Positions 1 through 64,000 of a stretch of 64,000 nucleotides of DNA are shown here, one piece after another. The notes beneath the pieces are model-generated. The model saw nothing but the letters and a program-made list of their open reading frames with translations. It did no database searches and had not been told where the DNA came from. How positions within the stretch are numbered: position 1 is the first letter of the stretch; each line of letters opens with the position of its first letter. Source of the stretch: SAR86 cluster bacterium (GTDB lineage: Bacteria; Pseudomonadota; Gammaproteobacteria; Magnimaribacterales; TMED112); contig QOPD01000005.1 of the NCBI GenBank assembly GCA_003331605.1, forward strand, positions 4,437 through 68,436. Direction: 5' to 3'. A program made the position numbers and the translations under genes.

Positions 1-374
1 GCAGGAATCTTTTCTAAACCTTGTTCTTTAACAAAATCTATAGTCATCGCTTGAGGAGAGGGGCCCGATGAATTGAGGCCATATAATTGTTTTGTTTCTG
101 CATCCCAAACAATTGCAAATAAATCACCTCCAATCCCGCAACCTGTTGGCTCAACCAACCCTAAAACAGCATTTGCTGCAATGGCAGCATCTATGGCATT
201 ACCACCTTGTCGCAACACATCAATTGCAGTCTGTGTTGCTAAAGGATGGCTTGTTGCTGCCATGCCATTTTCTGCGATAATTTCTGACCTGCTAGCAAAC
301 GGCAATCCAGTTATTCTGTCGTAGCCACTTAACATGTTTAAAAATAATAAGATTAGATAAATTGTATTTCTCAT
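1..374 (-). CDS. ggt: gamma-glutamyltransferase, N-terminal part (runs off the window)
   Basis: Not in the ORF track. Manual minus-strand translation from ATG 374: MRNTIYLILLFLNMLSGYDRITG...GMAATSHPLATQTAIDVLRQGGNAIDAAIAANAVLGLVEPTGCGIGGDLF, the typical GGT N-terminus with a signal peptide. Confidence 0.93.
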   Translation of the reverse strand, partial: MRNTIYLILLFLNMLSGYDRITGLPFASRSEIIAENGMAATSHPLATQTAIDVLRQGGNAIDAAIAANAVLGLVEPTGCGIGGDLFAIVWDAETKQLYGLNSSGPSPQAMTIDFVKEQGLEKIP

Positions 375-411
375 AGGGCTATATTAATAGTTTATATTAA
401 GGATTTAAAAG

Positions 412-552
412 TTATCCCAATCTTATTTTGTTAAATAAGATAAAAGATGTCAGACTAAAGCTGATAATATTGGAAAAAATTAAAGGCTTTGAGTCCAACA
501 GCAAACCATAAATCTTTAACTTTTGAAGGCCACAAACATGAAGAATCATCAT
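412..552 (-). pseudogene. 46-codon ORF resembling the C-terminal half of a SemiSWEET/PQ-loop transporter (possible remnant)
   Basis: Manual translation MMILHVCGLQKLKIYGLLLDSKPLIFSNIISFSLTSFILFNKIRLG*. The YG...P.I.SN...L...KI..G pattern recalls SemiSWEET TM3. The N-terminal half is missing; tRNA-Arg lies there. Confidence 0.4.
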
Positions 553-603
553 GGGCAGCAGATTAAGTATTTCAATAAAGTTTTTAATTGATTCTTGAAC
601 TCT

Positions 604-680
604 TGGTGCGCCTGGGAAGATTCGAACTCCCGACCTCTTGGTCCGTAGCCAAGCGCTCTATCCAGCTGAGCTACAAGCGC
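604..680 (-). tRNA. tRNA-Arg (anticodon ACG)
   Basis: Reverse complement GCGCTTGTAGCTCAGCTGGATAGAGC...CTTGG-CT ACG GA-CCAAG...GTTCGAATC...GGCGCACCA; cloverleaf, encoded CCA, 77 nt. Confidence 0.97.
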
Positions 681-719
681 ACACTTAGATTATAATTACA
701 AAATATAAAATCTCTAGAA

Positions 720-1784
720 ATGAAAGTAATTATTGGCGGAGCAGGCATTACAGGATTGGCTGTCGGAGCATATTTAGAAAAAAAGGAAATTGATTACAAA
801 ATTTTTGAACGGTCAGATAACATTAGCAACTCCACAACGGCCATTCAATTAGCTTCTAATTGTCGTTTTGTTTTACGTGAACTTAATCTTTTAGACGATA
901 TAAAACAACTATCTATCGAACAATCATCACTAAATGTTTATTCAGAGGACAGACACATAACAAACATTTCAGTCACCAACTCTTCTAAAGAGGGCACTTT
1001 ATTTATTCGACGAAAGGACCTGCTTTCAACTATTGCTTCTTTAATACCAACAGACAAAATTTCTTACTCGAGCACAATAGAAAATATTTCTTCAACCGAA
1101 CATAGTGTCGATGTTGGAATTAATAATAAACAACTTAGATCAGATTTATTTGTAGGTTCCCTTGGCCAACAATCTTTAGCACCATCAGATTTAACAAAAA
1201 CTAACACAATAGCGTGTTGGGGCATATCGAACACCAATGAAAGTATCTTTCAAGAATTTAATAATTTTTTGTTTAGTGGCCTAAATTTGGTTACATATCC
1301 TCTTACCTATGATCAAACAGCATTCACCTTGGTATTCGATAGCACCAAGCATCAAGTGCCTATAAATGAAATAACCTTAGAGGTGCTCAATCTGATTACT
1401 AAAAATAAATTTATTAGTCTCTTTGATAGTTCGGCCCCATTAATTACAAAACACATCTATACATCTAAAAAAAATACATGGGGTTCTAAGAGAATTATTA
1501 ATATTGGGGATGCAGCTCATACTTTGACCCCTCATTTGGCTCAGGGCGGGGCACAAGGCCTTATAGACGCTGCTTTTTTAAACTTAAACATTAATAATGA
1601 AAATATTCATGATTGTTTTTATAAAAGAAATCAATTGCTTAACACATTAAGGTCTGAAGCTAATGCGAATAAATTTAGATACCAGCTGGGCCAACCATTC
1701 AAGCTATTGAGAAATATTTATTTAAAACTACATAATCCTAATTACAGTTGGTTATTCGATAGTAAATATGAACTTAAGCATTAA
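720..1784 (+). CDS. FAD-dependent monooxygenase (salicylate hydroxylase/UbiH-like), substrate unknown
   Basis: GGAGITG dinucleotide-binding motif; IGDAAHTLTPHLAQGGAQGLIDA (GD motif). Confidence 0.85.
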   Translation: MKVIIGGAGITGLAVGAYLEKKEIDYKIFERSDNISNSTTAIQLASNCRFVLRELNLLDDIKQLSIEQSSLNVYSEDRHITNISVTNSSKEGTLFIRRKDLLSTIASLIPTDKISYSSTIENISSTEHSVDVGINNKQLRSDLFVGSLGQQSLAPSDLTKTNTIACWGISNTNESIFQEFNNFLFSGLNLVTYPLTYDQTAFTLVFDSTKHQVPINEITLEVLNLITKNKFISLFDSSAPLITKHIYTSKKNTWGSKRIINIGDAAHTLTPHLAQGGAQGLIDAAFLNLNINNENIHDCFYKRNQLLNTLRSEANANKFRYQLGQPFKLLRNIYLKLHNPNYSWLFDSKYELKH

Positions 1785-2517
1785 TCTTAATAAAATTGCA
1801 CTGCTTAGAAATGCAAGGGGTGAAGACAGTCCTTCATTGGAATATTTTGCTAATCAAGCATTAAAGCATGAAATTGCGGGTCTAACTTTGCACCCACGAC
1901 CAGATCTAAGACACATCAAGCCTGATGACGTTTATTTTCTTAAAAAAATTGTTGAAGATGAGGGAAAATTATTGAATATTGAAGGCAATCCTCTTGAAGC
2001 TAAGAGAGATAACTTTCCCGGATATTGTGAAATAATTGAAGAGGCAAAGCCATATCAAGCAACACTAGTACCAGATGATTCTAGTCAAATTACCTCAGAT
2101 CACGGCTGGCAGAGCTCACAAAAAGATGTTTTAACCAATTATGCAGAAAGAATTAAACCAAATGTTTCTGTGCTAAGTATATTTGTTGATTCCGATACTG
2201 AAAATTTAGCAGAGCTGATATCACCAGATATTAATGCCATAGAAATATTTACTGGCCCTTATGCGAAAGCTTTTGCAACAGGCAAGCAGAATCTAATTGG
2301 TGATGAATTGAGAAGAATAGAGAAAATTTCATTGCAGGCTAGAGACCTTGGTTTACAGGTGAATGCTGGCCATGATTTAGATCTTACTAATCTTCAACCA
2401 CTAGTTAAATTAAATTTAATTGATGAAGTTTCAATTGGTCATGCCATAATAAGTGATTCATTAATAAACGGATTTAACACAACTATTAATAACTATCTGG
2501 AGATCATAAATGGATAA
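1768..2517 (+). CDS. pdxJ: pyridoxine 5'-phosphate synthase
   Basis: SINLNKIALLRNAR, TLHPRPDLRHI, VNAGHDL, EVSIGHAII motifs. Confidence 0.97.
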   Translation: MNLSINLNKIALLRNARGEDSPSLEYFANQALKHEIAGLTLHPRPDLRHIKPDDVYFLKKIVEDEGKLLNIEGNPLEAKRDNFPGYCEIIEEAKPYQATLVPDDSSQITSDHGWQSSQKDVLTNYAERIKPNVSVLSIFVDSDTENLAELISPDINAIEIFTGPYAKAFATGKQNLIGDELRRIEKISLQARDLGLQVNAGHDLDLTNLQPLVKLNLIDEVSIGHAIISDSLINGFNTTINNYLEIING

Positions 2518-2815
2518 AGTTACAGCCGATATAAAAGAACAAATTGATTCAAACAAAGTTTTAATTTTTATGAAAGGATCACCCTATCAACCTCAATGTG
2601 GGTTTTCTGCCAAGGTTGCACAGATACTCTTTTCATATGACGTTGAATTTAGTTATATCGATGTTTTGGAATTTCCAGAAGTAAGACAAACCTTACCGTC
2701 CATTTCAAATTGGCCAACGTTCCCACAGCTTTTTGTAGATGGGGAGTTAATTGGTGGCTGCGATATCGTGACAGAGCTTCATGAATCCGAAGAGCTCAAA
2801 GATATCTTAAGCTGA
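2510..2815 (+). CDS. grxD: monothiol glutaredoxin Grx4
   Basis: FMKGSP..PQCGFS and WPTFPQLFVDGELIGGCDI. Confidence 0.97.
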   Translation: MDKVTADIKEQIDSNKVLIFMKGSPYQPQCGFSAKVAQILFSYDVEFSYIDVLEFPEVRQTLPSISNWPTFPQLFVDGELIGGCDIVTELHESEELKDILS

Positions 2816-3280
2816 TTTAATTTGGCTTTGTAAGAAGTTTTCCTTTCCTACTTTGTCAACCAGAGCCAGTTGAGTTTCAAGATGATCAACGTGCTCTTCT
2901 TCACTTTCTAGAATCTTTTGCAGCAGGTCTCTCGAGACAAAATCTTTAACGCTCTCGCAATGTTTAATCGCATCCTTAAGGTCAGGAATAGCTTCGTGCT
3001 CAAGTTTTAAGTCATTGGATAAAACCTCAACAGGTTCTTCAGCAATGTATAAAACTCCAAGATCTTGCAAATTAGGCAGGCCCTCTAAAAATAAAACTCT
3101 TTGAATTAATTTATCGGCATGTTGCATCTCATCCATAGATTCTGAATATTCGTACTCAGCAAATTTATCTAAACCCCAGTCAGACAACATTCTAGAATGG
3201 AGGAAGTACTGGTTAATTGCTCTTAATTCGTTGTATAGAATTTTGTTTAGGTGTGCGATGACTTTGTCGTTTCCTTGCAT
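2807..3280 (-). CDS. bfr: bacterioferritin
   Basis: ELRAINQYFLH, DEMQHAD (heme Met, ferroxidase E/H), EEEHVD; 157 aa. Confidence 0.98.
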   Translation of the reverse strand: MQGNDKVIAHLNKILYNELRAINQYFLHSRMLSDWGLDKFAEYEYSESMDEMQHADKLIQRVLFLEGLPNLQDLGVLYIAEEPVEVLSNDLKLEHEAIPDLKDAIKHCESVKDFVSRDLLQKILESEEEHVDHLETQLALVDKVGKENFLQSQIKSA

Positions 3281-3360
3281 AATGAATTTATATTGTTAAT
3301 GGAGTTAAAAATCAAGCAAATAACGAATTTTGCTAATGATACTCATTCTTATTTAGGAGA

Positions 3361-3531
3361 TTATTTTTTTGTTTGGATTTTTTTTACCAAAGATTCTATG
3401 GAAGGACGACATTTGCCACATTTTGACGAAAAACCTAAGTCTTTTTGAGATTCATTAATGTTGCAATCGCACCTTTGATATGAATCTCTTAGATCATTTT
3501 CAGTTATTTTTTTGCATATACAAACGTACAT
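3361..3531 (-). CDS. bfd: bacterioferritin-associated [2Fe-2S] ferredoxin, 56 aa (missed by ORF track)
   Basis: Manual translation MYVCICKKITENDLRD...LGFSSKCGKCRPSIESLVKKIQTKK*: MYVCxC plus CGKC; directly upstream of bfr. Confidence 0.95.
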   Translation of the reverse strand: MYVCICKKITENDLRDSYQRCDCNINESQKDLGFSSKCGKCRPSIESLVKKIQTKK

Positions 3532-3537
3532 TTCTAA

Positions 3538-3566
3538 ATAATAATGAGAATCATTATCATTTGCAA
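3538..3566 (-). promoter_or_regulatory. Fur-box-containing sigma70 promoter of bfd
   Basis: 3540-3558 AATAATGAGAATCATTATC is 17/19 to GATAATGATAATCATTATC. On the minus strand: TTGCAA, 17 nt, TATTAT, 6 nt, ATG. Confidence 0.85.
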
Positions 3567-4124
3567 TTAGTGTGTTAAATTTTTATATAAATTTGCTATA
3601 GCAAGATTTTTTTCAGTATCTAGAGTAAGTTTTTTCTTAGAATTTTTTGTTCGTTGTCGTTTGGCATTGTAACGTTCTTGCGATGAGGCTCGTGGTTTTG
3701 TGGTTGCTTCAATAGCAACTTCTTTAATATGAATACAATCCACTGGACAAGGTTCAACACACAATTCACATCCTGTGCAAGTTGTTGAATCAATGTGATG
3801 TAATTTGTTGGGAGCTCCGATAATTGCATCTACTGGACATTTGGGAATGCACTTAGCGCAACCTATGCATACATCCTCATCAATAAATAGAATTTGCTCA
3901 TTGATTGTTGGGCCAAAATTATCATCTAATGATTTGGTATCTTTAGATAAGATTTGGTTGAGTTTCTTTAAAGTGTTAGTGCCGCCAGGCAAACACCTAT
4001 TGTTAGGAGCGCCATTGGCCATTTCTTGAGCATACTCCATACAACCTGGAGTATTGCACCTCCCACACTGCAATTGAGGCAATGCATCATGTAGTTCTTT
4101 TATCTTAATCTGATTTGATGCCAA
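3567..4124 (-). CDS. rnfB: RnfB/RsxB-like 4Fe-4S ferredoxin without an N-terminal membrane anchor
   Basis: LPQLQCGRCNTPGC, CIGCAKCIPKCPVDAI and CTGCELCVEPCPVDCI; no other rnf genes in the window. Confidence 0.85.
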   Translation of the reverse strand: MASNQIKIKELHDALPQLQCGRCNTPGCMEYAQEMANGAPNNRCLPGGTNTLKKLNQILSKDTKSLDDNFGPTINEQILFIDEDVCIGCAKCIPKCPVDAIIGAPNKLHHIDSTTCTGCELCVEPCPVDCIHIKEVAIEATTKPRASSQERYNAKRQRTKNSKKKLTLDTEKNLAIANLYKNLTH

Positions 4125-5136
4125 GACGTTCGTGAATAGTTGTGTTTGAGGTTGTGTATCCGAAAGGAACTCTTTCTTCGGGATAGATTCTCTTAAAAGC
4201 TTTTTGAACTGCTAAGGTGGTTTCGTGAAATCCAGAAAGTATAAGATTAAGCTTTCCTGGATAGTTGTTTATATCTCCGACAGCGAAAATCCCTTGTTTG
4301 TTGGTTTCATAACACTCTGTATCAACCTCAATTTTTTTGCCATTGTTTTCCAAACCCCAATCCAATAAAGGGCCTAATTTTTTATTGAGCCCATAAAAGA
4401 ATAAGATATTGTCAGCTGACAAAGTTATATCTTTTTTAGTATCAGAGTTGTATAAGATTACTTCACCAAGCTCACCTAATGAATCAAGTTCAACATCTTT
4501 TATGATATGGGGTGTTAGAAGGTTAATTTTTTTCTTGGCAGCTAAATCTCGTACTTTCATTTCTGTATCAGGAGCGCCTCTAAATGCATCTCTTCTATGG
4601 ATTAAAGTTACTTCGGAAGCAATTTTTTCCAGTTCAATTGACCAATCTAGAGCGCTATCGCCACCACCAAAAACCAAGACTTTTTTGCCTTCATAAGCCT
4701 TTTTATCTTTTACTGAGTAGTGCACTTGTTTGTCTTCAAGTTGTGAAATATCTGTATTGATATTAGGTTTTATCGGTTCAAATGCACCTGCACCTGCGGC
4801 AATAAAAACATTTAAAGATTCAAATTGTTTTCCTGCATTGGTCGTAACAAGCCACCCATTGTTTTTTTGCTCAATTTGCTCAACTCTTTGGTTGAGATGA
4901 AGTTTGTAGTCAAAAGGTTTGATTTGCTTTAAAAGAGCATCAACGTGCTCTTGGCCAGTTTGATAGGGGACTCCAGGTATATCGAATATTGGTTTTTCAG
5001 GGTAAAGTTCAGCACATTGCCCACCTGGTTTGTCGAGATTATCGATCAATGTACAATTTAGTCCAAGTATGCCAGCTTCAAATACTGTAAAAAGACCGAC
5101 TGGTCCTGCACCAATCACAATAATGTCGGTTTTCAT
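4105..5136 (-). CDS. ferredoxin-NADP+ reductase, thioredoxin-reductase-like (YumC) type
   Basis: [55 protein letters not shown]; no redox CxxC. Confidence 0.92.
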
Positions 5137-5465
5137 TTAACCCTCATGCCTGGCACGGCACCAGCATCGGGCGAGATCATAAATATTTCTTCACCACCTG
5201 GTCCTGCTGCAAGAATCATTCCTTCAGATAAACCAAATTTCATTTTTCTTGGTTGGAGATTGTTCACAACAACAACGAACTTATTGGTTAATTGTTCAAG
5301 TGTGTAGGCTGCTTTTATTCCTGCAAAGACTGTCTTCTCACCACACTCTCCAATATCCAAAATCAGTTTCACTAATTTATCAGCTTCAGGAACTTCGATT
5401 GCTTCTTTGATTTGTGCAATTCTTAAATCAACTTTTGCAAAATCGTCTATTGTTATTTCACTCAT
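5133..5465 (-). CDS. stand-alone MetRS C-terminal tRNA-binding/dimerisation OB domain (Trbp111-like)
   Basis: [14 protein letters not shown]...[23 protein letters not shown]...SPDAGAVPG matches the MetG C-terminal domain. The ATG overlaps the metG stop (ATGA). Confidence 0.92.
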
Positions 5466-7072
5466 AAACTATCAACTAATTTGTTCACTTCTTTTATATC
5501 AAGTCTTTTAATAATATGGCTATATTCATTTATTTCATCAATATTTGGCTTAAAAGTATTTGAATATTTCAGATCTGTCTGATTTAAAAGCTCTTGGACT
5601 CTTTTTGTTATTTCTGGCATGAATGGATGGAGAAGCGTGTTTAGTGATTGAAATACATGCACTGCTTCGCTACAAACATCCAAGCATTCATCGTTTTTTC
5701 CTTCTTTTGCAAGATTCCAAGGTTCTTGTTCCGATATGTAAGCATTTATCTCATCTGCAATGCTCATTATCTCTTTTATTGCTTTCGAATACTCTCTGTT
5801 ATCTGTGAAGGCAATTATTTGTTCGTATCGACCAGCAAATGATTCATTAAGCTTACTGCTGCTGTAAATTATTTTTCCATTACCAATTTTGTGAACAAAT
5901 TTAATGGTTCGGCTGACAATATTGATAAATTTACCAACCAAATCGCTATTTACCTTTTGAACAAAATCTTCTAGTGAGAAATCTATATCTGAAATATCAT
6001 TACTCAATTTAGAACATATGTAGTATCGATAGAAATCTGCCTCTGCGTAGCTAAGAGCATCATCAGCTAAGACAAAATTCCCTCGTGATTTAGACATTTT
6101 TTCACCCTCAATTGTCATAAACCCATGCACATGAACCTCTTCTAATTGTTTTAATTGTGCTGCATGCAAAGTAGCTGGCCAGAACAATAAATGAAAATAC
6201 ATAATATCTTTGCCTATAAAGTGCATTAATTTAGCATCCTCAGTATTCATCAGCTGATCGTAATCAATATCATTCTGTTCACACCAGTTTTTTATTGATG
6301 ATAGGTATCCTACTGGTGCATCCAACCAGACATAGATGTATTTATCCTCTTCACCAGGAATTAAAAAGCCAAAATATGGCTTATCTCTTGATATATCCCA
6401 GTCATTAAGATCGCCATCAAGCCACTCATTGAGTTTGTGTTTTACTGGATCTTGCTTTGAAAAATTATCAATATTGGATTTCAAAAAATCTTTGAAGACA
6501 CTTAAAGAAAAAAAGTAGTGTTTCGAGGTCTTAACTGAAGGTTTTGTGTTTGAAAGTGTAGAGATAGGATCCAGTAAATCAAGAGCATCGTATGTAGTGC
6601 CACATCTTTCACATGCATCGCCATATTGATCATCGGCCTTACATTTTGGACAACCACCTTTAACGAAACGATCGGCTAAGAAGATATTTTCTTGATCATC
6701 AAATAACTGTTGAATGTCTTTTGAGTAGATGTATTTGTTTGCTGATATCTTGTTATATAGCTCATAGACAAGGTCTTTGCTCTCATCGCTATGGGTGCTA
6801 TGAAAATTGGACAGATTGACATTAAATTTTTTAAAAGTATGTTCGTGCTTTATTTTCATGTCATTGACTATATCCTCTGGAGCTATTCTTTGCTCTTTGG
6901 CTTTAAGCATTATTGGGGTACCGTGAGTATCACTAGCACAAAAGTACAATGCATCGTGTCCTTGCAGTTTTTTGTGCCTGACCCATGCATCTGCTTGTAC
7001 AATCTCTAAAACATGGCCTAAATGCAGTTCAGCATTGGCATAAGGAAGGGCGCTGGTGACAAGATATTTCAT
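5462..7072 (-). CDS. metG: methionine-tRNA ligase (catalytic plus anticodon-binding domains)
   Basis: [17 protein letters not shown] (HIGH), Zn knuckle CPKC...CERC, KMSKS. Start moved to ATG 7072; the track's 28-aa extension overlaps apbC. Confidence 0.97.
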
Positions 7073-7106
7073 GTTGTAACCGAAATTATATGTTACTTTT
7101 AGGTGT

Positions 7107-7781
7107 ATGGAAAAAATTGCAATTTGTTCAGCCAAAGGAGGAGTTGGAAAGACCACAATAGCTTATAGTCTGGCGATGAAATACCACAAAGCTGGAAAAA
7201 AAATTGGATTGTTAGACGCGGATATTTATGGCCCCAATCTTATAAATTTATTCGCTTACACCAACCCCAATCAAAATGCACATAATTCTAAAATAACACC
7301 TGCAAAGCTCCCATACTTAATAGATGGGATTGAATTTTCTTCTACAGACTTATTATTTAATCCAGATGATGCTGCAATGCTACGAGGCCCAATGCTAAGC
7401 AAGATACTCATAGAGCTTTATAAAAAATCTTTCTCTGCAGATCTAGATTATCTATTTATTGATATGCCCCCCGGTACAGGAGATGCTTACATAACTGTTT
7501 TCAAAGATTTAAATATAAAAAAAGCTGTACTAGTTTACGTCGATGATCCACTTTGCATTGCTGACCTTAAACGCACCATTAAAATGCTTGATCTGCTTCG
7601 AGTTGATGTCGTTGCTGCAATTGAAAACCTTGCTGAGAGTGAACAAACCATAACTAACGACGAAATAATGACTCTAGACGTAAATAAAACTCTTACTATC
7701 CCTAGAATAGCGCGCCACGAATTATATAATAAGTACTTACGAACTGGAAAATTAGAAAAATTGTTACCTGAAACATTATGA
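7107..7781 (+). CDS. apbC: Mrp/ApbC-family P-loop NTPase, short and degenerate
   Basis: SAKGGVGKTT, LLDADIYGP, RGPML, DMPPGTGD; divergent from metG as in many gammaproteobacteria. Confidence 0.85.
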   Translation: MEKIAICSAKGGVGKTTIAYSLAMKYHKAGKKIGLLDADIYGPNLINLFAYTNPNQNAHNSKITPAKLPYLIDGIEFSSTDLLFNPDDAAMLRGPMLSKILIELYKKSFSADLDYLFIDMPPGTGDAYITVFKDLNIKKAVLVYVDDPLCIADLKRTIKMLDLLRVDVVAAIENLAESEQTITNDEIMTLDVNKTLTIPRIARHELYNKYLRTGKLEKLLPETL

Positions 7782-8506
7782 AACTACGATTATTTGCTTT
7801 AACCCTTTTAGCCTTAATTGTCTTTTCTCAGGAATCTGAAAGAAACAATATAGACCCTTTTGAAGATATTAACCGAATAGTATTTGATATTTCAGATGAC
7901 TTAGATCAAGCAGTTCTGAGGCCAGCTGCTGAATTTTATAGTGAATACACTCCGTTGTATTTGAAAAATGGAATCACCAATGTTTTTAGCAATCTATCTG
8001 AAGTGGACACTATCGTTAACCAGCTTTTACAAGGTAAGGTTTGGTACGCAGCACAAGATACGGGAAGATTTGTTATTAATTCAACAGTGGGGATTGCTGG
8101 GTTCTTTGACATAGCCAGTAGTGCAGGTCTTGAGAAGCACGACGAAGATTTTGGTCAAACATTGGGCTATTGGGGTGTGCCATCAGGTTTTTACCTTTTT
8201 GTGCCGTTTCTTGGCCCAACCACTTTAAGAGATATGTTAGCTAAGCCAACAAGTTGGTTTTTGTCAGGTAATTTTTCAGTATCAGATGAAGAGGCTTCTA
8301 TATTTCTAAATGCTTTAGACGTTATTGAAACACGTGAACGCCTATTAATAGCAGAAAACCTTATTGTTGGCGATAAGTATGATTTTGTTAGAGACGCATA
8401 TTTGCAATCCAGAGAATATCTTGCTGCGGATGGTGAAATTGAAGATGATTTTCTTACAGATTTGGAACTGGATTTTTTTGATGAAGATTCACCTGAAAAT
8501 CTTTAA
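7778..8506 (+). CDS. mlaA: MlaA/VacJ-family protein
   Basis: DPFEDINR, RFVINSTVGIAGFFDIA, EDFGQTLGYWGV, PFLGPTTLRD. Confidence 0.95.
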   Translation: MKLRLFALTLLALIVFSQESERNNIDPFEDINRIVFDISDDLDQAVLRPAAEFYSEYTPLYLKNGITNVFSNLSEVDTIVNQLLQGKVWYAAQDTGRFVINSTVGIAGFFDIASSAGLEKHDEDFGQTLGYWGVPSGFYLFVPFLGPTTLRDMLAKPTSWFLSGNFSVSDEEASIFLNALDVIETRERLLIAENLIVGDKYDFVRDAYLQSREYLAADGEIEDDFLTDLELDFFDEDSPENL

Positions 8507-9425
8507 ATAAATCAACCATATTTGAATTAGTATCTTTTAACGAATCCAAAAGTTTATTTCGTTGTTTTTTTTGAATTGATAATGATTTAAGCATTACCAT
8601 TAGATGATTTATTGCTCGATTCACATCACCGTTATCTTCAAGATTTAGAATGTACTTCATATATGCATTCAATGCTTCAATGGGTGATGCTGTTGATTCA
8701 TTAAAAAGGTTTTTATCAACATCACAAAGAAATAGTGGATCAGCATATATTTTTCTGCCCAACATCACACCATCAACATGATTTAGGTGACTATTAACTT
8801 GATCTATTGATTCAATGCCACCATTGATAATGATTTTTAAATCAGGAAATGCATTTTTTATTTCATAAACGGCATCGTATTGTAGAGGAGGAATGGATCT
8901 ATTTCGTTTTGTATCTAGCGCACTTATAGCTTTTCGTGCATGAATGATAAAAGTGGCTACGCCACAATCTTTAATCTCAGAGATAAAGCCATGTAAAAAT
9001 TTATAACCCTCGCAATCATCAACACCAATACGACATTTAATAGTCAAAGGCACTAAAATTTTTTTTTGCATTGCCCTTACACAATTTGATAGAAGTTTAA
9101 TATCTTTCATCAGGAACACACCAAAATTTCCTGATTTTACTTTTTTTGAAGGGCAGCCCACATTCAGATTAATTTCGTTGTAATTGTAATCTGATGCTAC
9201 CTCCACGGCATTGGCAAGATCATCTGGATCAGAGCCACCCAGCTGTAAAACCAATGGATTCTGATTGGGTATATCGTCCAGAAGTTTTTTTACATTGCCT
9301 CTTAATATGGCACTTGAATGGATCATTTCTGTATACAGCAAAGTATTTTTAGATAAATTTCTGCATAAAAACCGGAAATGTTTATCCGTTCTTTTCATCA
9401 TTGGTGCTACAGAAAATAAATGCAT
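8454..9425 (-). CDS. dusA: tRNA dihydrouridine synthase A
   Basis: FSVAPMM..TD.HFR, LQLGGSDP, NLNVGCPS, IIHARKA, INGGI. Confidence 0.93.
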   Translation of the reverse strand: MHLFSVAPMMKRTDKHFRFLCRNLSKNTLLYTEMIHSSAILRGNVKKLLDDIPNQNPLVLQLGGSDPDDLANAVEVASDYNYNEINLNVGCPSKKVKSGNFGVFLMKDIKLLSNCVRAMQKKILVPLTIKCRIGVDDCEGYKFLHGFISEIKDCGVATFIIHARKAISALDTKRNRSIPPLQYDAVYEIKNAFPDLKIIINGGIESIDQVNSHLNHVDGVMLGRKIYADPLFLCDVDKNLFNESTASPIEALNAYMKYILNLEDNGDVNRAINHLMVMLKSLSIQKKQRNKLLDSLKDTNSNMVDLFKDFQVNLHQKNPVPNL

Positions 9426-9428
9426 AAA

Positions 9429-10898
9429 TTACAAAAATGCAATGACACAACCTAAACCGACAAGGGTCAGAACAATGGTATATGGAAGTGCTTTGATTAC
9501 CATTCTTAAATAAGACAACCCGATTAACGGTGCTAAGGAAGATGTAAGCAAGAATAAGAAAGCAGCTTGTCCATTGGGTGTAGCTACACTAGGTAAATTT
9601 GTTCCAGTATTGATAGCGATGGCTAACTTATCAAATTGTTCTCTACTTATGACATTGTTCTCCAGAGCTAAAACTATTTCGTTCATATAAACGGTTGCCA
9701 CAAAGACGTTGTCACTCATAGCGGATAAAATACCATTAGCAATGTAAAACATCGGAGCTTGCAGCTCAATTGAAGATTGCAGCACCACCGAAATTATAGG
9801 CGTAAACAATGCTTGATCATTGATTACTGCCACAATTGCAAAAAATACCACTAGTAAAGCTGTAAATGGCAAGGATTCTTCAAATGCAGGTCCTAATTTA
9901 TGTTCTGAAATTACCCCTTTTAAAGAAGTTAAACCAACTAATAGAAATAAACCTATTATCCCTACCGGAGCCAAATGCAACCCAAGTGCAACGATAAGAC
10001 AGACACCCAATAAGGCCTCTAATTTAAGATGTAGGTTTTGTAAGTCGGAACGTTCACTAGCTCTTTTTTCTGCTGTCTCAATAATCTTCAACCGTAAGGC
10101 TTCAGGCAATAGGGCACCATATGATGCTAGTTTAAATTTCTCAATTGCAAAACAGGTTAATATTCCCATTACCAATACCGGCATTGTAATAGGTGCCATT
10201 CGCATGAAAAACTCAGTAAACTCCCATCCAGCTTTAGTAGCAATTAATAGATTCTGTGGTTCACCAACAATTGTGCATACACCACCAAGCGCAGTTCCCA
10301 CCGCTCCATGCATAACTATGTCCGATAAAAAATTCTTACCCTGTGAAAACTCATCGGCACTAATCTGTTTCGATTTATGATGCTCATCAAATATTTTATA
10401 AAAACCTAGGCATACAGAAATCAAGACTGCTGTAACTGTAAGTGCATCTAAAAAAGCAGATAAGAAAGCAGCAGATATCAAGAATAAGAATGATAAAGTG
10501 CTTTTATTTTTAATTGATTTAATAATTTGAGTGAATATAACTAAGAGCAAATCTTTCATAAAAAAGATTGCAGAAACCATAAAAACCAATAGCAAGACGA
10601 CCTCAAGATTTGATTCAATCTCATGATAAACATGGTATGCATCTGTTAAACCAAGTGCCAGGGCCTGCAAGGCCAGTAAACCACCTGGTTGAAGAGGGTA
10701 GCATTGAATTGAGAAAATTAAGGTAAAGATAAATTGCAATAGCAAAACCCAACCCATTATGAACCCACCATTAAGACCTAAAAATGAGAGGGCAAAATAT
10801 CCGATGGGATTAACGACTAAAAAAAAGATGATAGTTTTTTTATACCAGCTAGGGGCATTACCTAGAAAACTTTGAAATACATTACTTAATACTTCCAT
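9429..10898 (-). CDS. nhaB: Na+/H+ antiporter NhaB
   Basis: FLGNAPSWYK, SAFLDALTV, HGAVGTALGGVCTIVGEPQNL, GTNLPSVATPNGQAAFLFLL. Confidence 0.97.
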   Translation of the reverse strand: MEVLSNVFQSFLGNAPSWYKKTIIFFLVVNPIGYFALSFLGLNGGFIMGWVLLLQFIFTLIFSIQCYPLQPGGLLALQALALGLTDAYHVYHEIESNLEVVLLLVFMVSAIFFMKDLLLVIFTQIIKSIKNKSTLSFLFLISAAFLSAFLDALTVTAVLISVCLGFYKIFDEHHKSKQISADEFSQGKNFLSDIVMHGAVGTALGGVCTIVGEPQNLLIATKAGWEFTEFFMRMAPITMPVLVMGILTCFAIEKFKLASYGALLPEALRLKIIETAEKRASERSDLQNLHLKLEALLGVCLIVALGLHLAPVGIIGLFLLVGLTSLKGVISEHKLGPAFEESLPFTALLVVFFAIVAVINDQALFTPIISVVLQSSIELQAPMFYIANGILSAMSDNVFVATVYMNEIVLALENNVISREQFDKLAIAINTGTNLPSVATPNGQAAFLFLLTSSLAPLIGLSYLRMVIKALPYTIVLTLVGLGCVIAFL

Positions 10899-10923
10899 AA
10901 TAAAAGGTTACATTATACAGATT

Positions 10924-11709
10924 ATGTCAGAGATATTTCCTTGTTTTGAACACCAAACAGATATATTTGATAAAGAAAATCATATTTTTATTTCTAAAAC
11001 AAATAAGCTTCTATTCTGTCCAGTTAACAAAGCCTTTCTTTTTAATTCAAATTTTGGCTACCAAGAAGGCTATAAGATATTCAATCAAAATAAAGGTTCC
11101 ATATTCCTTCATATCGTAGAGGATCACCCTATAGAGAATCTTATATTTATGAAGCAAAAAGAAGTATTTCCTTTTTTAGATAGCGCTTCTTTAAATATCT
11201 ATTCAAGGTCAATCCAGCTTGCTAAATGGATTAGTAATTTTACTTACTGCCCTAAACATGGAAATGAATTATCTGTTGTTAAATCTGATCTTGCTAAATC
11301 CTGTGCTGATTGTAGATTCGATCATTACCCTAAAATGTCGCCATGTATTTTAGTGGTTGTTAAGAGTGGTAGCGATATTTTACTTGTAAAACATAACAAT
11401 GGTTCGCATTTTTTTACAGCAATTGCAGGCTTTGTTGAGTATGGGGAGACCATCGAAGGAACAGTAAGACGTGAGGTTTTTGAGGAAGTTGGTATTGAAA
11501 TTTCAAACTTGAATTATTTTAATTCTCAATCCTGGCCATTTCCCAATCAACTCATGATGGCCTTTACTGCAGAAACGAAGCAAAGAGCACTTACAATTGA
11601 TCAAAAAGAAATTTTGGAAGCCAGTTGGTTCAATAGTTCAACCCTACCGCAGGTTCCTCCAAAAATATCTTTATCAGGTCAGCTTATAAGAGAAGCCCTT
11701 AACTCTTAG
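10924..11709 (+). CDS. nudC: NAD(H) pyrophosphatase / NAD-cap decapping Nudix hydrolase
   Basis: Nudix box GFVEYGETIEGTVRREVFEEVG, SQSWPFP, Zn-finger remnant CPKH...CADC. Confidence 0.93.
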   Translation: MSEIFPCFEHQTDIFDKENHIFISKTNKLLFCPVNKAFLFNSNFGYQEGYKIFNQNKGSIFLHIVEDHPIENLIFMKQKEVFPFLDSASLNIYSRSIQLAKWISNFTYCPKHGNELSVVKSDLAKSCADCRFDHYPKMSPCILVVVKSGSDILLVKHNNGSHFFTAIAGFVEYGETIEGTVRREVFEEVGIEISNLNYFNSQSWPFPNQLMMAFTAETKQRALTIDQKEILEASWFNSSTLPQVPPKISLSGQLIREALNS

Positions 11710-13639
11710 CCCTTGGGTCGTTTTTTGCCCTTCTTTTTGGTTTATCTTTTGGCGCCTCAACTCTATTTCCAATATTATCATCAGGCAATGGCGCAGGAGT
11801 ATTTTCAGGCCTACTTTTTAGATTGCCGTTTACTGGTTTTTTTACAGTTCTATTGGGTTTTGCTGACGTCTTGCGTGATTGATCTTTTCGTGTTTGATCT
11901 TTGCGTTTTGAGTCAGAGTTAAAATTTCTTGGTTTACGCGCTCTCTGAGGTTGATTGGATCTCCTTGGTTTACCAGAGTATTTCTTAGATTTTTTTGGTT
12001 TATCTGTTTTTTCATCAGTCTTGAAAAAATTAAACAATGAATCCAGTAACCCTTTTTTATTGGTATCAACCTTTGGTTTATTTCTAAACTCTACATCTTC
12101 AACCAAAGCTTTTGATTTCTTTTTAGGTACTTTTAAGTTGTAGCTTGATTTATTTTGAAAAGCCAGCGATGACTCTTCAAGGTTTGCTTCATAATCGAAA
12201 TAAGCATTCTTTTTTATCTCAATTGTGTAATTATCATTTTGCTTATAAGGATCAATAAAAGTCATAATCTTGGTTCCAAACTTTATTTCGATTTCTGCTA
12301 GATTATTTCTATAGCGGTTCAATAATTCATTAGCCACATTAGGTGAAACTTTGAGTAAAAGAATGCTAGATCTATTATTGATAGATTTTTCAGTAACCAG
12401 CCTAAATATTGATTCGCAGACACTTGCAATTGACCTGACCCATATAGTTTTACCCATTAGATCATTAAGCGCTGGCTTAATTCGCTGTCTCGACATTTCA
12501 AGCAACCCAAATCTTGAGATATTATTCATTTGGATGCGTGCATGATCATGTTTGGTAGATTCATACATAGCCTTTTCAACTTTTGTATTATTCTTATCCT
12601 CTTCCATATCAATAAAATCTATAACAATTAGACCGCCTAGATCTCTAAGCTTTACTTGTCTACCAATTTCAGCTGCAGCTTCAAGGTTTGTTTTAAGTGC
12701 AGTCTCTTCAATGTCTATTCCTTTTGTTGATCTTGCTGAATTGATGTCAATTGATGTTAATGCTTCGCCACTGTCGATAACCAGTGAGCCACCAGATGGT
12801 AATTTTACCTCTCTTGAAAAAGCAGATTCGATTTTTGATTCAATTCCATAACTTGCAAATAGTGGAATCTCTTCTTCATATAATTTTATTTTTTCAACAA
12901 ATTCTGGAACTATTTTTGTTGCGTATGTTTTAGCATCATGAAAATCTTCTTGGTTATCTACAACAAGCTCACCAATATCTTCTTTAAAGTAATCTCTAAT
13001 CGTCTTTTGAATTAAACTCTGATCAGCGTAGATAAGTTGAGTTGCTTTTGATTTGGAAATGGCGCCTTCAACTTCTACCCATAGTTTTTTTAGATACTCT
13101 ATATCCCAATTGAGTTCTTCTATTTGCCTATCAATGCCTGCTGTTCTAATGATAATGCTCATTCCGTCTGGAACACTTAAATTATCCATTAGATTTTTAA
13201 CTTTGTCCCTGTCTTCCCCGCTAATTCTTCTAGAAATTCCACCACCAGATGGATGGTTTGCCATTAAAACTATGTATCTACTTGCTAGCGATATATAAGT
13301 CGATAGGGCAGCACCTTTGTTAACTCTTTCTTCTTTTTCAATCTGTACAACAATATCGTCACCTTCTTTAACTTTAAATCTATCAGATCCGGTTTTGGTA
13401 TTATCAAAATATTCAGGTGATAGTTCCTTGAATGGTAGGAAGCCATGCCTGGATGATCCAAGCTCAACGAATGCAGCTTCTAAACTTGCTTCGATTTTTG
13501 TAATCTTTGCTTTGTGTATGCTGCCTTTTTGGAAGTTATTGCTTTCAAATTCTAAATCAAAATCAATAAGCTTATCGCTATCAATTAATGCGCTTCTTTT
13601 GCCATTAATTGAATTAGTATCTATTAGTATTTTTTTCAT
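11699..13639 (-). CDS. rne: ribonuclease E with a short basic C-terminal tail
   Basis: S1 domain (SLEAAFVELG..RHGFLP), SIDINSAR, DLGGLIVIDFIDM, SRFGLLEMSRQR; 646 aa; divergent from rluC. Confidence 0.97.
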   Translation of the reverse strand: MKKILIDTNSINGKRSALIDSDKLIDFDLEFESNNFQKGSIHKAKITKIEASLEAAFVELGSSRHGFLPFKELSPEYFDNTKTGSDRFKVKEGDDIVVQIEKEERVNKGAALSTYISLASRYIVLMANHPSGGGISRRISGEDRDKVKNLMDNLSVPDGMSIIIRTAGIDRQIEELNWDIEYLKKLWVEVEGAISKSKATQLIYADQSLIQKTIRDYFKEDIGELVVDNQEDFHDAKTYATKIVPEFVEKIKLYEEEIPLFASYGIESKIESAFSREVKLPSGGSLVIDSGEALTSIDINSARSTKGIDIEETALKTNLEAAAEIGRQVKLRDLGGLIVIDFIDMEEDKNNTKVEKAMYESTKHDHARIQMNNISRFGLLEMSRQRIKPALNDLMGKTIWVRSIASVCESIFRLVTEKSINNRSSILLLKVSPNVANELLNRYRNNLAEIEIKFGTKIMTFIDPYKQNDNYTIEIKKNAYFDYEANLEESSLAFQNKSSYNLKVPKKKSKALVEDVEFRNKPKVDTNKKGLLDSLFNFFKTDEKTDKPKKSKKYSGKPRRSNQPQRARKPRNFNSDSKRKDQTRKDQSRKTSAKPNRTVKKPVNGNLKSRPENTPAPLPDDNIGNRVEAPKDKPKRRAKNDPRAKS

Positions 13640-13740
13640 GTTATCCCTTAAAAAAAGGATAAGAACACGCTGGACTTAGCTCCGTATAGGAACCTTATTT
13701 AGATTGAAGTTAATTGATCTTTTGTCCATTGTTCTTATCT
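13640..13740 (-). promoter_or_regulatory. structured rne 5' leader (candidate autoregulatory element)
   Basis: Perfect 10-bp inverted repeat at 13658-13667 and 13730-13739, inner TGGAC/GTCCA (13671-75, 13724-28), then 7 U and the AAGGGA RBS. Confidence 0.6.
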
Positions 13741-13821
13741 ATAATTAATATGTTTTATTTGTTTAGCTTTATTATGATGTAATTATTTCTGTTAAAGCTA
13801 AAGAAGTTATTCTACATCATA

Positions 13822-14709
13822 ATGAACAAAATTAAATTTTTAATTGTTAGTAAAGAAAATGAAGGCAGAAGGTTGGATAATATCCTTTTTGGTTTATTTA
13901 GAAAGATTCCCAAATCTAAAATTTATAGTTCCATCAGAAAAGCAAAAATAAAAGTAAATGATCGCAAATCAAAACCAGAATATAAAGTTAATATTGACGA
14001 CAAAATTTCTTACCCTACTTTTGTACAACAAGCTAATATAAATGAATCGCCTAATTTACAACAGCACCAAGAAAGAATTAGATCAGCGATCATTTATGAA
14101 TCTGATAAGTATGTAGTTATCAATAAACCACCAAATTATGCAGTCCATGGCGGCTCTGGGTTAAATTTTGGTGTTATTGAAATAATAAGAAGTTTGTATC
14201 CTTATTCTGATTCATTCAATCTTGCACATCGTATTGATAAGTTAACTAGTGGCTGTTTGATAGTTGCAAAAAAAATGTCAGCTTTGAGAGAAATACACAA
14301 ACAATTTAGAGAACGAAGTGTAAAAAAAGTTTACGAATGCATTGTTAAAGGATGCTGGCCACAATCATTAAAAAAAATAGAAAGCAAGCTTGAAACTGTA
14401 AAAATAAAAGAAGATCGAAGAACTCAAGCTAGCAATAATGGGAAATTATCTTTAACAAAATTTACTATTTTAGAGTCAAGTCAGGAATATACTCATTTAT
14501 TAGCTTTACCAAAAACAGGCAGAACACATCAAATTAGAGCTCATTGTGCGAATGCTGGTTATCCAATCATTGGTGATCCCAAGTATGGTGAAGGATCTAA
14601 AAATACAAGATTAATGCTGCATGCAAAAGAAATTCACTTTACTGATGATGGTAAATTGATCAAAGCCATCGCTAAAACAAGTTCTGCTTTTGGTGAAGAT
14701 ATTTTTTAG
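13822..14709 (+). CDS. rluC: 23S rRNA pseudouridine synthase RluC
   Basis: N-terminal S4 domain, NKPP..AVHGGSG, HRIDKLTSG (catalytic Asp), TGRTHQIRAH. Confidence 0.95.
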   Translation: MNKIKFLIVSKENEGRRLDNILFGLFRKIPKSKIYSSIRKAKIKVNDRKSKPEYKVNIDDKISYPTFVQQANINESPNLQQHQERIRSAIIYESDKYVVINKPPNYAVHGGSGLNFGVIEIIRSLYPYSDSFNLAHRIDKLTSGCLIVAKKMSALREIHKQFRERSVKKVYECIVKGCWPQSLKKIESKLETVKIKEDRRTQASNNGKLSLTKFTILESSQEYTHLLALPKTGRTHQIRAHCANAGYPIIGDPKYGEGSKNTRLMLHAKEIHFTDDGKLIKAIAKTSSAFGEDIF

Positions 14710-14710
14710 C

Positions 14711-14795
14711 TGGTAGGGATGAACGGACTTGAACCGTTACGCCTTGCGGCATGCGAGTTTGAGTCGCACGTGTCTACCAATTCCACCACATCCCC
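14711..14795 (-). tRNA. tRNA-Leu (anticodon CAA)
   Basis: Reverse complement GGGGATGTGGTGGAATTGGTAGACAC...TGCGA-CT CAA AC-TCGCA, long variable arm, GGTTCAAGTCC...CCCTACCA; 85 nt. Confidence 0.96.
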
Positions 14796-14817
14796 AATTG
14801 TTGATATCATACACAGA

Positions 14818-16967
<2,150 letters not shown>

Positions 16968-16974
16968 GAGTTAT

Positions 16975-17277
16975 ATGAACGAAGCGGCAGCACCAACATT
17001 TTTCCCATTTTTGATGTTATTGTTTTTCTTTCTATTTGTTTATTTCGTAACGATTAGACCACAACAAAAAAGAAGAAAAGAGCATGAACAACTAGTTTCA
17101 GGTTTACAAAAAGGTGATGAAGTTATGACCTCATCTGGTTTGGTTGGCAAAATAGAAAATGTCAAAGAGAGATACGTCTCAGTAAAGCTTAATGAAAATG
17201 TGACAATAAACATGCAAAAAGAATTTATTTCTTCACAATTACCAAAAGGCACAATAAGCAGCATTGAATCACAGTGA
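16975..17277 (+). CDS. yajC: preprotein translocase subunit YajC
   Basis: One TM followed by IRPQQKR...LQKGDEVMTSSG; SD AGGAG upstream. Confidence 0.96.
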   Translation: MNEAAAPTFFPFLMLLFFFLFVYFVTIRPQQKRRKEHEQLVSGLQKGDEVMTSSGLVGKIENVKERYVSVKLNENVTINMQKEFISSQLPKGTISSIESQ

Positions 17278-19112
17278 ATAGATTTAAGGTTTGGCAGTAC
17301 TTTCTTATTTTTTCAGTACTTATACTGGGAGCCTTATTTGCGTTACCAAACATCTATCCGTCAAAACCAGCTTTACAAATTGCTGTTGGTGATTCAAGTG
17401 TGCAATTAAATGATAATTTTTTAGCCGGAATTAAAAATGAGTTAACTAAAGAAGAAATCTCATATCAATCTATTGAAGCTAGTGAAGCTTCTGTAAAAAT
17501 CGTATTGGATGATGTTGAATCTCAGCTAGCATCCAGAAGGGTTTTGGCTGATTACTCTGGAGGAGATTTTATCATTGCCCTTACATCAGAACCATCAACA
17601 CCAGAGTGGTTACAAAATCTTGGAGCTAGTCCTATTAACTTAGGTCTTGATTTAGCAGGAGGCATACATTTTCTTTTAGAAGTTGATACAGATAGATACT
17701 CTGAAGAACGGCTTTCCTCAGAAGCTGCATCGCTTACTGATGAATTTAAAAATCAAGGGTTTCTTGTAAATTTTGAATCATTCAATAATAGAGTTTTATT
17801 GAAATTTTCATCCCTAGATGATTTAGAAAAAGGAAGGGATTATCTAAATCAAAATAACTTTACCACTTCAGGAAGTAAATATTCACTTATTCAATCGAAT
17901 TTAGATTTAGAACTTAGATATACAGACAATTACCTTTCGGAAATAGTTGATTATGCTGTAGAGCAAAACCTTGTTGCACTTAGAAATAGGGTAAATGAGT
18001 TGGGTGTATCAGAACCAATTGTGCAGCGAGAGGGCAGGGGTAGAATAGTAGTTGAGCTTCCTGGAGTTCAAGACTCAGCATCTGCAAAAAAAATAATTGG
18101 AAAGACTGCAAATTTAGAATTTAGGCTCGAAGCTAGAAACAATGATTCTTTTTTAAGAAAAGAAAAATTTAATTATCGCAATACATTTCAAGGATCAGCA
18201 TTTTTAGAAAAAATTGTCATCTTGACCGGGGATAGTGTGACAAATGCACAAAGTAGTTTTGATGAAAATGGACGTCCTCAAGTAAATATTAGCTTAGATA
18301 TAGAGGGAGGAAGGGCGATGCAAAAAGCTACCAATGGAAATATTGGTAGACGATTAGGAGTTGTCTTGGTTGAAGAGAGAACCAAAACGTTTTTTGATCA
18401 AGACGATAACGTTGTTCAAGAATCCTATATTGAAAAGGGGATAATCAGTAATGCTACAATTCAAGCCGTGTTGGGCACAAGTTTTCGAATCACAGGCCTC
18501 TCTAGTTCAACTGAAGCCAGTGAGTTAGCTCTTTTACTCAGAGCAGGTGCATTGGCAGCACCTATGAAATTTGTTGAGGAACAAACCATTGGGCCTACTC
18601 TAGGTCAGGAGAATATTGAAAAAGGTATAAACTCAATAATCATCGGCTTTATTCTAGTTTTTATTTTTATGCTTATTAGATATAGATTATTCGGTCTTTC
18701 AGCCAACATTGCTCTAATGTGCAACTTAATTTTAGTCGTATCTATTATGTCTTTGGTTGGTGGAACTCTAACTCTCCCAGGGATTGCTGGAATTGTTCTG
18801 ACTGTTGGTATGGCTGTCGATGCAAATGTATTAATTTTTGCCAGAATTTCTGAAGAAATTAAGAATAATATCGATCCACAAAATGCAATAAGAAATGGTT
18901 TCTCTAAAGCTTTTAGCACCATTATGGATGCTAATATTACTACCCTGATTGTGGCACTAATTCTTTATGCCATTGGAACTGGTCCAATAAAAGGTTTTGC
19001 TGTGACTTTAAGTATTGGAATTGTGACATCTATCTTCACAGCTATATTGGTAACAAGATCTCTTGTTAATCTAATTTACGGCTACCGCGATTTGAAGGAT
19101 TTAAAAATATGA
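17274..19112 (+). CDS. secD: protein translocase subunit SecD (GTG start)
   Basis: NLGLDLAGG, RVNELGVSEP, IVVELPGVQD, GMAVDANVLIF, GPIKGFAVTL. Confidence 0.98.
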   Translation: MNRFKVWQYFLIFSVLILGALFALPNIYPSKPALQIAVGDSSVQLNDNFLAGIKNELTKEEISYQSIEASEASVKIVLDDVESQLASRRVLADYSGGDFIIALTSEPSTPEWLQNLGASPINLGLDLAGGIHFLLEVDTDRYSEERLSSEAASLTDEFKNQGFLVNFESFNNRVLLKFSSLDDLEKGRDYLNQNNFTTSGSKYSLIQSNLDLELRYTDNYLSEIVDYAVEQNLVALRNRVNELGVSEPIVQREGRGRIVVELPGVQDSASAKKIIGKTANLEFRLEARNNDSFLRKEKFNYRNTFQGSAFLEKIVILTGDSVTNAQSSFDENGRPQVNISLDIEGGRAMQKATNGNIGRRLGVVLVEERTKTFFDQDDNVVQESYIEKGIISNATIQAVLGTSFRITGLSSSTEASELALLLRAGALAAPMKFVEEQTIGPTLGQENIEKGINSIIIGFILVFIFMLIRYRLFGLSANIALMCNLILVVSIMSLVGGTLTLPGIAGIVLTVGMAVDANVLIFARISEEIKNNIDPQNAIRNGFSKAFSTIMDANITTLIVALILYAIGTGPIKGFAVTLSIGIVTSIFTAILVTRSLVNLIYGYRDLKDLKI

Positions 19113-20023
19113 TGAATATCCCTTTTACAAAGTTCAATAGGCCTGCACTGCTATTTTCTGCATTCATGTTATTTATAGCTGTAGGCGCACTCTTTCTGAA
19201 AGGTCTTAACCTAGGACTAGATTTCACAGGAGGGGTTTCAGTCGAGCTAAAGTATGAATCGAAAGCTGACCTTGAAAAAATTAGAGGAAGTCTAAATGAA
19301 ATTGATGGAGCTAATTTTGTAGTTTTAAATTTCGGGAGTGATGAAGACGTCTTAATTAAATTTCAAAGCGATGAATCCTTAAATTTAAATGCAGAAACTG
19401 TTATTGCAAAACTTCAAGAAGATAATTATTTAGGAGAGGTGACCAAAAGTGAAACAATCTTCCCACAAATAGGCGAAGAATTGCGAGATAAAGGTGGCAT
19501 TGCTATTTTAGTGGCAATTTTTGCTATTCTTTTGTACATCATTTTTAGATTTCAAATAAAATTTGGATATGGTGCCATTGCTGCGTTGGTGCACGATGTA
19601 TTAATCATTCTAGGAATATTTTCTTTATTCAATCTAACATTTGATCTTTCAGTGCTTGCTGCTCTACTTGCTATTGTTGGGTATTCTTTAAATGACTCAA
19701 TTGTTGTCTCAGACCGAATAAGAGAAAATCTCTTAGATAAAAACGCTAAGGGAAGTGCCGACAGTCTAATTAATCTCTCCTTAAATCAAGTGCTTACAAG
19801 AACAATTGTCACATCCTTTACAACCTTGTTGGTGCTTATAGCATTGCTAGTAGCAGGTGGTGCTGCTTTGCAAAATTTCAGCCTAGCACTATCTATTGGA
19901 GTTGTTGTTGGCTCATATTCATCTATCGTGATAGTTGTTGGCGTTCTGTTGGGGTTAAATCTTAGCGTAAAAGATATGGAGAAACCTAAAAATGAGCCTG
20001 AAGAGAGTTATTCTTTAGATTGA
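19109..20023 (+). CDS. secF: protein translocase subunit SecF
   Basis: LNLGLDFTGG, GYSLNDSIVVSDRIRE, TRTIVTS. Confidence 0.98.
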   Translation: MMNIPFTKFNRPALLFSAFMLFIAVGALFLKGLNLGLDFTGGVSVELKYESKADLEKIRGSLNEIDGANFVVLNFGSDEDVLIKFQSDESLNLNAETVIAKLQEDNYLGEVTKSETIFPQIGEELRDKGGIAILVAIFAILLYIIFRFQIKFGYGAIAALVHDVLIILGIFSLFNLTFDLSVLAALLAIVGYSLNDSIVVSDRIRENLLDKNAKGSADSLINLSLNQVLTRTIVTSFTTLLVLIALLVAGGAALQNFSLALSIGVVVGSYSSIVIVVGVLLGLNLSVKDMEKPKNEPEESYSLD

Positions 20024-20814
20024 AAACCTTTCTGAACACACTTCGATAAATCTTTAAAACATTTGGGTGTAGCTACAATTACGTGGTCATGATCATAGGA
20101 ATCAGGTACACCATTAAAGGAACTAATAAGACAGCCTGCACTTTGTGCTATAAATAATCCTGCTGCTCTGTCCCATAGCTGAAGCCCATAACCCCAAAAC
20201 CCATCAATTCTTCCTGAAGCTGCATAAGCTAGATCCAATGTTGTACAGCCTGATCTACGTAATGTCACATCGTAAGAATTCAGCTCCTTGATAGAGTCTA
20301 AAATAGAGTATTTGTAATTTTGCTCCGCATTAATATGCCCGACATTTGAAAGCATGGCATTTGTCAGTGTATTTTTTTTGCTTGCCCTAATTCTTTTATT
20401 GTTAAGTAGAGCTCCTGTCCCTTTGCCTGCACAAAAAACTTCATCTCGAACAGGATCAATAATAACTGCACAAATGACTTTCCCTTCAATAACGCATGCT
20501 AAAGAAAGAGCATAATGGGGGTATTGGTAAACAAAATTCCTTGTTCCATCTAGTGGATCAAGTATCCAATATTGGTCTTTATTTTCTAAGCCATCAATTC
20601 CAGACTCTTCTCCAAAATAACCAAAATCTGGGTAGTGTTGTTTTAAGTAATCAAAAACTTTTTCTTCAACCTGCTTATCCAGATTGGTAGTGATGTCATT
20701 TTTTCCTTTAGAAATTACTTCTAGATTATCTATTCTTTTACTAAAATGAATAATCTCATTGGCACCCTCATAAGATGCATTAAGTGCTCTGTTTAAGATT
20801 GGAGGCAATGACAT
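20008..20814 (-). CDS. suhB: inositol monophosphatase SuhB
   Basis: WILDPLDGTRNF, RRSGCTTLDLAYAASGRIDGFW, WDRAAG; divergent from trmJ. Confidence 0.93.
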   Translation of the reverse strand: MSLPPILNRALNASYEGANEIIHFSKRIDNLEVISKGKNDITTNLDKQVEEKVFDYLKQHYPDFGYFGEESGIDGLENKDQYWILDPLDGTRNFVYQYPHYALSLACVIEGKVICAVIIDPVRDEVFCAGKGTGALLNNKRIRASKKNTLTNAMLSNVGHINAEQNYKYSILDSIKELNSYDVTLRRSGCTTLDLAYAASGRIDGFWGYGLQLWDRAAGLFIAQSAGCLISSFNGVPDSYDHDHVIVATPKCFKDLSKCVQKGFQSKE

Positions 20815-20826
20815 AGTGACTATATT

Positions 20827-21558
20827 ATGAGTTTAGGCAGTCAAGTCAAAATAATTCTTATTGAAACAACAAATTCTGGCAATATTGGTTCAGCACTAAG
20901 AGCTATGAAGACGATGGGTTTTAGTGAGCTAGTTTTAGTTAATCCCAAAAATTTCCCATCAGATGAAGCTTTAGCTATGTCAGCCAATGCATCAGATTTA
21001 CTTGATGCTGTAAAAGTTGTGACATCGCTTGATGAAGCATTAGAGGATATAAACTTTGTTGTTGCTACATCCTCCAGAATGAGGCGTGTGCCTTGGCCAT
21101 GCGAATCATTGGAAGAAGCCTCGCCTAAGATTATTAAATATTCTGACACATCAAAAGTTGCGATTATGTTTGGTAGAGAAGATAGAGGGTTAACCAATAA
21201 TGAGCTGCAAAGATCAAATCTACATTTATCAATACCAGCCAACCCTGAATATCCTGTATTAAATTTAGCAATGTCAGTTCAGGTGGTATGTTATCAGCTG
21301 TACTTGGATAAAATTTTAGAGACGGAAGCATCACAAGCTCATTTATGGGATGTACCAATGGCTAAATCAAACCACATTAACAACCTCATTAATCATTTCA
21401 TTAATGTTGCAGAGCAACTTGAAGTCTACAATAAAGGCAATCCAAGACAAATTGGTGCTCGGATAAAAAGATTATTTACACGTGTAGGTCTTGACGAAAT
21501 GGAAGTAAATTTTTTAAGAGGCTTTTTATCTTCGATAGAGAAAAAAATAGAAGAATAA
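20827..21558 (+). CDS. trmJ: tRNA C32/U32 2'-O-methyltransferase (SPOUT)
   Basis: NIGSALRAMKTMG, MFGREDRGLTNNEL, NPEYPVLNLAMSVQV. Confidence 0.95.
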   Translation: MSLGSQVKIILIETTNSGNIGSALRAMKTMGFSELVLVNPKNFPSDEALAMSANASDLLDAVKVVTSLDEALEDINFVVATSSRMRRVPWPCESLEEASPKIIKYSDTSKVAIMFGREDRGLTNNELQRSNLHLSIPANPEYPVLNLAMSVQVVCYQLYLDKILETEASQAHLWDVPMAKSNHINNLINHFINVAEQLEVYNKGNPRQIGARIKRLFTRVGLDEMEVNFLRGFLSSIEKKIEE

Positions 21559-21603
21559 TCTTAGACTTTAAAAATCATAATTTGCTTATATAATTACTCC
21601 TGT

Positions 21604-21679
<76 letters not shown>

Positions 21680-21760
21680 TCTTCTTGATGTCATTCACTA
21701 TGACACAATTTTTTAGTGGTTTTTTTTAACCGTTTCTATAGAATCAAAATAGGAGCAATT

Positions 21761-22186
21761 ATGAAGTATTTTCTATCTTTATTACTTACTTTTTCAATAT
21801 ACGCATTTTCACAGGAAGATGAACCAAGCAGAGAACCAGCACCCGGAGTAACACAGCTTACCGTAGTGAAGGTTAAAACAAATTACATTCAAGATTATTT
21901 AGATGGTCTGGAGAAAACATGGGTTGCGGCCAATAAAATCCAACAAGAAATGGGGCTGATCGATGGCTACAACGTTCATGTTGGCAACAATAGCTATGTT
22001 TATCTAACAATTAACTATCCCAATTATGCAAGTCTCGATCCATGGACAGATGAGCAACAGGCTGAGTTTGAAGAAAAATTTAGACAGGTTATTTCTGAAG
22101 ACGATCAAACAGCAAGAGCTCAAGGTTACGAGGATATCAGAGAGATAGTTCGTGTTGAAATGGTTAACAGAATTATTTTTAACTAA
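21761..22186 (+). CDS. exported protein of unknown function
   Basis: AGGAG SD 6 nt before ATG 21761; signal-like MKYFLSLLLTFSIYAFSQ; 141 aa. Confidence 0.75.
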   Translation: MKYFLSLLLTFSIYAFSQEDEPSREPAPGVTQLTVVKVKTNYIQDYLDGLEKTWVAANKIQQEMGLIDGYNVHVGNNSYVYLTINYPNYASLDPWTDEQQAEFEEKFRQVISEDDQTARAQGYEDIREIVRVEMVNRIIFN

Positions 22187-22192
22187 ACCAAT

Positions 22193-22210
22193 GTGCGGCT
22201 ACGGCCGCAC
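22193..22210. terminator. GC hairpin between convergent genes (probable bidirectional terminator)
   Basis: GTGCGGC-TACG-GCCGCAC, a perfect 7-bp stem with a UNCG-type loop; U-tracts are weak. Confidence 0.55.
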
Positions 22211-23052
22211 TATCCATTCTTGTATTTTTTATTCAGTGCATAAATAATTGCAGCAGACTCCTTATCAAAGAGACCATCGTATTTGCTAGGTCTAAAATGT
22301 AGTTGAAAAGCTCTCACCGCATTTTTTGATTGTTTGTCTTCAACTCCAGTAGCTTCTATTTCATATCCATAATTAGCAAGAGCTTCTTGTAGTTTCATAA
22401 TGCTTGGCAATTCATTATTAAATCTATTTAAAAAGTACTCATAATCACTTGCTTCATACCAGGCACCAAACCCTCTTTCATAAAGCTTAAACCAAGGGAA
22501 GAAGGGGCCTGGATCAATTTTACGGTCTGGTGCAATATCTGAATGTCCTACTATATTGTTTGGTTTAAGGTCCGGATGTCGCTCAATAATATCTCGTAAT
22601 AAATTAACAACTAAATCAATTTGATCTTCATTAAATTTTTTGAAGTTACATGATGTTTGTAAGTCTTCAAATCGATCTAATTGATTGATTGATTTATCGC
22701 ACCCAGAGGTATTAACAATTTCAATACCTATAGAGTTATCATTTAAACCACGTTCACCATCCCAATAACTTAATCCCGCATGCCAGGCACGATTGTTCTC
22801 ATCAACCAGTTGGTAAATTCGTAAATTACTTTTTGAATAAGTTATGTCATTTGACTCTGGTATTAGGTAATGTGCACTTACTGGACGATCGGTTCTTTGC
22901 GTTAACAGTCTAAGACTTTCAGTAAAATTTTCTGACGTGTAGTGAATGATTAGGTAGCGTACTCTACTATCGTAATTCTCTGATTTTTTATTAATCACTG
23001 CATTTGAGCAGGACACTAGAAACAACACTAGAATGATTCGAAGCATATTCAT
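22210..23052 (-). CDS. amiD: N-acetylmuramoyl-L-alanine amidase lipoprotein (AmiD type)
   Basis: Lipobox LVSC; LIIHYT, VSAHYLI, RAWHAGLSYW, SIGIEIVN, GHSDIAPDRKIDPGPFFPW; C-terminal peptidoglycan-binding domain. Confidence 0.92.
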   Translation of the reverse strand: MNMLRIILVLFLVSCSNAVINKKSENYDSRVRYLIIHYTSENFTESLRLLTQRTDRPVSAHYLIPESNDITYSKSNLRIYQLVDENNRAWHAGLSYWDGERGLNDNSIGIEIVNTSGCDKSINQLDRFEDLQTSCNFKKFNEDQIDLVVNLLRDIIERHPDLKPNNIVGHSDIAPDRKIDPGPFFPWFKLYERGFGAWYEASDYEYFLNRFNNELPSIMKLQEALANYGYEIEATGVEDKQSKNAVRAFQLHFRPSKYDGLFDKESAAIIYALNKKYKNG

Positions 23053-23125
23053 CTTAATAAATTCAAGTAATAACAGTTTATGAAATGACTTTAATTATTT
23101 CTATTAATTTAATAATGTACATCTA

Positions 23126-24088
23126 ATGAATATTTTTAGGATTTTTTTTATTGGTCTTGCTATCGTTTTCCTTGGGTTATCAATGTATATCTACAGTGAG
23201 TTCAAATCGCTGCTAAATACTCTTGACTCAAGAGGAGACGGAGAAAATATTGGTGTATCTGACGCCTGGCGACAGCAACTAAGTCTAGATAATTCATTTA
23301 CATGGATTGGGCATGCAACCATCTATTTAAATTTAGATGGCGTTAACGTTTTATTCGACCCAATATTTTCAGAGAGATCTTCGCCAGTATCTTTTATTGG
23401 GCCAAAACGAATTATTCCTCCAGCAATTGATATTAAAAATTTACCAAAAATTGATAAGGTTTTTATCTCACACAATCATTACGATCACTTAGATATTCCC
23501 AGTCTGCGACAGCTACAAGAGCGTAATAAAGATATAATTTTCTACGTTCCTATGGGCGACCAGAAATTATTGTTAAGGAAAGGATTGTCCAATGTTAGAG
23601 AGCTAAATTGGTGGGATGAGGTTGTCGATAAAAATCTTCAGATAGTTTTCTTCCCCGTTAAGCATTGGTCAGCGCGTGGTTTTTTTGATAAAAAAGCAAG
23701 TCTTTGGGGTGGTTGGTATTTAAAATCAAATAATTATACAGTCGCTCATTTTGGTGATACCGCTTACGACGAAAGGTTTATTAAATTTCCAGAATTTATG
23801 CAAAACCTTGATTTGGCATTTATTCCTATAGGCTCATATGCACCTAGAGAAGTTGAAATGGAGCATCATGTTAATCCAGAAGAGGCTGTACAAATCTATA
23901 ATGATTTAAATGTTCAGTATGCCTATGGCATGCATTGGGGAACCTTTTTCTTATCCAAAGAAGATCTCTATGAGCCTCCAGCCTTAATTAAAAATTTAAT
24001 CTCTGATGATGTTATTTTCTCAACGTCGCAACCAGGCATTCCCTTCTACTTAAATAACCTCAACCAAGAATCAATACCAATAAAATAG
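23126..24088 (+). CDS. metallo-beta-lactamase-fold hydrolase (NAPE-PLD/RomA-like), N-terminally anchored
   Basis: TWIGHAT, ISHNHYDHLD, HWSARG, GDTAY, GMHWGTF. Confidence 0.9.
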   Translation: MNIFRIFFIGLAIVFLGLSMYIYSEFKSLLNTLDSRGDGENIGVSDAWRQQLSLDNSFTWIGHATIYLNLDGVNVLFDPIFSERSSPVSFIGPKRIIPPAIDIKNLPKIDKVFISHNHYDHLDIPSLRQLQERNKDIIFYVPMGDQKLLLRKGLSNVRELNWWDEVVDKNLQIVFFPVKHWSARGFFDKKASLWGGWYLKSNNYTVAHFGDTAYDERFIKFPEFMQNLDLAFIPIGSYAPREVEMEHHVNPEEAVQIYNDLNVQYAYGMHWGTFFLSKEDLYEPPALIKNLISDDVIFSTSQPGIPFYLNNLNQESIPIK

Positions 24089-24109
24089 GATTATTTTGAA
24101 CTATATTTA

Positions 24110-24138
24110 TTGCAAATGAGAATCATTCTCATTAGTAT
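24110..24138 (+). promoter_or_regulatory. Fur-box-containing sigma70 promoter of the FTR1 permease
   Basis: TTGCAA, 17 nt, TAGTAT; palindrome AATGAGAAT-C-ATTCTCATT at 24115-24133. Confidence 0.85.
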
Positions 24139-24147
24139 TTGTTAACA

Positions 24148-25017
24148 ATGAACGAGTTTATAATTGTCTTTCGAGAATGCTTAGAAGCATCACTAATAGT
24201 TGGTATCATTTATAGCTTTTTATCTCGTTCTAATCTAACTGAAGCAATTTCAAAACTATGGCTTGGGGTTGGTGCATCAGTACTAGCTAGTATTTTTGTA
24301 GCGTTTGTAGTGGTTTATCTTAAATCAGTAGCTGGTGATACACGGTATGAAAAATTATTTGAAGCCTTGTTTATGTATGCTGCTGCAGGCTTGATTTGGT
24401 ATGTTGTATTTTGGCTATCAAAACACGTTTCAGATCGTAAGGACCTTGAATCTAAAACAAAACAAGCTTTGAAGATGTCATCATGGGGTGTGTTTTGGGT
24501 GGTGTTCTTTTCAATTCTGAGGGAAGGGTTTGAAACAGTAGTTATGTTACTAGCTCAGGACAGAGGCGATGGTTTTTCATTTATTGGTTTTATCTTGGGC
24601 GCAACATTGGCGCTTTATATTGGCTATTTAGTAGTAGCATTGGGAAAGAAAATTAACTTAAGACCTTTTTTTAAAGGGACTACGCTATTGTTGGTACTTT
24701 TGGCATCCGGTATGATTGCTTATGGCACACACGAAGCTGAAGAGTATTTAGAAAAATCTGGTTATATTGAAAAAAATCAAATTTCACGACCATGGGATAT
24801 ATTGCAGCCAACATCCGAAAAACCAGACAACGATATCCTTTATAGGTACGATGGCAGCAAAGACCTATACTATCACCCCTTGCATGACTCAGGTTATGCG
24901 GGTGAATTTGCTAAGGGTTTTTTTGGCTACAATTCAAATCCAAATTATGTAGAATTGCTGTTGTGGTTAATTTCATTATTTTTTGGCCTCAATCTATGGC
25001 GTAGATTTTACGGCTGA
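24148..25017 (+). CDS. FTR1/EfeU-family iron permease
   Basis: Two RExxE motifs (FRECLEAS, LREGFETV), multiple TMs, C-terminal GFFGYNSNP. Confidence 0.93.
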   Translation: MNEFIIVFRECLEASLIVGIIYSFLSRSNLTEAISKLWLGVGASVLASIFVAFVVVYLKSVAGDTRYEKLFEALFMYAAAGLIWYVVFWLSKHVSDRKDLESKTKQALKMSSWGVFWVVFFSILREGFETVVMLLAQDRGDGFSFIGFILGATLALYIGYLVVALGKKINLRPFFKGTTLLLVLLASGMIAYGTHEAEEYLEKSGYIEKNQISRPWDILQPTSEKPDNDILYRYDGSKDLYYHPLHDSGYAGEFAKGFFGYNSNPNYVELLLWLISLFFGLNLWRRFYG

Positions 25018-25083
25018 TAAAACGAAAATTCCTAAAAGATTAAATATGCAACTATTTTAATGAACTGCTAGTATATTTGGTAT

Positions 25084-25626
25084 ATGGAAACTTTAAGCGA
25101 ACTAATACTTCTTCTTGGTCAGTTTTTATCTGATTCTTTAAACTACCTCATGCATTCCATAAGCTTTTATATCCAGACAAGTTTAGAAAGCATCTCCCCA
25201 AGCAGCAGTGAAATCTCCTCGTATGCACCGTGGGCTGGTGAGTCATATGTTGGACGACTTACTGGGCTATTTTTTGTAATCATATTTTTTGGTTTGCCAA
25301 TATGGATAGTTTTAATTGTTAATTTTTTTAAAAACAGACGAGCAAAACTAGTACATGATACTTTGCAAATTGCATTACAAAACGGTCAAGAACTATCTGT
25401 TGATGTCATCAAATCTCTTCCTGGATATGAGGGAGAAAAGAAAAAAGACTCCAATCAAGCATTCACTACTACCGGTACTGGGCTGGGTCTAATTTTCTTT
25501 GGGCTTCTATTATTTCAGAGCTTTTACAACCCACTCTCAGGGATCGGTGCATTGATCTTCTTTATTGGTTTAGCTGAATTAGTTGGGAAGTACATTATTA
25601 AAAAAGATAGACCAGCTAATGTTTAA
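25084..25626 (+). CDS. membrane protein with DUF6249-like region
   Basis: TM, then KNRRAKLVHDTLQIALQNG, then two C-terminal TMs; precedes the ECF sigma gene. The DUF name is recalled, not searched. Confidence 0.6.
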   Translation: METLSELILLLGQFLSDSLNYLMHSISFYIQTSLESISPSSSEISSYAPWAGESYVGRLTGLFFVIIFFGLPIWIVLIVNFFKNRRAKLVHDTLQIALQNGQELSVDVIKSLPGYEGEKKKDSNQAFTTTGTGLGLIFFGLLLFQSFYNPLSGIGALIFFIGLAELVGKYIIKKDRPANV

Positions 25627-26117
25627 TGATCTCAGATCAAGAAATAGTAGAGAAATGTATACAAGAAGGAAATGAACATTTTGAAGAGCTTATCAAAAGA
25701 CATTCAAACTATATCTTTGGTTTTATGATGCGTCTTACAGGTGGAAATCAAATGTTTGCTGAGGATTTAACACAAACTGCTTTTCTAAGAGCCATCTCTT
25801 ATCTCCAATCTTACAATCCAGCCAAAGAGTTTAGAGGGTGGCTTGCCACTATAGCAATTAATAGTTTCCGTACAGAAGTACGAAAACACGCAAAATATAC
25901 CTTAGAAGAAAATATGGATCACATTAGCGCCAACGAACAGAGGGGAGATAATCAAGATTTTTATAAATTACTAAGTCATCTGTCATCAGATGAGCGCACA
26001 ATCCTTACCATGAAGTACATTTACGACTATAAAAATGCCGACATAGCAAGAGATCTTAATATGAATTTAAATACAGTAAAGTCAGTAATTAAAAGAGCTC
26101 TAGAGAAGTTAAAATGA
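25626..26117 (+). CDS. ECF-family RNA polymerase sigma factor
   Basis: Region 2 AEDLTQTAFLRA...FRGWLATIAIN; region 4 YKNADIARDLNMNLNTVKSVIKRA. Confidence 0.93.
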   Translation: MISDQEIVEKCIQEGNEHFEELIKRHSNYIFGFMMRLTGGNQMFAEDLTQTAFLRAISYLQSYNPAKEFRGWLATIAINSFRTEVRKHAKYTLEENMDHISANEQRGDNQDFYKLLSHLSSDERTILTMKYIYDYKNADIARDLNMNLNTVKSVIKRALEKLK

Positions 26118-26458
26118 TGAACAATAACCTAAAAAATGCCATTGCAGACGAGAAGCTTAAACACTATAGAGTGAACAACCCTAATTTGTTAGCTAGATAC
26201 GTAGTAATGATGTCAAAGATAAGATCGTCAGCATCTATTGGTATTATTGATTTAATGTTTTTTCTTGTGTTTATAGTTATTGGTGCTATTAATCATGAAT
26301 TAATTTTTTCTATCATTAATAACTTCAACCAAATTTTTAACACTCCATTAGTTTTTATAGAAACTTACTTTTATCCAATTTGTATTTCACTAATACTAGT
26401 GACTATCTATAGTTACTTGCGAAATATGGATTCAAAAATATTTAATTTTTTTAAATAA
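26114..26458 (+). CDS. two-TM membrane protein, putative anti-sigma factor
   Basis: ATGA-coupled to the sigma gene; short cytoplasmic N-terminus plus two hydrophobic segments. Confidence 0.55.
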   Translation: MMNNNLKNAIADEKLKHYRVNNPNLLARYVVMMSKIRSSASIGIIDLMFFLVFIVIGAINHELIFSIINNFNQIFNTPLVFIETYFYPICISLILVTIYSYLRNMDSKIFNFFK

Positions 26459-26463
26459 ATAAA

Positions 26464-27423
26464 ATGATAAAAAAGTTTTTTATATTTATTTATTGCTTAT
26501 TTTTTTCTATAGACCTCATTGCTAGCAATGATGGATATGCCAGAAATGGTCAAGTTGATATTTTCTACAAAGATCTTGGTCCTGCTGAAAATACACCAGT
26601 AATCCTTGTAATGGGTCTAGGAGGCCAGCTAACCTATTGGCCTGATTACCTTTTGGATTTTTTAATCGAGGGTGGCTATCGCCCAATAATCTTCGATAAT
26701 CGGGATGTTGGCTTTTCCACTAGCTTTGAATCTGAAGGTAGGCCCAATGTATTTTTAAATTATCTTAAATTTTATTTAAACCTACCGATTAAATCTCCGT
26801 ATTCCCTTGATGATATGTCTAATGACATCATTGCTGTTTTAGATACCTTAGATATTAAAAAATCACACCTCATCGGCATGTCAATGGGTGGAATGATTTC
26901 TCAACATGTCTTGATAAATAATCCAAATCGATTCTATTCATACACACAAATTGCATCTATGGTTAAAGCGCCTGATGCAAGGACTGCTCCTAAAGGCCGT
27001 TTGGGTGAACTGCTTCGTAATAGGGCAGGACGTTCATTAACAGATGAGCAAAGAATTGATAGAGCAATAGAAATCTACACACTGCTAGGTGCAGGTAAAG
27101 AAAACTTCGATAATCCCGAATTTCGTCAAGGAGTAAAAAAAAATATAGAAAGAAGTCCCAATGACACAGGTTTTTCTAGGCAATTATTAGCCATCATTGC
27201 AGACCGCAAGCGAATTAATAATATTCAAAAGATTGCTACGCCAACACTTATTATTCACGGCACCCTAGATCCACTTATTCCCATATCAGAAGGAAAAAGA
27301 TCACACGAGTTGATAAAAAACAGCAGTTTTGTAGAAATTAAAAATATGGGTCATTTATTAAGCCAAGAAATCTTGGAAGAATTCAGTGAGCCCTTATCTC
27401 AACATCTAGCAAATAATAGTTAA
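26464..27423 (+). CDS. alpha/beta hydrolase (esterase) with signal peptide
   Basis: LVMGLGGQL, FDNRDVGFS, GMSMGG nucleophile elbow, HGTLDPL, NMGH. Confidence 0.92.
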   Translation: MIKKFFIFIYCLFFSIDLIASNDGYARNGQVDIFYKDLGPAENTPVILVMGLGGQLTYWPDYLLDFLIEGGYRPIIFDNRDVGFSTSFESEGRPNVFLNYLKFYLNLPIKSPYSLDDMSNDIIAVLDTLDIKKSHLIGMSMGGMISQHVLINNPNRFYSYTQIASMVKAPDARTAPKGRLGELLRNRAGRSLTDEQRIDRAIEIYTLLGAGKENFDNPEFRQGVKKNIERSPNDTGFSRQLLAIIADRKRINNIQKIATPTLIIHGTLDPLIPISEGKRSHELIKNSSFVEIKNMGHLLSQEILEEFSEPLSQHLANNS

Positions 27424-28235
27424 GACTTTACTGAGTAAGAACCTATTATTCGTAATTCGTCTGAAATATCTTCCAGAATATTAATTAATTCTTGTATTTT
27501 GCTGTCCTCATACCAACCTTCAAAATCTATGAAAAAAGTATGCAAATATTGATTATTTCTGGAGGGTCTCGTCTCTATGCGTGTCATATTTATATCTAAA
27601 TCTGAAAAAGGGTGCAAAATTTTCATTAGCGATCCAGGAGTATCAGCAATATTAACCATGATTGATGTCTTGTTTATTGATGAACGTTCCTCAATCATCT
27701 TGCCAATTACCAAAAATCTTGTTGAGTTATTAGATGAATCCTGTATATCTTTTACATGAGAATGTAATTTAAACAGTTTAATTGCATATTCATTGGCAAT
27801 ACAAAAGATATTAGCATTTTCACTTGCCATTTTGGCTGCCTCTGCCGTGCTTGTGCAGACAATTTTTTCTGCGTTTGGATAATTGCTACTCAACCAATAA
27901 TTACATTGACCAAGAACTTGCGGATGGCTAGCAATTTTTAGAACATTTATATCAGTAATATCTGCATTAGATGAGCAAAATGAATGACTAATGGCAAAAT
28001 TAAGTTCTTGTACGATTTTTAAATCATAATCTATAAGACAATTTAAAGATGAATTTATTACACCCTGATATGAATTTTCAAATGGAATGACGCCATAGTA
28101 GGAATGACTTAAAGCAACTTTTTGAAATATATCTTCAATTGAAGGAAGAGGAACATAAGCAAACTCTGAAGTAAATATTTCTTGCGCTGCTAAATTAGAG
28201 TTTGTACCTTCAGGGCCTAAGTAGAAAACTTTCAC
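27420..28235 (-). CDS. pheA: monofunctional prephenate dehydratase with ACT domain (no chorismate mutase domain)
   Basis: YLGPEGTNS, PFENSYQG, SHPQVLGQC, NSTRFLVI, NMTRIETRP; GTG start. Confidence 0.93.
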   Translation of the reverse strand: MKVFYLGPEGTNSNLAAQEIFTSEFAYVPLPSIEDIFQKVALSHSYYGVIPFENSYQGVINSSLNCLIDYDLKIVQELNFAISHSFCSSNADITDINVLKIASHPQVLGQCNYWLSSNYPNAEKIVCTSTAEAAKMASENANIFCIANEYAIKLFKLHSHVKDIQDSSNNSTRFLVIGKMIEERSSINKTSIMVNIADTPGSLMKILHPFSDLDINMTRIETRPSRNNQYLHTFFIDFEGWYEDSKIQELINILEDISDELRIIGSYSVKS

Positions 28236-28261
28236 GATTGGATTGTAATGATTTTTTACAC

Positions 28262-28286
28262 AAAAAAAAACTGAGCAAGCTCAGTT
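28262..28286 (-). terminator. intrinsic terminator
   Basis: Minus strand: AACTGAG-CTTG-CTCAG followed by 9 T. Confidence 0.9.
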
Positions 28287-28483
28287 CTTTTAAGTTCGAG
28301 ATCAGTGGGTGTCAAAAGTGAGATTATCTTTTGCATCCTTGGATAAGATCTCTTTTATCCTTGGTGGTCAAGTTTGCTTTTTTGCCGGCTAGCTTACTTG
28401 AACTTTCACCCTTCTGTTCTCTGCCTGTGGTTTCTTTCTAATTTGGGTTCTGCAGTTCCCTTCTTAGTCTGTTACCGCGAGGT
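28262..28483 (-). ncRNA. candidate ~220-nt structured non-coding RNA or leader, family unassigned
   Basis: About 40% GC by hand count, against very AT-rich flanks; several complementary stems; bounded by a sigma70 promoter and a terminator; no convincing long ORF. Confidence 0.65.
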
Positions 28484-28490
28484 AAGTACT

Positions 28491-28519
28491 AATTTACAAA
28501 AGAGAATTTCTTTACGCAA
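28491..28519 (-). promoter_or_regulatory. sigma70 promoter of the candidate RNA
   Basis: TTGCGT (28519-28514), 17 nt, TAAATT (28496-28491); A/T tracts upstream resemble an UP element. Confidence 0.65.
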
Positions 28520-28735
28520 GTGTAATGTAAAAAAAAATACTACTTTTTTTTTTATACTCTAGAACCCCATATATTTAATGGCTTATGTAGAATGATAAAA
28601 ATAAAAAAAGTTTAATTTATTCAATTATTATTTTTTCTTGTGATTAAAAAATAATCAAAGTGTTTATTAAATAACCAATATTTAATTATTTTTTTATCAA
28701 ATTTAAATCTATAATTTAATTAAAAGGAGATAACT

Positions 28736-29527
28736 ATGAGTTATGCAATTATTACCGGTCCTACTGCTGGTATTGGAAAAGCTATTTCTTATCAATTAGC
28801 TAAAAAAGGGTACAACCTTATTTTGGTTGCTCGCAGAGAAGAACGATTAAAGGACATCTCAAATGAACTGCAAAAGAAATTTAATATAAAGGTAGATTAT
28901 CTAAAAGAAGACCTAACAAACAAAGATGCACCACGAAATATATTTAACTATGTTGATCAAAATAATTTAGATGTTGAAGTTTTAATTCTTAACGCTGGCT
29001 ACCAGCACCACAAAAAATTTGAGGATGTATCCTTAGAGGACGAAGAAGATTGCTTAAGAGTCTTAGGCCTTTCGGTCATTATGCAAAGCAAACTGTTCAT
29101 TAAAAAATTAATTAATCGTGGTGGCGGTAGAATAATGGTAGTCTCATCTGTTGCTGGATTTGCACCTCCGTCTGGAGAGTTTGCTACTCTATATGGGCCT
29201 GTAAAAACTTTCATGAATCGATTTGTTGAAGCTTTGAATGTTGCATATAACAAACACAATATCTATGCAACAGCATTATGTCCAGGTTTTACTATCACAG
29301 AATTTCATAGCGTTAGTGGCACGCAAGATAGGATGGATAAAGTGCCAAAATTTATGAAGTATTCAGCAGAACACGTCGCTAAAGAGGGAATAGATGGAAT
29401 GTTTAAAAATAAAGAGATAGTAATTTCTGGTGGTATATATAGATTTTTAGTTAGTGGCTTAAGTTATTTGCCTAAATCCTTTATACGGTTTATTGGTAAT
29501 AAAATTGCAGGTGGAAGATATGAGTAG
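28736..29527 (+). CDS. short-chain dehydrogenase/reductase
   Basis: ITGPTAGIG, LVARR, ILNAG, YGPVK, LCPGFT; SD AGGAG. Confidence 0.93.
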   Translation: MSYAIITGPTAGIGKAISYQLAKKGYNLILVARREERLKDISNELQKKFNIKVDYLKEDLTNKDAPRNIFNYVDQNNLDVEVLILNAGYQHHKKFEDVSLEDEEDCLRVLGLSVIMQSKLFIKKLINRGGGRIMVVSSVAGFAPPSGEFATLYGPVKTFMNRFVEALNVAYNKHNIYATALCPGFTITEFHSVSGTQDRMDKVPKFMKYSAEHVAKEGIDGMFKNKEIVISGGIYRFLVSGLSYLPKSFIRFIGNKIAGGRYE

Positions 29528-30629
29528 AGTAATTATATTGGTTTTATTGTTAGGTAGTTGTACCACTCAATTTGATGCAAATAAATTTGCCCAAGATCAT
29601 TTAATTATCGATACACATATTGATATTCCTTACAGATTAAAGGCTCAGCTCGACGAAACTGGAGAATTCGAAAATATAGGAGAATCAACTAGTTTTGATT
29701 TTGATTATCCTAGAGCAGTCGCAGGTGGTCTAAATGTACCATTCTTTTCAATTTATTTGCCTGCCAGCACGGAGACTGATGGAACTAGTTTTGAAGTAGC
29801 AAATCAGCTAATAGGTATTGTTAATGATGTGATTAAAGAAAATAATGACAAATACTTTTTATTGGATCAAAGTACTTATTTAGGGAATTTGCCTGGACAA
29901 AATTTAGTTGGAATAGCTTTAGGGATGGAAAACGGTGCTCCGATCGAGGGGCAACTTGATAGAGTTCGATACTTTTATGATAAAGGTATTCGTTATATAA
30001 CCTTGGCACATTCAGAAAGTAATCATATTTCTGATTCATCATACGATGAAAATAAAAGATGGAAAGGCTTAAGTCCATTCGGCAAAGAACTTATTGTTGA
30101 AATGAACAATGTTGGGATGATGATTGATATTTCTCATGTTTCTGATGATGCTTTTATGCAAGTGCTTGAAATTTCAAAAACCCCTGTGATTGCAAGTCAT
30201 TCTTCACTTAGACATTTCACACCTGGTTGGGAGAGAAATGTTTCTGATGAAATGTTAACCAAATTAGCAGTGAATGGCGGTGTTCTACAAATTAATTTCG
30301 GGTCAAGTTTCATTATAGATAAAGCAAGAACTAACGATGCCAATCCTTCAGAAGACTATAATTTTGCTACCCTTGAACAAGTTGTAGATCATTTTGACCG
30401 TGCTGTTTCATTGGCAGGAATTGATCATGTTGGAATTGGTTCTGACTATGATGGAGTAGGTGATACGCTCCCCATTGGTTTAAAGGATGTGTCACAATTT
30501 CCTAATTTAATTGAAGAGCTTTATAAACGTGGCTATTCTAGAAGTGATATCGCTAAGATTTTAGGTGGTAATACGGCTAGAGTATGGCGTGAGGTAGAAG
30601 TGTATGCAAAAAATCAATCCAATAGATAA
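29520..30629 (+). CDS. membrane dipeptidase (M19) lipoprotein
   Basis: Lipobox LGSC; IDTHID, GMENG, ITLAH, IDISH, IASHS, GIGSDYDG. Confidence 0.93.
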   Translation: MSRVIILVLLLGSCTTQFDANKFAQDHLIIDTHIDIPYRLKAQLDETGEFENIGESTSFDFDYPRAVAGGLNVPFFSIYLPASTETDGTSFEVANQLIGIVNDVIKENNDKYFLLDQSTYLGNLPGQNLVGIALGMENGAPIEGQLDRVRYFYDKGIRYITLAHSESNHISDSSYDENKRWKGLSPFGKELIVEMNNVGMMIDISHVSDDAFMQVLEISKTPVIASHSSLRHFTPGWERNVSDEMLTKLAVNGGVLQINFGSSFIIDKARTNDANPSEDYNFATLEQVVDHFDRAVSLAGIDHVGIGSDYDGVGDTLPIGLKDVSQFPNLIEELYKRGYSRSDIAKILGGNTARVWREVEVYAKNQSNR

Positions 30630-31005
30630 TTGGCATAAATCAATTAAAGAACCAAATTTATCATTGTTGTATGAAGCCCTAGATGATGAGTTTTTATTTT
30701 ATTCACCAGTTGTCTTCAGACCCAAAGAAAAGTACATGGGGTTTATATATCTAATTGCTGCAAGTAGAACCTTTCTGACTGCAGATAATTTTACTTATTC
30801 TAGAGAGATTATTGGAGAAAATGATGCAATGCTTGAGTTTAGTTGTGAAATAAATGGGATCCAAATTAATGGTGTTGATACTTTTAAGTGGAATGAAGAA
30901 GGTAAGTTTATAGAAATGAAGGTACTGTTGCGCCCTCAAAAAAGCCTTGACCTTATTCAGCAAGAAATGGAAAAACATCTCCTGAATCCGGAAATCTGGC
31001 GTTAA
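30604..31005 (+). CDS. SnoaL/NTF2-like fold protein
   Basis: FYSPVVFRP, LEFSCEINGIQINGVD.FKWNEEGKF.EMKVLLRP. Confidence 0.85.
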   Translation: MQKINPIDNWHKSIKEPNLSLLYEALDDEFLFYSPVVFRPKEKYMGFIYLIAASRTFLTADNFTYSREIIGENDAMLEFSCEINGIQINGVDTFKWNEEGKFIEMKVLLRPQKSLDLIQQEMEKHLLNPEIWR

Positions 31006-31042
31006 TAATTTATTTTTACTTAAAATTATATAGAATAGCGTC

Positions 31043-31471
31043 ATGGCAAAAAAATACGTCAATTTTAGAGTAGGTGGAGTTCCTGAAAGGAAAGAAGACA
31101 GTTATACCGTTTGGACCAACGACCTTCTGACAAAACTTATAGCTAGCAAAACTGTTATTGAGCCAAATATGTCAACCTTTGGACATCGATTGCTGGAAAG
31201 TGAGGTAATCTTCGTTGTCATCTCCGGCAGAGGCATAATGGAAGTTGTTGAATATGCCAATACTCAAGATGGACATGGTTCTGATCCCTCACATGGCATT
31301 ATGCATAAAGATGAATACTCTTTATCAGCTGGTGATGTCATCCTCGCTGAAGAAGGCGATTATGTGAAAGTTGTCAATGAAAGTGATCACGACCAATTGG
31401 TGTATCTAAGAATTTTTGATAAACAGGGTTGGCGAGGCCGTTCCCCTGAATCAGACCAAGACCCGCAGTAA
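31043..31471 (+). CDS. cupin-fold protein with a degenerate metal site
   Basis: STFGHRLLESEVIFVVISGRG and AGDVILAEEG..VKVVN resemble cupin motifs 1 and 2. Confidence 0.7.
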   Translation: MAKKYVNFRVGGVPERKEDSYTVWTNDLLTKLIASKTVIEPNMSTFGHRLLESEVIFVVISGRGIMEVVEYANTQDGHGSDPSHGIMHKDEYSLSAGDVILAEEGDYVKVVNESDHDQLVYLRIFDKQGWRGRSPESDQDPQ

Positions 31472-31478
31472 AAATAAT

Positions 31479-32069
31479 ATGAAAATTAAAGTATGCGGGG
31501 TTACCCGAGAAAAAGATATTGAAGCGCTTATAAGTGCAAATATTGATTATATTGGCTTTAATTTTATTGAATCAAGTCCGCGAAAAGTTTCTGTTGATTG
31601 GGCCTTAGATATGTCTAGAAAATACAATTTACAAGATAAATTTACATGCTTGTTAGAAAATCCAGCAGCCGAAGAAATTACAAAGATTTTGGACACAAAT
31701 GAGCAATCAAATTTTCAACTGTATGGTAACTATGAAAAACCTGAAAAAAGTATGTGTTTTAAGCCACTTTCTGCAACAAATTTGCAACAAAATGATTTAT
31801 TTCAAATAAAACCTATTAGAAATACTATTTTCTTGCTTGATAATATGGCTGGCACCCTGGGAGGCAGCGGGAATAAATTTGATTGGTCAATCCTCGGCAA
31901 TGTAAACCTTTCAAATTTTATGATTGCTGGAGGAGTTGGAGTTGAAGATTTAGATTACCTATCAACACTTCAGATTTTTGGGGTTGATTTAAATTCAAAA
32001 ATTGAAATATCTCCAGGGATAAAAGATCTAAATCAGATAAAGCTGTTGGGAATGTTAAAATATGAATAA
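31479..32069 (+). CDS. trpF: phosphoribosylanthranilate isomerase
   Basis: [48 protein letters not shown]. Confidence 0.93.
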
Positions 32070-33228
32070 AGGGTATTTTGGAAATTTTGGCGGGTTGTTC
32101 ATACCTGAAACTCTTTCTTATGCATTAAGAGAGCTGGATGAGCTTTATAACTCCACTAAAGATGATGTTGTTTTTAGAACTGAGCTAGAAGAACTATATA
32201 AAAATTATGTTGGACGACCATCTCCATTATATTTTGCAGAAAAATATACTACTAATATTGGAGGCCCTAATATATGGTTCAAGCGAGAGGATCTTAATCA
32301 TACTGGTGCTCATAAAATCAATAATACTGTCGGACAGGCTTTGTTAGCCAAAAGACTTGGAAAAAAACGAATTATTGCTGAAACCGGGGCAGGCCAACAT
32401 GGTGTTGCAACCGCTACAATCTGTGCCAAACTCGATTTAGATTGCACTATATATATGGGCCAAACCGATATCGTTCGACAGGAGCTTAATGTTTTTAAAA
32501 TTAAAACTCTTGGCGCAGAAGTAATACCTGTTACCAGTGGAACATCAACTCTTAAAGATGCCTTAAATGAATCAATAAGAGACTGGGTTACAAATGTAGA
32601 CAATACACACTACATTATTGGTAGTGTAACTGGCCCACACCCTTATCCAACTGTAGTGAGAGATTTTAATGCAATTGCTGGTCAGGAATTAAAACATCAA
32701 GCAAAAAATCAAATAGGAAAATTGCCGGATATGATTATTGCCTGTGTTGGTGGTGGTTCTAATGCAATGGGTGTCTTTTATCCTTTTATAGACGATGTAG
32801 ATGTTCAATTAATAGGAATTGAAGCAGGTGGAAAAAATAGTTCTGATATAGGTAGTGCATCGATATCAGACGGCAGCATAGGTGTGCTACATGGAGCTAA
32901 AACAAAGATACTACAATCCGAGGATGGAAATATTATGGAAACAAGCAGCATATCAGCAGGCCTAGATTATCCTGGAGTAGGTCCTGAGCATGCTTATTTA
33001 GATGAAATCAAAAGGGCTGAATATAAAAAAATATACGATGAAGAGGCCCTATCTGCTTTTTATAAAGCCTCAAGGCTGGAAGGAATTATACCTGCATTAG
33101 AAACAGCCCATGCTCTTGCTTATTTAGAAAAATTAGGAAGCCTTGATTCATCCAATGATGTGGTGGTAAACATGTCTGGCAGAGGAGATAAAGATCTCTA
33201 TTCGGTAATGAATAATGATAAAAAATAA
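32062..33228 (+). CDS. trpB: tryptophan synthase beta chain
   Basis: [56 protein letters not shown]. Confidence 0.99.
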
Positions 33229-33994
33229 GTTCTTAAATTTAGCGGCCAATCAAAAAAAGGCATTTATACCTTATGTGGTTGCTAATTACCCAAACCAAGA
33301 TGTTTTTACTGAAACTTTGTATACCTTAAAAGATTTAGGAGCAGATTTAATTGAAGTTGGTATCCCATTTTCTGATCCAATTGCTGAAGGCAAGATTATT
33401 GAATCCGCTCATCATGAAGTTCTTAATAATAATTTTAATTTAGTAAGCGCATTGGATGTTATTAAAAATTTTAAATCCAATTCTGATATACCTATTGTTT
33501 TAATGGGATATACCAATTCATTTATTTCACCAAGCCTTGAAGTATTTATAGAGCGAGCAAAAGACTCACTTATTGATGGATTTTTAATTGTAGATTTACC
33601 TTATGTAGAAAAAGATATCTACAAAACATTTCATGATAATGAAATTGAATTTATTCAACTTATAGCTCCAACTACTCCATTAAATGAAATTAAATCATGC
33701 ATATCAAACAATCCTGCGTTTATATATTTCATCTCTCAAAGAGGAGTCACTGGATCATCAAATATCAATAAAAATGAGGTGTTAGACAATATTCAAGCCA
33801 TCAGAAATAAAACTAATTTACCGGTTGTCTTAGGCTTTGGATTAAAAGATCCATCACAAATAAATGAATTTAAATCACACGCTGATGGATTTGTAATTGG
33901 CAGTGCCGTTGTTGAATTATTAAACCAAGATAATCCTCAAGTAAAATTACGCAAATTCCTGACACCCATCCTTACAGCAATTAAAAATGAATAA
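33215..33994 (+). CDS. trpA: tryptophan synthase alpha chain
   Basis: [38 protein letters not shown]. Confidence 0.97.
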
Positions 33995-35429
33995 AGAAGA
34001 TTTTTTAAGATACAAGAATTCATCTTATTCACATATACCTGTTTATGAAGAATTTACAGCAGATTTAGTTAGTCCGCTTTACGTTTATTCAAACTTTTAC
34101 AATCAAGAAAATACTTTTTTATTTGAATCAGCAAAGTCTCATGAAGTAAAAGGCCGTTACTCAATAATGAGTCTTCCATCTCAAAAAAAATATAATTACT
34201 TTAAAGATAAGTTAGAGATAGTTAATGATTCACAAACTACAAAACAAAGAATTATTAATGCTTTTGATCATATAGATAAAATTAGTCAATCTTTTTCATC
34301 GCCAAAAATAAATAATCTCCCTGCATTTCTTGGAGGTTTGGTTGGTTACTTTAGTTATGAATCATTCCAATTTATAGAGCAAAAAGTTACTTTTCCAGAT
34401 CAAGACATCCCTTTAATATCTCTAATAGAATGCAATGAATTAATTATTTTTGATAACTTCAAAGGTACATTTTATATTGTCGTAAATACCACCGATAAGT
34501 CAGAAATAGGCTGGGAGAAAGCAAAGAAAAGAATTTCCGAAATTAAGCAAGCAGTTTTTTCTCTTCAACCCTCTGTTAATCAAAGCATTTCAATAGATAA
34601 TAAATCCCTAAAATCTTCTTCTAATGTCGATAAAAAAACCTTTATAAATCAAGTTAAAGATCTAAAAAAACTTATTAACCAGGGGGAAATAATGCAAGCA
34701 GTATTATCTAAGGAGATTACCTTTGATGGTGAATTTGATCCCTACACCCTTTATCGTGCTCTTCGATTAATTAATCCATCGCCTTACATGTTTTTCTTAA
34801 ACTTTAATAAATTCAGGATTATTGGTTCTTCACCAGAAATACTGGTTCAAAAAAATGATGACAAAGTAACAATAAGGCCTATTGCAGGTACACGTAGACG
34901 AGGTCTTAATAAATCTGAGGACCTAAAAAATAAAATTGATCTTATAGAGGATGAAAAAGAAAAATCTGAACATATGATGCTAGTTGATTTAGCTAGGAAT
35001 GATCTTTCGAAAGTATGTGAACAAGGTACTGTTCAAGTAGACGAGATGATGGTGGTTGAGAAGTACTCCCATGTTATGCATATGACATCGAATGTAATTG
35101 GAAGATCAAAAACAGATGTTTCCATTATAGATTGTATGAAAGCAGCCTTACCTGCAGGCACTTTAAGTGGAGCTCCAAAAATCCGAGCTATGGAAATTCT
35201 TAGTGAAATTGAAAAACGCCCAAGAGGTGTATATGGAGGTGCAGTAGGGTATCTGGGTTTTAATGGTTCACTGGATACAGCTATTGTTATTCGTACTGGT
35301 ATGCATTTTGATGATCATATAAAAGTAGGTGTTGGAGCAGGAATTGTTTACGATTCAGATCCCGAATCAGAGTGGGAGGAAACCGAATCAAAAGCAAAGG
35401 TATTTTATGAGGCGCTGAGATATAAATGA
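33987..35429 (+). CDS. trpE: anthranilate synthase component I
   Basis: LFESA..GRYSI, NPSPYMF, GSSPE, RPIAGTR, EHMMLVDLARND, PAGTLSGAPK. Confidence 0.96.
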   Translation: MNKEDFLRYKNSSYSHIPVYEEFTADLVSPLYVYSNFYNQENTFLFESAKSHEVKGRYSIMSLPSQKKYNYFKDKLEIVNDSQTTKQRIINAFDHIDKISQSFSSPKINNLPAFLGGLVGYFSYESFQFIEQKVTFPDQDIPLISLIECNELIIFDNFKGTFYIVVNTTDKSEIGWEKAKKRISEIKQAVFSLQPSVNQSISIDNKSLKSSSNVDKKTFINQVKDLKKLINQGEIMQAVLSKEITFDGEFDPYTLYRALRLINPSPYMFFLNFNKFRIIGSSPEILVQKNDDKVTIRPIAGTRRRGLNKSEDLKNKIDLIEDEKEKSEHMMLVDLARNDLSKVCEQGTVQVDEMMVVEKYSHVMHMTSNVIGRSKTDVSIIDCMKAALPAGTLSGAPKIRAMEILSEIEKRPRGVYGGAVGYLGFNGSLDTAIVIRTGMHFDDHIKVGVGAGIVYDSDPESEWEETESKAKVFYEALRYK

Positions 35430-36007
35430 AAATCTGTTTGATTGATAATTACGATTCATTTACTTTTAACGTTCAACATCAGCTATTAATGCTTGATCAC
35501 GAAGTAGATGTGATACGTAACGATAAGATCTCCATTGATGAGATATCTCAACTGGATTACGATGCTTTTGTTATTGGTCCTGGCCCATCAAACCCTAAAA
35601 ATGCTGGAATAAGTTTAGAGCTAATAAATTATTTTTATAATAAGAAACCTATTTTGGGTATTTGTTTAGGGCACCAATGCATTGGTGAGGTGTTCGGCGG
35701 AAACATTGTCATTGCGAATAAAATAATGCATGGCAAGACCTCAAATCTAAGCCACACAAAATCTTCAATTTTTCAAAATATAAAAGAGCCATACATTGCA
35801 ATGAGATATCACAGCTTGGTTATCTCTGAAGAATCAGTATCAGATGAGCTAGAGGTTTTAGCCTGGTGTGAGGATGATAATCACAAAACGATAATGGCAG
35901 TTAAGCATAAAACTTATCCAGTTGTGGGAATACAGTTTCATCCTGAATCAATATTTACTGAACAAGGCAACAAGTTACTAGATAACTTTTTCACTTTATA
36001 TGGATAA
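35426..36007 (+). CDS. trpG: anthranilate synthase component II (glutamine amidotransferase)
   Basis: IDNYDSFT, GPGP, GICLGHQ, RYHSL, QFHPES. Confidence 0.95.
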   Translation: MKICLIDNYDSFTFNVQHQLLMLDHEVDVIRNDKISIDEISQLDYDAFVIGPGPSNPKNAGISLELINYFYNKKPILGICLGHQCIGEVFGGNIVIANKIMHGKTSNLSHTKSSIFQNIKEPYIAMRYHSLVISEESVSDELEVLAWCEDDNHKTIMAVKHKTYPVVGIQFHPESIFTEQGNKLLDNFFTLYG

Positions 36008-37004
36008 TCTATTAGCAATACTAAACAAACCTGCATCGCGAAGAGCGGAACTAGAGTTTTTATTCAGTCATTTGCTTAGTGAAGATTCATCTGATGAAGA
36101 AAAAAAAGAAATTTTATTAAGTTTAAACGAGGTTGGCATTAACTATTATCATCTTTCCGCATTATCAAATGAGATTCTTAAACACTCAAACTTAATTGAC
36201 TTAGGGCATAACGATTTTATCGATACGTGTGGTACAGGTGGTTCTGGTCAGTCTATTTTTAACTGTTCGACCCTTTCTGCATTTACTGTTGCTTCATGTG
36301 GCGGGAAAGTAATCAAACATGGCAATAGATCAATAACAAGCAAATCTGGTAGCGCTGATTTCCTAGAAAGGGCGGGCGTAAATTTAAATGTTGGTAACAG
36401 TCAGCTTATCGGCCTATTTCAAAAATTAGGCATTTGCTTTTTATTTGCTCCAAATCAACATCCAAAATTAAAAAATGTTGCTAGAGTTCGTAAAGAACTA
36501 GGTGTAAGAACAATATTCAATATCTTGGGACCACTTGTTAACCCTGCCAAACCACAATTCCAATTGCTGGGAACATCCGATTCCTCTAGTAACATAAATA
36601 TGGCAAATGCTTTGTTAAACAATGGAATACAAAGAGCTATAGTTGCAACCTCTAGTTCAGGAATTGATGAAATAGCTATACATGAACCGACTTCAATAAC
36701 AGAAATAAGAAATAATGAAATCTTAGAATGGCAGTTTAATCCTAAAGATTACGGCTTTGTAGACTGCTCACTACCAGATATCCAGGTACAATCACTTGAA
36801 GAAGCTTACCTATTTGGGGTAGAGGTGCTAAATGGAAAAAGAGGACCAGGACTCGATATGGTATCTCTAAATGCAGGTTTCTGTTTGTATTTATTAGGAT
36901 TATGTGACGATCTAATCGAATGTTTTGAAATAGCAAAAAAACAATTAATATCTGGCAAAGTCCTTCTTAACTTAAATGTCTACGCTAAAGCAACTCAAGA
37001 ATGA
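36000..37004 (+). CDS. trpD: anthranilate phosphoribosyltransferase
   Basis: DTCGTGG, FNCST, KHGNRSITSKSGSAD, RTIFNILGPLVNP, G.DE. Confidence 0.97.
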   Translation: MDNLLAILNKPASRRAELEFLFSHLLSEDSSDEEKKEILLSLNEVGINYYHLSALSNEILKHSNLIDLGHNDFIDTCGTGGSGQSIFNCSTLSAFTVASCGGKVIKHGNRSITSKSGSADFLERAGVNLNVGNSQLIGLFQKLGICFLFAPNQHPKLKNVARVRKELGVRTIFNILGPLVNPAKPQFQLLGTSDSSSNINMANALLNNGIQRAIVATSSSGIDEIAIHEPTSITEIRNNEILEWQFNPKDYGFVDCSLPDIQVQSLEEAYLFGVEVLNGKRGPGLDMVSLNAGFCLYLLGLCDDLIECFEIAKKQLISGKVLLNLNVYAKATQE

Positions 37005-37759
37005 ATCAACTTGATACCATATTTCAATCAAAAAGAGCCCAAGTAGCTGAAGGTAAGAAAACCCAATCCATAGATTTCTTTATTGAAAATTTTAACCAGA
37101 AGCGTAACTCTGGAAATTTTTTTAATACCTTGGATAGCAATAGAAACAATTTTAAAATTATTGCTGAAACTAAAAAAGGGTCGCCATCAGCAGGTATTAT
37201 TAAAGAGCAATATGATCCTCTTTCAATAGCAAAATCCTACGAAGAGAAGGGCTATAAAAATATTTCTGTCTTAACAGAATCTGGATATTTTTATGGGATA
37301 AATTCAGATCTCACAATGATTGCCCTAAATACCAGCTTAAAAGTGTTAAGAAAAGACTTTATTTTTGATGAGTGGCAAATATACGAATCAAAATACATTG
37401 GAGCTGATTGTATTTTACTTATCGCAGAATACTTATCGGAAGCTCAAATTTCAGCATTTATAAAGCTTGCTAAGTCACTTGATCTAGACGTTTTACTTGA
37501 ATTTCACGAAGAACAGCAATTGAGCAAGGTGCTTAACCAAGAACTAGACCATGTAGGCATCAACAACCGTAATCTTAAAAACCTTCAAACAGATAATATG
37601 CATGCTCTTAGGGTATTTAAAAAATATAGAGATGACTTTCAAAGATTTTCTATAATCGCTGAATCGGGCTTATCTATCTCTAAAGATTTGGAAATTTACC
37701 AAAATGAGGGTATAAATAAATTTCTCATTGGAGAAGGAATATTAAAAAGTTTGCTCTAA
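37001..37759 (+). CDS. trpC: indole-3-glycerol-phosphate synthase
   Basis: IIAETKKGSPSAG, SVLTE, LRKDF, GADCILLI, GINNRNL, IAESG. Confidence 0.96.
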   Translation: MNQLDTIFQSKRAQVAEGKKTQSIDFFIENFNQKRNSGNFFNTLDSNRNNFKIIAETKKGSPSAGIIKEQYDPLSIAKSYEEKGYKNISVLTESGYFYGINSDLTMIALNTSLKVLRKDFIFDEWQIYESKYIGADCILLIAEYLSEAQISAFIKLAKSLDLDVLLEFHEEQQLSKVLNQELDHVGINNRNLKNLQTDNMHALRVFKKYRDDFQRFSIIAESGLSISKDLEIYQNEGINKFLIGEGILKSLL

Positions 37760-37779
37760 TTTATCTCATATCACAGTTC

Positions 37780-38127
37780 TTGCTAACTGAACCTGAGCTC
37801 TATTTTATCGAGCCGCAAGATAAAGCAATTATCTCAGGTCCTGTAAAAGTTGTTTTTGGATTAAAAGATTTTGGCGTTGCTCCTGCTGGATACAATATTA
37901 ATAACACCGGCCATCATCACTTGTTGATCAATGTTGATTTTCCTATTGATTTCACTAAACCAATCCCTGCTGATAGCAATCATATTCATTTTGGCAAAGG
38001 ACAAACTGAAACTATATTGGATCTACCTAAAGGGGAATACAGATTGAGGTTGCTACTTGGAAACTATGTACATATTCCACATAGCAACCCAATTTATTCG
38101 GAAGAGATACTAATAACCGTTAATTAA
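37780..38127 (+). CDS. DUF4399-like protein (may start at ATT 37741)
   Basis: GVAPAG...TGHHHLLIN...HIHFGKGQTE...LPKGEYRLRLLLGNYVH.PH. Confidence 0.8.
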   Translation: MLTEPELYFIEPQDKAIISGPVKVVFGLKDFGVAPAGYNINNTGHHHLLINVDFPIDFTKPIPADSNHIHFGKGQTETILDLPKGEYRLRLLLGNYVHIPHSNPIYSEEILITVN

Positions 38128-39245
38128 TCAATTATATTGATTACTCCATCACCAGCCATTCCAGCATGTAAAGTACAAAAATAGTACATTGTATCAACGT
38201 CTAAATTTGTTGGAACAACCCATGTCAGAGTATTTTGGTCGCCACTAACTCCTTCAGTGTAAGTAGTTCCACCACCAAATGTTCCATCTTTAGTTTTACT
38301 AAGTCGGAATGGATGACTATTACCAAATGCTGAAGTATCAAATACAACGGTTTGACCACGACGAACTGTAATACTGCCATGTATTTCACCATTCATGTAG
38401 TAAGTGTTGCCTTGATTGGTTACGGTGACCTCTGCAGTTTCTGAATAAGTTTCAACTTTGACATTGTCGTAATGTACGCCAGTTGGAGCGTAATTGCCTG
38501 CTGTATTCGTGAATCCGGATTGATAAATATGACCAATCATTGCTTCTGTGATTTCAAAATCTAAAGTCAAAGTTTGCCACTCTGTGGTTAGTTCTGTTGT
38601 ATCAGTCTCTACAAAAAGTAATTCACTAAAATCACTTGAATTTAAAACTTTTATAAAAGCACTACATTCAGCTCCACTTGCTCCATTGTCAGGGTTAGTT
38701 GAGCCGCAATTATTGGATTCAGGGTGTTTGGCATCAAAGGTCATTCTGTAAGTCCCTACCATAGAAGCTGTAATCAAACCTTCATCAGCTCCAAGTTCTC
38801 TAAAGAAATTTGCTTCAACAATTCCTCCGTTGTGTGTGCCATCTTGATAATTGCTGTAGATATTGACGTATTTATTCACTTCCTCTTCGACTAGTGCACT
38901 AATATCACCTGCTATTGGAGCTGGTGCTGCAGCATATCCACCAATGTATGAACCATCAGAATTAAACTGATTAACATAGGCATCCCATGGTGCTAAGTTA
39001 GCATCATCAGATGAATAAGCTTCAAAATCATCAGAGTATGTAACATTGGTTACTGGTTCTGGTGTTGGTGCTGGCGTTGGCTCAGGAGTAGGCTCAGGAG
39101 TAGGCTCAGGAGTTGGTGCTGGCGTTGGTGCTGGTGTAGGAGCAGGCGTCGGAGTTGGGGTATAAGGATCAGAGTCACCGCCACCGCCACCGCCACAAGC
39201 AGTTAGTAAAACGAGAGTCAAACCTGTAAATAGTTTTTTAAACAT
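38124..39245 (-). CDS. lipoprotein with Pro/Thr linker, beta-sandwich (CBM-like) domain and C-terminal cupredoxin-like domain
   Basis: Lipobox LTAC plus poly-Gly; 36-aa PT tract; W/Y-rich beta domain (EWQTLTLDF, HYDNVKV); SHPF...YYFCTLHAGM. Confidence 0.75.
   Translation of the reverse strand: MFKKLFTGLTLVLLTACGGGGGGDSDPYTPTPTPAPTPAPTPAPTPEPTPEPTPEPTPAPTPEPVTNVTYSDDFEAYSSDDANLAPWDAYVNQFNSDGSYIGGYAAAPAPIAGDISALVEEEVNKYVNIYSNYQDGTHNGGIVEANFFRELGADEGLITASMVGTYRMTFDAKHPESNNCGSTNPDNGASGAECSAFIKVLNSSDFSELLFVETDTTELTTEWQTLTLDFEITEAMIGHIYQSGFTNTAGNYAPTGVHYDNVKVETYSETAEVTVTNQGNTYYMNGEIHGSITVRRGQTVVFDTSAFGNSHPFRLSKTKDGTFGGGTTYTEGVSGDQNTLTWVVPTNLDVDTMYYFCTLHAGMAGDGVINIID
39054..39161 (-). repeat. coding tandem repeat (TP-AP/TP-EP), degenerate 12-bp units
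   Basis: 18 X-Pro dipeptides; GGCTCAGGAGTA repeated at 39079-39113. Confidence 0.95.
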
Positions 39246-39289
39246 AATAGAGACTAACTAAAGGCATATAAAAATATTTCAACTGTTAA

Positions 39290-40447
39290 TTATCGTTTAG
39301 ATTTTTTGGTTTCGTCTCTATGCTTTTTAAGATATTTCATAAAGGGCGTTCCACCAGTGCCTCTAACTGTAGAACCTCCAGTACCAAATAGTGTGTTTTT
39401 AACATTTTGTTGATGAATGTAATCTGCAGCATATTGCAAATGCTGAGTTCGAAAGCTTGCCATCTCTTCAAGACATTCATTAATTAGAGAATTAATTTTG
39501 CTACTTGTAAGTGCAGCATCCACAACTTTAGATTCTTCTTCTACTGTTCGGATGAAATTTCTATGATTGTTTGGCATGTATATTTTCATTTCATCAAGAT
39601 AATCTCGTAATTCGTCTTTTTCATGACGAACATTAAACAATGCATCAAGGGATGGAATAATGGAGCTCTGTGCACCAGTTTCACCTCTAAATAATTGTGG
39701 TTTATCTTGAAAGAAACCATCATAAATTAGACCTTCAGGTAAATCTGGATTATTTTTCCATCCAAATATGTATGGTCTTACTCTGTGATAGTAGATATAT
39801 GGATCGCATTTCTCAGGCATTAATCTAAAGATTTCATTAACCTTTACCATAGATTTTTTTATCTTTTGTAACTCTTCTGCCAATAAGGTTTCATCGTTCC
39901 ACAGTTCATCATCTACAATTTTAGCTACACTTGATATTGCTGGACTTGCAGCATCTTCAATGCAAACATGGATTGTCACAAACCAGTCTTCATCGATACC
40001 ACCTAAAAAATTATTGATTAGAGCTACATTATCTAAGGAAATATCTTCAGATTCATTTATTTTGTTCCAATTGTGTAAGCAATAGGAGGCATAACTCAGA
40101 ATAGGAGGGCGCTTAAACTTTTCTGAGAGCTTAACCCAAGGTGTACTAATGTTGTGTGGTAAATTTTGGACAGGCTTTAGATCACCCCATACATATGCAT
40201 GAGCTATAAATGAGAGTTGCGCAAATAGTAATTCTTGCTCCCCTAGAGAGTGATCATCTAAATGTAGATCTAGGGTTTTTATTTTGTCTATAGTGGGTCG
40301 TATTTGATTGGTAAGAAGGAGTTTTGGAAGCTCTGCTGCCACATTGCTAATTATATCTGTACTAGTAGTTTTATTTTGAACAACTCTTAAAGGAGTTGCT
40401 TCGGGAAGAAATCCTCGTTTTGTTATATATTTTTTTAGCTTGACCAT
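39290..40447 (-). CDS. indoleamine 2,3-dioxygenase-family heme protein
   Basis: FIAHAYVWG, PPILSYASYCLHNW, GETGAQSS, FRTQHLQYAADYI (proximal His), GTGGTPFMKYLK; all correspond to IDO1 motifs. Confidence 0.9.
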   Translation of the reverse strand: MVKLKKYITKRGFLPEATPLRVVQNKTTSTDIISNVAAELPKLLLTNQIRPTIDKIKTLDLHLDDHSLGEQELLFAQLSFIAHAYVWGDLKPVQNLPHNISTPWVKLSEKFKRPPILSYASYCLHNWNKINESEDISLDNVALINNFLGGIDEDWFVTIHVCIEDAASPAISSVAKIVDDELWNDETLLAEELQKIKKSMVKVNEIFRLMPEKCDPYIYYHRVRPYIFGWKNNPDLPEGLIYDGFFQDKPQLFRGETGAQSSIIPSLDALFNVRHEKDELRDYLDEMKIYMPNNHRNFIRTVEEESKVVDAALTSSKINSLINECLEEMASFRTQHLQYAADYIHQQNVKNTLFGTGGSTVRGTGGTPFMKYLKKHRDETKKSKR

Positions 40448-40487
40448 TATTTATTTTAAATTATTTATTCTTTTTTTGCTTCTGTTA

Positions 40488-40539
40488 TTGCAAATGAGAA
40501 TCATTCTCAATAATATACTAAATGAGAATCATTCTCATT
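40488..40539 (+). promoter_or_regulatory. sigma70 promoter with two tandem Fur boxes
   Basis: TTGCAA (40488), 17 nt, TAATAT (40511); boxes AATGAGAATCATTCTCAAT (40493-40511) and AATGAGAATCATTCTCATT (40521-40539). Confidence 0.88.
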
Positions 40540-40549
40540 TAAAAATCAG

Positions 40550-42613
40550 ATGAATTTATACAATAAATTGAAAATTATTTTTCTTCTAACAATTATCAAT
40601 TTTGTTTGTGGTGAAAATGAATCTGCTCTAGAAGAGCTTGTAGTAAAAGGAAAAGTTCTATATCAAGACCAAGTCAGTGCTTTAAAAACTCCAGTTCCGA
40701 TACTCAATGTCCCTCAAACTGTTTCCATCATTACCGATGAAGAAATCTTAAAAAAAGGTTTTAACAACATTGAAGATATTATTAGATTTGTTCCGGGTGT
40801 CACTAGCTCACAAGGTGAAGGGCATAGAGACGCAATTGTCATACGAGGCATTAGATCTACTGCTGATTTCTATCAAGATGGCATACGAGATGATGTTCAG
40901 TATTTTCGTTCTTTATACAACGTTGATCAATTAGAAATACTGCGTGGTCCTAACGCTCTGCTTTTTGGTAGAGGTGGTACTGGTGGCATTGTGAATCGTG
41001 TGACAAAAAAAGCTGTAACATCAGAAAACTTTACTCGTATGAATTTAGGGTTTAATACTTTTGGAGCGACAGACTTAGCAATAGATAGTAATCATATCTT
41101 AAGTATAAACTCTGGATTGCGTATTAACCTACATACCGATCAGCTGGAGAATCACCGTGATTATTTCTTTGGTAATAGGATGGGTATTAACCCTTCACTA
41201 ACACTAATTATAGATTCTGAGCTAACTCTTAACCTCTCATACGAATACATCAACCATGAAAGATTTATCGATAGAGGGATCCCTACGCTCAATGGTAGAC
41301 CAGATACAAACTTAAGAGACACTGTATTTGGCAATCCTGATTTTAACTATCACACCGTAGAAGCAGCTATTTATAGAGTACAAGCAAGCTATCAAATGTC
41401 AGATACATTTAAGGCAAACTTCAACCTTACAGCAAATAATTTTGACAAAGTTTATCAGAACATTTACCCATCAGATTACGATGGTAGTCTGGTATTAATG
41501 GACGGATATTTAGATCCAACCAAACGAGACAACCTTATTTTTTCTGGTAATCTTATAAATGAAATAAGTTCTGGTAAGGTTATTCATACTTTGTTGTACG
41601 GTATTGAATACATTCAAACCACCAATGAAAATTCACGCTTGGATGCATATTGGTCAGCAACACAGGACGATACTGATTTATTTTTTATTGCAACACCTAT
41701 CGATTTTTCTATTAATGGTGGCGGTATAGATACCTATTTAAGTTACTTGGCTCCTAATAGTAAAACTCATTCAAAAATAACTGTCTCTTCATTTTATTTG
41801 CAAGATCAAATAGATCTTAGCGAACGATGGAAGTTTATTGTAGGAGCTCGACTAGATCAATTTGATATTAGTGTTGATGATCTCATCAACAACACCTCAG
41901 AGAAAAAAAATGACAATACTATATCTCCTAGAGGAGGATTAATATTTAAGCCACAAGACAATGTATCAATGTACCTAAGTTACAGTGAAAGCTTTTTACC
42001 AAGATCAGGAGAACAATATAAAAAATTAAATTCCAGTGCAGCTCGCTTGGATCCCGATGTTTTTGAAAGTAAAGAAATTGGGATAAAGATACTCTTTAAT
42101 AATCAGTTAAATCTAACAGCTGCTTATTTTAACAGCGAGCAAATTAGAGCAGCTCGGGATAATATTTCTGGTGAAACATTTAACATCAGGGGTCTAAGTG
42201 TTGATGGTTATGAACTCGAAGTTAAAGGCGACATTGGACAAAAATTTTCATATGTTATTGCCAGTTACAGCTCATTAAATGGTAAAACCCAAACAGGAGG
42301 CACTCCTCGAGAAATCCCTGAATTTACCTTTTCTGCAAATGCCCAATACCAGCTGACAAACAAGTTCAATCTTGGTTTTGGTTATTTATCTCAAGGCGAA
42401 TCATTAATTATTGATGACAATGAGAATTTAACTTTACCTCAGTATAGCCGTCTAGATTTATCTGGTTCGTACAACATCAGCGATCGGCTTACACTGCGTC
42501 TACATCTTGATAATGTGCTCGATGAACTTTATTTTCCACATGCTCACGCCGTGCATCAAGTTAGCGTCGGGGAGCCATTCAACGCTCGAATTGTATTTAG
42601 CTATTATTTTTAG
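40550..42613 (+). CDS. TonB-dependent receptor (siderophore-receptor type)
   Basis: LEELVVKG (TonB-box-like), PQTVSII, LEILRGPNALLFGRG.TGG.VN.VTK, C-terminal aromatic residue (SYYF). Confidence 0.95.
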   Translation: MNLYNKLKIIFLLTIINFVCGENESALEELVVKGKVLYQDQVSALKTPVPILNVPQTVSIITDEEILKKGFNNIEDIIRFVPGVTSSQGEGHRDAIVIRGIRSTADFYQDGIRDDVQYFRSLYNVDQLEILRGPNALLFGRGGTGGIVNRVTKKAVTSENFTRMNLGFNTFGATDLAIDSNHILSINSGLRINLHTDQLENHRDYFFGNRMGINPSLTLIIDSELTLNLSYEYINHERFIDRGIPTLNGRPDTNLRDTVFGNPDFNYHTVEAAIYRVQASYQMSDTFKANFNLTANNFDKVYQNIYPSDYDGSLVLMDGYLDPTKRDNLIFSGNLINEISSGKVIHTLLYGIEYIQTTNENSRLDAYWSATQDDTDLFFIATPIDFSINGGGIDTYLSYLAPNSKTHSKITVSSFYLQDQIDLSERWKFIVGARLDQFDISVDDLINNTSEKKNDNTISPRGGLIFKPQDNVSMYLSYSESFLPRSGEQYKKLNSSAARLDPDVFESKEIGIKILFNNQLNLTAAYFNSEQIRAARDNISGETFNIRGLSVDGYELEVKGDIGQKFSYVIASYSSLNGKTQTGGTPREIPEFTFSANAQYQLTNKFNLGFGYLSQGESLIIDDNENLTLPQYSRLDLSGSYNISDRLTLRLHLDNVLDELYFPHAHAVHQVSVGEPFNARIVFSYYF

Positions 42614-42658
42614 ACAAATTTTCATGTGCTAATAGCTAAAAATAGATAAACTATTCAA

Positions 42659-43093
42659 ATGAAATTAAATTTTCCTCCAGTCATTTTGTTGCTTTGCTTA
42701 ATGCTGCAATTCCTATTAATTGGTATTGCTCCAATTGCTATACAACTATCGGTACTTATAGGACTTTTGATGATCTCTTTTTCCATATTTTTAATTATTT
42801 ATTCCTTCATCGAGCTAAAAAACCATGAAACTACCTATATTCCTGATGGTGAGCCTGAGCAATTAGTAACATCTGGTCCATTTGCCTATTCAAGGAATCC
42901 AATCTATCTTGGCATGTTGGGCATATTGCTATCGGTAGGATTGTTTTCTCAATCGCTATCATCCTTTCTTATACCAGTCTTATTTATTTTCATTATTGAA
43001 AATACCTGGATTAAACATGAAGAAGATAAACTAAAATCTTTGTTTGAAAAAGAATGGAATGAATATGTTTTAAAAACCAGAAAATGGCTTTAG
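42659..43093 (+). CDS. isoprenylcysteine carboxylmethyltransferase/PEMT-family membrane methyltransferase
   Basis: LVTSGPFAYSRNPIYLG, HEEDKL, W..Y...TRKWL. Confidence 0.9.
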   Translation: MKLNFPPVILLLCLMLQFLLIGIAPIAIQLSVLIGLLMISFSIFLIIYSFIELKNHETTYIPDGEPEQLVTSGPFAYSRNPIYLGMLGILLSVGLFSQSLSSFLIPVLFIFIIENTWIKHEEDKLKSLFEKEWNEYVLKTRKWL

Positions 43094-44526
43094 TGAAGCT
43101 CTTTCTCTAAGATTGATTTCCAAGCATCATACTCAGCTAAGACCTCTTTACTCTTCTCTGAATCAACTTTAACTTCCCTTGCCTTTGCTTGTGCTAGAAC
43201 ATCTTCTGAACAAAGGCCACTGGCAATGCCAGCCATCATAGCTACACCAAGTGCTGTAGATTCTTTGTTATCAGGTATCAAGACACTGCGATTAATTGTG
43301 GTTGCCAAGTGCTTAGTAAACCAATCATTTTCTACCATGCCACCATCTATTTTTAATTTTTCTACCTGAATATTATCCTTATTTAGGGTGGTAATAATAT
43401 CCTTAGTTTGAAAACTTATAGAGGCAAGAGCAGCTGTTGTAAGGTCATTTTTATTTGTATCTCTAGTTAAACCATGAAATGATCCACGAATATTTGAGTC
43501 CCAATAGGGCGCTCCCAATCCATTGAATGCAGGTATAAAAAAGACCTCATTACTTAATAAAGAATTATTAAGAAAAATTTCTGAATCTTTAGCGGTTTTA
43601 AAAAAATTCAATTGATCTCTTAACCATTGCGTAATGGTTCCTGCTGAATAAATACTGCCTTCAAGCGCATAATTAAGTTCTCCATTAAAAGCATAGCCTA
43701 TAGTAGTTAGCAATCCTGAAGATGATTTAATAGCTTCATTGCCAGTATTTACCATCAAAAAGCATCCAGTACCATATGTGCTTTTAAGATCACCCTTGTT
43801 GAGGCAATGTTGGCCAAACAATGCTGCATGTTGATCACCTAAAACGGCCCTAACTTCGATGTTGTTCATAGTCTCCAGGGCACCAAATGATGAATCAGAT
43901 GGCATGACTTCAGGCAATATTGAAGCTGGAATATCAAATAGCTCAAGAAGATCTTGATCCCATTCACAGGTATGTATATTAAAAAGCATGGTGCGTGAAG
44001 CATTTGTAAAATCTGTTTTATGTATTTTGTGATTGGACAGCTTATACATAAGATAAGAATCAACTGTACCAAATAAAAGTTTCCCCTGATTAGCTTTCTC
44101 CCGAGCACCTTCAACATTATCAAGAATCCACCTGATTTTTGTTGCTGAAAAGTAAGGATCTAGAATTAGGCCAGTCTTATTTAGTATTTGTTCTTTTAGA
44201 TCAGGTGAACCAATGCTAGAGCAGTATTGATCTGTTCTTCTATCTTGCCAGACTATGGCGTTATAAATAGCTTTGCCTGTATCTTTATCCCAAACAATAG
44301 TCGTTTCTCTTTGATTGGTAATTGCTGCATAGTCAATCTTTGAAGCTTGAAATGTTTTTATTGTGTTAGTAACACTTTCTAACAATTTCTCAGGATCTAT
44401 TTCTACCCAACCATTTTGTGGGTAGATTAAAGGATATTCTTTTTGTTTTGAGTCTATTACAGATCCATTAGTATCAAAAATTATTGCTCTTGAGCTTGTG
44501 GTGCCTTGATCAATTGTTAAAATCAT
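43090..44526 (-). CDS. glpK: glycerol kinase
   Basis: IDQGTTSSRA, TNQRETT, VWQDRRT, PYFSATK, TNASRT, GDQ, KSTYGTG. Confidence 0.96.
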   Translation of the reverse strand: MILTIDQGTTSSRAIIFDTNGSVIDSKQKEYPLIYPQNGWVEIDPEKLLESVTNTIKTFQASKIDYAAITNQRETTIVWDKDTGKAIYNAIVWQDRRTDQYCSSIGSPDLKEQILNKTGLILDPYFSATKIRWILDNVEGAREKANQGKLLFGTVDSYLMYKLSNHKIHKTDFTNASRTMLFNIHTCEWDQDLLELFDIPASILPEVMPSDSSFGALETMNNIEVRAVLGDQHAALFGQHCLNKGDLKSTYGTGCFLMVNTGNEAIKSSSGLLTTIGYAFNGELNYALEGSIYSAGTITQWLRDQLNFFKTAKDSEIFLNNSLLSNEVFFIPAFNGLGAPYWDSNIRGSFHGLTRDTNKNDLTTAALASISFQTKDIITTLNKDNIQVEKLKIDGGMVENDWFTKHLATTINRSVLIPDNKESTALGVAMMAGIASGLCSEDVLAQAKAREVKVDSEKSKEVLAEYDAWKSILEKELH

Positions 44527-44531
44527 CTTGT

Positions 44532-44801
44532 ATGAGATTAACAAAGATTTTAATTTTTTTCCTAACTTTAAACTTTATCTATAGTTGTGCTTCAACAGAA
44601 GATGCTTTGTATGAGACTGAACGGAAAGCAAAAATTGATAAACTTAAAAACGAATGTGATTTCGTATCTGTTGACTATATTGAGGGAGAAGAAATTTATA
44701 TCTGCAATACCAGTGGCTCTAGAATAAAAAAATCAACCACTCCACCAGTTGAAAATGAAGTAAAAGAAAAAGAGATTCCAGAACAGCCATCAAATGGATA
44801 A
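44532..44801 (+). CDS. small lipoprotein of unknown function
   Basis: MRLTKILIFFLTLNFIYSC lipobox-like; its stop overlaps the grxC start. Confidence 0.65.
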   Translation: MRLTKILIFFLTLNFIYSCASTEDALYETERKAKIDKLKNECDFVSVDYIEGEEIYICNTSGSRIKKSTTPPVENEVKEKEIPEQPSNG

Positions 44802-45024
44802 ATACACGATATATAGTAGAAATGTGTGCTCATATTGTGTCGCAGCAAAAAACCTTTTGGCATCTAAAAATCTAGACTTTATTGAAAAAAATATTGATCA
44901 ATCAACAGATTTTTTTAGCGAAATGCGCCAATTGGCACCCACTATGAGAACTGTCCCCGTGATCTTTAAAAATAATCAACTTTTAGGCGGATATACTGAG
45001 TTATTAAATACCTTTAATGACTAA
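44794..45024 (+). CDS. grxC: dithiol glutaredoxin (Grx3-like)
   Basis: IYSRNVCSYC, TVPVIF, GGYTEL. Confidence 0.88.
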   Translation: MDKYTIYSRNVCSYCVAAKNLLASKNLDFIEKNIDQSTDFFSEMRQLAPTMRTVPVIFKNNQLLGGYTELLNTFND

Positions 45025-46396
45025 CTTTATTTTTTACGATACAGAGACTACCGGTAAGGACCAAAGAGATTTTATCCAAGTCATTCAGGTAGCTTCTATA
45101 TTAACAAATAACCATCTAGAGCAGCTCAACGATATGGACCTATCTTGTAGACCATTGCCTTGGACTCTTGTTACGGCTGGAGCACTTTTAACCAATAAAA
45201 AATACGATACATTTAATAACCCAAACACTCACTACGAAATGACACGTGAATGGTTCGATGTTTGGTCTAAATGGTGCGCACAAGAACCGGCCACCTTTGT
45301 AACCTACAATGGTCTTTTTTTTGATGAAGAAATTATTAGACGACAATTTTATTGGAATCTCATCAATCCTTATATAACTAATACCAATGGCAACGCCCGA
45401 CTGGATTTACTACCAAAAATGTATGTGCTTGGTAAATTTTATGGAGATAAATTTACAATCCCACAGGTCAATAATAAGCCATCCTACAGATTAGAGCTGC
45501 TAGCAACATCACTCGGAATGGATACTGCCAAAGCTCACGATGCACTAGCTGATTGTATTTTCTTACTGGAATTACAAAAATTAATTAAAGAAATAGCGCC
45601 AACTTTTTACCAAGAAACCATCTCAAGCTGTAGTAAAACGAACCACAAAGAATGCTTAACCAAAAATATGTTGCATTTAAATGTTACAAGGTTTGGGAAT
45701 TACTATCCATTTACTGCTTTGTCTTCGAATACATTTGATCACCATGAAATACCTATATTTAATTTAAATTTCAATCCTCAAGATTACATTCATATGAGTT
45801 TAGGCGAATTAGAATCAGCTATTTTCAATTCTAAGGATTCTCCTATAAAGTGGGTAAAATTGGGTAAAACACAGTCTACTGTTACCTATAATTCTCTGAA
45901 AAATGACGATGTTGACTTGGTCCTGGATGATAATTATTTGATTCGCGCTGAACAGTTAAAAGACAACCAAAATTTTGTAGATAAACTCTTTGAACTCAGA
46001 ACTGCACAAGAAATGCCACATTACGATAATTCAAGTTATGAACAGCAGCTGTATTCAGGTGGATTTCCAAGCAAGGCAACTTACGATGCTTTCAACAAAT
46101 TTCATCAAGTCACAACATTAGATGAAAAGTTAAGGATTATTAATCTCCTTCCTGAACAGCGATATAAAGAATTTGCCTGGCGTATTTGCTCTCAGTTTAT
46201 GCCTGGTGATGTACCTCAAGATTTTATTCAATATTGTCATAATTTAATTGATCAAAGGTTTAATAAAGACGGTCCTTGGCCCGATGCTTCAAAAGAGTTA
46301 TCCAATGCTAAGGAATTGCTTAATTCTGTTACAGATCAAGCTGAAAAAGCCTGTGTTAAAGAAGTTATTGTTAATATTGAGAAAAATATTAAATAA
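45017..46396 (+). CDS. sbcB: exonuclease I-like DEDDh 3'-5' ssDNA exonuclease
   Basis: FYDTETTG (ExoI), YNGLFFDEE (ExoII), AHDALAD (ExoIII), EQQLYSGGF. Confidence 0.85.
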   Translation: MTNFIFYDTETTGKDQRDFIQVIQVASILTNNHLEQLNDMDLSCRPLPWTLVTAGALLTNKKYDTFNNPNTHYEMTREWFDVWSKWCAQEPATFVTYNGLFFDEEIIRRQFYWNLINPYITNTNGNARLDLLPKMYVLGKFYGDKFTIPQVNNKPSYRLELLATSLGMDTAKAHDALADCIFLLELQKLIKEIAPTFYQETISSCSKTNHKECLTKNMLHLNVTRFGNYYPFTALSSNTFDHHEIPIFNLNFNPQDYIHMSLGELESAIFNSKDSPIKWVKLGKTQSTVTYNSLKNDDVDLVLDDNYLIRAEQLKDNQNFVDKLFELRTAQEMPHYDNSSYEQQLYSGGFPSKATYDAFNKFHQVTTLDEKLRIINLLPEQRYKEFAWRICSQFMPGDVPQDFIQYCHNLIDQRFNKDGPWPDASKELSNAKELLNSVTDQAEKACVKEVIVNIEKNIK

Positions 46397-46453
46397 TTGA
46401 AACTTTTACTTAACGTTTAAAATTTTTTACCTATACTAAGCGTTGAAAAAATA

Positions 46454-48604
46454 ATGAAACAATTCAAAGGGCTATTTCTATTAATTCCATTCCTATTATT
46501 ATCTGATATTCAGTTTGATGGTTTAGTCGACAAAGATGAATGGCAAAATGCTGTTAGATACGACATTAATGTTGAAACTAGACCCAGCTATAATACACCA
46601 GCAGAACACAAAACCGATGCCTATGTCATGCATGATGAGTTTTATCTTTACGTTGGTTTTAAAGTTTATGGCAATAAAGAATTTATTAGGGCTCAAGTTA
46701 GATCACGTGATGGTATTTTCTACACCAATGACCACGTAACATTTGGTTTGGATGCCTATGGCGATGGTAGGTATTTTATTGGGTTTGGAGCCAATCCCTA
46801 TGGCAGTATCTTAGATTATAAAGAAGGTCCGATTGGAGAACCAGAACGCTCGTACAACGTAGAATTTGAAGCTGAAGCACAATTCACAGATTACGGTTAT
46901 GACGTTGAACTTAAAATACCATTTTCATCGATTAATTACGAAGATACAGACATTAAGCGTTGGAAGATAGCTTTCTATAGAAAGCTTTATAATAAGGGTG
47001 TTGAGTCTGGTTACCTTAGTCATAAAGTCATTGCTGGCAAAGGGTGTCTCATATGCCAATCGCCATACTTTTATGAATTAACCGATATTAGTCAGAAATC
47101 AAAAAAACGACTCATTCCATCACTAACAGCAAATTCTAGGTCTTTTAGAAATGATTCGGGTGCAATGGTCACAGACACAATAGATCCTGAAATATCATTG
47201 AATGGTATATATGAGGTAAACGATAATACTTTTGAGTTCACCATTAATCCAGATTTTTCACAAGTTGAAGCGGATGAAAGTCAGATAAACGTTAATTCCA
47301 CAACAGCACTGCGTTATCCTGAACGCAGAATCTTCTTTAACGAGGGCGCAGATTTTCTTAGAACAGATTTAGGTGCAGTATACACAAGATCAATCAATTC
47401 ACCCGATTATGCGTTAAAAGTATTTAATAGAGGAGATACACACAGCTATTATTTCCTTGATGCAGAAGATCAAAGCACACCTTTAATTGTCCCAGGAAAT
47501 ATGCGTAGTTATTCAGCTTTACTAGGCAAAAGTCATGCCAATATTTTTAGCTATAACTACAACAGAACCAACGGCCAATACCTTTCATTTTTGGCTACAA
47601 ACAGGGAATACGAAGAGGGGGGCTTTGGTCGAAATTACGTTTCTAGAGGCTTATTTATTCTTGATGATAAGCATGCATTCCGTTTTGAGCTAGCTCAAAG
47701 TGATACAGATGAACCTGTGAGTGATTTGATAACAACAACAGCTGAAACAGATAAATATACTTACCGTTTAGATGGCGAATCATTCAGCGGCTATGGTGGG
47801 TTAGTTGCATTTTCTCGAAGTACTGAAAATTGGTTTACATACTTTCAACGTGCTACAAAATCACCGGAATTTCGTACGGATTTAGGATTTACCACCGAAA
47901 ATAATTGGATTAGAGATGATTTGTGGCAAAGGTTTGAGTATAGAGGCACTGGTCTATTACGCTCAGCCAATGCTAGATTAAATGCCAGTGTATCTCACAA
48001 CTACGACAATCAACTTCTGCAACAAGAGTATGGCATTAACCTTAATCTTAATTTGGCCAACCAAATGGAATTTAGATTTGGGTATGAAAACAATGTCAAG
48101 GTCATGTTTGAAGAATACAATTTTAAAAACTACTCAGATTACAATTTCAATGCAACCTACTCACCATCAGGGAACTTTTATTTTAGGTTAGGCTATTCTG
48201 CTGGTGAGGGCATTGCACGAAATATCGATACTCCTTCTATTGGCGATAGAGAAAACTACAATCTAAGCACTCGTTATCAATTCACTGATGAATTCAATGT
48301 TCGGCTTCAATATCGATACAACTCACTATCAGATCAAATTACCAAAGAAGATTATTTTGCTGGTTATGTAACTTCGGTCCGTGCTACCTATCAATTCAAT
48401 AAGGATTCGTTTATTAGAGTTGTGCACGAATACAACGATTTTAATAATGATTCATATACACAAGCTTTGTTTCAATGGCAGCCAGATTCAGCGACAATCT
48501 TCTACATAGGCGGCACAATAAATCAAGAGGATATCGAAGGCACATGGGTTAGAGAAGGCTCGCAAATTTACATGAAACTCCAATATTTGTTCAATTTTGA
48601 TTGA
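46454..48604 (+). CDS. outer-membrane protein with CBM9-like N-terminus and DUF5916-like beta-barrel
   Basis: FDGLVDKDEW, INPDFSQVEAD, YPERRIFF.EG.DF; C-terminal QYLFNFD barrel signal. Confidence 0.85.
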   Translation: MKQFKGLFLLIPFLLLSDIQFDGLVDKDEWQNAVRYDINVETRPSYNTPAEHKTDAYVMHDEFYLYVGFKVYGNKEFIRAQVRSRDGIFYTNDHVTFGLDAYGDGRYFIGFGANPYGSILDYKEGPIGEPERSYNVEFEAEAQFTDYGYDVELKIPFSSINYEDTDIKRWKIAFYRKLYNKGVESGYLSHKVIAGKGCLICQSPYFYELTDISQKSKKRLIPSLTANSRSFRNDSGAMVTDTIDPEISLNGIYEVNDNTFEFTINPDFSQVEADESQINVNSTTALRYPERRIFFNEGADFLRTDLGAVYTRSINSPDYALKVFNRGDTHSYYFLDAEDQSTPLIVPGNMRSYSALLGKSHANIFSYNYNRTNGQYLSFLATNREYEEGGFGRNYVSRGLFILDDKHAFRFELAQSDTDEPVSDLITTTAETDKYTYRLDGESFSGYGGLVAFSRSTENWFTYFQRATKSPEFRTDLGFTTENNWIRDDLWQRFEYRGTGLLRSANARLNASVSHNYDNQLLQQEYGINLNLNLANQMEFRFGYENNVKVMFEEYNFKNYSDYNFNATYSPSGNFYFRLGYSAGEGIARNIDTPSIGDRENYNLSTRYQFTDEFNVRLQYRYNSLSDQITKEDYFAGYVTSVRATYQFNKDSFIRVVHEYNDFNNDSYTQALFQWQPDSATIFYIGGTINQEDIEGTWVREGSQIYMKLQYLFNFD

Positions 48605-48630
48605 ATGTATATTTAAAGTACACTAATAGA

Positions 48631-48918
48631 ATGTCCAAACTAACAAAAGAAATTACACATCTTAATAAAATGCTTGACTCGGTTGGTAGTGACTTAGGTA
48701 TTGATGATTTTAATCCAACAGAGTTTTCAATTTTCTTCGATATCATTCAAGAGATAGAGGAGAAGGGAAAATGTTCAATGCTTAAAGCAGTAGAAGTTTC
48801 AGGCAAGTCCCGTTCAACTGTATACAAAACCATTCGTAAGCTAGTACATAAAAATTTACTTTTGATAGAAAGTTCAACCGAAGACAAACGTTCTTTCCTT
48901 CTAAAACCACAGATTTAA
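48631..48918 (+). CDS. small winged-helix (MarR-like) DNA-binding protein
   Basis: SRSTVYKTIRKL recognition helix, EDKRS wing. Alternative TTG start at 48601. Confidence 0.8.
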   Translation: MSKLTKEITHLNKMLDSVGSDLGIDDFNPTEFSIFFDIIQEIEEKGKCSMLKAVEVSGKSRSTVYKTIRKLVHKNLLLIESSTEDKRSFLLKPQI

Positions 48919-49470
48919 TTGAATTTTTTATTAAGAGATAGCATCGTTGCTGGTTTATTTTATTTCACGACATTTTTTTTCTGGGTTACCTTAATTGTTC
49001 CTCTTGAACAAGATTTTTTACAAACAACTGGTAGCCTACTTTATTTGCCAGCAGCAGGCAGAATTCTTCCTGTGCTATTTTTTGGTATTAAAACAATTCC
49101 AGCACTTTTTCTATCTTCGCTAATTGCTTGGAATTTTTTTTGGCCCTATGAACTCTATGAATTTAGAAATTTAGGTTTATTTATTTCTTATTCTGCCATT
49201 TTAGTTGCTTGGGGAATATTTAAATACTTAGATGCTGAGATTTCGTTTGACAGCAAACTTAAGCTTAGTAACTGGAGACATCTAGTTCTTTTTATTTTAC
49301 TTTGCTCACTACTAAACGGTTTACTTGATGGCGCTTTCTATTCAACCGATGTAGATATAATCAATCCCCTAATATCACTTAGATTCTTTGTAGGTGATGT
49401 CACGGGAACAATATTTATACTGTTATTCTGTATGCTGATAATATCTGCGTTTGATATAAAAAGGAACTAA
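48919..49470 (+). CDS. stand-alone MASE1-like integral membrane protein, paralogue 1
   Basis: About 5 TMs; GSLLYLPAAGRILPVLFFG...GDVTG; TTG start directly after the wHTH stop. Confidence 0.65.
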   Translation: MNFLLRDSIVAGLFYFTTFFFWVTLIVPLEQDFLQTTGSLLYLPAAGRILPVLFFGIKTIPALFLSSLIAWNFFWPYELYEFRNLGLFISYSAILVAWGIFKYLDAEISFDSKLKLSNWRHLVLFILLCSLLNGLLDGAFYSTDVDIINPLISLRFFVGDVTGTIFILLFCMLIISAFDIKRN

Positions 49471-50024
49471 TGTATAAGGTTTTTGAAATCCTCAGTATTA
49501 CCGTAGCTTTTTATTTATTTTTATTTGTCATTTGGACTGTTTTTATTGTTCCAATTGAGCAATCGGTTGACGCTCTTGCTCTTGGTAGTCTTTTGTTTCT
49601 GCCTCATGCTGCAAGAGTGCTGCCCGTAGTGTATTTTGGACCTTGGGCACTGCTGGGAATAATTTTTGCTGAATACATTTGCTGGTTTTATATTTGGCCA
49701 TTTGAAATCTTTGATAGAACTGGAATGGGTGCCCTCATTAGTTCCTCTGCGATAGCAATTACTTGGGGTTTTTTTAAACTACTGGATGCTGAATTAAAAC
49801 CATTTGGCAATCTACAAAATACAAATTGGAAGCATTTAGTTATTTTTATTATTTTCTCTGCATTGTTTAATGGTCTTGGTAATGGTGCCTATTATCCAGC
49901 TTTTGGCGAGGGTGAAGCTGCACCACTGATTAGCATAAGATTTGTAATGGGCGATATTATTGGCTCGCTTGTAGTAATTTTTTTTTTAGCTATATTTAGA
50001 AAGGTAACCAAAGACTTAATATGA
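49470..50024 (+). CDS. stand-alone MASE1-like integral membrane protein, paralogue 2
   Basis: GSLLFLPHAARVLPVVYFG...NWKHLVIFI...GDIIG; collinear with the preceding ORF. Confidence 0.65.
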   Translation: MYKVFEILSITVAFYLFLFVIWTVFIVPIEQSVDALALGSLLFLPHAARVLPVVYFGPWALLGIIFAEYICWFYIWPFEIFDRTGMGALISSSAIAITWGFFKLLDAELKPFGNLQNTNWKHLVIFIIFSALFNGLGNGAYYPAFGEGEAAPLISIRFVMGDIIGSLVVIFFLAIFRKVTKDLI

Positions 50025-50779
50025 TAGAAGTTTGCAACTTATACAAATCCTTTAAAGCTGATACTGGTAAAAAGGGATTTTTTGGCACTGTCAAAGAGCC
50101 TTTCTTCGCCGTAAACGATATGTCTTTTACTCTATATAAGGGCCAAGTTTTAAGTATTTTAGGGCCCAATGGTTGTGGTAAAACCACAACCCTCCGTATG
50201 ATAGCAGGAATGCTAGAGCCGTCTTCAGGTACGGCTATTGTTAACAATATTGATGTTAGGGCTGATAAACATAAAGTAAAATCCAATATTGGCTATATGA
50301 CCAATAACACATCTTTGTACGATCGATTGACTGTAATTGAAACCATTAAGTTTTTTGCTGAACTTAACCAAATACCAGTAGTAACCTATAAAAAAAGAGC
50401 TGAGGAGCTATTCAGTCAACTTGATATGAATGACTATTTAAATAAAAAAATTGCTGATTTGAGTACAGGCATGAAACAAAAAACCTCAATTGTCCGAACT
50501 CTAATACATGATCCAGATGTGGTCATATTAGACGAGCCAACTACTGGCGTTGATATCACAGGACAATCAATCATTATGGACCTAGTCAATTCAATTAAAC
50601 AACAAGGTAAAACCATAATCTTTTCCACGCACCAACTAGGTGAGGTTAAGGACATAGCAGATAAAATTGTTGTTATGGCTAAGGGTAAAAAGTTGTTTGA
50701 TGGCACCACATCTGAGTATCAAGCAAAAAAACCGAACCATAGTTTCAATGAAATATTCACGGAGATTACTAATGGCTAA
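50021..50779 (+). CDS. ABC exporter ATP-binding subunit (NatA-like)
   Basis: GPNGCGKTT, LSTGMKQK, ILDEPTTG. Confidence 0.95.
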   Translation: MIEVCNLYKSFKADTGKKGFFGTVKEPFFAVNDMSFTLYKGQVLSILGPNGCGKTTTLRMIAGMLEPSSGTAIVNNIDVRADKHKVKSNIGYMTNNTSLYDRLTVIETIKFFAELNQIPVVTYKKRAEELFSQLDMNDYLNKKIADLSTGMKQKTSIVRTLIHDPDVVILDEPTTGVDITGQSIIMDLVNSIKQQGKTIIFSTHQLGEVKDIADKIVVMAKGKKLFDGTTSEYQAKKPNHSFNEIFTEITNG

Positions 50780-51980
50780 GTGGCAAATTCTTGTACTCAA
50801 GGAAATTAGACATCTGTTTAGAGATACAAAAACCATTGTACAAACTGTTGTTGTCCCTACTTTCATAACGCCACTGCTAATAGGAGCGATTGTCTGGTAT
50901 ATGGGTTCTGTAGCACAAGAAGAAAGTGTAAAAATCTACGATCTTGGTTATCAAGGCGATACTAATAACGAGCTTTATTTTGAATTATCTAATACAGAAC
51001 GATTTAACTTAAATCTCTTCGATAGTGAAGATAAGCTAGTGCTGGCAATGGAAAACGATGAAATCGATATAGGCATTACTTTCCCGAATACTCCGAATCA
51101 ATCTGATATATCTACCAAACAAACTGAAATAAATATTTTTTCTAAAGATCTTGATACTTTTTCACAGGCTAAATCATTATTAATGAACAATGTTTCTACC
51201 TACGAAGATCTAATGATCCAAGCACGAATAGATCAATTAGGTATTGACAAGGAATTTCTTGAACCACTTTTGATTAATGAAAACGATTTAACAACAGACA
51301 AAGAATTTGCAGGGACCATTATTGGTGCACTCATTGCGTTTTTATTTATTGCTTATATTTTACAGGGCTCAATGTATCCAGCCATTGATTTGGGCGCAGG
51401 AGAAAAGGAACGTGGAACTATGGAGACTTTGATTTCTACCAATATTTCCTCACTAGAAATAATTATCGGCAAGATGTTTGCGATAACTGGATCTGCTGTT
51501 ATTACTGCCATATTTTCAACACTTGGATTTATAGTGCCACTGCTTGTAGTGTTTTTATATTTTGGCGATAACCTACCAGAGGCATTCTTTAATATAGTTG
51601 CGGCTATTGTTAACCCAGTGGCTATTTTAGGAATATTTGTCCTCTTAATACCTCTTAGTATATTTATGGGAGCCTTGTTGCTGGCCATTTCAGTTTATTC
51701 AAAGAATCCCAAAGAGGCCGGCTTATTATTGGGAAATGTGATGCTAGTATTTTTTGCCCCGGCTTACTTGCCATTAATCAATCCTGGTTTAGAAATTGAT
51801 ATGATTGGGGCCCTAATCCCTTGTTATAGTTTGGCATTGCATACCAATGCGTTGATTGCTGAAAATATAAATTGGATGCTTTATGGGGTTACTCTTGGAT
51901 CAACGGTACTTTATTCTTTAGTTGCCATCTACATTACTTACGTCATGTTTGATGATGAACGGATCATCTTTAGATCCTAG
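50772..51980 (+). CDS. ABC-2 exporter permease (NatB-like)
   Basis: KEIRHLFRDTKT, AGEKERGTMETL, GKMFA; start moved to ATG 50772. Confidence 0.92.
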   Translation: MAKWQILVLKEIRHLFRDTKTIVQTVVVPTFITPLLIGAIVWYMGSVAQEESVKIYDLGYQGDTNNELYFELSNTERFNLNLFDSEDKLVLAMENDEIDIGITFPNTPNQSDISTKQTEINIFSKDLDTFSQAKSLLMNNVSTYEDLMIQARIDQLGIDKEFLEPLLINENDLTTDKEFAGTIIGALIAFLFIAYILQGSMYPAIDLGAGEKERGTMETLISTNISSLEIIIGKMFAITGSAVITAIFSTLGFIVPLLVVFLYFGDNLPEAFFNIVAAIVNPVAILGIFVLLIPLSIFMGALLLAISVYSKNPKEAGLLLGNVMLVFFAPAYLPLINPGLEIDMIGALIPCYSLALHTNALIAENINWMLYGVTLGSTVLYSLVAIYITYVMFDDERIIFRS

Positions 51981-51984
51981 AGCT

Positions 51985-52617
51985 ATGCGTGTAATAGAAA
52001 CACCCATATCACCATTTCTGCAAAATGCGCCAATATTGGCCTGTGAAGATACATCAGAAGCTATTTTGGTTGACCCAGGAGATGAAGTTGAGAAGCTTTT
52101 AGATGTAGCAAAAATCAACAATCTTAATATTAAATACATAGTTTTAACGCACGGCCATATAGATCATGCTGGTGGCACTAAAAAAATAGCTCAAATGTTA
52201 AATATTGATATTGTTGGACCACATAAAGATGATAAATTCTTATTGGATTCATTAGAACTTCAGGGTCAAATGTATGGTATTGCAGCACAGGTATTTGAAC
52301 CAAATAGATGGCTAGAACATGGTGAGAAACTAACATTTGGTAATCAGGAACTAGAGATTGCTCACTGTCCAGGACACACACCAGGCCACATTGTGCTAAT
52401 TAATCATAATTCTAAAATTATCATTGCTGGTGATGTGCTATTTCAAGGTTCTATAGGACGCACTGATTTACCGAGAGGTAACCATCAAGATTTGCTTGAT
52501 TCAATAAAAAGTAATTTATTAACCCTCGATGATGATTACAAAGTTTATTCTGGTCATGGAGCACCAACCAATATTGGCGTTGAGCGACAAACAAATCCAT
52601 ATCTTGTAAATGCTTAG
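51985..52617 (+). CDS. metallo-beta-lactamase-fold hydrolase (glyoxalase II/YcbL-like)
   Basis: LTHGHIDHAGG, CPGHTPGH, GDVLFQGSIGRTD, SGHG. Confidence 0.93.
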   Translation: MRVIETPISPFLQNAPILACEDTSEAILVDPGDEVEKLLDVAKINNLNIKYIVLTHGHIDHAGGTKKIAQMLNIDIVGPHKDDKFLLDSLELQGQMYGIAAQVFEPNRWLEHGEKLTFGNQELEIAHCPGHTPGHIVLINHNSKIIIAGDVLFQGSIGRTDLPRGNHQDLLDSIKSNLLTLDDDYKVYSGHGAPTNIGVERQTNPYLVNA

Positions 52618-53056
52618 TGCTAATGTCTATGCAAACATGCGCTTAGTGATAAAAGAAGCGAAAAATAATCTTAAAAACAATCAAATACCAATTGCAGCAT
52701 TGATAGTTAATACATTAACCAATGAAATAATTGCTAAGGCTGCAAATACTGATTCACCGGTAGGGCATGCTGAATTATTAGCAATCAATCAAGCCCTGGA
52801 ATTGCATGATACCAACAGATTAAATAATTGCGATATTTATGTATCGATTGAACCTTGTGCAATGTGCGCATATGCAATAAGAAAATGTCACTTAAATACT
52901 TTATATTTTGGTGCCGAAGATCAAAAGGGTGGGGGGATAATTAATAGTACACAGGATAATCTGAAACCAATCAATCATGTTTCTCATATTTACGAGAAAG
53001 AAACTGCTGATTTATTGTCCTCTTTTTTTCGTGATAAAAGAGAATCAAAGGTATAA
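52610..53056 (+). CDS. tadA: tRNA adenosine deaminase-like
   Basis: HAE and EPCAMC Zn motifs, YFGAED.KGG. Confidence 0.85.
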   Translation: MLSANVYANMRLVIKEAKNNLKNNQIPIAALIVNTLTNEIIAKAANTDSPVGHAELLAINQALELHDTNRLNNCDIYVSIEPCAMCAYAIRKCHLNTLYFGAEDQKGGGIINSTQDNLKPINHVSHIYEKETADLLSSFFRDKRESKV

Positions 53057-53064
53057 TTCAAAAA

Positions 53065-54378
53065 ATGTCATACGACCTGATTCTAAAAAATGGAACTGTC
53101 TTTTTTCCTGATAAAAGGGAAATTACCGATGTTGCTGTAAAAAATGAAAAAATTGTTGGATTTGGTTCATTCGATTCAGCTGACCGAATTATTGACTGCT
53201 CCAACTTATTTATTTTCCCAGGCTTAATAGATACACAATGTCATTTTAGAGAGCCAGGTGGCGAACATAAAGAAACATTAGAAACTGGTACTAAATCTGC
53301 AGCACTAGGGGGTGTTACTGGTATATTTGAAATGCCAAATACCAATCCTCTAACTGTGACCCCTGAAGCCATGGATTTTAAGATCGACAAAGCCATTGAA
53401 ACTTCTTATGTTGATTTTGCTTTTTATTTTGGTGGTACAGCTCAAAATTCATCGCAGCTTACAGATTGGGAGAATCTGCCTGGTGTTTGTGGTATTAAAA
53501 TTTTCATGGGAGCAAGCACTGGTAATCTCCTGTCTGCCACAGATGAAGAAATCGAACTGATCGTAAAGAATGGTCAAAGAGTCATAGCAGTCCATGCTGA
53601 AGATGAGCACATAATGAACGCTAATAAAATTACTGTCCTTGGTAATAGCAATGATGTTGCTATGCATAATAAATGGCGTAGCGTTGAAAGTTGTTTGAGC
53701 GCAACTAAACGCATTGTTGCATTGGCAACAAAACACAATAGACGTGTTCATATTCTTCACCTGACAACCAAAGATGAAATGGCCTTTCTTAAGAACCATA
53801 AATCAGTCGCTAGTGCTGAGGTGCTAGCAAATCATTTAACACTCCATGCACCCGAGTGTTATGAACTGTATGGCACTCTTGCTCAACAAAATCCACCAAT
53901 AAGAGAAAAAGAACATCAAGATGCTTTATGGCAGGCAGTTAGCGATGGAACCATTGATATAGCTGCTTCCGATCATGCGCCTCACACCTTGGATGAAAAA
54001 AATGGAATCTACCCAAATACGCCCAGTGGCACTCCCGGAGTACAGACGCTTATTCCGATTATGTTAAATCATGTTCATGAAGGCAGGTTATCTTACGAGA
54101 GGTTAGTTGATCTCATGGCCTATGGCCCTTCAAGAGTTCATAAGATTAAAAATAAATGTTTTATCAAAGAGAATTACGATGCCGATTTCACAATAGTGGA
54201 TCCTAAATTAAAACATATTATTACTAATGATGAACAGGCTTCAAAGTCTAAATGGACACCTTACGATAATAAAAAAGTTACTGGTTTTCCTGTAATGACA
54301 ATCATACGTGGGCAAACCATTATGAGAGAAGGTGAACTAATAAATAAGGCTAACAAGCCTATTGAATTTCATATTTAA
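53065..54378 (+). CDS. pyrC: dihydroorotase (long, class I type)
   Basis: [35 protein letters not shown]. Confidence 0.88.
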
Positions 54379-54596
54379 GGTACTGGATCGTTTCCTGATT
54401 CGCCCCAAGGATGACACCTGATAATTCTTTTTAAAGCAAGATATAAACCTTTTAGAGCACCGTATTTGGTAATTGCTTGGATTGCATAGTGAGAGCAAGT
54501 TGGATTGAATCTGCAACTTGGTCCAATCAGAGGTGATAGCACTATTTGATACATCTTAATAGGTAAAATAAAGACGAAGTTAATTAATTTGGACAT
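54375..54596 (-). CDS. yidD: membrane protein insertion efficiency factor
   Basis: [23 protein letters not shown]...[13 protein letters not shown]; TGATG overlap with thrS. Confidence 0.96.
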
Positions 54597-56539
54597 CAAT
54601 CCAATGGAGACTTAGCCTCTTCAACTAAAGAAGCTAAGAAGTCAATTGTGTTTTGAGATTCAGTATTGGTCGAGCCCAGCCTTCGTATCGAAACTGTTTT
54701 ATTTGCGACTTCATTTTTACCGAGTGCAATAATGATAGGTCTTTTTAATTCACTGTGTTCGCGAATTTTATAGCTAATTTGTTCATTTCTAGTGTCTAGC
54801 TGCACTCTAATATTTGCATTATTTAAAGATTTACGTAGCGATTTGGCATAGCCATCGGCCTCCGATGTAATGGTGCATATAACAACTTGGATAGGCGCTA
54901 ACCAAAGGGGGAAATTTCCACTGTAGTTTTCAATTAAAATCCCAATAAATCGTTCAAACGACCCAAGTATGGCTCTGTGCATCATAACTGGGACGTGTTT
55001 ATTGCCATCCTCGCCAATGTATTTAGCTTCTAATCTGGTTGGAAGATTAAAATCTGCTTGAAAAGTACCACATTGCCACTTTCTACCAATAGCATCGGTA
55101 AGGACAAAATCAAGTTTAGGACCATAAAATGCTCCATCGCCTTCATCAATTTCATAATTAAGTCCAAGGTATTTAATGGCATCCTCTAGTGATTTTTCCG
55201 CTTTATCCCAAATCTCATCCGATCCAACCCGATTTTCTGGACGTGTTGAAAGCTTTATATCGAAATTATTAAATCCAAGATCAGAATATATTTTTGATAA
55301 AAGTTCGATAAAATTTTCTGTCTCTTGCATTATTTGATCTTCGGTGCAGAAAATATGACCATCGTCTTGAGTGAAGCCTCTAACTCTCATTAAACCATGC
55401 ATAGTGCCAGATGGTTCGTATCTATGACATGAACCAAATTCTGCAAGTCTCAGTGGCAGGTCCCTGTAGGACCTAAGATCGTGGTTATAAATTTGGACAT
55501 GACATGGGCAATTCATTGGTTTAAGTGCATTGGTGCGCTTATCATTAGCATGCTGTTCATCTATTTCAGTAATGAACATATTTTCTCGGTACTTATCCCA
55601 ATGTCCTGATTTTTCCCATAATTTTCTATCCACTACTTGTGGCGTTTTAATTTCTTGATAGTTGTAATTTGATTGCATTTTTCTAATGTATCTTTCAAGT
55701 TCAGTATAAATTTTCCACCCATCTGGGTGCCAAAATACCATCCCTGGAGCATCGTCTTGGAAATGAAAGAGTTTTAACTCTTTACCAATTTTACGATGGT
55801 CTCTTAATTCGGCATCTTCAATTTGTTTGAGATATGCATCTAGTTCTTTTTTGGTATTCCATGCTGTTCCATAAATTCTTGTAAGCATTGTGTTTTTTGC
55901 ATCTCCTTTCCAGTATGCACCTGAAACCTTTGTTAACTTAAAGTGTCCTATTTGTTTTAAGGATCTTAAATGCGGTCCTCGGCAAAGGTCGATGAATCCA
56001 CTTTCCTCTTGCAGATAAATTTGAAAATTATCTTTTTGTTTCGATTCAGCAATTATTTCAGCTTTAAATGGTTCATTGATATCAGTAAATTCTTTAATAG
56101 CCGATTGCTTGGTATGTAATGTTTTGGTTATATTGGAACCGCTATTTATGATATTCATCATTTCTTGTTCAATTTTTGGTAAATCGTCAATTGAAATAGT
56201 CTCTGGACTTAAGAAGTCGTAATAAAACCCATTATCAATAGTAGGACCAATAGCTAATTGTGCTTTAGGGTATAGATTTTTTATGGCTGATGCGAGAACC
56301 TGTGCTGTCAGTGTATGACGCATAATCTCCAGGCCCTCAGGTGTATTCTTAGTAATAATTGATACTTCGTCACTATCATTTAGATGATCTAGTAAATCCT
56401 GTTGTGCTCCATTGACCAGCACAGCAATTGAATCATTGGCTAGTCTTTCACCAATACTCTTCGCTAGATCTAAGCCATTTGAATTTTGAGGCAACTGTTT
56501 AGTTGAGCCATCAGGCAGTTTTATATTTATTTTGTCCAT
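54596..56539 (-). CDS. thrS: threonine-tRNA ligase
   Basis: TGS domain, [38 protein letters not shown]. Confidence 0.99.
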
Positions 56540-57852
56540 TCAGTTTTACCACCAATATCTTTAATAGAGACCTTCATTTTATCTAATTTATCTCTGATTT
56601 TATCAGCTTCTTCATAATTGCCATTTTTTCTTGCTTGGTTTCTTTGTATAATTAACTGCTCAATCAGTTTAATTTCCTCAGCAGAAATTGAGTTATCTTG
56701 ATTTGAACCCTCAAATATATATTTATATGTTGCTATTTCTCGGTCGATGTTTTGATCATCACTAGCTAGTTTCTCTTGAAAAACAGATAGAGCGAGAGGG
56801 GTGTTTAAATCATCTAAAAGACACTCTCCGACTTTAGAACTACGATGGAACGCAGGTTCAATATGATCAAAGTTTTGAAGCTTAGAGCATATTTTTTTAC
56901 GGATTGAAGCCGATTGTGTCAGCAATGTTTGAGACCAGGGTATTGGTTGTCTGTAGTGTGAAGATAACAAGGCAAGTCGTATCTCGTTCCCTTTAAAATC
57001 AGTTAACAAATCTTCTAAGTAAATAACATTTCCCTCAGATTTAGACATTTTCTCATTTTGTAAGTTTAAGAATCCATTATGTATCCAATACTTAGCAAAT
57101 GCTGTTGGATCTTCTGTCCCATGAAAGCCACAGGTTTGAGCAATTTCATTATCGTGATGAGGAAATTTAAGATCATTCCCTCCGCCATGGATGTCAAAGG
57201 GTACTGATAGTGTCTCTTGAGACATTACAGAGCATTCTAGATGCCATCCCGGTCTCCCAATGCCCCAAGGAGATTCCCAGCCTGGCTCATTATCTAAAGA
57301 TGGTTTCCATAATATAAAATCATTTGAATTCTTCTTATATGATTCAACTTTAATACGAGAGCCTTTAATTTGTTCTTCTAGCTTTCTATCCGATAAAACT
57401 CCATACTGTGGAAATTTGGTGGTATCAAATAAAACGTTACCATTTACTTCATAAGCAGCATCTTTATCCAGCAAGACTTCAATAAAACTTATCATGGATG
57501 GTATAAAGTCAGTTGCAAATGGTTGTATATCAGGAGCAGAAATTCCAAGCAAAGAAGAATCATCAATGTATTGTTGGAAATATTTGTTGGTCAACTCATC
57601 AATAGACATATTTGCTTCAACGCTGGCTGCAATAATTTTGTCATCAATATCTGTAATATTGGATACATAAGTAACTTTTGGGTATATGCCTTTAAGAACT
57701 TTAGAAAGCAAATCTCCTACTAAAGCAGCTCTGAAATTTCCGACATGCAATTTGTTGTATACGGTTGGTCCACAAAAATAAATTCTTATGTGCTCCTTAT
57801 CAATTGGTACAAAATCTTCTTTTGTTTTAGTAAGGCTGTTGTATAGCTTCAT
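56527..57852 (-). CDS. cysS: cysteine-tRNA ligase
   Basis: CGPTVY..LHVGN, GRPGWHLECS, HGGG.DL.FPHH.NE, KMSKS. Confidence 0.98.
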   Translation of the reverse strand: MKLYNSLTKTKEDFVPIDKEHIRIYFCGPTVYNKLHVGNFRAALVGDLLSKVLKGIYPKVTYVSNITDIDDKIIAASVEANMSIDELTNKYFQQYIDDSSLLGISAPDIQPFATDFIPSMISFIEVLLDKDAAYEVNGNVLFDTTKFPQYGVLSDRKLEEQIKGSRIKVESYKKNSNDFILWKPSLDNEPGWESPWGIGRPGWHLECSVMSQETLSVPFDIHGGGNDLKFPHHDNEIAQTCGFHGTEDPTAFAKYWIHNGFLNLQNEKMSKSEGNVIYLEDLLTDFKGNEIRLALLSSHYRQPIPWSQTLLTQSASIRKKICSKLQNFDHIEPAFHRSSKVGECLLDDLNTPLALSVFQEKLASDDQNIDREIATYKYIFEGSNQDNSISAEEIKLIEQLIIQRNQARKNGNYEEADKIRDKLDKMKVSIKDIGGKTEWTK

Positions 57853-58289
57853 TGATATTTACTGTATGTTGCACTATTGGCTTGATGTTCTGAAACAGTA
57901 ACGTACTCAACCGTTATTTTATCTCCTAATGATTTGATATGGTCATCAATAAACTCATACGTCATTTGAGCAAATGCTTCGCAACTTATTCTTGGCACAA
58001 TGACAATATTAGCGGAAACCTGATTAAGCTTTACTAACTCTTCTAATTCAGGATCATCTTGTGCAAGAATTAATTTATGATCAAAGTTATTTTGCAACCA
58101 TTCTTTTAGGAAATTAAAATTACCAAAGTCGTAAACCCAGTTTTGCTCATTTAATTGGTTTGAAGATAAACCAACTTCAAAAGCCAAACTATAGCCATGA
58201 ATATATTTACAATTCGATTGTGCATTCCATTGGCGAAATGCACAGGAGTAACCTCTGTCATGACCAAATTTTTTTGTGACTTTATACAT
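57849..58289 (-). CDS. queD: 6-carboxy-5,6,7,8-tetrahydropterin synthase (QueD/PTPS family)
   Basis: CKYIHGYS, VYDFG, FDHK, SCE, V.E. Confidence 0.88.
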   Translation of the reverse strand: MYKVTKKFGHDRGYSCAFRQWNAQSNCKYIHGYSLAFEVGLSSNQLNEQNWVYDFGNFNFLKEWLQNNFDHKLILAQDDPELEELVKLNQVSANIVIVPRISCEAFAQMTYEFIDDHIKSLGDKITVEYVTVSEHQANSATYSKYQ

Positions 58290-58851
58290 GCTCGTTTAAA
58301 TTCTTTAATAAATGTTCAATTGGTAACCCATTTATGGCTTCTAAAGTTCCAGTAACACTGTTAAAAAGTTTATATCCATTTTCTTCAAACTTATATGCCC
58401 CACATGAATTATATGGTTCATCTAATTTTATATAGTCCTCAATTTCTTGTTTTGATAATGATCTCATTGACATTTCACTTGTTACTTGCTCTTTATAGAT
58501 GACTTCCTTGTTTTGACAAAAAAAATAACTCCCGATTAAAAAATGAGTTTTGTTGCTCAGTTCCATTAATTGATTGCATGCAGCCTCACTGTTTAAAGGT
58601 TTTGAATAAATCTTATCTTCTAATAGACAGATTTGGTCACAGCCCAATATTATGTGATCTTTGTAATCAGATACGCTCAAAGCCTTAGCCTTAGCTAGTT
58701 CGTAACATAATTCATTAGGAGCAAGATCACCTAATTGATCTTTTAGTAGCTCCTCATTGATTTGTGGTGATGTAAATTTAATATCTGAACAATAGGCAGA
58801 GGCAATCTTTCTTCTTATTTCTGAATTTGATGCTAAGACAATTTTTTTCAA
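58282..58851 (-). CDS. maf: Maf-family nucleoside triphosphate pyrophosphatase
   Basis: IVLASNSEIRR, LAKAKA, GCDQ, YSKP, CGAYKFE, INGLP. Confidence 0.93.
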   Translation of the reverse strand: MKKIVLASNSEIRRKIASAYCSDIKFTSPQINEELLKDQLGDLAPNELCYELAKAKALSVSDYKDHIILGCDQICLLEDKIYSKPLNSEAACNQLMELSNKTHFLIGSYFFCQNKEVIYKEQVTSEMSMRSLSKQEIEDYIKLDEPYNSCGAYKFEENGYKLFNSVTGTLEAINGLPIEHLLKNLNEHV

Positions 58852-58860
58852 ATGAGTAAA

Positions 58861-59439
58861 TTAAATCTTTGGCAAGCGAATTAGACTTAAAAATTCATTC
58901 CTTGTACGGTGATTATCGTTAAATACACCTTTCATTGAACTTGTAACTGTAGAAGATTCAGTTTTATGAACACCTCTAGTAGACATACATTGATGATACG
59001 CATCAATAACAACAGCCACACCTTTTGGCTTTAAAACTTTTTGTATGGCATTGGCAATCTGAGCTGTCATAGTTTCTTGTGTTTGCAACCTTTTACCATA
59101 TACATCAACAATTCTAGCTAATTTACTTATCCCAACAACTCTATTGGTCGGTATGTAGGCAACATGTGCTTTTCCAATTATGGGAAGCATATGGTGCTCA
59201 CAGTGTGATTCAACTCTAATATCTTTAACCAAGACCATTTCATCGTAGCCCTCAACTTCTTCAAATGTCTTCTCTAAAATTTCTTCAGGATCGGTTTCAT
59301 AACCTGCAAAGAATTCTTTGTATGCTTCAGCAACACGTTTCGGAGTTTCAATTAAGCCTTCTCTTGAGGGATCATCACCAGCCCAAGCCAACATTATGCG
59401 GACTGCGGCATGTACTTCTGCTTCTGTTGGTTTCTTCAT
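58861..59439 (-). CDS. folE: GTP cyclohydrolase I
   Basis: [38 protein letters not shown]. Confidence 0.98.
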
Positions 59440-59471
59440 AATGAGGCCATTATAACTGCTTCTAGATTGAT

Positions 59472-60431
59472 TTAGAAACTAATTGATGCTGATTCTAATG
59501 TCTTATTGTCCTTATCAATTAAATTCACAGTTAGAGAATCATTTTCGATTGTCAAAAGTCCAAAATTATTTTGAGGATAGGTTTTTCCTAATAACAATGT
59601 ATCTGTTTCAACTTTTTGCGAGGAATTACGATTTAATGAAGAGGATGTCACTTCTAGGATGTTCTCATATTGGTAAATACCCCCTCTATGCCTATCCCCT
59701 GACAATATCAGTGTTGGAGCTGAATGGTTGACTAACAATTGTAGTAATTTGTCTCTTTCTGCAGGGATGTTAAACCACTTTTCAAATCTATGTTCTGTAG
59801 GTATTACTTGAATTGATGAAGCAAGTATTAAAAGATCGTGATCAATATTAAGGGTTCTTTTAAGCCAATCCCACTGTTCAGTACCTAATATTGTCGCTGA
59901 AGGGTCAAGATTAGGTAGATGCACTCCTTTAACCCTTTGAATATCTGATCTAAAGTATCTGGTATCTAAGCCGACAATCAATACTTTATTATTGTGGATT
60001 TTTTTAACAGAAGCGTAGTATATGCCTGGTCTTGATCTTCTTTCATCGTTAGATGGTATATTCCAAAAATCAAAATAAAGTTCTTCAGCCTTTTGCTTAA
60101 ATTTATAATCTGCACCAGCATTGTTTTTTCCATAATCATGATCGTCCCAAATCGAATATAGTTCTATCGATTTTAACCAGCTGGGAATCGCTTTCTTTTG
60201 AAGCTCATAAGAAGATTTTAGTTTCCAAGGTAATCCCGATGATGTGTCACCATAGATATTATCGCCAAGGAAAAAGAAACTATTGATATTGTTATTTTTT
60301 ATAGCAGACCAAATGGGAGCAGGGTAGTTTTGATGAAGGCAAGAACCAAATGCCATCTTATAGACGTCTGTTGCATATAACGGGTTGATAAAAAATAAGA
60401 TTAGTACAATCAACTTAGTCAAATTTTTCAT
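59472..60431 (-). CDS. PhoD-like metallophosphatase with signal peptide
   Basis: [32 protein letters not shown]. Start uncertain (60431 or 60440). Confidence 0.88.
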
Positions 60432-60461
60432 TTGATACATGTTACTACTAATGAAATAAGC

Positions 60462-60490
60462 TTGAAACAAAAAAACAGAGAGAGTATATT
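60462..60490 (+). promoter_or_regulatory. sigma70 promoter of tRNA-Gly
   Basis: TTGAAA, 17 nt, TATATT, 13 nt before the tRNA. Confidence 0.7.
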
Positions 60491-60503
60491 TATGCTCTTA
60501 TAA

Positions 60504-60579
60504 GCGAGTGTAGCACAGTTGGTAGTGCGCAACCTTGCCAAGGTTGAGGTCAGGGGTTCGAACCCCCTCACTCGCTCCA
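60504..60579 (+). tRNA. tRNA-Gly (anticodon GCC)
   Basis: GCGAGTGTAGCACAGTTGGTAGTGCG CAACC-TT GCC AA-GGTTG...GGTTCGAACCC...CTCGCTCCA; 76 nt. Confidence 0.97.
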
Positions 60580-60580
60580 T

Positions 60581-60703
60581 TTATTTGTGTTTCCACTTTA
60601 TTCTATTTGTCCGCTTAGTTTGTTTTTTGCCTGCCCTTAGATTAAATAATAAATAGGTTGCAGGTATAAGCAGCACCAAAATTATTAAAAGAATCGTTTC
60701 CAT
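60581..60703 (-). CDS. 40-aa single-TM small protein (missed by ORF track)
   Basis: METILLIILVLLIPATYLLFNLRAGKKQTKRTNRIKWKHK*; ATG overlaps the upstream stop (TAATG). Confidence 0.6.
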   Translation of the reverse strand: METILLIILVLLIPATYLLFNLRAGKKQTKRTNRIKWKHK

Positions 60704-61470
60704 TAACGGCTTCTGATTTTTGACAGCAATCTAAGTATTTCAAGATACAACCAAATTAAAGTTACCATTAAAGAGAAAGCTCCGTACCATTCAAGATATT
60801 TGGGAGCGCCTTGTTCAGCACCTTGTTCAATGTAGTCAAAATCCAAGACTAAATTGAGCGCAGCAATTGCTACAACGGCTAATGAAAATAATATTCCAAA
60901 AGTGCCATTAGAATGAATAAAACCAATGCTTGCACCAAAAAACCCCATGATGATATTGACAAGGTAGGTAATGAAAATACCAAAAGTTGCTGCAAAAAGC
61001 ATAAGTCGAAAGTTTTCATCTGGTTTAATGATGCCTGTTTTATAAGCAAATAATAAAGAAAACAAGGTTCCAAAGGTAAGGGTAACTGCTTGAATAGTAA
61101 TACCACCAAATTGTGCTTCATACATTGCTGAGATACCACCTAGAGCAAAACCTTTAGCTATTGCATAAGCTGGTGCTGTAATGCCAGCCCAAGTTTTTTT
61201 AAATATTGTGATCATGGCAAAAATAAAGCCAACAATCATGCCACCCCATACGTAACCAGTTATAGCAGAAGGTCCATATGAGAAATATTGGCTCCATGTG
61301 TAGGAGGCAGTTAATAATACGAGCAGAAGACTAATGCCAACTTTATTGACAGTTCCTTGCAATGTCATTTGTTCAATTTGACCTTCAATAACTGTTTCTG
61401 TAAAAGTTTTACTTGAAAACATTGGATTACCAGATCGGCCAAACGTTTGTAATGCTTGTTTTGAGTTCAT
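60703..61470 (-). CDS. Bax inhibitor-1/YccA-family membrane protein
   Basis: RSGNP, MTLQGTV.K, LVLDFD.IE.G...GAPKYLEWYGAF.L.VTLIWLYLEILRLL. Confidence 0.93.
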   Translation of the reverse strand: MNSKQALQTFGRSGNPMFSSKTFTETVIEGQIEQMTLQGTVNKVGISLLLVLLTASYTWSQYFSYGPSAITGYVWGGMIVGFIFAMITIFKKTWAGITAPAYAIAKGFALGGISAMYEAQFGGITIQAVTLTFGTLFSLLFAYKTGIIKPDENFRLMLFAATFGIFITYLVNIIMGFFGASIGFIHSNGTFGILFSLAVVAIAALNLVLDFDYIEQGAEQGAPKYLEWYGAFSLMVTLIWLYLEILRLLSKIRSR

Positions 61471-61512
61471 ATCTTTATTATATATACGATATTTTTAGTT
61501 TAAACTACGTGT

Positions 61513-62475
61513 GTGGTTATATTTGATGATCTAAGGGCTAGTTATCAAAGAATTTCTAAATACCTTGTAAATACACCTATCGTTACTTCTGAAAAGCTGA
61601 ATACCACATTTAAAGCAAATCTATTCTTGAAGAATGAAGTTGAACAACTTACAGGGTCTTTTAAGATCAGAGGAGCACTGTCAGCACTTAGTAAATTAAA
61701 AGAGGAGAGTGTTGAGGGAGTTGTTGCATATTCTTCAGGGAACCATGCACAGGGTGTATCTAAAGCAGCTCAAATATTTGATATGAGAGCCATAATTGTG
61801 ATGCCAGAAGACGCACCTAAGAATAAAATTGATAAAACTAATGCCAATGGTGCTGAAGTGGTACTTTATAAACGACATATTGAAAGTCGTGAACAAATAG
61901 CTTTAAAATTATCTGCAGAAAGGGGATTCCCCTTGGTTAAACCTTTCGATAACCCATACATTATTGCTGGCCAAGGTAGTTTTGGTATTGAAGCTTGCGA
62001 TTATTTTATTCAACAAGCAATAACTCCTGATGTTGTGCTTTCATGCACTTCAGGAGGTGGATTAGTCGCCGGAACAAGCATAGCTTTTAAACATTATTTT
62101 CCTGATTGTGAAATTTATCCAGTTGAGCCAGCTACCTGTAATGACACTCAAATATCCTTACAAAATAAAACGCGTACAAGGTTAAAAAATCACACATCAA
62201 CTATTTGCGATGCACTTGAAGTTGAAATTCCTGGAGAAATTACATTCCCAATTAACCTGCAAAACTGTGCAGCAGGTTTATCGGTAACTGATGAAGAAGT
62301 CTGTCGAGCAATGAAATATCTTTACGAGGAATTTAATATTAAGGCTGAACCAAGCGGTTGTGTTAGTCTAGCTGCAATTTTAACCAATAAAATTCATATT
62401 GAAGGAAAAAATGTTTTGGTTACTATTTCTGGTGGCAATGTTGATGATGAGGCTTTTTTTAAGTACATCAAATAA
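61513..62475 (+). CDS. PLP-dependent threonine/serine dehydratase or racemase (no ACT domain)
   Basis: QLTGSFKIRGA, SSGNHAQG, SGGGL, EPSG, ISGGNVD; GTG start. Confidence 0.92.
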   Translation: MVIFDDLRASYQRISKYLVNTPIVTSEKLNTTFKANLFLKNEVEQLTGSFKIRGALSALSKLKEESVEGVVAYSSGNHAQGVSKAAQIFDMRAIIVMPEDAPKNKIDKTNANGAEVVLYKRHIESREQIALKLSAERGFPLVKPFDNPYIIAGQGSFGIEACDYFIQQAITPDVVLSCTSGGGLVAGTSIAFKHYFPDCEIYPVEPATCNDTQISLQNKTRTRLKNHTSTICDALEVEIPGEITFPINLQNCAAGLSVTDEEVCRAMKYLYEEFNIKAEPSGCVSLAAILTNKIHIEGKNVLVTISGGNVDDEAFFKYIK

Positions 62476-62581
62476 TTAAAGACAATAAAAAGATAAACCC
62501 ACCAATCGATAAAATTATTACCACTATCATGCCAAGGGAATAGGATAGCTGCATTGCCTTATCTGAGACTTTTCTATTCAT
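62468..62581 (-). CDS. 37-aa single-TM small protein (missed by ORF track)
   Basis: MNRKVSDKAMQLSYSLGMIVVIILSIGGFIFLLSLII*; start overlaps the exonuclease stop (ATGAATAG). Confidence 0.5.
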   Translation of the reverse strand: MNRKVSDKAMQLSYSLGMIVVIILSIGGFIFLLSLII

Positions 62582-63563
62582 TGAACATCGATAATTGCAT
62601 TGTTGATTCTTTAGTATTGGATCTAGTGAAATCTGAAATTTGTATCCCTTTAGTGTTTAGATATTTTTTCAGAACATTGCCTGAACCATGTATTAAGATG
62701 ACCTCTTTTGCTTTGGATTTAGTAATAGCAGATATCAATTCGTGCCAATCGGCATGATCTGAAATTTTAAACCCCTCATCATACTCATCTAGTTTATTGA
62801 TCGCCCAACCACTACAAAAACCTGTTTTATAAGGACCTATATTTTTTAAAAATTTTGATTTTCTTGCACCCGGAGGAATAACAATTATCCCACTAGTCAT
62901 ATCTTTATTTTCATTAATTCTAATAGTTTGTAAATTAGAAATTCCGTAGTTCTGATATATCTTATTAATATTACGAATATTGTCATGTGCATATATGTCC
63001 ACTGGATATTGTTTATTTAATGCATTAATAATTCTTTGCGATTTACCTAATGAATATGCGCACAATACACTATTAACGCCATTATTTTTGTTTCCAAGAT
63101 ACCAGTTATAAATTCTTTCAATTTCATCACCGAAATTAGTCCATACGTATTTTGGATTGGCAAATGTAGCTTCGGAAATAAATGTATTGCATTCAATATG
63201 TTGAAAAGCATCGCAAGTATTGTCTGTGTGAACTTTATAATCACCAGTGATGACAGTGATATTTTCATTAACGTTTATTTTGATTTGAGCCGAACCTAAA
63301 ATATGTCCTGCAGAATGAAAAGATACTGTAGCGTTACCAAGAGTAATTTCTTGTCCATAATCTACCGATGAAATATTTAATTCATGCCCTATACGAAGTT
63401 TCATTATGTCTTTAGTTGCATGTGTACAGATATAGTTGGTCATACCTGGTCTAGCATGATCGGCATGAGCATGGGTAATTAGTGCATTTTCACATGGTTT
63501 TAATGGATCGACATAAAAGTTGCCAGCAGGACAATAAAGGCCAATATCGTCTTTAACAATCAT
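62574..63563 (-). CDS. ligase-associated DNA-damage-response exonuclease (MBL/beta-CASP)
   Basis: GLYCPAGNFYVDP, ITHAHADHARPG, SAGHILGSAQI, GDYK, YSLGKSQR, SGW, SDHADW. Confidence 0.9.
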   Translation of the reverse strand: MIVKDDIGLYCPAGNFYVDPLKPCENALITHAHADHARPGMTNYICTHATKDIMKLRIGHELNISSVDYGQEITLGNATVSFHSAGHILGSAQIKINVNENITVITGDYKVHTDNTCDAFQHIECNTFISEATFANPKYVWTNFGDEIERIYNWYLGNKNNGVNSVLCAYSLGKSQRIINALNKQYPVDIYAHDNIRNINKIYQNYGISNLQTIRINENKDMTSGIIVIPPGARKSKFLKNIGPYKTGFCSGWAINKLDEYDEGFKISDHADWHELISAITKSKAKEVILIHGSGNVLKKYLNTKGIQISDFTRSNTKESTMQLSMFNE

Positions 63564-64000
63564 TCGGTAACGGATCTAATAAAAGTATTTGCCTTATCAA
63601 AAATCATTTCTTTTCGGGTATCATCTAATTTATTTAAGGCATTTATCATTAAAGACAAACGATGGTTGGCAGCAAAGAACGTTTGATTATCTTCAATAAA
63701 TTTCCAGTAAAGTCCATCCACAACATCACACCATTCACCCTTGGAAAAATTAGACATTCTTAGCATATAGCTTGATCCACAAATGTAAGGTTTAGTTGAA
63801 AAAGTTCCACCATCGGAAAATGTACCCATTCCAAAGACATTTGGCACCATGACCCAATCAGATGAATCAACAAACATTTCCATAAACCATTTATAGATTT
63901 CTTTAGGATCCAAACGACAGAGGTTCATTATGTTAGCCAAAACCATCAATCGATTTATATGATGTGTATAGCCATATTTTTGTGCACCCTGAATGGCATC
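63560..64000 (-). CDS. phrB: prokaryotic (6-4) photolyase/cryptochrome, PhrB/CryB group, C-terminal part
   Basis: The frame is open to the window end: YGYTHHINRLMVLAN...VDSSDWVMVPNVFGM..FSDGG.FSTKPYICGSSYM.RMS. Confidence 0.92.
   Translation of the reverse strand, partial: DAIQGAQKYGYTHHINRLMVLANIMNLCRLDPKEIYKWFMEMFVDSSDWVMVPNVFGMGTFSDGGTFSTKPYICGSSYMLRMSNFSKGEWCDVVDGLYWKFIEDNQTFFAANHRLSLMINALNKLDDTRKEMIFDKANTFIRSVTE

Follow-up and report, generated by a model that had tools for sequence, protein, structure and literature searches.

An IMES-1 RNA gene beside pheA in a SAR86 cluster bacterium, with self-complementary apical loops that may mediate self-association

The DNA analysed here, referred to as the window, is a stretch of 64,000 nucleotides from a SAR86 cluster bacterium with a GC content of 34.7%. 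Within it, a 500-nt spacer separates a short-chain dehydrogenase gene on the forward strand (28736..29527) from pheA on the reverse strand (Table 1). The covariance model of the RNA family IMES-1 (RF02034) matches this spacer on the reverse strand, covering model positions 1-191 of 191 with a score of 140 bits (E = 2.7e-30), and the curated gathering threshold is 81 bits. Because the match is full-length and exceeds this threshold, the candidate RNA is a copy of a known family and thus not a new RNA. The sequence-only reading of this DNA had found no known family for it, and the novelty that this implied is refuted; that reading had itself foreseen that a strong Rfam match would remove novelty only, and the marine IMES-type motifs that it offered as a comparison proved to be the right ones, the match being IMES-1 itself. 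IMES-1 is the sole non-tRNA match in an Rfam scan of the whole 64-kb window. In a permissive scan of 28100..28750, no other model reached its curated threshold, including those of 6S, tmRNA, RNase P, SRP and riboswitches, in line with the earlier failure to recognize any of these by eye. Apart from IMES-1, STnc50 alone gave a match below E = 1 there (21.5 bits, threshold 55, E = 0.48), and it was set aside as chance.

IMES-1 was described by Weinberg, Perreault, Meyer and Breaker (Nature 2009, 462:656; reference 12 in PMC5737381). Its conserved blocks, GGGUGAAAG, CCACCAAGG, AAGAGA, CAAGG, AAUCUCAC and CUCGAA, are all found in the window copy, and its homologues are of marine origin, coming from SAR86 SAGs, MAGs and marine metagenomes. 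In the 2009 work, IMES-1 transcripts reportedly reached a very high abundance in marine metatranscriptomes, exceeding that of 5S rRNA. To our knowledge, IMES-1 has since then been an orphan RNA, with neither a host nor a function assigned. Nothing essential distinguishes the window copy from the family. Its score is low among complete genome copies (140 bits in a range of 127-203), and the metagenome clade scores 107-112 bits. Its P1b stem has 3 bp (GGG/CCC), CAAGGAUGC contains one additional base, the P3 loop holds two palindromes that overlap, and the promoter boxes are weaker than those of the family.

Table 1. Position of the IMES-1 gene, its structural elements and the downstream gene in the window
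Feature	Position	Strand	Remark
A/T tracts resembling UP element (A10 28544..28553, T9 28529..28537)	28520..28553	-	Sequence
-35 box TTGCGT	28514..28519	-	Same position as the -35 boxes of homologues
-10 box TAAATT, 17 nt after -35	28491..28496	-	Aligns with TAATAT/TATATT/TATAAT in all homologues
IMES-1 RNA core	28286..28477	-	End-to-end match to RF02034
5' domain (P1, P1a, P1b)	28429..28476	-	P1 and P1a covary
P1	28474..28476 with 28429..28431	-	Rfam helix, covaries
P1a	28464..28467 with 28438..28441	-	Rfam helix, covaries
P1b	28458..28460 with 28445..28447	-	Added; absent from the Rfam structure
CUGCAG in the 10-nt P1b apical loop AA-CUGCAG-AA	28450..28455	-	Self-complementary hexamer
Long-range helix P2 enclosing P3, P4 and P5	28307..28411	-	GGGUG 28407..28411 with CACCC 28307..28311
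Hairpin P3	28368..28401	-	UCAAGU 28396..28401 with ACUUGA 28368..28373
Overlapping hexamers GCUAGC (28388..28393) and GCCGGC (28384..28389) in the P3 apical loop	28384..28393	-	Self-complementary
Junction CCACCAAGG	28359..28367	-	Conserved
Hairpin P4 (GGAUAA/UUAUCC), loop AAGAGAUC	28341..28360	-	Covariation
Hairpin P5 (CAAAAG/CUUUUG), loop AUAAUCUCA	28313..28333	-	Covariation
Intrinsic terminator: 7-bp stem, CUUG loop, U9	28262..28286	-	Stem 28280..28286 with 28269..28275; U-run 28262..28270
pheA, prephenate dehydratase (PDT and ACT domains)	27420..28235	-	Downstream neighbour; GTG start 26 nt past the U-run

A sigma-70-type promoter and an intrinsic terminator of its own define a unit of ~222 nt, and from these signals we infer the transcript ends and the abundance in the window organism. 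The structured RNA of ~220 nt proposed from the sequence is real, extending from ~28483 to 28262 on the reverse strand. Its proposed promoter, TTGCGT-17-TAAATT, is present and lies where the homologues have their promoter boxes. Transcription is predicted from the promoter spacing to start at ~28483, and this position, which had been suggested before, agrees with a conserved 'TAC(C)' ~6 nt before Rfam model position 1. All 56 distinct copies of the RNA carry a promoter at fixed positions, in which A/T tracts precede a -35 box and 16-17 nt separate that box from a TAATAT-like -10 box. The -35 box is TTGACA in most of them, TTGCAA in the clade of isolate HIMB1674 and TTGAAA in a clade with the loop sequence CUUAAG; the boxes of the window are weaker than the family consensus and fall below the threshold of a generic promoter scan. 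In the homologues a T-tract and then an A-tract immediately precede the -35 box, and the window clade has ACATTACAC in place of the proximal A-tract. These A/T tracts are candidates for a promoter-enhancing role.

The ~40% GC noticed inside AT-rich flanks was borne out, with values of 0.40-0.42 across 28300..28499 versus 0.11-0.24 in the upstream spacer, as was the terminating 7-bp hairpin with nine U. All 56 copies retain the terminator stem (CAGAGC..GCUCUG outside the window clade, one compensatory pair within it), and all complete copies terminate in a CAGAGC-loop-GCUCUG hairpin followed by eight or nine U. Four species have two IMES-1 copies ~300 bp apart, each with a promoter and a terminator. 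The strong consensus promoter of the family and its tandem copies would fit the high abundance reported for IMES-1.

In the surface ocean, SAR86 (Magnimaribacterales) is among the bacterial groups of highest abundance. A 20-base pattern made from the conserved IMES-1 blocks was scanned on one genome per bacterial or archaeal species and gave 50 loci, 45 of which are Rfam-confirmed IMES-1 (94-203 bits). The confirmed loci are titled SAR86 cluster or gammaproteobacterial MAGs, except for one 'Pseudohongiella' SAG and one 3.2-kb 'Bdellovibrionota' contig. Five loci from unrelated phyla (L003, L004, L027, L031 and L040) have no Rfam match and were discarded as chance matches, about the number expected; a phage origin was likewise discarded, as the single match on a viral contig (L051) has no Rfam match and is attributed to chance. 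IMES-1 is present in the complete genome of HIMB1674, the first cultured member of SAR86 (PMC11582366), and the paper on this isolate does not mention non-coding RNAs. Together with the window, the collection comprises 56 distinct copies, 55 of them from elsewhere; L010 and L018 overlap at one site on one contig, and the sites of the L025 and L041/L042 pairs are separate. The closest relatives of the window copy are L030 and L035, whose pheA proteins have 93% and 83% identity to that of the window. The exact pheA protein of the window recurs in TARA and other ocean assemblies, where the spacer differs by 0-2 bases; such strain variants contribute no covariation.

Besides an abundant trans-acting RNA of the IMES type, the sequence-only reading had considered a two-state leader controlling pheA. 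As a cis-acting attenuator or riboswitch, the RNA would sense Phe, prephenate or chorismate and alternate between terminator and antiterminator accordingly. In the window, pheA follows it directly and in the same orientation, with the terminator 26 nt before the GTG and no good promoter between (the only promoter-like element from the U-run to pheA is TACAAT, 28242..28247, 6 nt before the GTG), and this arrangement is retained in L030 and L035. However, these two loci and the window are the only 3 of the 56 distinct copies with pheA downstream, and the other 53 have other neighbours. In sixteen loci the downstream gene is pyruvate kinase and a divergent IDO-like gene lies upstream; in ten, including HIMB1674, ETF-ubiquinone oxidoreductase lies upstream and a DUF1285 gene converges from 26 nt downstream. 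An alkyl-sulfatase-like gene upstream with a converging acyl-CoA dehydrogenase gene downstream, and LamB/YcsF upstream with a converging MFS transporter gene downstream, are further contexts. In three of the five recurring contexts the downstream gene is therefore on the opposite strand, converging on IMES-1, and since no 5' leader can control a gene on the opposite strand, IMES-1 as a family is not cis-regulatory. The window also contains an IDO-like gene (39290..40447), the IMES-1 neighbour of other clades, with no IMES-1 or remnant adjoining it.

The strong terminator and its stem are retained in every gene context, and the alignments show no conserved helix that would compete with it. There is no conserved leader peptide or ORF, the ATG in CCAAGGAUG being GGAGC in other clades, and Rfam types RF02034 as a 'Gene' family, not as cis-regulatory. 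Because the neighbours vary by clade and the downstream gene often converges, the pheA-leader reading is rejected, and its probability appears negligible. In the window lineage, pheA may be leaderless or fed by read-through, a passive coupling. The other of the two earlier readings, the abundant trans-acting RNA, was correct in that the RNA is IMES-1, its action in trans being what the varied contexts suggest.

The IMES-1 consensus structure, consisting of a 5' hairpin domain and a long-range helix around three hairpins, forms fully in the window sequence. For the predicted transcript of 222 nt (28483..28262), the minimum free energy is -55.5 kcal/mol, below that of all 200 dinucleotide shuffles (z = -3.32), and the single-sequence fold recovers P1a, the GGG/CCC stem with its 10-nt loop, P3, P4, P5 and GGGUG/CACCC. 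Covariation was analysed in a MAFFT alignment of 43 distinct transcripts (A1) and in an alignment of 56 sequences (A2), and the structure scored in A1 combined the Rfam helices with the terminator, the additional stem P1b and one loop-loop contact. Standard pairs occupy 90.7% of cells in A1, a share that falls to 27-50% if partners are shifted by 1-3 columns. The covariation score in A1 is 0.332, versus 0.115 in shuffles, and none of 500 shuffles reaches it. Conservation and covariation in relatives had been named beforehand as a check on the function of the RNA, and both were found, with 55 further distinct copies and with changes on both sides in 25 of the 50 base pairs of A1.

At the level of single helices, the inner pair of P1b is standard in 56/56 sequences and occurs as four pair types (CG 35, UG 15, GC 3 and UA 3). 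Three stems found by eye, TCAAGT/ACTTGA, GGATAA/TTATCC and CAAAAG/CTTTTG, are the Rfam helices P3, P4 and P5 and show compensatory changes: in A1 both sides change in seven of nine pairs of P3 and in two pairs of P5, every cell of which is paired, and both sides change in four of six pairs of P4, a hairpin that RNAalifold recovered independently. GGGTG/CACCC had been taken for part of an alternative fold; the pairing itself stands, with the compensatory change AGGUG/CACCU in L030 and L035, and it is not an alternative, being helix P2. Other pairings proposed from the window did not hold in the family. In GGTG/CACC, the U of GGUG is replaced by C or A in some copies with no matching change in CCACC, which is constant throughout; AAGTTC/GAACTT is confined to the window clade and absent from the others; and the 3' tail GATCTC, the suggested partner of the loop GAGATC, is not conserved. 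In the junction, CCACCAAG is identical in all 56 sequences, and the final G of CCACCAAGG becomes U in the CUUAAG clade. The GAGA of the P4 loop and the UCUC of the P5 loop are invariant, and GAGA(U)/(A)UCUC pairing is possible in every sequence. The fifth pair of this contact forms in 15 of the 43 transcripts (AU 11, UA 3, GU 1) and is A-A in 28; the window has GAGAU/AUCUC. A loop-loop contact between P4 and P5, within one molecule or between two, is thus possible.

How such an RNA might act in trans was considered against several known modes. The CsrA SELEX consensus is RUACARGGAUGU, and CCAAGGAUG in the window matches its core, which would suit a sponge of the CsrB/RsmZ type that titrates its partner with repeated CAAGGA(U/G) motifs, either by binding CsrA or as mimics of Shine-Dalgarno sites. 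Two CAAGG motifs lie ~23 nt apart, and high abundance would suit this role. However, there are just two motifs, the GG of the first is inside the P4 stem, and GGA becomes GGC in L010, L048 and most of the CUUAAG clade, where the first motif is AAGU. Since GGA is not conserved, changing to GGC or GU, the sponge or Shine-Dalgarno-mimic idea was dropped as very improbable. A tblastn search for CsrA, Hfq and ProQ found none in the 64-kb window or the fetched loci, a sample of the genomes too small to inform on this point. A 6S-like role was also discarded, being unsupported by the structure and by Rfam. A conventional sRNA that pairs with mRNA targets in trans through an invariant single-stranded stretch, such as CCACCAAGG or GGGUGAAAG, would be consistent with the separate promoter and terminator, the long invariant unpaired segments and the U-tail. 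On the other hand, with seven helices that covary, a closed junction of several helices and a length of ~200 nt, IMES-1 goes far beyond a typical seed-type sRNA, and we regard this role as improbable.

Two apical loops of the RNA are self-complementary throughout the family. The P1b loop reads AA-CUGCAG-A(C/A) in most copies, AA-CUCGAG-AC in the HIMB1674 clade and CUUAAG in a metagenome clade. The latter was collected by a metagenome scan with an IMES-1-like pattern whose third hexamer position was restricted to A or U and whose fourth was left free; it gave 25 loci, of which 4 are unrelated chance matches and 21 are IMES-1, all 21 with CUUAAG (106-112 bits in the eight checked). In A2, the two adjacent central columns of this loop are GC in 34, UA in 13 and CG in 9 sequences, and are therefore complementary in 56/56. 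The central tetramer is self-complementary in all 56 and the hexamer in 52; the four exceptions are the L033 clade, where AUGCAG leaves just a 4-nt self-complementary core. The P3 loop likewise contains a self-complementary hexamer 5' of an A-tract in 56/56 copies, as GUCGAC, GUCGAU, GUCGGC, GUUGAC, GCUAGC or GUUAAC, and that of L035 has AAGCUU and GCCGGC. GUCGAU, GUCGGC and GUUGAC are exactly the 3 of the 18 single changes of GUCGAC that preserve Watson-Crick or G-U self-pairing. In 44/56 sequences these hexamers fall in one set of MAFFT columns, with inner pairs UA 32, CG 11, UG 1 and CG 30, UA 13, UG 1; they are offset in the other 12, which gives an overall figure of 80.7%, and the comparison is partly anchored by eye. 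In the window, the predicted unpaired probability is 0.91 for CUGCAG and 0.99 for GCCGGC.

Within a single chain, neighbouring loop bases are unable to form a pair, so the simplest reading of their covariation is pairing between molecules. A precedent is provided by GOLLD and OLE, in which GC/CG and GGCC/GAUC/AGCU covariation supported intermolecular kissing loops observed by cryo-EM (Kretsch et al., Nature 2025; PMC12286853). By analogy, the palindromes of the P1b and P3 loops would pair with their counterparts in further IMES-1 molecules, giving homodimers or larger symmetric assemblies. We propose tentatively, at somewhat under an even chance, that IMES-1 is self-assembling through P1b and P3 kissing loops, possibly with GAGA/UCUC as a third pair, into symmetric homodimers, rings or chains.

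The palindromes may instead be chance, or sites for a protein at the DNA level, in an IMES-1 that is monomeric and is, for example, part of a ribonucleoprotein or a ribozyme. By our own estimate a 6-nt palindrome is expected in ~20-25% of 20-nt loops, the changes seen are a handful of independent events (~2 substitutions in the P1b loop; in the P3 loop, ~3 double changes and ~3 wobble changes), and the first palindrome is weaker in the L033 clade. However, two separate loops both stay self-complementary through differing sequences, GC changes to CG without a paired intermediate, and the three variants of GUCGAC seen are precisely those that keep self-pairing; an operator, for its part, would not be expected to change its sequence and yet remain symmetric. 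A monomeric IMES-1 with fortuitous or DNA-level palindromes is rather doubtful, while keeping an appreciable probability. The searched literature, which did not include the 2009 description, contained nothing on IMES-1, on IMES RNAs or on IMES in SAR86, and thus no mention of these palindromes.

Taken as a whole, the locus is very probably a single-copy, stand-alone IMES-1 gene of a SAR86-type (Magnimaribacterales) gammaproteobacterium, with a product that would act in trans and self-associate. The best account of the product, drawn from comparative sequence data, is a strongly transcribed, trans-acting, compactly folded and self-associating RNA. It folds as a 5' hairpin domain (P1, P1a and P1b) and a 3' domain in which P2 encloses P3, P4 and P5; the invariant GAGA of P4 and UCUC of P5 may add a loop-loop contact, intra- or intermolecular; and it would act as RNA, independently of pheA. 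In annotation, the seemingly 'empty' 500-nt spacer deserves the label of an IMES-1 RNA gene and not that of a pheA leader. What remains of interest is the firm link of the family to SAR86 and a cultured host, the rejection of the pheA leader and the self-association hypothesis. Since IMES-1 is now placed in SAR86, including the cultured HIMB1674, its expression, partners and phenotype become directly accessible to study, and self-association is testable in that host. Loops that change their sequence and yet stay self-complementary provide a concrete and cheap hypothesis on the molecular behaviour of IMES-1.

Among known systems, the pheA attenuator of Escherichia coli (pheL) resembles the window locus in lying upstream of pheA and in ending with a hairpin and a U-run. 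Unlike it, IMES-1 lacks a Phe-rich leader peptide and a conserved antiterminator, and its linkage to pheA is not conserved. The HIV-1 dimerisation initiation site is a kissing-loop hairpin, AA-GCGCGC-A, and IMES-1 AA-CUGCAG-A(A/C) is alike in its loop of 9-10 nt with a 6-nt palindrome and unpaired purine flanks; the viral site is an element of genomic RNA without homology to IMES-1, so that the two are alike in architecture only. GOLLD and IMES-1 are said to come from the same 2009 discovery paper. Like IMES-1, the RNAs OLE, GOLLD and ROOL are structured bacterial RNAs whose function is not known, and they are homo-oligomeric by cryo-EM (PMC12286853). In OLE L9.3 (GGCC/GAUC/AGCU) and GOLLD L21a (GC/CG), adjacent central bases of a palindrome covary, and the P1b and P3 loops of IMES-1 share this signature, their adjacent central bases covarying between palindromes. 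In contrast, IMES-1 is ~200 nt long, versus 580-830 nt for OLE, GOLLD and ROOL, has no sequence or structural homology to them and is restricted to one marine order, and its oligomers are predicted from sequence whereas theirs were observed by cryo-EM. If the proposal is true, IMES-1 would be a marine equivalent of the OLE, GOLLD and ROOL assemblies that is small and very abundant.

Just 26 nt separate the U-run of the window's IMES-1 copy (a structured marine RNA of Rfam family RF02034) from the GTG start of the downstream gene pheA, which encodes prephenate dehydratase. A TACAAT box is situated in this gap, 6 nt upstream of the GTG, and has no usable -35 box. This close spacing and the isolated box suggest that the pheA mRNA is leaderless or relies on read-through out of IMES-1. 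The arrangement is kept in L030 and L035, the homologous loci closest to the window.

Elsewhere in the window, two identical copies of the 17-mer AATGAGAATCATTCTCA, a Fur-box-like inverted repeat, lie within a 100-nt spacer between an IDO-like ORF and a 687-aa ORF that may encode a TonB-dependent receptor. An ECF-type sigma factor with Sigma70_r2/r4 domains has a DUF6249 protein on one side and, on the other, a small membrane ORF that is a possible anti-sigma factor; the Pfam labels are those already assigned to identical contigs in a precomputed annotation.

The P3 apical loop of IMES-1 contains the overlapping self-complementary hexamers GCUAGC and GCCGGC. In L035, the second-closest relative of the window, a 1-nt insertion disrupts the former (GCUUAGC), but GCCGGC is retained and AAGCUU is gained, so that GCCGGC may be the working palindrome of the window's clade. 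A divergent clade, scoring 106-112 bits and comprising 21 loci within L052-L076, carries CUUAAG where the window has CUGCAG, in the first loop (the apical loop of P1b), and CCACCAAGU replaces CCACCAAGG. Its loci are flanked by LamB/YcsF (or TypA) on one side and a converging MFS transporter on the other, on contigs of 36-40% GC.

Tandem IMES-1 genes about 300 bp apart, each copy with a separate promoter and terminator, occur in four SAR86 species. Additional copies are separated by 3.4 kb in L025, and the contig of L041/L042 carries IMES-1 at two sites; L010 and L018 are one contig site in overlapping fetches and count as a single copy. Two IMES-1 loci come from oddly titled records, a single-cell genome named 'Pseudohongiella sp.' (L005) and a 3.2-kb MAG contig named 'Bdellovibrionota' (L036). 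Mislabelling or misbinning seems likely, because the acyl-CoA dehydrogenase context of L036 matches that of the SAR86 locus L034.

Coordinates of IMES-1 features and of other features in the window
Feature	Location	Coordinates	Strand	Basis
GAGA/UCUC pairing	window	28421..28418 with 28301..28298	minus	minimum-free-energy fold
IMES-1–pheA gap	window	28236..28261	minus	
TACAAT box	window	28242..28247	minus	
17-mers	window	40493..40509, 40521..40537	plus	
IDO-like ORF	window	39290..40447	minus	
687-aa ORF	window	40550..42613	plus	
ECF-type sigma factor region	window	25084..26458	plus	
IMES-1 with disrupted GCUAGC	L035	5863..6091		
Tandem IMES-1 pair	L009	1619..2113		
Tandem IMES-1 pair	L013	2213..2729		
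Tandem IMES-1 pair	L043	6485..6991		
Tandem IMES-1 pair	L046	2991..3484		
Divergent-clade IMES-1 example	L055	5357..5583		

Transcript positions 63-66 hold an invariant GAGA, which the minimum-free-energy fold pairs with the UCUC at 183-186 in the 3' tail. A GAG/CUC pairing is possible in most IMES-1 clades, and the bases there hardly vary. The predicted pairing would lengthen P2, the long-range GGGUG/CACCC helix enclosing P3, P4 and P5, beyond its extent in the Rfam IMES-1 structure.

What the first reader, a model, noticed from the sequence alone, without database searches (positions are those of the whole stretch)
38124..39245. Surface lipoprotein fusing a PT stalk, a CBM-like domain and a cupredoxin-like module
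The architecture is lipobox, G6, 36-aa Pro/Thr linker, ~200-aa beta-rich domain with an internal Cys pair, then a ~100-aa module with SHPF and YYFCTLHAGM. That His...Cys-x2-His-x2-Met set matches a type-1 copper ligand pattern. From memory, similar HP.RF...YYYC..H.GMG modules recur in marine T4-like phage virion proteins (unverified). A glycan-binding-like domain tethered to a redox copper domain suggests surface electron transfer for oxidative polysaccharide attack or metal redox. It lies downstream of ido on the same strand and converges on a His-rich DUF4399 gene.
Basis: partly seen in the sequence, partly recalled or inferred. Interest (0 to 1): 0.62.

Follow-up and report, generated by a model that had tools for sequence, protein, structure and literature searches.

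The report
Tethered SAR86 lipoprotein with phage-type cupredoxin
A tiny-genome marine SAR86 bacterium encodes a lipid-anchored protein on a long flexible tether whose far end is predicted to be a blue-copper-type (cupredoxin) domain; that domain belongs to a very large family, not described in the literature I could search, that also sits in the tail fibres and baseplates of marine phages, and nothing found here shows that it works in oxidative sugar breakdown.

Summary
ORF 38124-39245 (-) encodes a 373-aa lipoprotein: lipobox, Gly6, a 38-aa Pro/Thr tether, a ~204-aa domain with one Cys pair, and a 104-aa C-terminal module.

With a 54-sequence alignment the module folds at pLDDT 97. Its best PDB matches are almost all cupredoxins (plastocyanin, rusticyanin, pseudoazurin, amicyanin). 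Closer matches (TM 0.75-0.86) are cyanophage tail-fibre and baseplate proteins.

His311, Cys357, His360 and Met363 (amicyanin-type C-x2-H-x2-M spacing) are complete in 194 of 213 unfiltered family copies, and Cys and the second His are lost together. The family has 1,779 clusters and no curated model that covers this protein.

The middle domain has no detectable relatives outside one SAR86 genus. "CBM-like" rests only on its fusion to GH16 enzymes.

The gene sits in a variable slot between ido and DUF4399, where related species carry different cargo domains. Across SAR86 the module is the distal end of lipoproteins with unrelated cargos. Family-wide partners are fibre or adhesin domains, never redox enzymes. 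The redox and polysaccharide-attack idea is therefore unsupported, and an FTR1-partner idea fails a co-occurrence test.

Most likely this is a non-catalytic tethered binding protein with a copper-binding cupredoxin cap.

The parts
39195..39245 (-). Signal peptide with lipobox (MFKKLFTGLTLVLLTA|C; Cys17 is the lipid-attachment residue; the residue after Cys is Gly)
   Evidence: Read from the sequence. The same ...ACGGGG start is found in all paralogues across SAR86 and in six ORFs of the window's own genome. Pattern only: no SignalP or LipoP was run.
39177..39194 (-). Gly6 run directly after the lipidated Cys
   Evidence: Sequence.
39054..39167 (-). Pro/Thr(/Ala/Glu) low-complexity tether, residues 27-64
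   Evidence: Sequence. It drew about 180 low-complexity hits in the homologue search.
38442..39053 (-). Middle domain of unknown fold, residues 65-268, with the Cys180/Cys194 pair. It is genus-restricted and is also found N-terminal to GH16 and next to lamin-tail domains.
   Evidence: Alignment A3 has 25 invariant columns, including the C-terminal YDN. No Pfam, PDB or PHROG match. Found in 12 genomes of one genus out of 154 SAR86 genomes. The AlphaFold2 model of this part was not usable (pLDDT below 50).
38127..38438 (-). C-terminal cupredoxin-fold module, residues 270-373 (protein P0122)
   Evidence: AlphaFold2 pLDDT 97.4, pTM 0.88. Foldseek against the PDB: almost all of the top 50 are cupredoxins. 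Foldseek against BFVD: cyanophage fibre and baseplate proteins at TM 0.75-0.86. phrog_677 E 4.5e-18. 1,779 related clusters.
38313..38315 (-). His311 codon (first putative type-1 Cu ligand, in SHPF)
   Evidence: Invariant in A2 although not selected for. 96 % conserved in 213 unfiltered copies. Aligns with His37 of plastocyanin in the profile search.
38157..38177 (-). Cys357-Thr-Leu-His360-Ala-Gly-Met363: ligand loop with C-x2-H-x2-M spacing
   Evidence: Lies between the last two strands of the model, E83-88 and E100-103 in module numbering. The full H-C-H-M set is present in 194 of 213 copies, and Cys and His are lost together. Aligns with the Cys, His and Met ligands of plastocyanin.
39290..40447 (-). 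ido (indoleamine 2,3-dioxygenase family), 44 bp upstream on the same strand
   Evidence: PF01231 E 1.8e-88. No terminator-like site in the gap. The adjacency is conserved only in the closest SAR86 species.
37741..38127 (+). Convergent DUF4399 gene (His-rich). Canonical start at 37780; the probable true start is an ATT at 37741, which restores a signal peptide.
   Evidence: PF14347 E 4.3e-32. Stop codons overlap in TTAA. Upstream in-frame signal-peptide-like stretch. Flanks the slot in 11 related loci, whether or not a lipoprotein is present.
40550..42613 (+). TonB-dependent receptor, divergent from ido
   Evidence: PF00593 E 1.4e-43 and PF07715 E 2.7e-20. Syntenic in G010, G017 and G005.

Best explanation
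The gene encodes a lipid-anchored protein of a SAR86-cluster gammaproteobacterium, probably in the outer membrane. It is held away from the membrane by a ~38-residue Pro/Thr tether.

It has two folded parts:
1. A genus-specific ~200-aa domain. In sister genomes the same domain is the non-catalytic N-terminal module of a conserved GH16 (beta-glucanase-type) lipoprotein. It is therefore inferred, not shown, to bind a glycan.
2. At the distal C-terminus, a cupredoxin-fold module with a complete type-1 copper ligand set: His311, Cys357, His360 and Met363, with amicyanin-like C-x2-H-x2-M spacing.

The module belongs to a very large family with no curated model covering this protein. In cells the family is embedded in fibre- and adhesin-type surface proteins. 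In marine phages (cyanophages, pelagiphages) it is embedded in tail fibres and baseplate proteins.

Within SAR86 the module is a recurrent distal 'cap' on tethered lipoproteins whose cargo differs: none, a nuclease-like domain, lamin-tail domains, unknown domains, or this middle domain. The window's version arose by domain shuffling in a variable slot between ido and DUF4399.

The most likely working model is a non-catalytic, surface-tethered binding protein. Its terminal module binds one copper ion, and the metal site is needed for the stability or the recognition function of an extracellular beta-sandwich. It is less likely a link in an electron-transfer chain.

Shown: architecture, fold, ligand conservation, family distribution, slot variability, purifying selection.
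Inferred: copper occupancy, surface exposure, glycan binding, and a structural or recognition role rather than a redox role.
For: Architecture:
- ORF and features.

Fold:
- pLDDT 97.4.
- PDB Foldseek top hits are plastocyanin, rusticyanin, pseudoazurin, amicyanin, AcoP and Cu-nitrite reductase, at probability 1.00.
- A sequence profile of the family finds plastocyanins first (E 0.03), with all four ligands aligned.

Ligands:
- His is invariant without having been selected for.
- H, C, H and M are among the 8 most conserved columns.
- The set is complete in 194 of 213 copies. Cys and His2 are both lost in 13 copies and singly lost in 3.

Family and phage link:
- 1,779 clusters.
- All 54 sampled copies hit phrog_677, the baseplate wedge tail fibre connector.
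- BFVD matches at TM up to 0.86.
- Synechococcus phage S-H25 and pelagiphage HTVC028P proteins keep the H/C/H/M set.

Non-redox context:
- Co-occurring domains are collagen, cadherin, fn3, Big_9, T7 tail fibre and laminin-G.
- SAR86 paralogues carry unrelated cargos, always with the module C-terminal.
- The genome has no PF00127 protein and no multicopper oxidase.

Slot variability.

Middle domain with GH16.

Purifying selection: dN/dS 0.07.

Distribution: the module is in 81 of 154 SAR86 genomes.
Against: - No metal-binding data exist, and I could not read the model's coordinates, so spatial clustering of the four ligands was not measured.
- A perfectly conserved type-1 site is the hallmark of electron-transfer proteins. 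A purely structural role for such a site has no well-known precedent, so the redox reading cannot be dismissed.
- TM-scores to solved cupredoxins are only 0.5-0.6.
- The glycan-binding role of the middle domain is inferred from domain architecture alone.
- Surface exposure, as opposed to facing the periplasm, is unknown.
Confidence: 0.55

Rival explanations
1. One reading: the module is a redox-active type-1 copper centre. It shuttles electrons at the cell surface to support oxidative attack on a polysaccharide held by the middle domain, or to carry out extracellular metal redox.
For: - Complete, highly conserved H/C/H/M set with amicyanin spacing.
- Cupredoxin fold.
- Lipid-anchored cupredoxins that transfer electrons are known; lipid-modified azurin of Neisseria is an example (PMC6277709, listed).
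- The middle domain is shared with a GH16 enzyme.
Against: - No oxidase, LPMO-like, cytochrome or multicopper oxidase domain ever co-occurs with the module in 80 sampled proteins.
- The genome lacks multicopper oxidases and other blue-copper proteins.
- The same module caps a nuclease-like lipoprotein, and lipoproteins with no cargo at all.
- It occurs in up to 9-20 tandem copies and in phage fibres, where electron transfer has no obvious role.
- A single type-1 copper cannot activate O2.
Confidence: 0.17
2. Copper capture or buffering: the tethered module scavenges or sequesters Cu at the cell surface. This would serve supply to cuproenzymes or protection from toxicity, possibly handing the metal to a TonB-dependent receptor.
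For: - High-affinity Cu ligand set.
- A TonB-dependent receptor lies two genes away and is syntenic in relatives.
- Minimal homologues of 173-175 aa consist of a lipobox, a short linker and the module alone.
- The neighbouring DUF4399 is His-rich and secreted.
Against: - Type-1 sites bind Cu tightly and are buried, so they are not built for hand-off.
- The receptor is divergently transcribed, with ido in between.
- The minimal homologues sit next to a ~1,000-aa secreted protein of unknown family, not next to a receptor.
- This reading does not explain the phage copies.
Confidence: 0.12
3. Phage-host interface: the module is a recognition element shared by marine phage fibres and host surface proteins. 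The variable slot lipoprotein would act as a decoy or shield, or as an adhesin that binds the same ligand that phage fibres bind.
For: - Closest structural relatives are phage tail-fibre and baseplate proteins.
- The module is at the distal end both in the lipoproteins and in the S-H25 connector protein.
- The locus is hypervariable among close species, as expected for surface proteins under diversifying pressure.
Against: - The two orthologues compared are under strong purifying selection, not diversifying selection (dN/dS 0.07).
- No SAR86 phage was examined.
- The most conserved residues are the metal ligands, not a surface patch.
Confidence: 0.1
4. Ferroxidase partner of the solitary FTR1 iron permease that lies in the same window (24139-25017). 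This would be analogous to the cupredoxin partners FtrB and EfeO of bacterial FTR1 systems.
For: - FTR1 is present without an adjacent P19, EfeO or FtrB-type gene.
- This lipoprotein is the only type-1-copper candidate in the genome.
Against: - The two genes are 13 kb apart.
- Across 154 SAR86 genomes, presence of the module and presence of FTR1 are independent: 35 have both, 46 the module only, 32 FTR1 only, 41 neither (odds ratio 0.97, p = 1.0).
- An outer-membrane-tethered protein is badly placed to serve an inner-membrane permease.
Confidence: 0.04

Closest known systems
Single-domain type-1 (blue) copper proteins: amicyanin, plastocyanin, pseudoazurin, rusticyanin, AcoP
   Same: - Greek-key beta-sandwich fold (Foldseek probability 1.00).
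- One His before a central strand, and Cys-x2-His-x2-Met on the loop between the last two strands. From textbook knowledge this is the spacing of amicyanin (Cys92, His95, Met98).
- The ligand columns align in a profile search.
   Different: - Only 13-22 % identity and TM 0.5-0.6.
- Not recognised by PF00127.
- Never a free periplasmic carrier: it is always a module inside large fibre or adhesin proteins, or at the end of tethered lipoproteins, and is often tandemly repeated.
- No redox partner in the context.
C-terminal and internal modules of cyanophage and pelagiphage tail-fibre, baseplate-wedge-connector and virion structural proteins (PHROGs 677, 6005, 708, 30742, 693)
   Same: - Same domain family by sequence (P0122 against phrog_677, E 4.5e-18) and by predicted structure (TM 0.75-0.86).
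- Same H/C/H/M set, for example S-H25 'GGGHPFRIQS...LYYICTLHAAMAGTINVVG'.
   Different: - Here the module is in a cellular lipoprotein, not a virion.
- The SAR86 subfamily has a two-residue longer tail after Met (MAGDGVINIID).
- I found no experimental work on the phage modules either.
Pfam PF25489 'At5g54830-like domain'
   Same: The only curated model that recognises part of this family. 21 of 54 domain copies hit it (best E 5.8e-8), as do 6 of 80 full-length relatives (best E 9e-20). The slot protein of G017 hits it at E 8e-4.
   Different: The window's module does not match it at all: no hit at E <= 1 by hmmscan and none at E <= 10 in the genome search.
Lipid-modified azurin (Laz) of Neisseria
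   Same: A cupredoxin attached to the membrane by an N-terminal lipid and a low-complexity linker (PMC6277709, title and abstract).
   Different: - Laz is an azurin-family electron carrier that works with known respiratory partners.
- This protein carries an extra cargo domain, belongs to a different cupredoxin family, and has no identified partner.
Surface glycan-binding lipoproteins of TonB-dependent uptake loci (SusE/F-like SGBPs)
   Same: Working analogy only: a non-catalytic lipoprotein built of beta-rich modules, near a TonB-dependent receptor, sharing a module with a glycoside hydrolase.
   Different: No sequence or structural relationship was shown. The fold of the middle domain is unknown, and the receptor is not in the same operon.

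Membership tests
Cupredoxin superfamily (type-1 copper proteins) | Greek-key beta-sandwich cupredoxin fold | tested here: met
   AlphaFold2 pLDDT 97.4. 49 of the top 50 PDB Foldseek hits are cupredoxin-superfamily proteins at probability 0.9-1.0, with TM 0.44-0.62.
Cupredoxin superfamily (type-1 copper proteins) | Ligand set His ... Cys-xn-His-xm-Met, with the last three on the loop between the two C-terminal strands | tested here: met
   - His311, Cys357, His360 and Met363 are present.
- Cys ends strand E83-88, and Met precedes strand E100-103.
- The set is conserved in 194 of 213 copies.
- The columns align to the plastocyanin ligands.
Cupredoxin superfamily (type-1 copper proteins) | The four ligands lie within bonding distance of one metal position | not testable with these tools
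   Model coordinates are not exposed to the Python box. Only topology and alignment support this.
Cupredoxin superfamily (type-1 copper proteins) | Binds Cu with a blue (~600 nm) band and a small-A-parallel EPR signal | not testable with these tools
   Needs protein chemistry.
Pfam PF00127 Copper-bind (plastocyanin/azurin family) | Score above the gathering threshold (21.2 bits) | tested here: not met
   No hit for the module at E <= 10. No hit in the genome at E <= 0.1. Only 6 of 54 relatives hit weakly (best E 0.005).
Pfam PF25489 At5g54830-like domain | Score above the gathering threshold (27 bits) | tested here: not met
   No match to the window protein. More distant members of the same family do match.
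Phage fibre/baseplate module (PHROG 677 and relatives) | Significant match to the PHROG profiles and to predicted structures of phage proteins | tested here: met
   - P0122: phrog_677 E 4.5e-18, phrog_6005 E 1.3e-7, phrog_708 E 6.7e-6.
- BFVD E 1e-11, TM 0.86.
- tblastn hits in S-H25 and HTVC028P.
Bacterial lipoprotein (SPase II substrate) | Positively charged n-region, hydrophobic h-region, and lipobox [LVI][ASTVI][GAS]C | tested here: met
   MFKK-LFTGLTLVL-LTA|C. By pattern only: no dedicated predictor was available.
Carbohydrate-binding module (middle domain) | Sequence or fold membership in a CBM family | tested here: not met
   - No Pfam hit for the isolated domain at E <= 10, or for 8 homologues at E <= 5.
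- A profile search against the PDB found nothing.
- The CBM_4_9 hit at E 0.15 spans residues 240-335 across the domain border.
- The AlphaFold2 model was unusable.
Carbohydrate-binding module (middle domain) | Non-catalytic module attached to a glycoside hydrolase | tested here: met
   The same domain sits N-terminal to GH16 in P0011 (PF00722 E 1.2e-6). It also occurs in ~541-554-aa ORFs of at least 8 genus members. This is context only, not proof of binding.

The most novel reading that the evidence does not exclude
The module is a genuinely copper-loaded type-1 site used outside electron-transport chains. It would be a copper-dependent recognition or stability element placed at the business end of marine phage tail fibres and baseplates and of host surface lipoproteins. 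In that case many abundant ocean virions (cyanophages, pelagiphages) and SAR86 cell surfaces would carry stoichiometric copper. A whole branch of the cupredoxin superfamily would have a non-redox or a new extracellular redox function.
Probability: 0.25. Interest if true: 0.8.

Novelty: new variant of a known kind. Interest (0 to 1): 0.58.

Why it matters
- Cupredoxins are textbook soluble electron carriers. Here a branch with intact type-1 copper ligands is very large (1,779 clusters at 50 % identity), and no curated model covers this protein. No solved structure of the family appeared in my PDB searches, and I found no paper on it in the searchable literature.
- This branch lives in unexpected places: phage tail fibres and baseplates, giant adhesin-like proteins, and the distal ends of tethered lipoproteins in SAR86, one of the most abundant bacterial groups of the surface ocean.
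- If the site is occupied by copper, that touches virion biochemistry, the marine copper budget and phage-host recognition.
- For SAR86 itself, the locus shows how a ~1-Mb streamlined genome diversifies its few surface lipoproteins, by shuffling modules in one slot.
- The specific claim of oxidative polysaccharide attack is not supported and should not be propagated.

Tried and rejected
1. Full-length AlphaFold2 with a 10-sequence alignment gave pLDDT 41, so the middle domain could not be interpreted.
2. Pfam, NCBIfam and PDB-sequence searches with single sequences gave nothing for either domain.
3. The first word-indexed homologue search was swamped by Pro/Thr low-complexity hits.
4. The search for related loci with the 54-sequence alignment failed because no stretch was conserved enough. 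With the whole protein it found nothing in genome contigs.
5. The idea that the ~1,000-aa neighbours of the minimal cupredoxin lipoproteins are TonB-dependent receptors was rejected. They have no Plug or barrel match and no Pfam or PDB hit.
6. The FTR1-partner hypothesis was rejected by phyletic independence.
7. Middle domain as a phage-derived module: no PHROG hit and no tblastn hit in phages.
8. Literature searches for cupredoxin with tail fibre, baseplate or virion found nothing relevant. One hit used 'baseplate' in the coccolith sense.
10. Model coordinates could not be read to measure ligand distances.
Full report
**1. Observation**

Read directly from the sequence, it contains:
- a signal peptide ending in the lipobox LLTA|C (Cys17);
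- six glycines (residues 18-23);
- a Pro/Thr-rich tether (residues 27-64);
- a ~204-aa domain (residues 65-268) with the only internal Cys pair (C180, C194);
- a 104-aa C-terminal module (residues 270-373) with SHPF (His311) and YYFCTLHAGM (Cys357, His360, Met363).

It lies 44 bp downstream of an indoleamine-2,3-dioxygenase-family gene (PF01231, E 1.8e-88) on the same strand. Its stop overlaps, in a shared TTAA, the stop of a convergent DUF4399 gene. No terminator-like site lies between ido and the lipoprotein gene.

The fusion junction is genuine. It is present in a second genome (G010, 96 % identity) and in independent metagenome clusters (P0003, P0004). The two orthologues differ with dN/dS 0.07 overall, 0.03 in the middle domain and 0.07 in the C-terminal module.

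**2. The C-terminal module**

Single-sequence searches of Pfam, NCBIfam and PDB sequences gave nothing.

An exhaustive phmmer search of 1.84 billion cluster representatives found 1,779 proteins at E <= 1e-3 and 148 at E <= 1e-10, many with several copies per protein (up to 20 matched stretches). Almost all carry a 'LYYYC..H.GMGG' motif.

In an alignment of 54 diverse copies, His42, Cys88, His91 and Met94 (module numbering) are invariant. The His was not part of my selection filter.

In all 213 full-length copies, unfiltered:
- the four positions are among the eight most conserved columns, at 93-96 %;
- the full H-C-H-M set is present in 194 copies;
- Cys and the second His are lost together (13 copies lack both, 3 lack only one; Fisher p about 1e-17). 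Tandem copies are not independent, so this p-value is only indicative.

With the 54-sequence alignment, AlphaFold2 gives pLDDT 97.4 and pTM 0.88.

Foldseek against the PDB returns plastocyanin, rusticyanin, pseudoazurin, amicyanin, AcoP, Cu-nitrite reductase and multicopper oxidases. Forty-nine of the top 50 hits are cupredoxins, at probability about 1.0 and TM 0.44-0.62.

A sequence profile of the family also finds plastocyanins first (E 0.03). The family's His, Cys, His and Met align with the copper ligands.

In the model, Cys ends the penultimate strand and Met precedes the last strand. This is the canonical ligand loop. From textbook knowledge, the C-x2-H-x2-M spacing is that of amicyanin.

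I could not read the model's coordinates.

**3. Phage link**

- All 54 copies hit phrog_677, 'baseplate wedge tail fiber protein connector' (the window's module at E 4.5e-18). Most also hit PHROGs 27200, 30742, 9158, 6005 and 708, which include tail fibre, virion structural and baseplate wedge families.
- Foldseek against predicted viral structures gives TM 0.75-0.86 to proteins of S-TIM5, S-SCSM1, S-H34, P-SSM2, S-RIM14 and others.
- tblastn finds the module at the C-terminus of the baseplate wedge tail fibre connector of Synechococcus phage S-H25, and in the tail fibre of pelagiphage HTVC028P. Both keep the H/C/H/M set.
- No solved structure of the family appeared in my PDB searches, and I found no paper on it.
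- The nearest curated model is PF25489, the 'At5g54830-like domain'. It recognises some distant members (21 of 54 copies; best full-length E 9e-20) but not the window's module.

**4. What the module travels with**

A Pfam census of 80 relatives found collagen repeats, cadherin-like domains, Big_9, fn3, T7 tail fibre, laminin-G and FG-GAP. It found no cytochrome, oxidase or other redox domain.

The organism is a SAR86-cluster gammaproteobacterium, judged from the titles of related records. Its genome is 0.94 Mb and 97.5 % complete.

In SAR86 the module is found in 81 of 154 genomes and 16 of 21 genera, usually once per genome.

Every SAR86 copy I read (eight paralogues from seven genomes, besides the window's own) is a lipoprotein with the layout ...ACGGGG, low-complexity tether, cargo, then the module at the C-terminus. 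The cargo differs:
- nothing (173-175 aa);
- an unknown ~120-aa region (325 aa);
- a nuclease-like domain (359 aa);
- LTD, nuclease-like domain, LTD (749 aa);
- the window's middle domain.

The module is therefore a generic distal cap, not a partner specific to the middle domain.

**5. The middle domain**

It has no Pfam, PDB-sequence or PHROG relative and no phage tblastn hit. The only AlphaFold2 attempt was unusable.

It is confined to the window's genus: 12 genomes, 1 of 21 genera. It occurs in two settings:
- in the slot lipoprotein, often duplicated and followed by a lamin-tail domain;
- as the N-terminal module of a conserved ~545-aa GH16 lipoprotein.

'CBM-like' is therefore a reasonable inference from architecture, but it is unproven. 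The Cys pair is not conserved in the GH16 version.

**6. The locus**

In the closest species the order is trp operon, DUF4399, [lipoprotein], ido, TonB-dependent receptor. This order is conserved, but the lipoprotein varies:
- middle domain plus cupredoxin: the window and G010;
- middle domain, LTD, cupredoxin: 537 aa;
- other cargo plus cupredoxin: 326-572 aa;
- two middle domains without cupredoxin: about 720-750 aa;
- no lipoprotein at all.

The window's form looks like the 521-537-aa form with the LTD deleted.

More distant SAR86 ido loci have neither domain. The ido adjacency is therefore positional and recent, and it gives no evidence of a shared pathway.

In the window's genome this is the only copy of either domain. 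It is one of six CGGG-plus-PT-tether lipoproteins.

**7. Redox partners**

The genome has no PF00127 protein and no multicopper oxidase.

It does have a solitary FTR1 permease, 13 kb away in the window, without an adjacent partner gene.

Across 154 SAR86 genomes the module and FTR1 are independent: 35 have both, 46 the module only, 32 FTR1 only and 41 neither (odds ratio 0.97). I reject that link.

**8. Verdict**

- 'Cupredoxin-like with a type-1 ligand set' is well supported by fold and conservation. It still lacks a direct geometric check and any metal chemistry.
- 'CBM-like' is only contextual.
- 'Surface electron transfer for oxidative polysaccharide attack' has no support.

The best-supported model is a non-catalytic tethered lipoprotein. 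Its cargo domain probably binds a glycan. Its distal cupredoxin module binds copper and serves stability or recognition, as in the phage fibre proteins that are its nearest relatives. The redox reading remains the main rival, because so strict a type-1 site is otherwise known only from electron-transfer proteins.

Noticed in passing
window 37741-38127 (+): From its first canonical start (TTG, 37780) the DUF4399 gene has no signal peptide. The in-frame codons upstream read IKKFALIYLISQFLL|TEPELYF, which looks like a signal peptide, as in relatives (MKKNYLLLLLTSFVAADPELYF). The likely start is an ATT at 37741, overlapping the end of trpC. G010 has the same arrangement, and no ORF was called there.
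   Followed up: partly
L017 6659-10102 (+); L018 3231-6896 (-): In two other SAR86 families the minimal 173-175-aa lipoprotein-cupredoxin lies directly upstream, on the same strand, of a 965-1041-aa secreted protein with no Pfam or PDB match. The two large proteins are 29 % identical over about 650 aa. This conserved gene pair may point to the module's real partner.
   Followed up: partly
window 24139-26117 (+): A solitary FTR1 iron permease has no adjacent P19, EfeO or FtrB-type partner. It is followed by a DUF6249 protein and an ECF-type sigma factor.
   Followed up: partly
window 32062-40447: A tryptophan biosynthesis cluster (trpB at 32062; trpE-, trpG-, trpD- and trpC-like ORFs at 33987-37759) lies close to a gene of the tryptophan-degrading IDO family. 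IDO homologues at 43-47 % identity also occur in Candidatus Actinomarina and Fimbriimonadales genomes.
   Followed up: no
L020 3710-5518 (-): A SAR86 genome encodes a lipoprotein of the angiotensin-converting-enzyme family (Peptidase_M2, E 1.9e-197). It lies about 0.8 kb from a nuclease-like-plus-cupredoxin lipoprotein.
   Followed up: no
genome contigs C1 213143-216112, C2 3892-5178, C4 31119-33731, C4 107549-111139, C4 202552-204726: The 0.94-Mb genome has only six lipoproteins of the 'CGGG + Pro/Thr tether' type, from 373 to 1,196 aa. One of them (C2, 428 aa) starts with a lamin-tail-like segment. They look like a small modular set of surface proteins.
   Followed up: partly
P0137, P0143, P0253 (relatives): Some tandem arrays contain degenerate copies. 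Some have lost Cys and His together (for example YYYSEDDD). Others have the axial Met replaced by Phe (CSLHLFGG), which recalls the natural axial-ligand variation seen in laccases.
   Followed up: partly

Follow-up and report, generated by a model that had tools for sequence, protein, structure and literature searches.

In Pseudomonas fluorescens ATCC 17400, the quinolobactin (qbs) locus is iron-regulated and combines a haem dioxygenase that cleaves Trp with a TonB receptor. A related kind of pairing is known for the siderophore receptors PiuA, PiuD, and Fiu, whose genes are under Fur control in their own hosts and stand beside an oxygenase gene, as in Fiu-YbiX and PiuA-PiuC, where the gene adjoining the receptor encodes an oxygenase that is itself Fur-regulated. 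We describe here a locus from a SAR86 (Magnimaribacterales) gammaproteobacterium, within a stretch of 64 kb that was analysed as a whole (the window, labelled WIN among the compared loci L001 and so on), in which the gene of an IDO-family haem dioxygenase diverges from that of a TonB-dependent receptor. The receptor belongs to the same siderophore-receptor subfamily as PiuA (A. baumannii 5FP1 and P. aeruginosa 5FOK), PiuD (5NEC), and Fiu (E. coli 6BPM), but its partner is a haem IDO, whereas that of PiuA and Fiu is a 2OG/Fe(II) oxygenase. The qbs dioxygenase, for its part, is TDO-type while the SAR86 enzyme is IDO-type, and the qbs cluster holds KMO, aminotransferase, methyltransferase, AMP-ligase, and sulfur-transfer genes. 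No accessory gene of this kind was found at the SAR86 locus, save for that of an unrelated small PEMT-like methyltransferase.

The best structural references for the enzyme are human IDO1 and IDO2 (PF01231; PDB 2D0T, 6CXU, 9UYZ), which have in common with it a two-domain, all-helical fold, with about 28% identity in the structural superposition. The proximal His, the equivalents of Arg231 and Phe163, and the GTGG JK-loop of IDO1 are all present in the SAR86 protein. Ser167 is replaced by a His, and F164V, F226Y, and F227Y substitutions are also seen. A distal His is the solution used by TDO, and its presence in the SAR86 protein explains why the best PDB sequence match is the S167H mutant 6CXU. 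Unlike the human proteins, the SAR86 IDO is bacterial and cytoplasmic, and has no immune role. Characterised bacterial IDOs were described by Yuasa, Ushigoe and Ball in 2011 (Gene 485:22, cited in PMC4191572). These are stand-alone PF01231 proteins of about 380-400 aa, as is the SAR86 IDO, and none of the characterised enzymes is known to be from SAR86. The bacterial enzymes of the Yuasa set are said to be often poor Trp catalysts.

Locus organization

The features of the locus are listed in Table 1. The gene coordinates and the 102-bp divergent spacer agree with the original prediction, as does the placement of the trp operon 1.5 kb away (end of trpC at 37759 versus the 3' end of IDO), and the TonB receptor reported there was found to be of the siderophore type. 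The trp genes without an NCBIfam match listed in Table 1 were assigned through Pfam on the collinear genes of L001 and L004, and the operon is convergent with the unit formed by IDO and a lipoprotein gene. This lipoprotein gene follows IDO on the same strand after a gap of 44 bp, in which a scan found no terminator-like site; the two genes probably form one operon.

Table 1. Positions of genes and predicted regulatory sites in the 64-kb window.
Feature	Position	Strand	Basis or remark
Two Fur-like boxes	3335-3353 (3 mismatches), 3543-3561 (1 mismatch)		upstream of ferritin-like gene (2807-3280, -)
Exact copy of predicted Fur box	24115..24133		just upstream of FTR1 iron permease gene (24139-25017, +)
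trp operon (trpF-B-A-E-G-D-C)	31416..37759	+	NCBIfam trpE, trpG, trpD, trpC
DUF4399 gene	37780..38127	+	Pfam PF14347 E=4e-32
Lipoprotein gene, 373 aa	38124..39245	-	translation, AF2 model
IDO-family haem dioxygenase gene, 385 aa	39290..40447	-	Pfam, PDB matches, alignment A1, AF2 model
Shared divergent promoter region IDO/receptor, 102 bp	40448..40549		sequence read directly
Predicted Fur box B, IDO-proximal, AATGAGAATCATTCTCAAT	40493..40511		1 mismatch to AATGAGAATCATTCTCATT
Predicted Fur box A, receptor-proximal, AATGAGAATCATTCTCATT	40521..40539		exact 19-mer, perfect palindrome around central base
TonB-dependent siderophore receptor gene, 687 aa	40550..42613	+	Plug + barrel Pfam domains, TIGR01783
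PEMT/ICMT-family small membrane methyltransferase gene, 144 aa	42659..43093	+	Pfam PEMT E=8e-14

The dioxygenase and the receptor

The product of the IDO gene matches PF01231 at E=1.8e-88 (297.6 bits against a cutoff of 26) over profile positions 9-411 of 412, aligns with human IDO1 at E about 3e-51, and is matched by the human IDO1 and IDO2 PDB chains at E about 1e-50. Its H336 corresponds to the proximal His346 of IDO1, R224 to R231, and GTGGT at 363-367 to the GTGG of the JK-loop, while H160 occupies the Ser167 position in the distal pocket. All four are invariant in an alignment of 26 relatives (A1, mainly the closest metagenome representatives), as is the F at the F163 position. The AlphaFold2 (AF2) model (pLDDT 90.2, pTM 0.90) superposes on the IDO1 and IDO2 crystal structures with a TM of 0.88-0.91 and an rmsd of about 2 Å over about 390 columns. 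Membership of the IDO family, including the proximal His first read by eye, therefore holds up in the full-length HMM comparison. Judged from sequence and model, the gene encodes a true member of the IDO family, a haem b dioxygenase whose haem pocket is intact and whose activity is predicted.

The receptor carries a signal peptide followed by Plug and TonB_dep_Rec_b-barrel domains of the 22-strand-barrel type (Pfam), and it passes the NCBIfam siderophore-receptor model TIGR01783 (246.2 bits versus a cutoff of 223.5). Its best PDB matches are full length and fall at E about 1e-50 to 1e-47 to PiuA (5FP1 and 5FOK) and PiuD (5NEC), and homologues at 59% identity are named "catecholate siderophore receptor" by JGI. 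By these matches the receptor is a member of the PiuA/PiuD/Fiu-like (catecholate-type) group. Its best equivalog model is Fiu, yet the score of 159 bits is far under the cutoff of 686, so the receptor is not an orthologue. Assignment as a Fiu/PiuA orthologue was rejected at this level of score, PiuA and PiuD being only the nearest solved relatives. A haem or haemoglobin receptor was likewise rejected, as TIGR01785 gives 138.9 bits versus a cutoff of 316.85 and the FRAP/NPNL motifs are absent.

Predicted Fur boxes in the shared spacer

The spacer between the two genes contains two 19-bp palindromes. The distance to the receptor ATG is 10 nt for box A and 38 nt for box B, and box B is 45 nt away from the IDO ATG. 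Both read TGAGAATCATTCTCA, with two symmetric mismatches to the classical 7-1-7 Fur motif TGATAATnATTATCA. When up to 3 mismatches are allowed, the 19-mer has 9 strand-matches at 5 sites in the 64-kb window versus 0.09 in shuffled sequence. As the palindrome also precedes the ferritin-like and FTR1 genes of the window, it is taken as the Fur box of this lineage, and the same 19-mer motif is found upstream of FTR1 in the relative L007 as well, at 16577. The reading of the palindromes as Fur boxes in the original prediction gains from both the enrichment and these iron-related neighbours, and we treat them as predicted operators.

The Fur boxes persist across 11 distinct spacers between receptor and IDO, in loci where IDO identity is only 57-71% and the spacer flanks diverge. 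All relatives with a linked receptor have a box 10-40 nt from its ATG, and an IDO-side box is found 45-55 nt from the IDO ATG in WIN, L001, L004, L011, L012, and L013. The spacers of L012 and L013 are longer, at 171-173 bp, and contain two boxes by the receptor and one separate perfect box near IDO. The separate box is 53-55 nt from the IDO ATG, as compared with 45-50 nt in WIN, L001, L004, and L011, an agreement that argues that IDO retains its own operator. In L007, L014, L015, L016, and L018, the IDO-proximal box is lost and the spacer has a single full box, 28-34 nt from the receptor and 64-75 nt from IDO; because this lone box is nearer the receptor, some members even of the linked lineage may lack Fur control of IDO.

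Promoter-like hexamers on the minus strand (-35 ATGAGA at 40538-40533 and -10 TATTAT at 40515-40510) are interleaved with the boxes, and a second promoter-like site, ATAACA-17-AATAAT at 40488-40460, lies outside them. The hexamers are weak and the scan that yielded them was not above chance (14 found versus 19 expected), so the position of the IDO promoter is a guess. A plus-strand candidate, TTGCAA/TAATAT, was picked out by eye only.

Distribution of the linkage and search for partner genes

A survey of 80 genome loci with tblastn and Pfam located the ExoI-FGGY-PEMT-TBDR-IDO block in L001-L016 and L018 and in no other locus. The receptor-IDO pair and its Fur sites are limited to the one SAR86 lineage that has this whole block. 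IDO itself occurs across many SAR86 lineages and also in several other phyla; outside the linked lineage its neighbourhoods are unrelated (including those of SAR86A and SAR86E) and include no divergent receptor; it is apparently inherited vertically, and widely, across SAR86. About 70 of the loci have no linked receptor, and even with 4 mismatches allowed, none of these showed a Fur box in the 400 bp upstream of IDO. Fur control as an inherent property of the IDO gene was rejected on this basis. The same loci yielded no recurring IDO neighbour, the adjoining genes being heterogeneous housekeeping genes.

The synteny expected of trp, IDO, and receptor was found in part. The receptor-IDO pair is kept within its one lineage and is absent elsewhere, and non-conservation of the linkage in relatives, named beforehand as counting against a link to iron, was to that extent observed. 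The trp operon does not adjoin IDO in L007, L014, and L018, where the receptor-IDO pair persists; a functional meaning of trp proximity is not supported on these grounds, and the operon is best read as a synteny neighbour of IDO and no functional partner.

As the original prediction had reported, no kynurenine formamidase, kynureninase, or KMO was recognised among the roughly 55 ORFs of the window that were scanned with Pfam or NCBIfam. Neither in these ORFs nor in the conserved block of the relatives was a kynurenine aminotransferase, an adenylating enzyme, or an exporter found, and no siderophore-biosynthesis partner was found near IDO. Among 101 neighbours of non-SAR86 IDOs, no kynurenine-pathway or chelator family was enriched. 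Both a kynA/IDO-kynB-kynU operon and a qbs-like cluster were rejected, as no clustered partner genes were found among the scanned window ORFs or in the conserved block. The proposal of a Trp-to-kynurenine step tied to iron, along the lines of quinolobactin, fares poorly against a linkage confined to a single lineage and the lack of a pathway or siderophore-synthesis partner nearby, and the kynurenine-iron link is weakly supported.

Regulation and role of the enzyme

We favour as the likely reading that neither the bacterial IDO nor the Fur-regulated receptor is out of the ordinary, that the two have a promoter region in common in a single lineage and are co-regulated there, and that the enzyme carries out ordinary Trp chemistry. 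With the pairing and the Fur sites confined to one SAR86 lineage, the arrangement looks like local co-regulation and not like a new tryptophan-based iron-uptake pathway. The two palindromes would serve as Fur operators, and would do so first for the receptor, which is a canonical Fur target. Because the spacer is so short, the boxes would also cover any sigma-70 promoter usable by IDO, and as they fill the 102 bp, Fur control of IDO is plausible in this lineage. The conservation of boxes in diverging spacers, together with the separate IDO-side box of the 171-173 bp sub-lineage, suggests that IDO and the downstream lipoprotein gene are probably repressed by Fe-Fur here and would be derepressed together with the receptor at low iron. 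In field data, SAR86 raises the expression of its TonB-dependent transporters when Fe is limiting (PMC11069385); IDO is unmentioned in that paper and its supplements.

Most likely the enzyme uses O2 to open the indole ring of its substrate, L-Trp or a related compound of the indole type, to give N-formylkynurenine, a product that would feed tryptophan catabolism or NAD supply and no dedicated siderophore pathway. Bacteria are reported to have either TDO or IDO (PMC4191572), a pattern which suggests that IDO performs ordinary Trp cleavage. It is counter-intuitive that a haem enzyme should be made specifically at low iron, which could mean either a functional link or a Fur that acts differently here.

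Alternative readings

The pairing may instead be incidental, with boxes that control the receptor only, an IDO promoter that escapes Fur or is constitutive, and an adjacency that is inherited gene order. We consider this rather unlikely, though several observations fit it, among them the constant presence of a box near the receptor start, the loss of the IDO-proximal box in five of the linked loci, the lack of a Fur box at the IDO of all other lineages, and the promoter-like site outside the boxes. The whole block left of IDO is moreover collinear, so that the receptor-IDO pair is conserved no better than background synteny. A Fur footprint, however, usually takes up about 30 bp per site, and with boxes that span 40493-40539 of the 102 bp it would reach up to or overlap even the candidate -35 of the outer site; the separate perfect box on the IDO side of the L012 and L013 spacers likewise speaks against a receptor-only role. 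That same box, and the divergent pair under common Fur boxes, would also fit an iron-acquisition module, in which Fur-derepressed IDO supplies N-formylkynurenine or kynurenine for a Trp-derived chelator or reductant and the receptor imports the ferric complex. The small methyltransferase always downstream of the receptor could find a place in such a scheme, which has precedents in the quinolobactin qbs cluster and in PQS/anthranilate, which is tied to iron in Pseudomonas. Quinolobactin, xanthurenate, and 8-hydroxyquinoline were the chelator types considered. We nevertheless regard the module as improbable, since none of the enzymes needed (KMO, kynureninase, formamidase, aminotransferase, adenylating enzyme) and no exporter is found in the window or conserved block, the linkage occurs in one lineage while IDO is widespread without it, the receptor is a generic PiuA/Fiu-type xenosiderophore receptor, and SAR86 genomes are streamlined. 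In the SAR86 papers searched, siderophores appear only as predicted TonB-dependent imports and never as products (PMC11582366). In a broader and, in our view, just as doubtful version, the receptor and the IDO-lipoprotein unit would form a Fur-controlled iron-acquisition module whose dioxygenase either makes a chelator or reductant of the kynurenine type, starting from Trp or from an indolic or catecholic ligand that has been imported, or breaks down the cargo of the receptor. If true, it would be a minimal, streamlined-genome counterpart of the Trp-derived iron chemistry of the quinolobactin/PQS type, and would belong to a bacterium that ranks among the most abundant of the surface ocean.

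Two further roles for the enzyme are both very unlikely in our estimation. By analogy with Fiu-YbiX and PiuA-PiuC, the IDO might oxidise an indolic or aromatic compound imported by the receptor, freeing its iron or using its carbon. The closest solved relatives of the receptor, PiuA and PiuD (Fiu matches more weakly), would suit this idea, and so would the range of indoles taken by IDO enzymes, with IDO2 structures containing 5-HT and methoxy-Trp among the fold matches; catechol siderophores have also been proposed as a source of both iron and carbon for SAR86 (PMC11582366). Still, the same IDO orthologue occurs without the receptor in most SAR86 lineages, the enzyme is cytoplasmic with no linked inner-membrane transporter, and it is unrelated to the 2OG/Fe(II) oxygenases YbiX and PiuC. 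Equally hard to credit is a protein that binds, buffers, or senses haem, or binds O2, at levels set by iron status and without dioxygenase activity. The conserved haem ligand and the Fur boxes upstream of IDO are compatible with such a function, and IDO-like myoglobins do exist, for example in molluscs (PMC4191572), but the catalytic pocket is invariant in the bacterial clade (R224, the F at the F163 position, the GTGG loop, and the TDO-like distal His), the receptor is not of the haem type, and no haem-uptake or haem-oxygenase genes are adjacent.

Flanking genes

The PEMT gene lies 46 bp downstream of the receptor gene, with which it is possibly co-transcribed, and it takes this place in all receptor-linked loci that extend far enough. 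The lipoprotein has a lipobox (LTAC), a Pro-Thr linker, a CBM4/22-like β-sandwich, and a small C-terminal β domain that bears an HPF...C-x2-H-x2-M motif. It has no Pfam match, and its homologues are few and modular in architecture; the AF2 model (pLDDT 74) gives fold matches to CBM4, CBM22, and CBM16. The C-terminal motif recurs in a 570-aa protein downstream of IDO in L004. The DUF4399 gene is convergent with the lipoprotein gene and is part of the conserved neighbourhood; wherever the receptor is linked, its distance from IDO is 1-3.5 kb.

The IDO-family protein

The indoleamine dioxygenase (IDO) gene and the divergent TonB-dependent receptor gene beside it are a new IDO-family member and a standard Fur-regulated receptor that have a promoter region in common in one SAR86 lineage. 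The product of the IDO gene matches PF01231 (Pfam IDO) from end to end (E = 1.8e-88), and its closest solved relatives in a PDB sequence search are human IDO1 and IDO2 (E about 1e-50). In the PDB alignments, the proximal haem ligand of the human enzyme, His346, corresponds to His336, while Arg231 corresponds to Arg224, Phe163 to Phe156, and the JK-loop GTGG to GTGGT at residues 363 to 367. The top PDB sequence match is 6CXU, an engineered S167H mutant of the human enzyme, because the window protein has His160 at the Ser167 position. When aligned with its closest relatives from metagenome collections (26 sequences, 37 to 70% identical, mostly metagenome representatives of unassigned taxa), H160, R224, H336, and GTGGT are invariant, and the IDO1 Ser167 position is a histidine in all 26.

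An AlphaFold2 model made from this alignment (pLDDT 90.2, pTM 0.90) superposes on the crystal structures of IDO1 and IDO2 with TM scores of 0.88 to 0.91 and an rmsd of about 2 Å. The only low-certainty stretch of the model, residues 351 to 366 directly before the GTGG motif, is most likely the flexible JK loop. Together, the Pfam match, the PDB alignments, the invariant residues, and the fold establish a real IDO-family protein, as the original prediction had proposed from motifs that include the proximal His, and the protein is apparently catalytically equipped. Tryptophan dioxygenase (TDO) has a distal His, and the window protein likewise carries a TDO-like distal His (His160), here on an IDO scaffold. 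The invariance of this residue on a bacterial IDO scaffold offers a useful natural experiment in haem-dioxygenase mechanism; a literature search for S167H found nothing.

A genome scan for IDO, with each species represented by a single genome, gave 80 loci. Nearly all matches at 51 to 62% identity belong to SAR86, in single-cell genomes and MAGs that include SAR86A and SAR86E, and the gene occurs in many SAR86 lineages. Matches at 42 to 48% come from Fimbriimonadales, Acidobacteriota, Legionella/Coxiellaceae, Actinomarina, cyanobacteria, and others. Overall the family is rare, accounting for 2820 of the 1.84 billion representatives at 50% identity, and in the protein collections marine metagenomes are rich in it (7413 of the clusters scored reach E ≤ 1e-10). 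The clade of the window IDO is set sharply apart: a single representative reaches 59%, and the one after it 44%. A 1.7-kb contig binned as Crocinitomicaceae (L016) has the SAR86-type receptor-Fur box-IDO layout at 60% identity, which suggests a mis-binned SAR86 fragment. Two loci binned as Woeseiaceae/Woeseia (L037 and L039) carry IDO at 52 to 53% identity without the receptor.

The receptor

The receptor has a signal peptide, an N-terminus that appears complete, and Plug and TonB-dependent barrel domains (Pfam). With the siderophore-receptor subfamily model TIGR01783 it scores 246 bits, above the cutoff of 223.5; among NCBIfam equivalogs Fiu matches best, yet the score lies far below the Fiu cutoff. 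The nearest solved structures are PiuA of A. baumannii and P. aeruginosa and PiuD (E about 1e-47 to 1e-50), followed in the PDB ranking by CntO, FoxA, and Fiu, and homologues at 59% identity carry the JGI name "catecholate siderophore receptor." A role in haem uptake was rejected, as the receptor does not pass the hemin-receptor model, FRAP/NPNL motifs are absent, and the nearest structures are PiuA, PiuD, and Fiu. The best 120 matches to the receptor are all at least 58% identical, and three that were sampled are again linked to IDO. The gene 46 bp 3' of the receptor encodes a membrane methyltransferase of the PEMT/ICMT family; it is kept in this position in every receptor-linked relative and is possibly part of the receptor's operon.

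Features of the IDO-receptor region, other Fur-type boxes, and comparison loci
Feature	Locus	Coordinates	Strand	Remarks
Ferritin-like gene	window	2807-3280	-	
Fur-type boxes	window	3335-3353, 3543-3561		upstream of ferritin-like gene
Fur-type box	window	24115-24133		exact copy, directly 5' of FTR1 gene
FTR1 iron permease gene	window	24139-25017	+	
Prephenate dehydratase gene	window	27420-28235	-	
IMES-1 RNA motif (RF02034)	window	28286-28477	-	full-length
SDR gene	window	28736-29527	+	
Lipoprotein gene	window	38124-39245	-	
IDO	window	39290-40447	-	385 aa
Box B	window	40493-40511		1 mismatch
Box A	window	40521-40539		exact
Receptor	window	40550-42613	+	687 aa
PEMT/ICMT-family gene	window	42659-43093	+	144 aa
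CBM9-like gene	window	46454-48604	+	roughly 720 aa
CBM9-like gene	L041	8474-10660		roughly 720 aa
CinA/cytidylyltransferase-like gene	L041	5837-6946	same as IDO	roughly 370 aa
CinA/cytidylyltransferase-like gene	L040	1240-2355	same as IDO	roughly 370 aa
CinA/cytidylyltransferase-like gene	L043	5528-6649	same as IDO	roughly 370 aa
PatB-family gene, IDO, SDR	L020/L025	5833-9048	one strand	8-bp gap between PatB-family gene and IDO

Fur boxes in the shared spacer

IDO and the receptor diverge from a 102-bp spacer that contains two copies of the palindrome AATGAGAATCATTCTCATT, boxes A and B. Throughout the window, the palindrome with up to three mismatches gives 9 strand-matches at 5 sites, compared with 0.09 in shuffles, and in the relative L007 it again lies 5' of FTR1. 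Each box has two symmetric mismatches to the 7-1-7 Fur consensus. Because the motif accompanies a ferritin-like gene, FTR1, and a siderophore-type receptor, the sequence pattern points to Fur boxes and not to sites of another regulator in the Fur family. The two Fur palindromes originally proposed for this intergenic region are thus upheld, with coordinates, enrichment, iron-gene neighbours, and conservation in agreement. The boxes before ferritin suggest that Fur may act positively or indirectly at that gene, and a box by itself therefore does not set the direction of regulation.

A box with at most four mismatches lies within 400 bp upstream of IDO at every receptor-linked locus and at 0 of ~70 others; Fur control therefore comes with the receptor and is not a trait of the IDO gene family. 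The receptor ATG in linked loci is always 10 to 40 nt from a box. At the IDO end, the window, L001, L004, and L011 have a second box 45 to 50 nt from the ATG. The spacers of L012 and L013 are 171 to 173 bp long, and here two boxes keep to the receptor side, with another, perfect box standing on its own 53 to 55 nt from the IDO ATG. In L007, L014, L015, L016, and L018, one full box and a half-site are left, 64 to 75 nt from IDO. The boxes are islands of conservation in an alignment of eight spacers. The boxes near the IDO ATG in the window, L001, L004, L011, L012, and L013 give some sign that IDO is a Fur target in its own right.

The boxes would serve as operators of the receptor, and because the divergent layout is compact, they very probably also repress both IDO and the lipoprotein gene that follows it after 44 bp. 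In the window, every sigma-70-like hexamer from which IDO could be read either interleaves with the boxes or borders on them; the hexamer scan does not rise above chance, and we infer the promoter positions, as well as Fur binding and the direction of regulation.

Gene neighbourhoods

The receptor-linked loci (L001 to L016, L018, and L091 to L093) have the order ExoI, (glutaredoxin), FGGY kinase, PEMT-like gene, and receptor, divergent from IDO, with IDO 57 to 71% and the receptor 50 to 59% identical. Beyond IDO this order breaks: some linked loci continue with a lipoprotein gene (326 to 741 aa) followed by DUF4399 and the trp operon, and L007, L014, and L018 keep the receptor-IDO pair without lipoprotein or trp. 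Adjacency to trp is therefore independent of the pair, and the trp operon was rejected as a functional partner, its adjacency being gone in these three loci and absent from all other SAR86 lineages. The receptor does not stand beside IDO in the other SAR86 loci (L017, L019 to L036, L040 to L047, and L054) or in the non-SAR86 loci of the scan. The single-sequence phmmer screen for TonB receptors near IDO was insensitive and missed cross-family receptors; for this reason, the absence of a receptor from other lineages is taken from the Pfam annotation of representative neighbours. L045, of the OAD-beta neighbour type, has a convergent, unrelated 896-aa receptor downstream of IDO. Synteny of receptor and IDO thus holds within one SAR86 lineage and fails outside it, and trp adjacency is kept at only some of the linked loci.

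By Pfam, the neighbours of IDO in representative SAR86A-type loci are pyruvate kinase, DUF1330, and malate synthase G. In the SAR86E type, a CinA and cytidylyltransferase-like gene lies immediately upstream and a CBM9-like gene is found on the downstream side, and other lineages have a PatB-like aminotransferase and SDR; OAD-beta; or thioredoxin-like, rhodanese, and GGT genes. Among the neighbours checked outside the linked lineage, no conserved operon partner of IDO was found, and pooled Pfam results for 101 immediate neighbours of non-SAR86 IDOs contain no enriched family or kynurenine-pathway enzyme.

The SAR86E-type upstream protein has weak CinA (NMN-deamidase-like) and cytidylyltransferase-like domains that may point to a connection with NAD metabolism; NCBIfam made no assignment. 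In L020/L025, a PatB-family PLP C-S lyase/aminotransferase, IDO, and an SDR may form a three-gene operon. Window-type and SAR86E-type orders alike place the gene for the large protein with a weak CBM9-like N-terminal domain within a few kb of IDO, which suggests that insertion or rearrangement brought the receptor block in between IDO and this gene.

Role of the dioxygenase

According to a review, bacteria have either TDO or IDO (PMC4191572), a pattern which implies that IDO carries out the ordinary first step of Trp breakdown. We consider it probable that the window protein is an ordinary Trp/indole 2,3-dioxygenase, with a substrate that we infer, and that it is locally co-regulated with a xenosiderophore receptor. 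Against the placement of boxes near the IDO ATG, it is unlikely, if still the leading alternative, that IDO is a pure bystander adjoining the receptor without co-regulation. The original observation of IDO beside a receptor with two Fur palindromes stands, and the interpretation placed on it is supported in part; the version in which the locus is a Trp-derived chelator module is improbable. About 55 ORFs of the window yielded no formamidase, kynureninase, KMO, HAAO, adenylating enzyme, or exporter, in keeping with the earlier failure to recognise the first two there, and neither did the conserved block of relatives. Still less credible are a haem- or O2-binding role for this apparently equipped enzyme and, by analogy with Fiu-YbiX and PiuA-PiuC, a role in which IDO might process the cargo of its Piu-like receptor; we regard both as very improbable.

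On present evidence, the iron link of the favoured dioxygenase amounts to a promoter region held in common within one lineage. It would be of interest only if IDO expression follows iron and the product has an iron-related role. Field metatranscriptomes show that Fe limitation raises the expression of SAR86 TonB-dependent transporters (PMC11069385); IDO is not mentioned there. The accessible portions of the supplements to the SAR86 pangenome and Fe-limitation metatranscriptome papers contain no IDO or kynurenine entries, and the SAR86 genome papers searched do not mention tryptophan or kynurenine. The literature search likewise found nothing joining SAR86 with IDO, indoleamine, or kynurenine metabolism, and nothing on a receptor-IDO pairing. 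Co-occurring picocyanobacteria release kynurenine as an exometabolite (PMC10654061), and the handling of indole compounds by SAR86 is therefore ecologically relevant.

The lipoprotein and an IMES-1 RNA

The lipoprotein gene is probably co-transcribed with IDO, and its product combines a lipobox (LTAC) and a long linker of Pro and Thr with a small beta domain at the C-terminus. Its beta-sandwich is CBM4/CBM22-like in a fold search (TM about 0.5 to 0.6, normalised to targets). The C-terminal domain contains an amicyanin-like HPF...YFCTLHAGM motif (C-x2-H-x2-M) with putative copper binding, and the HPF...C-x2-H-x2-M motif recurs in the 570-aa protein encoded 3' of IDO in L004, which is dissimilar in other respects. 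With regard to a cupredoxin-like C-terminus, the fold search with the whole lipoprotein gave only CBM-type matches, for the larger domain. The lipoprotein is very variable in size among relatives, and its gene is missing from some.

IMES-1, an RNA motif from marine environmental sequences with no assigned function, is here located in a SAR86 genome. The Rfam match reaches 140 bits, above the gathering score of 81, and lies in a gap of roughly 500 bp between the prephenate dehydratase and SDR genes. L007 has a gap of equal size between the same two genes (12586-13091).
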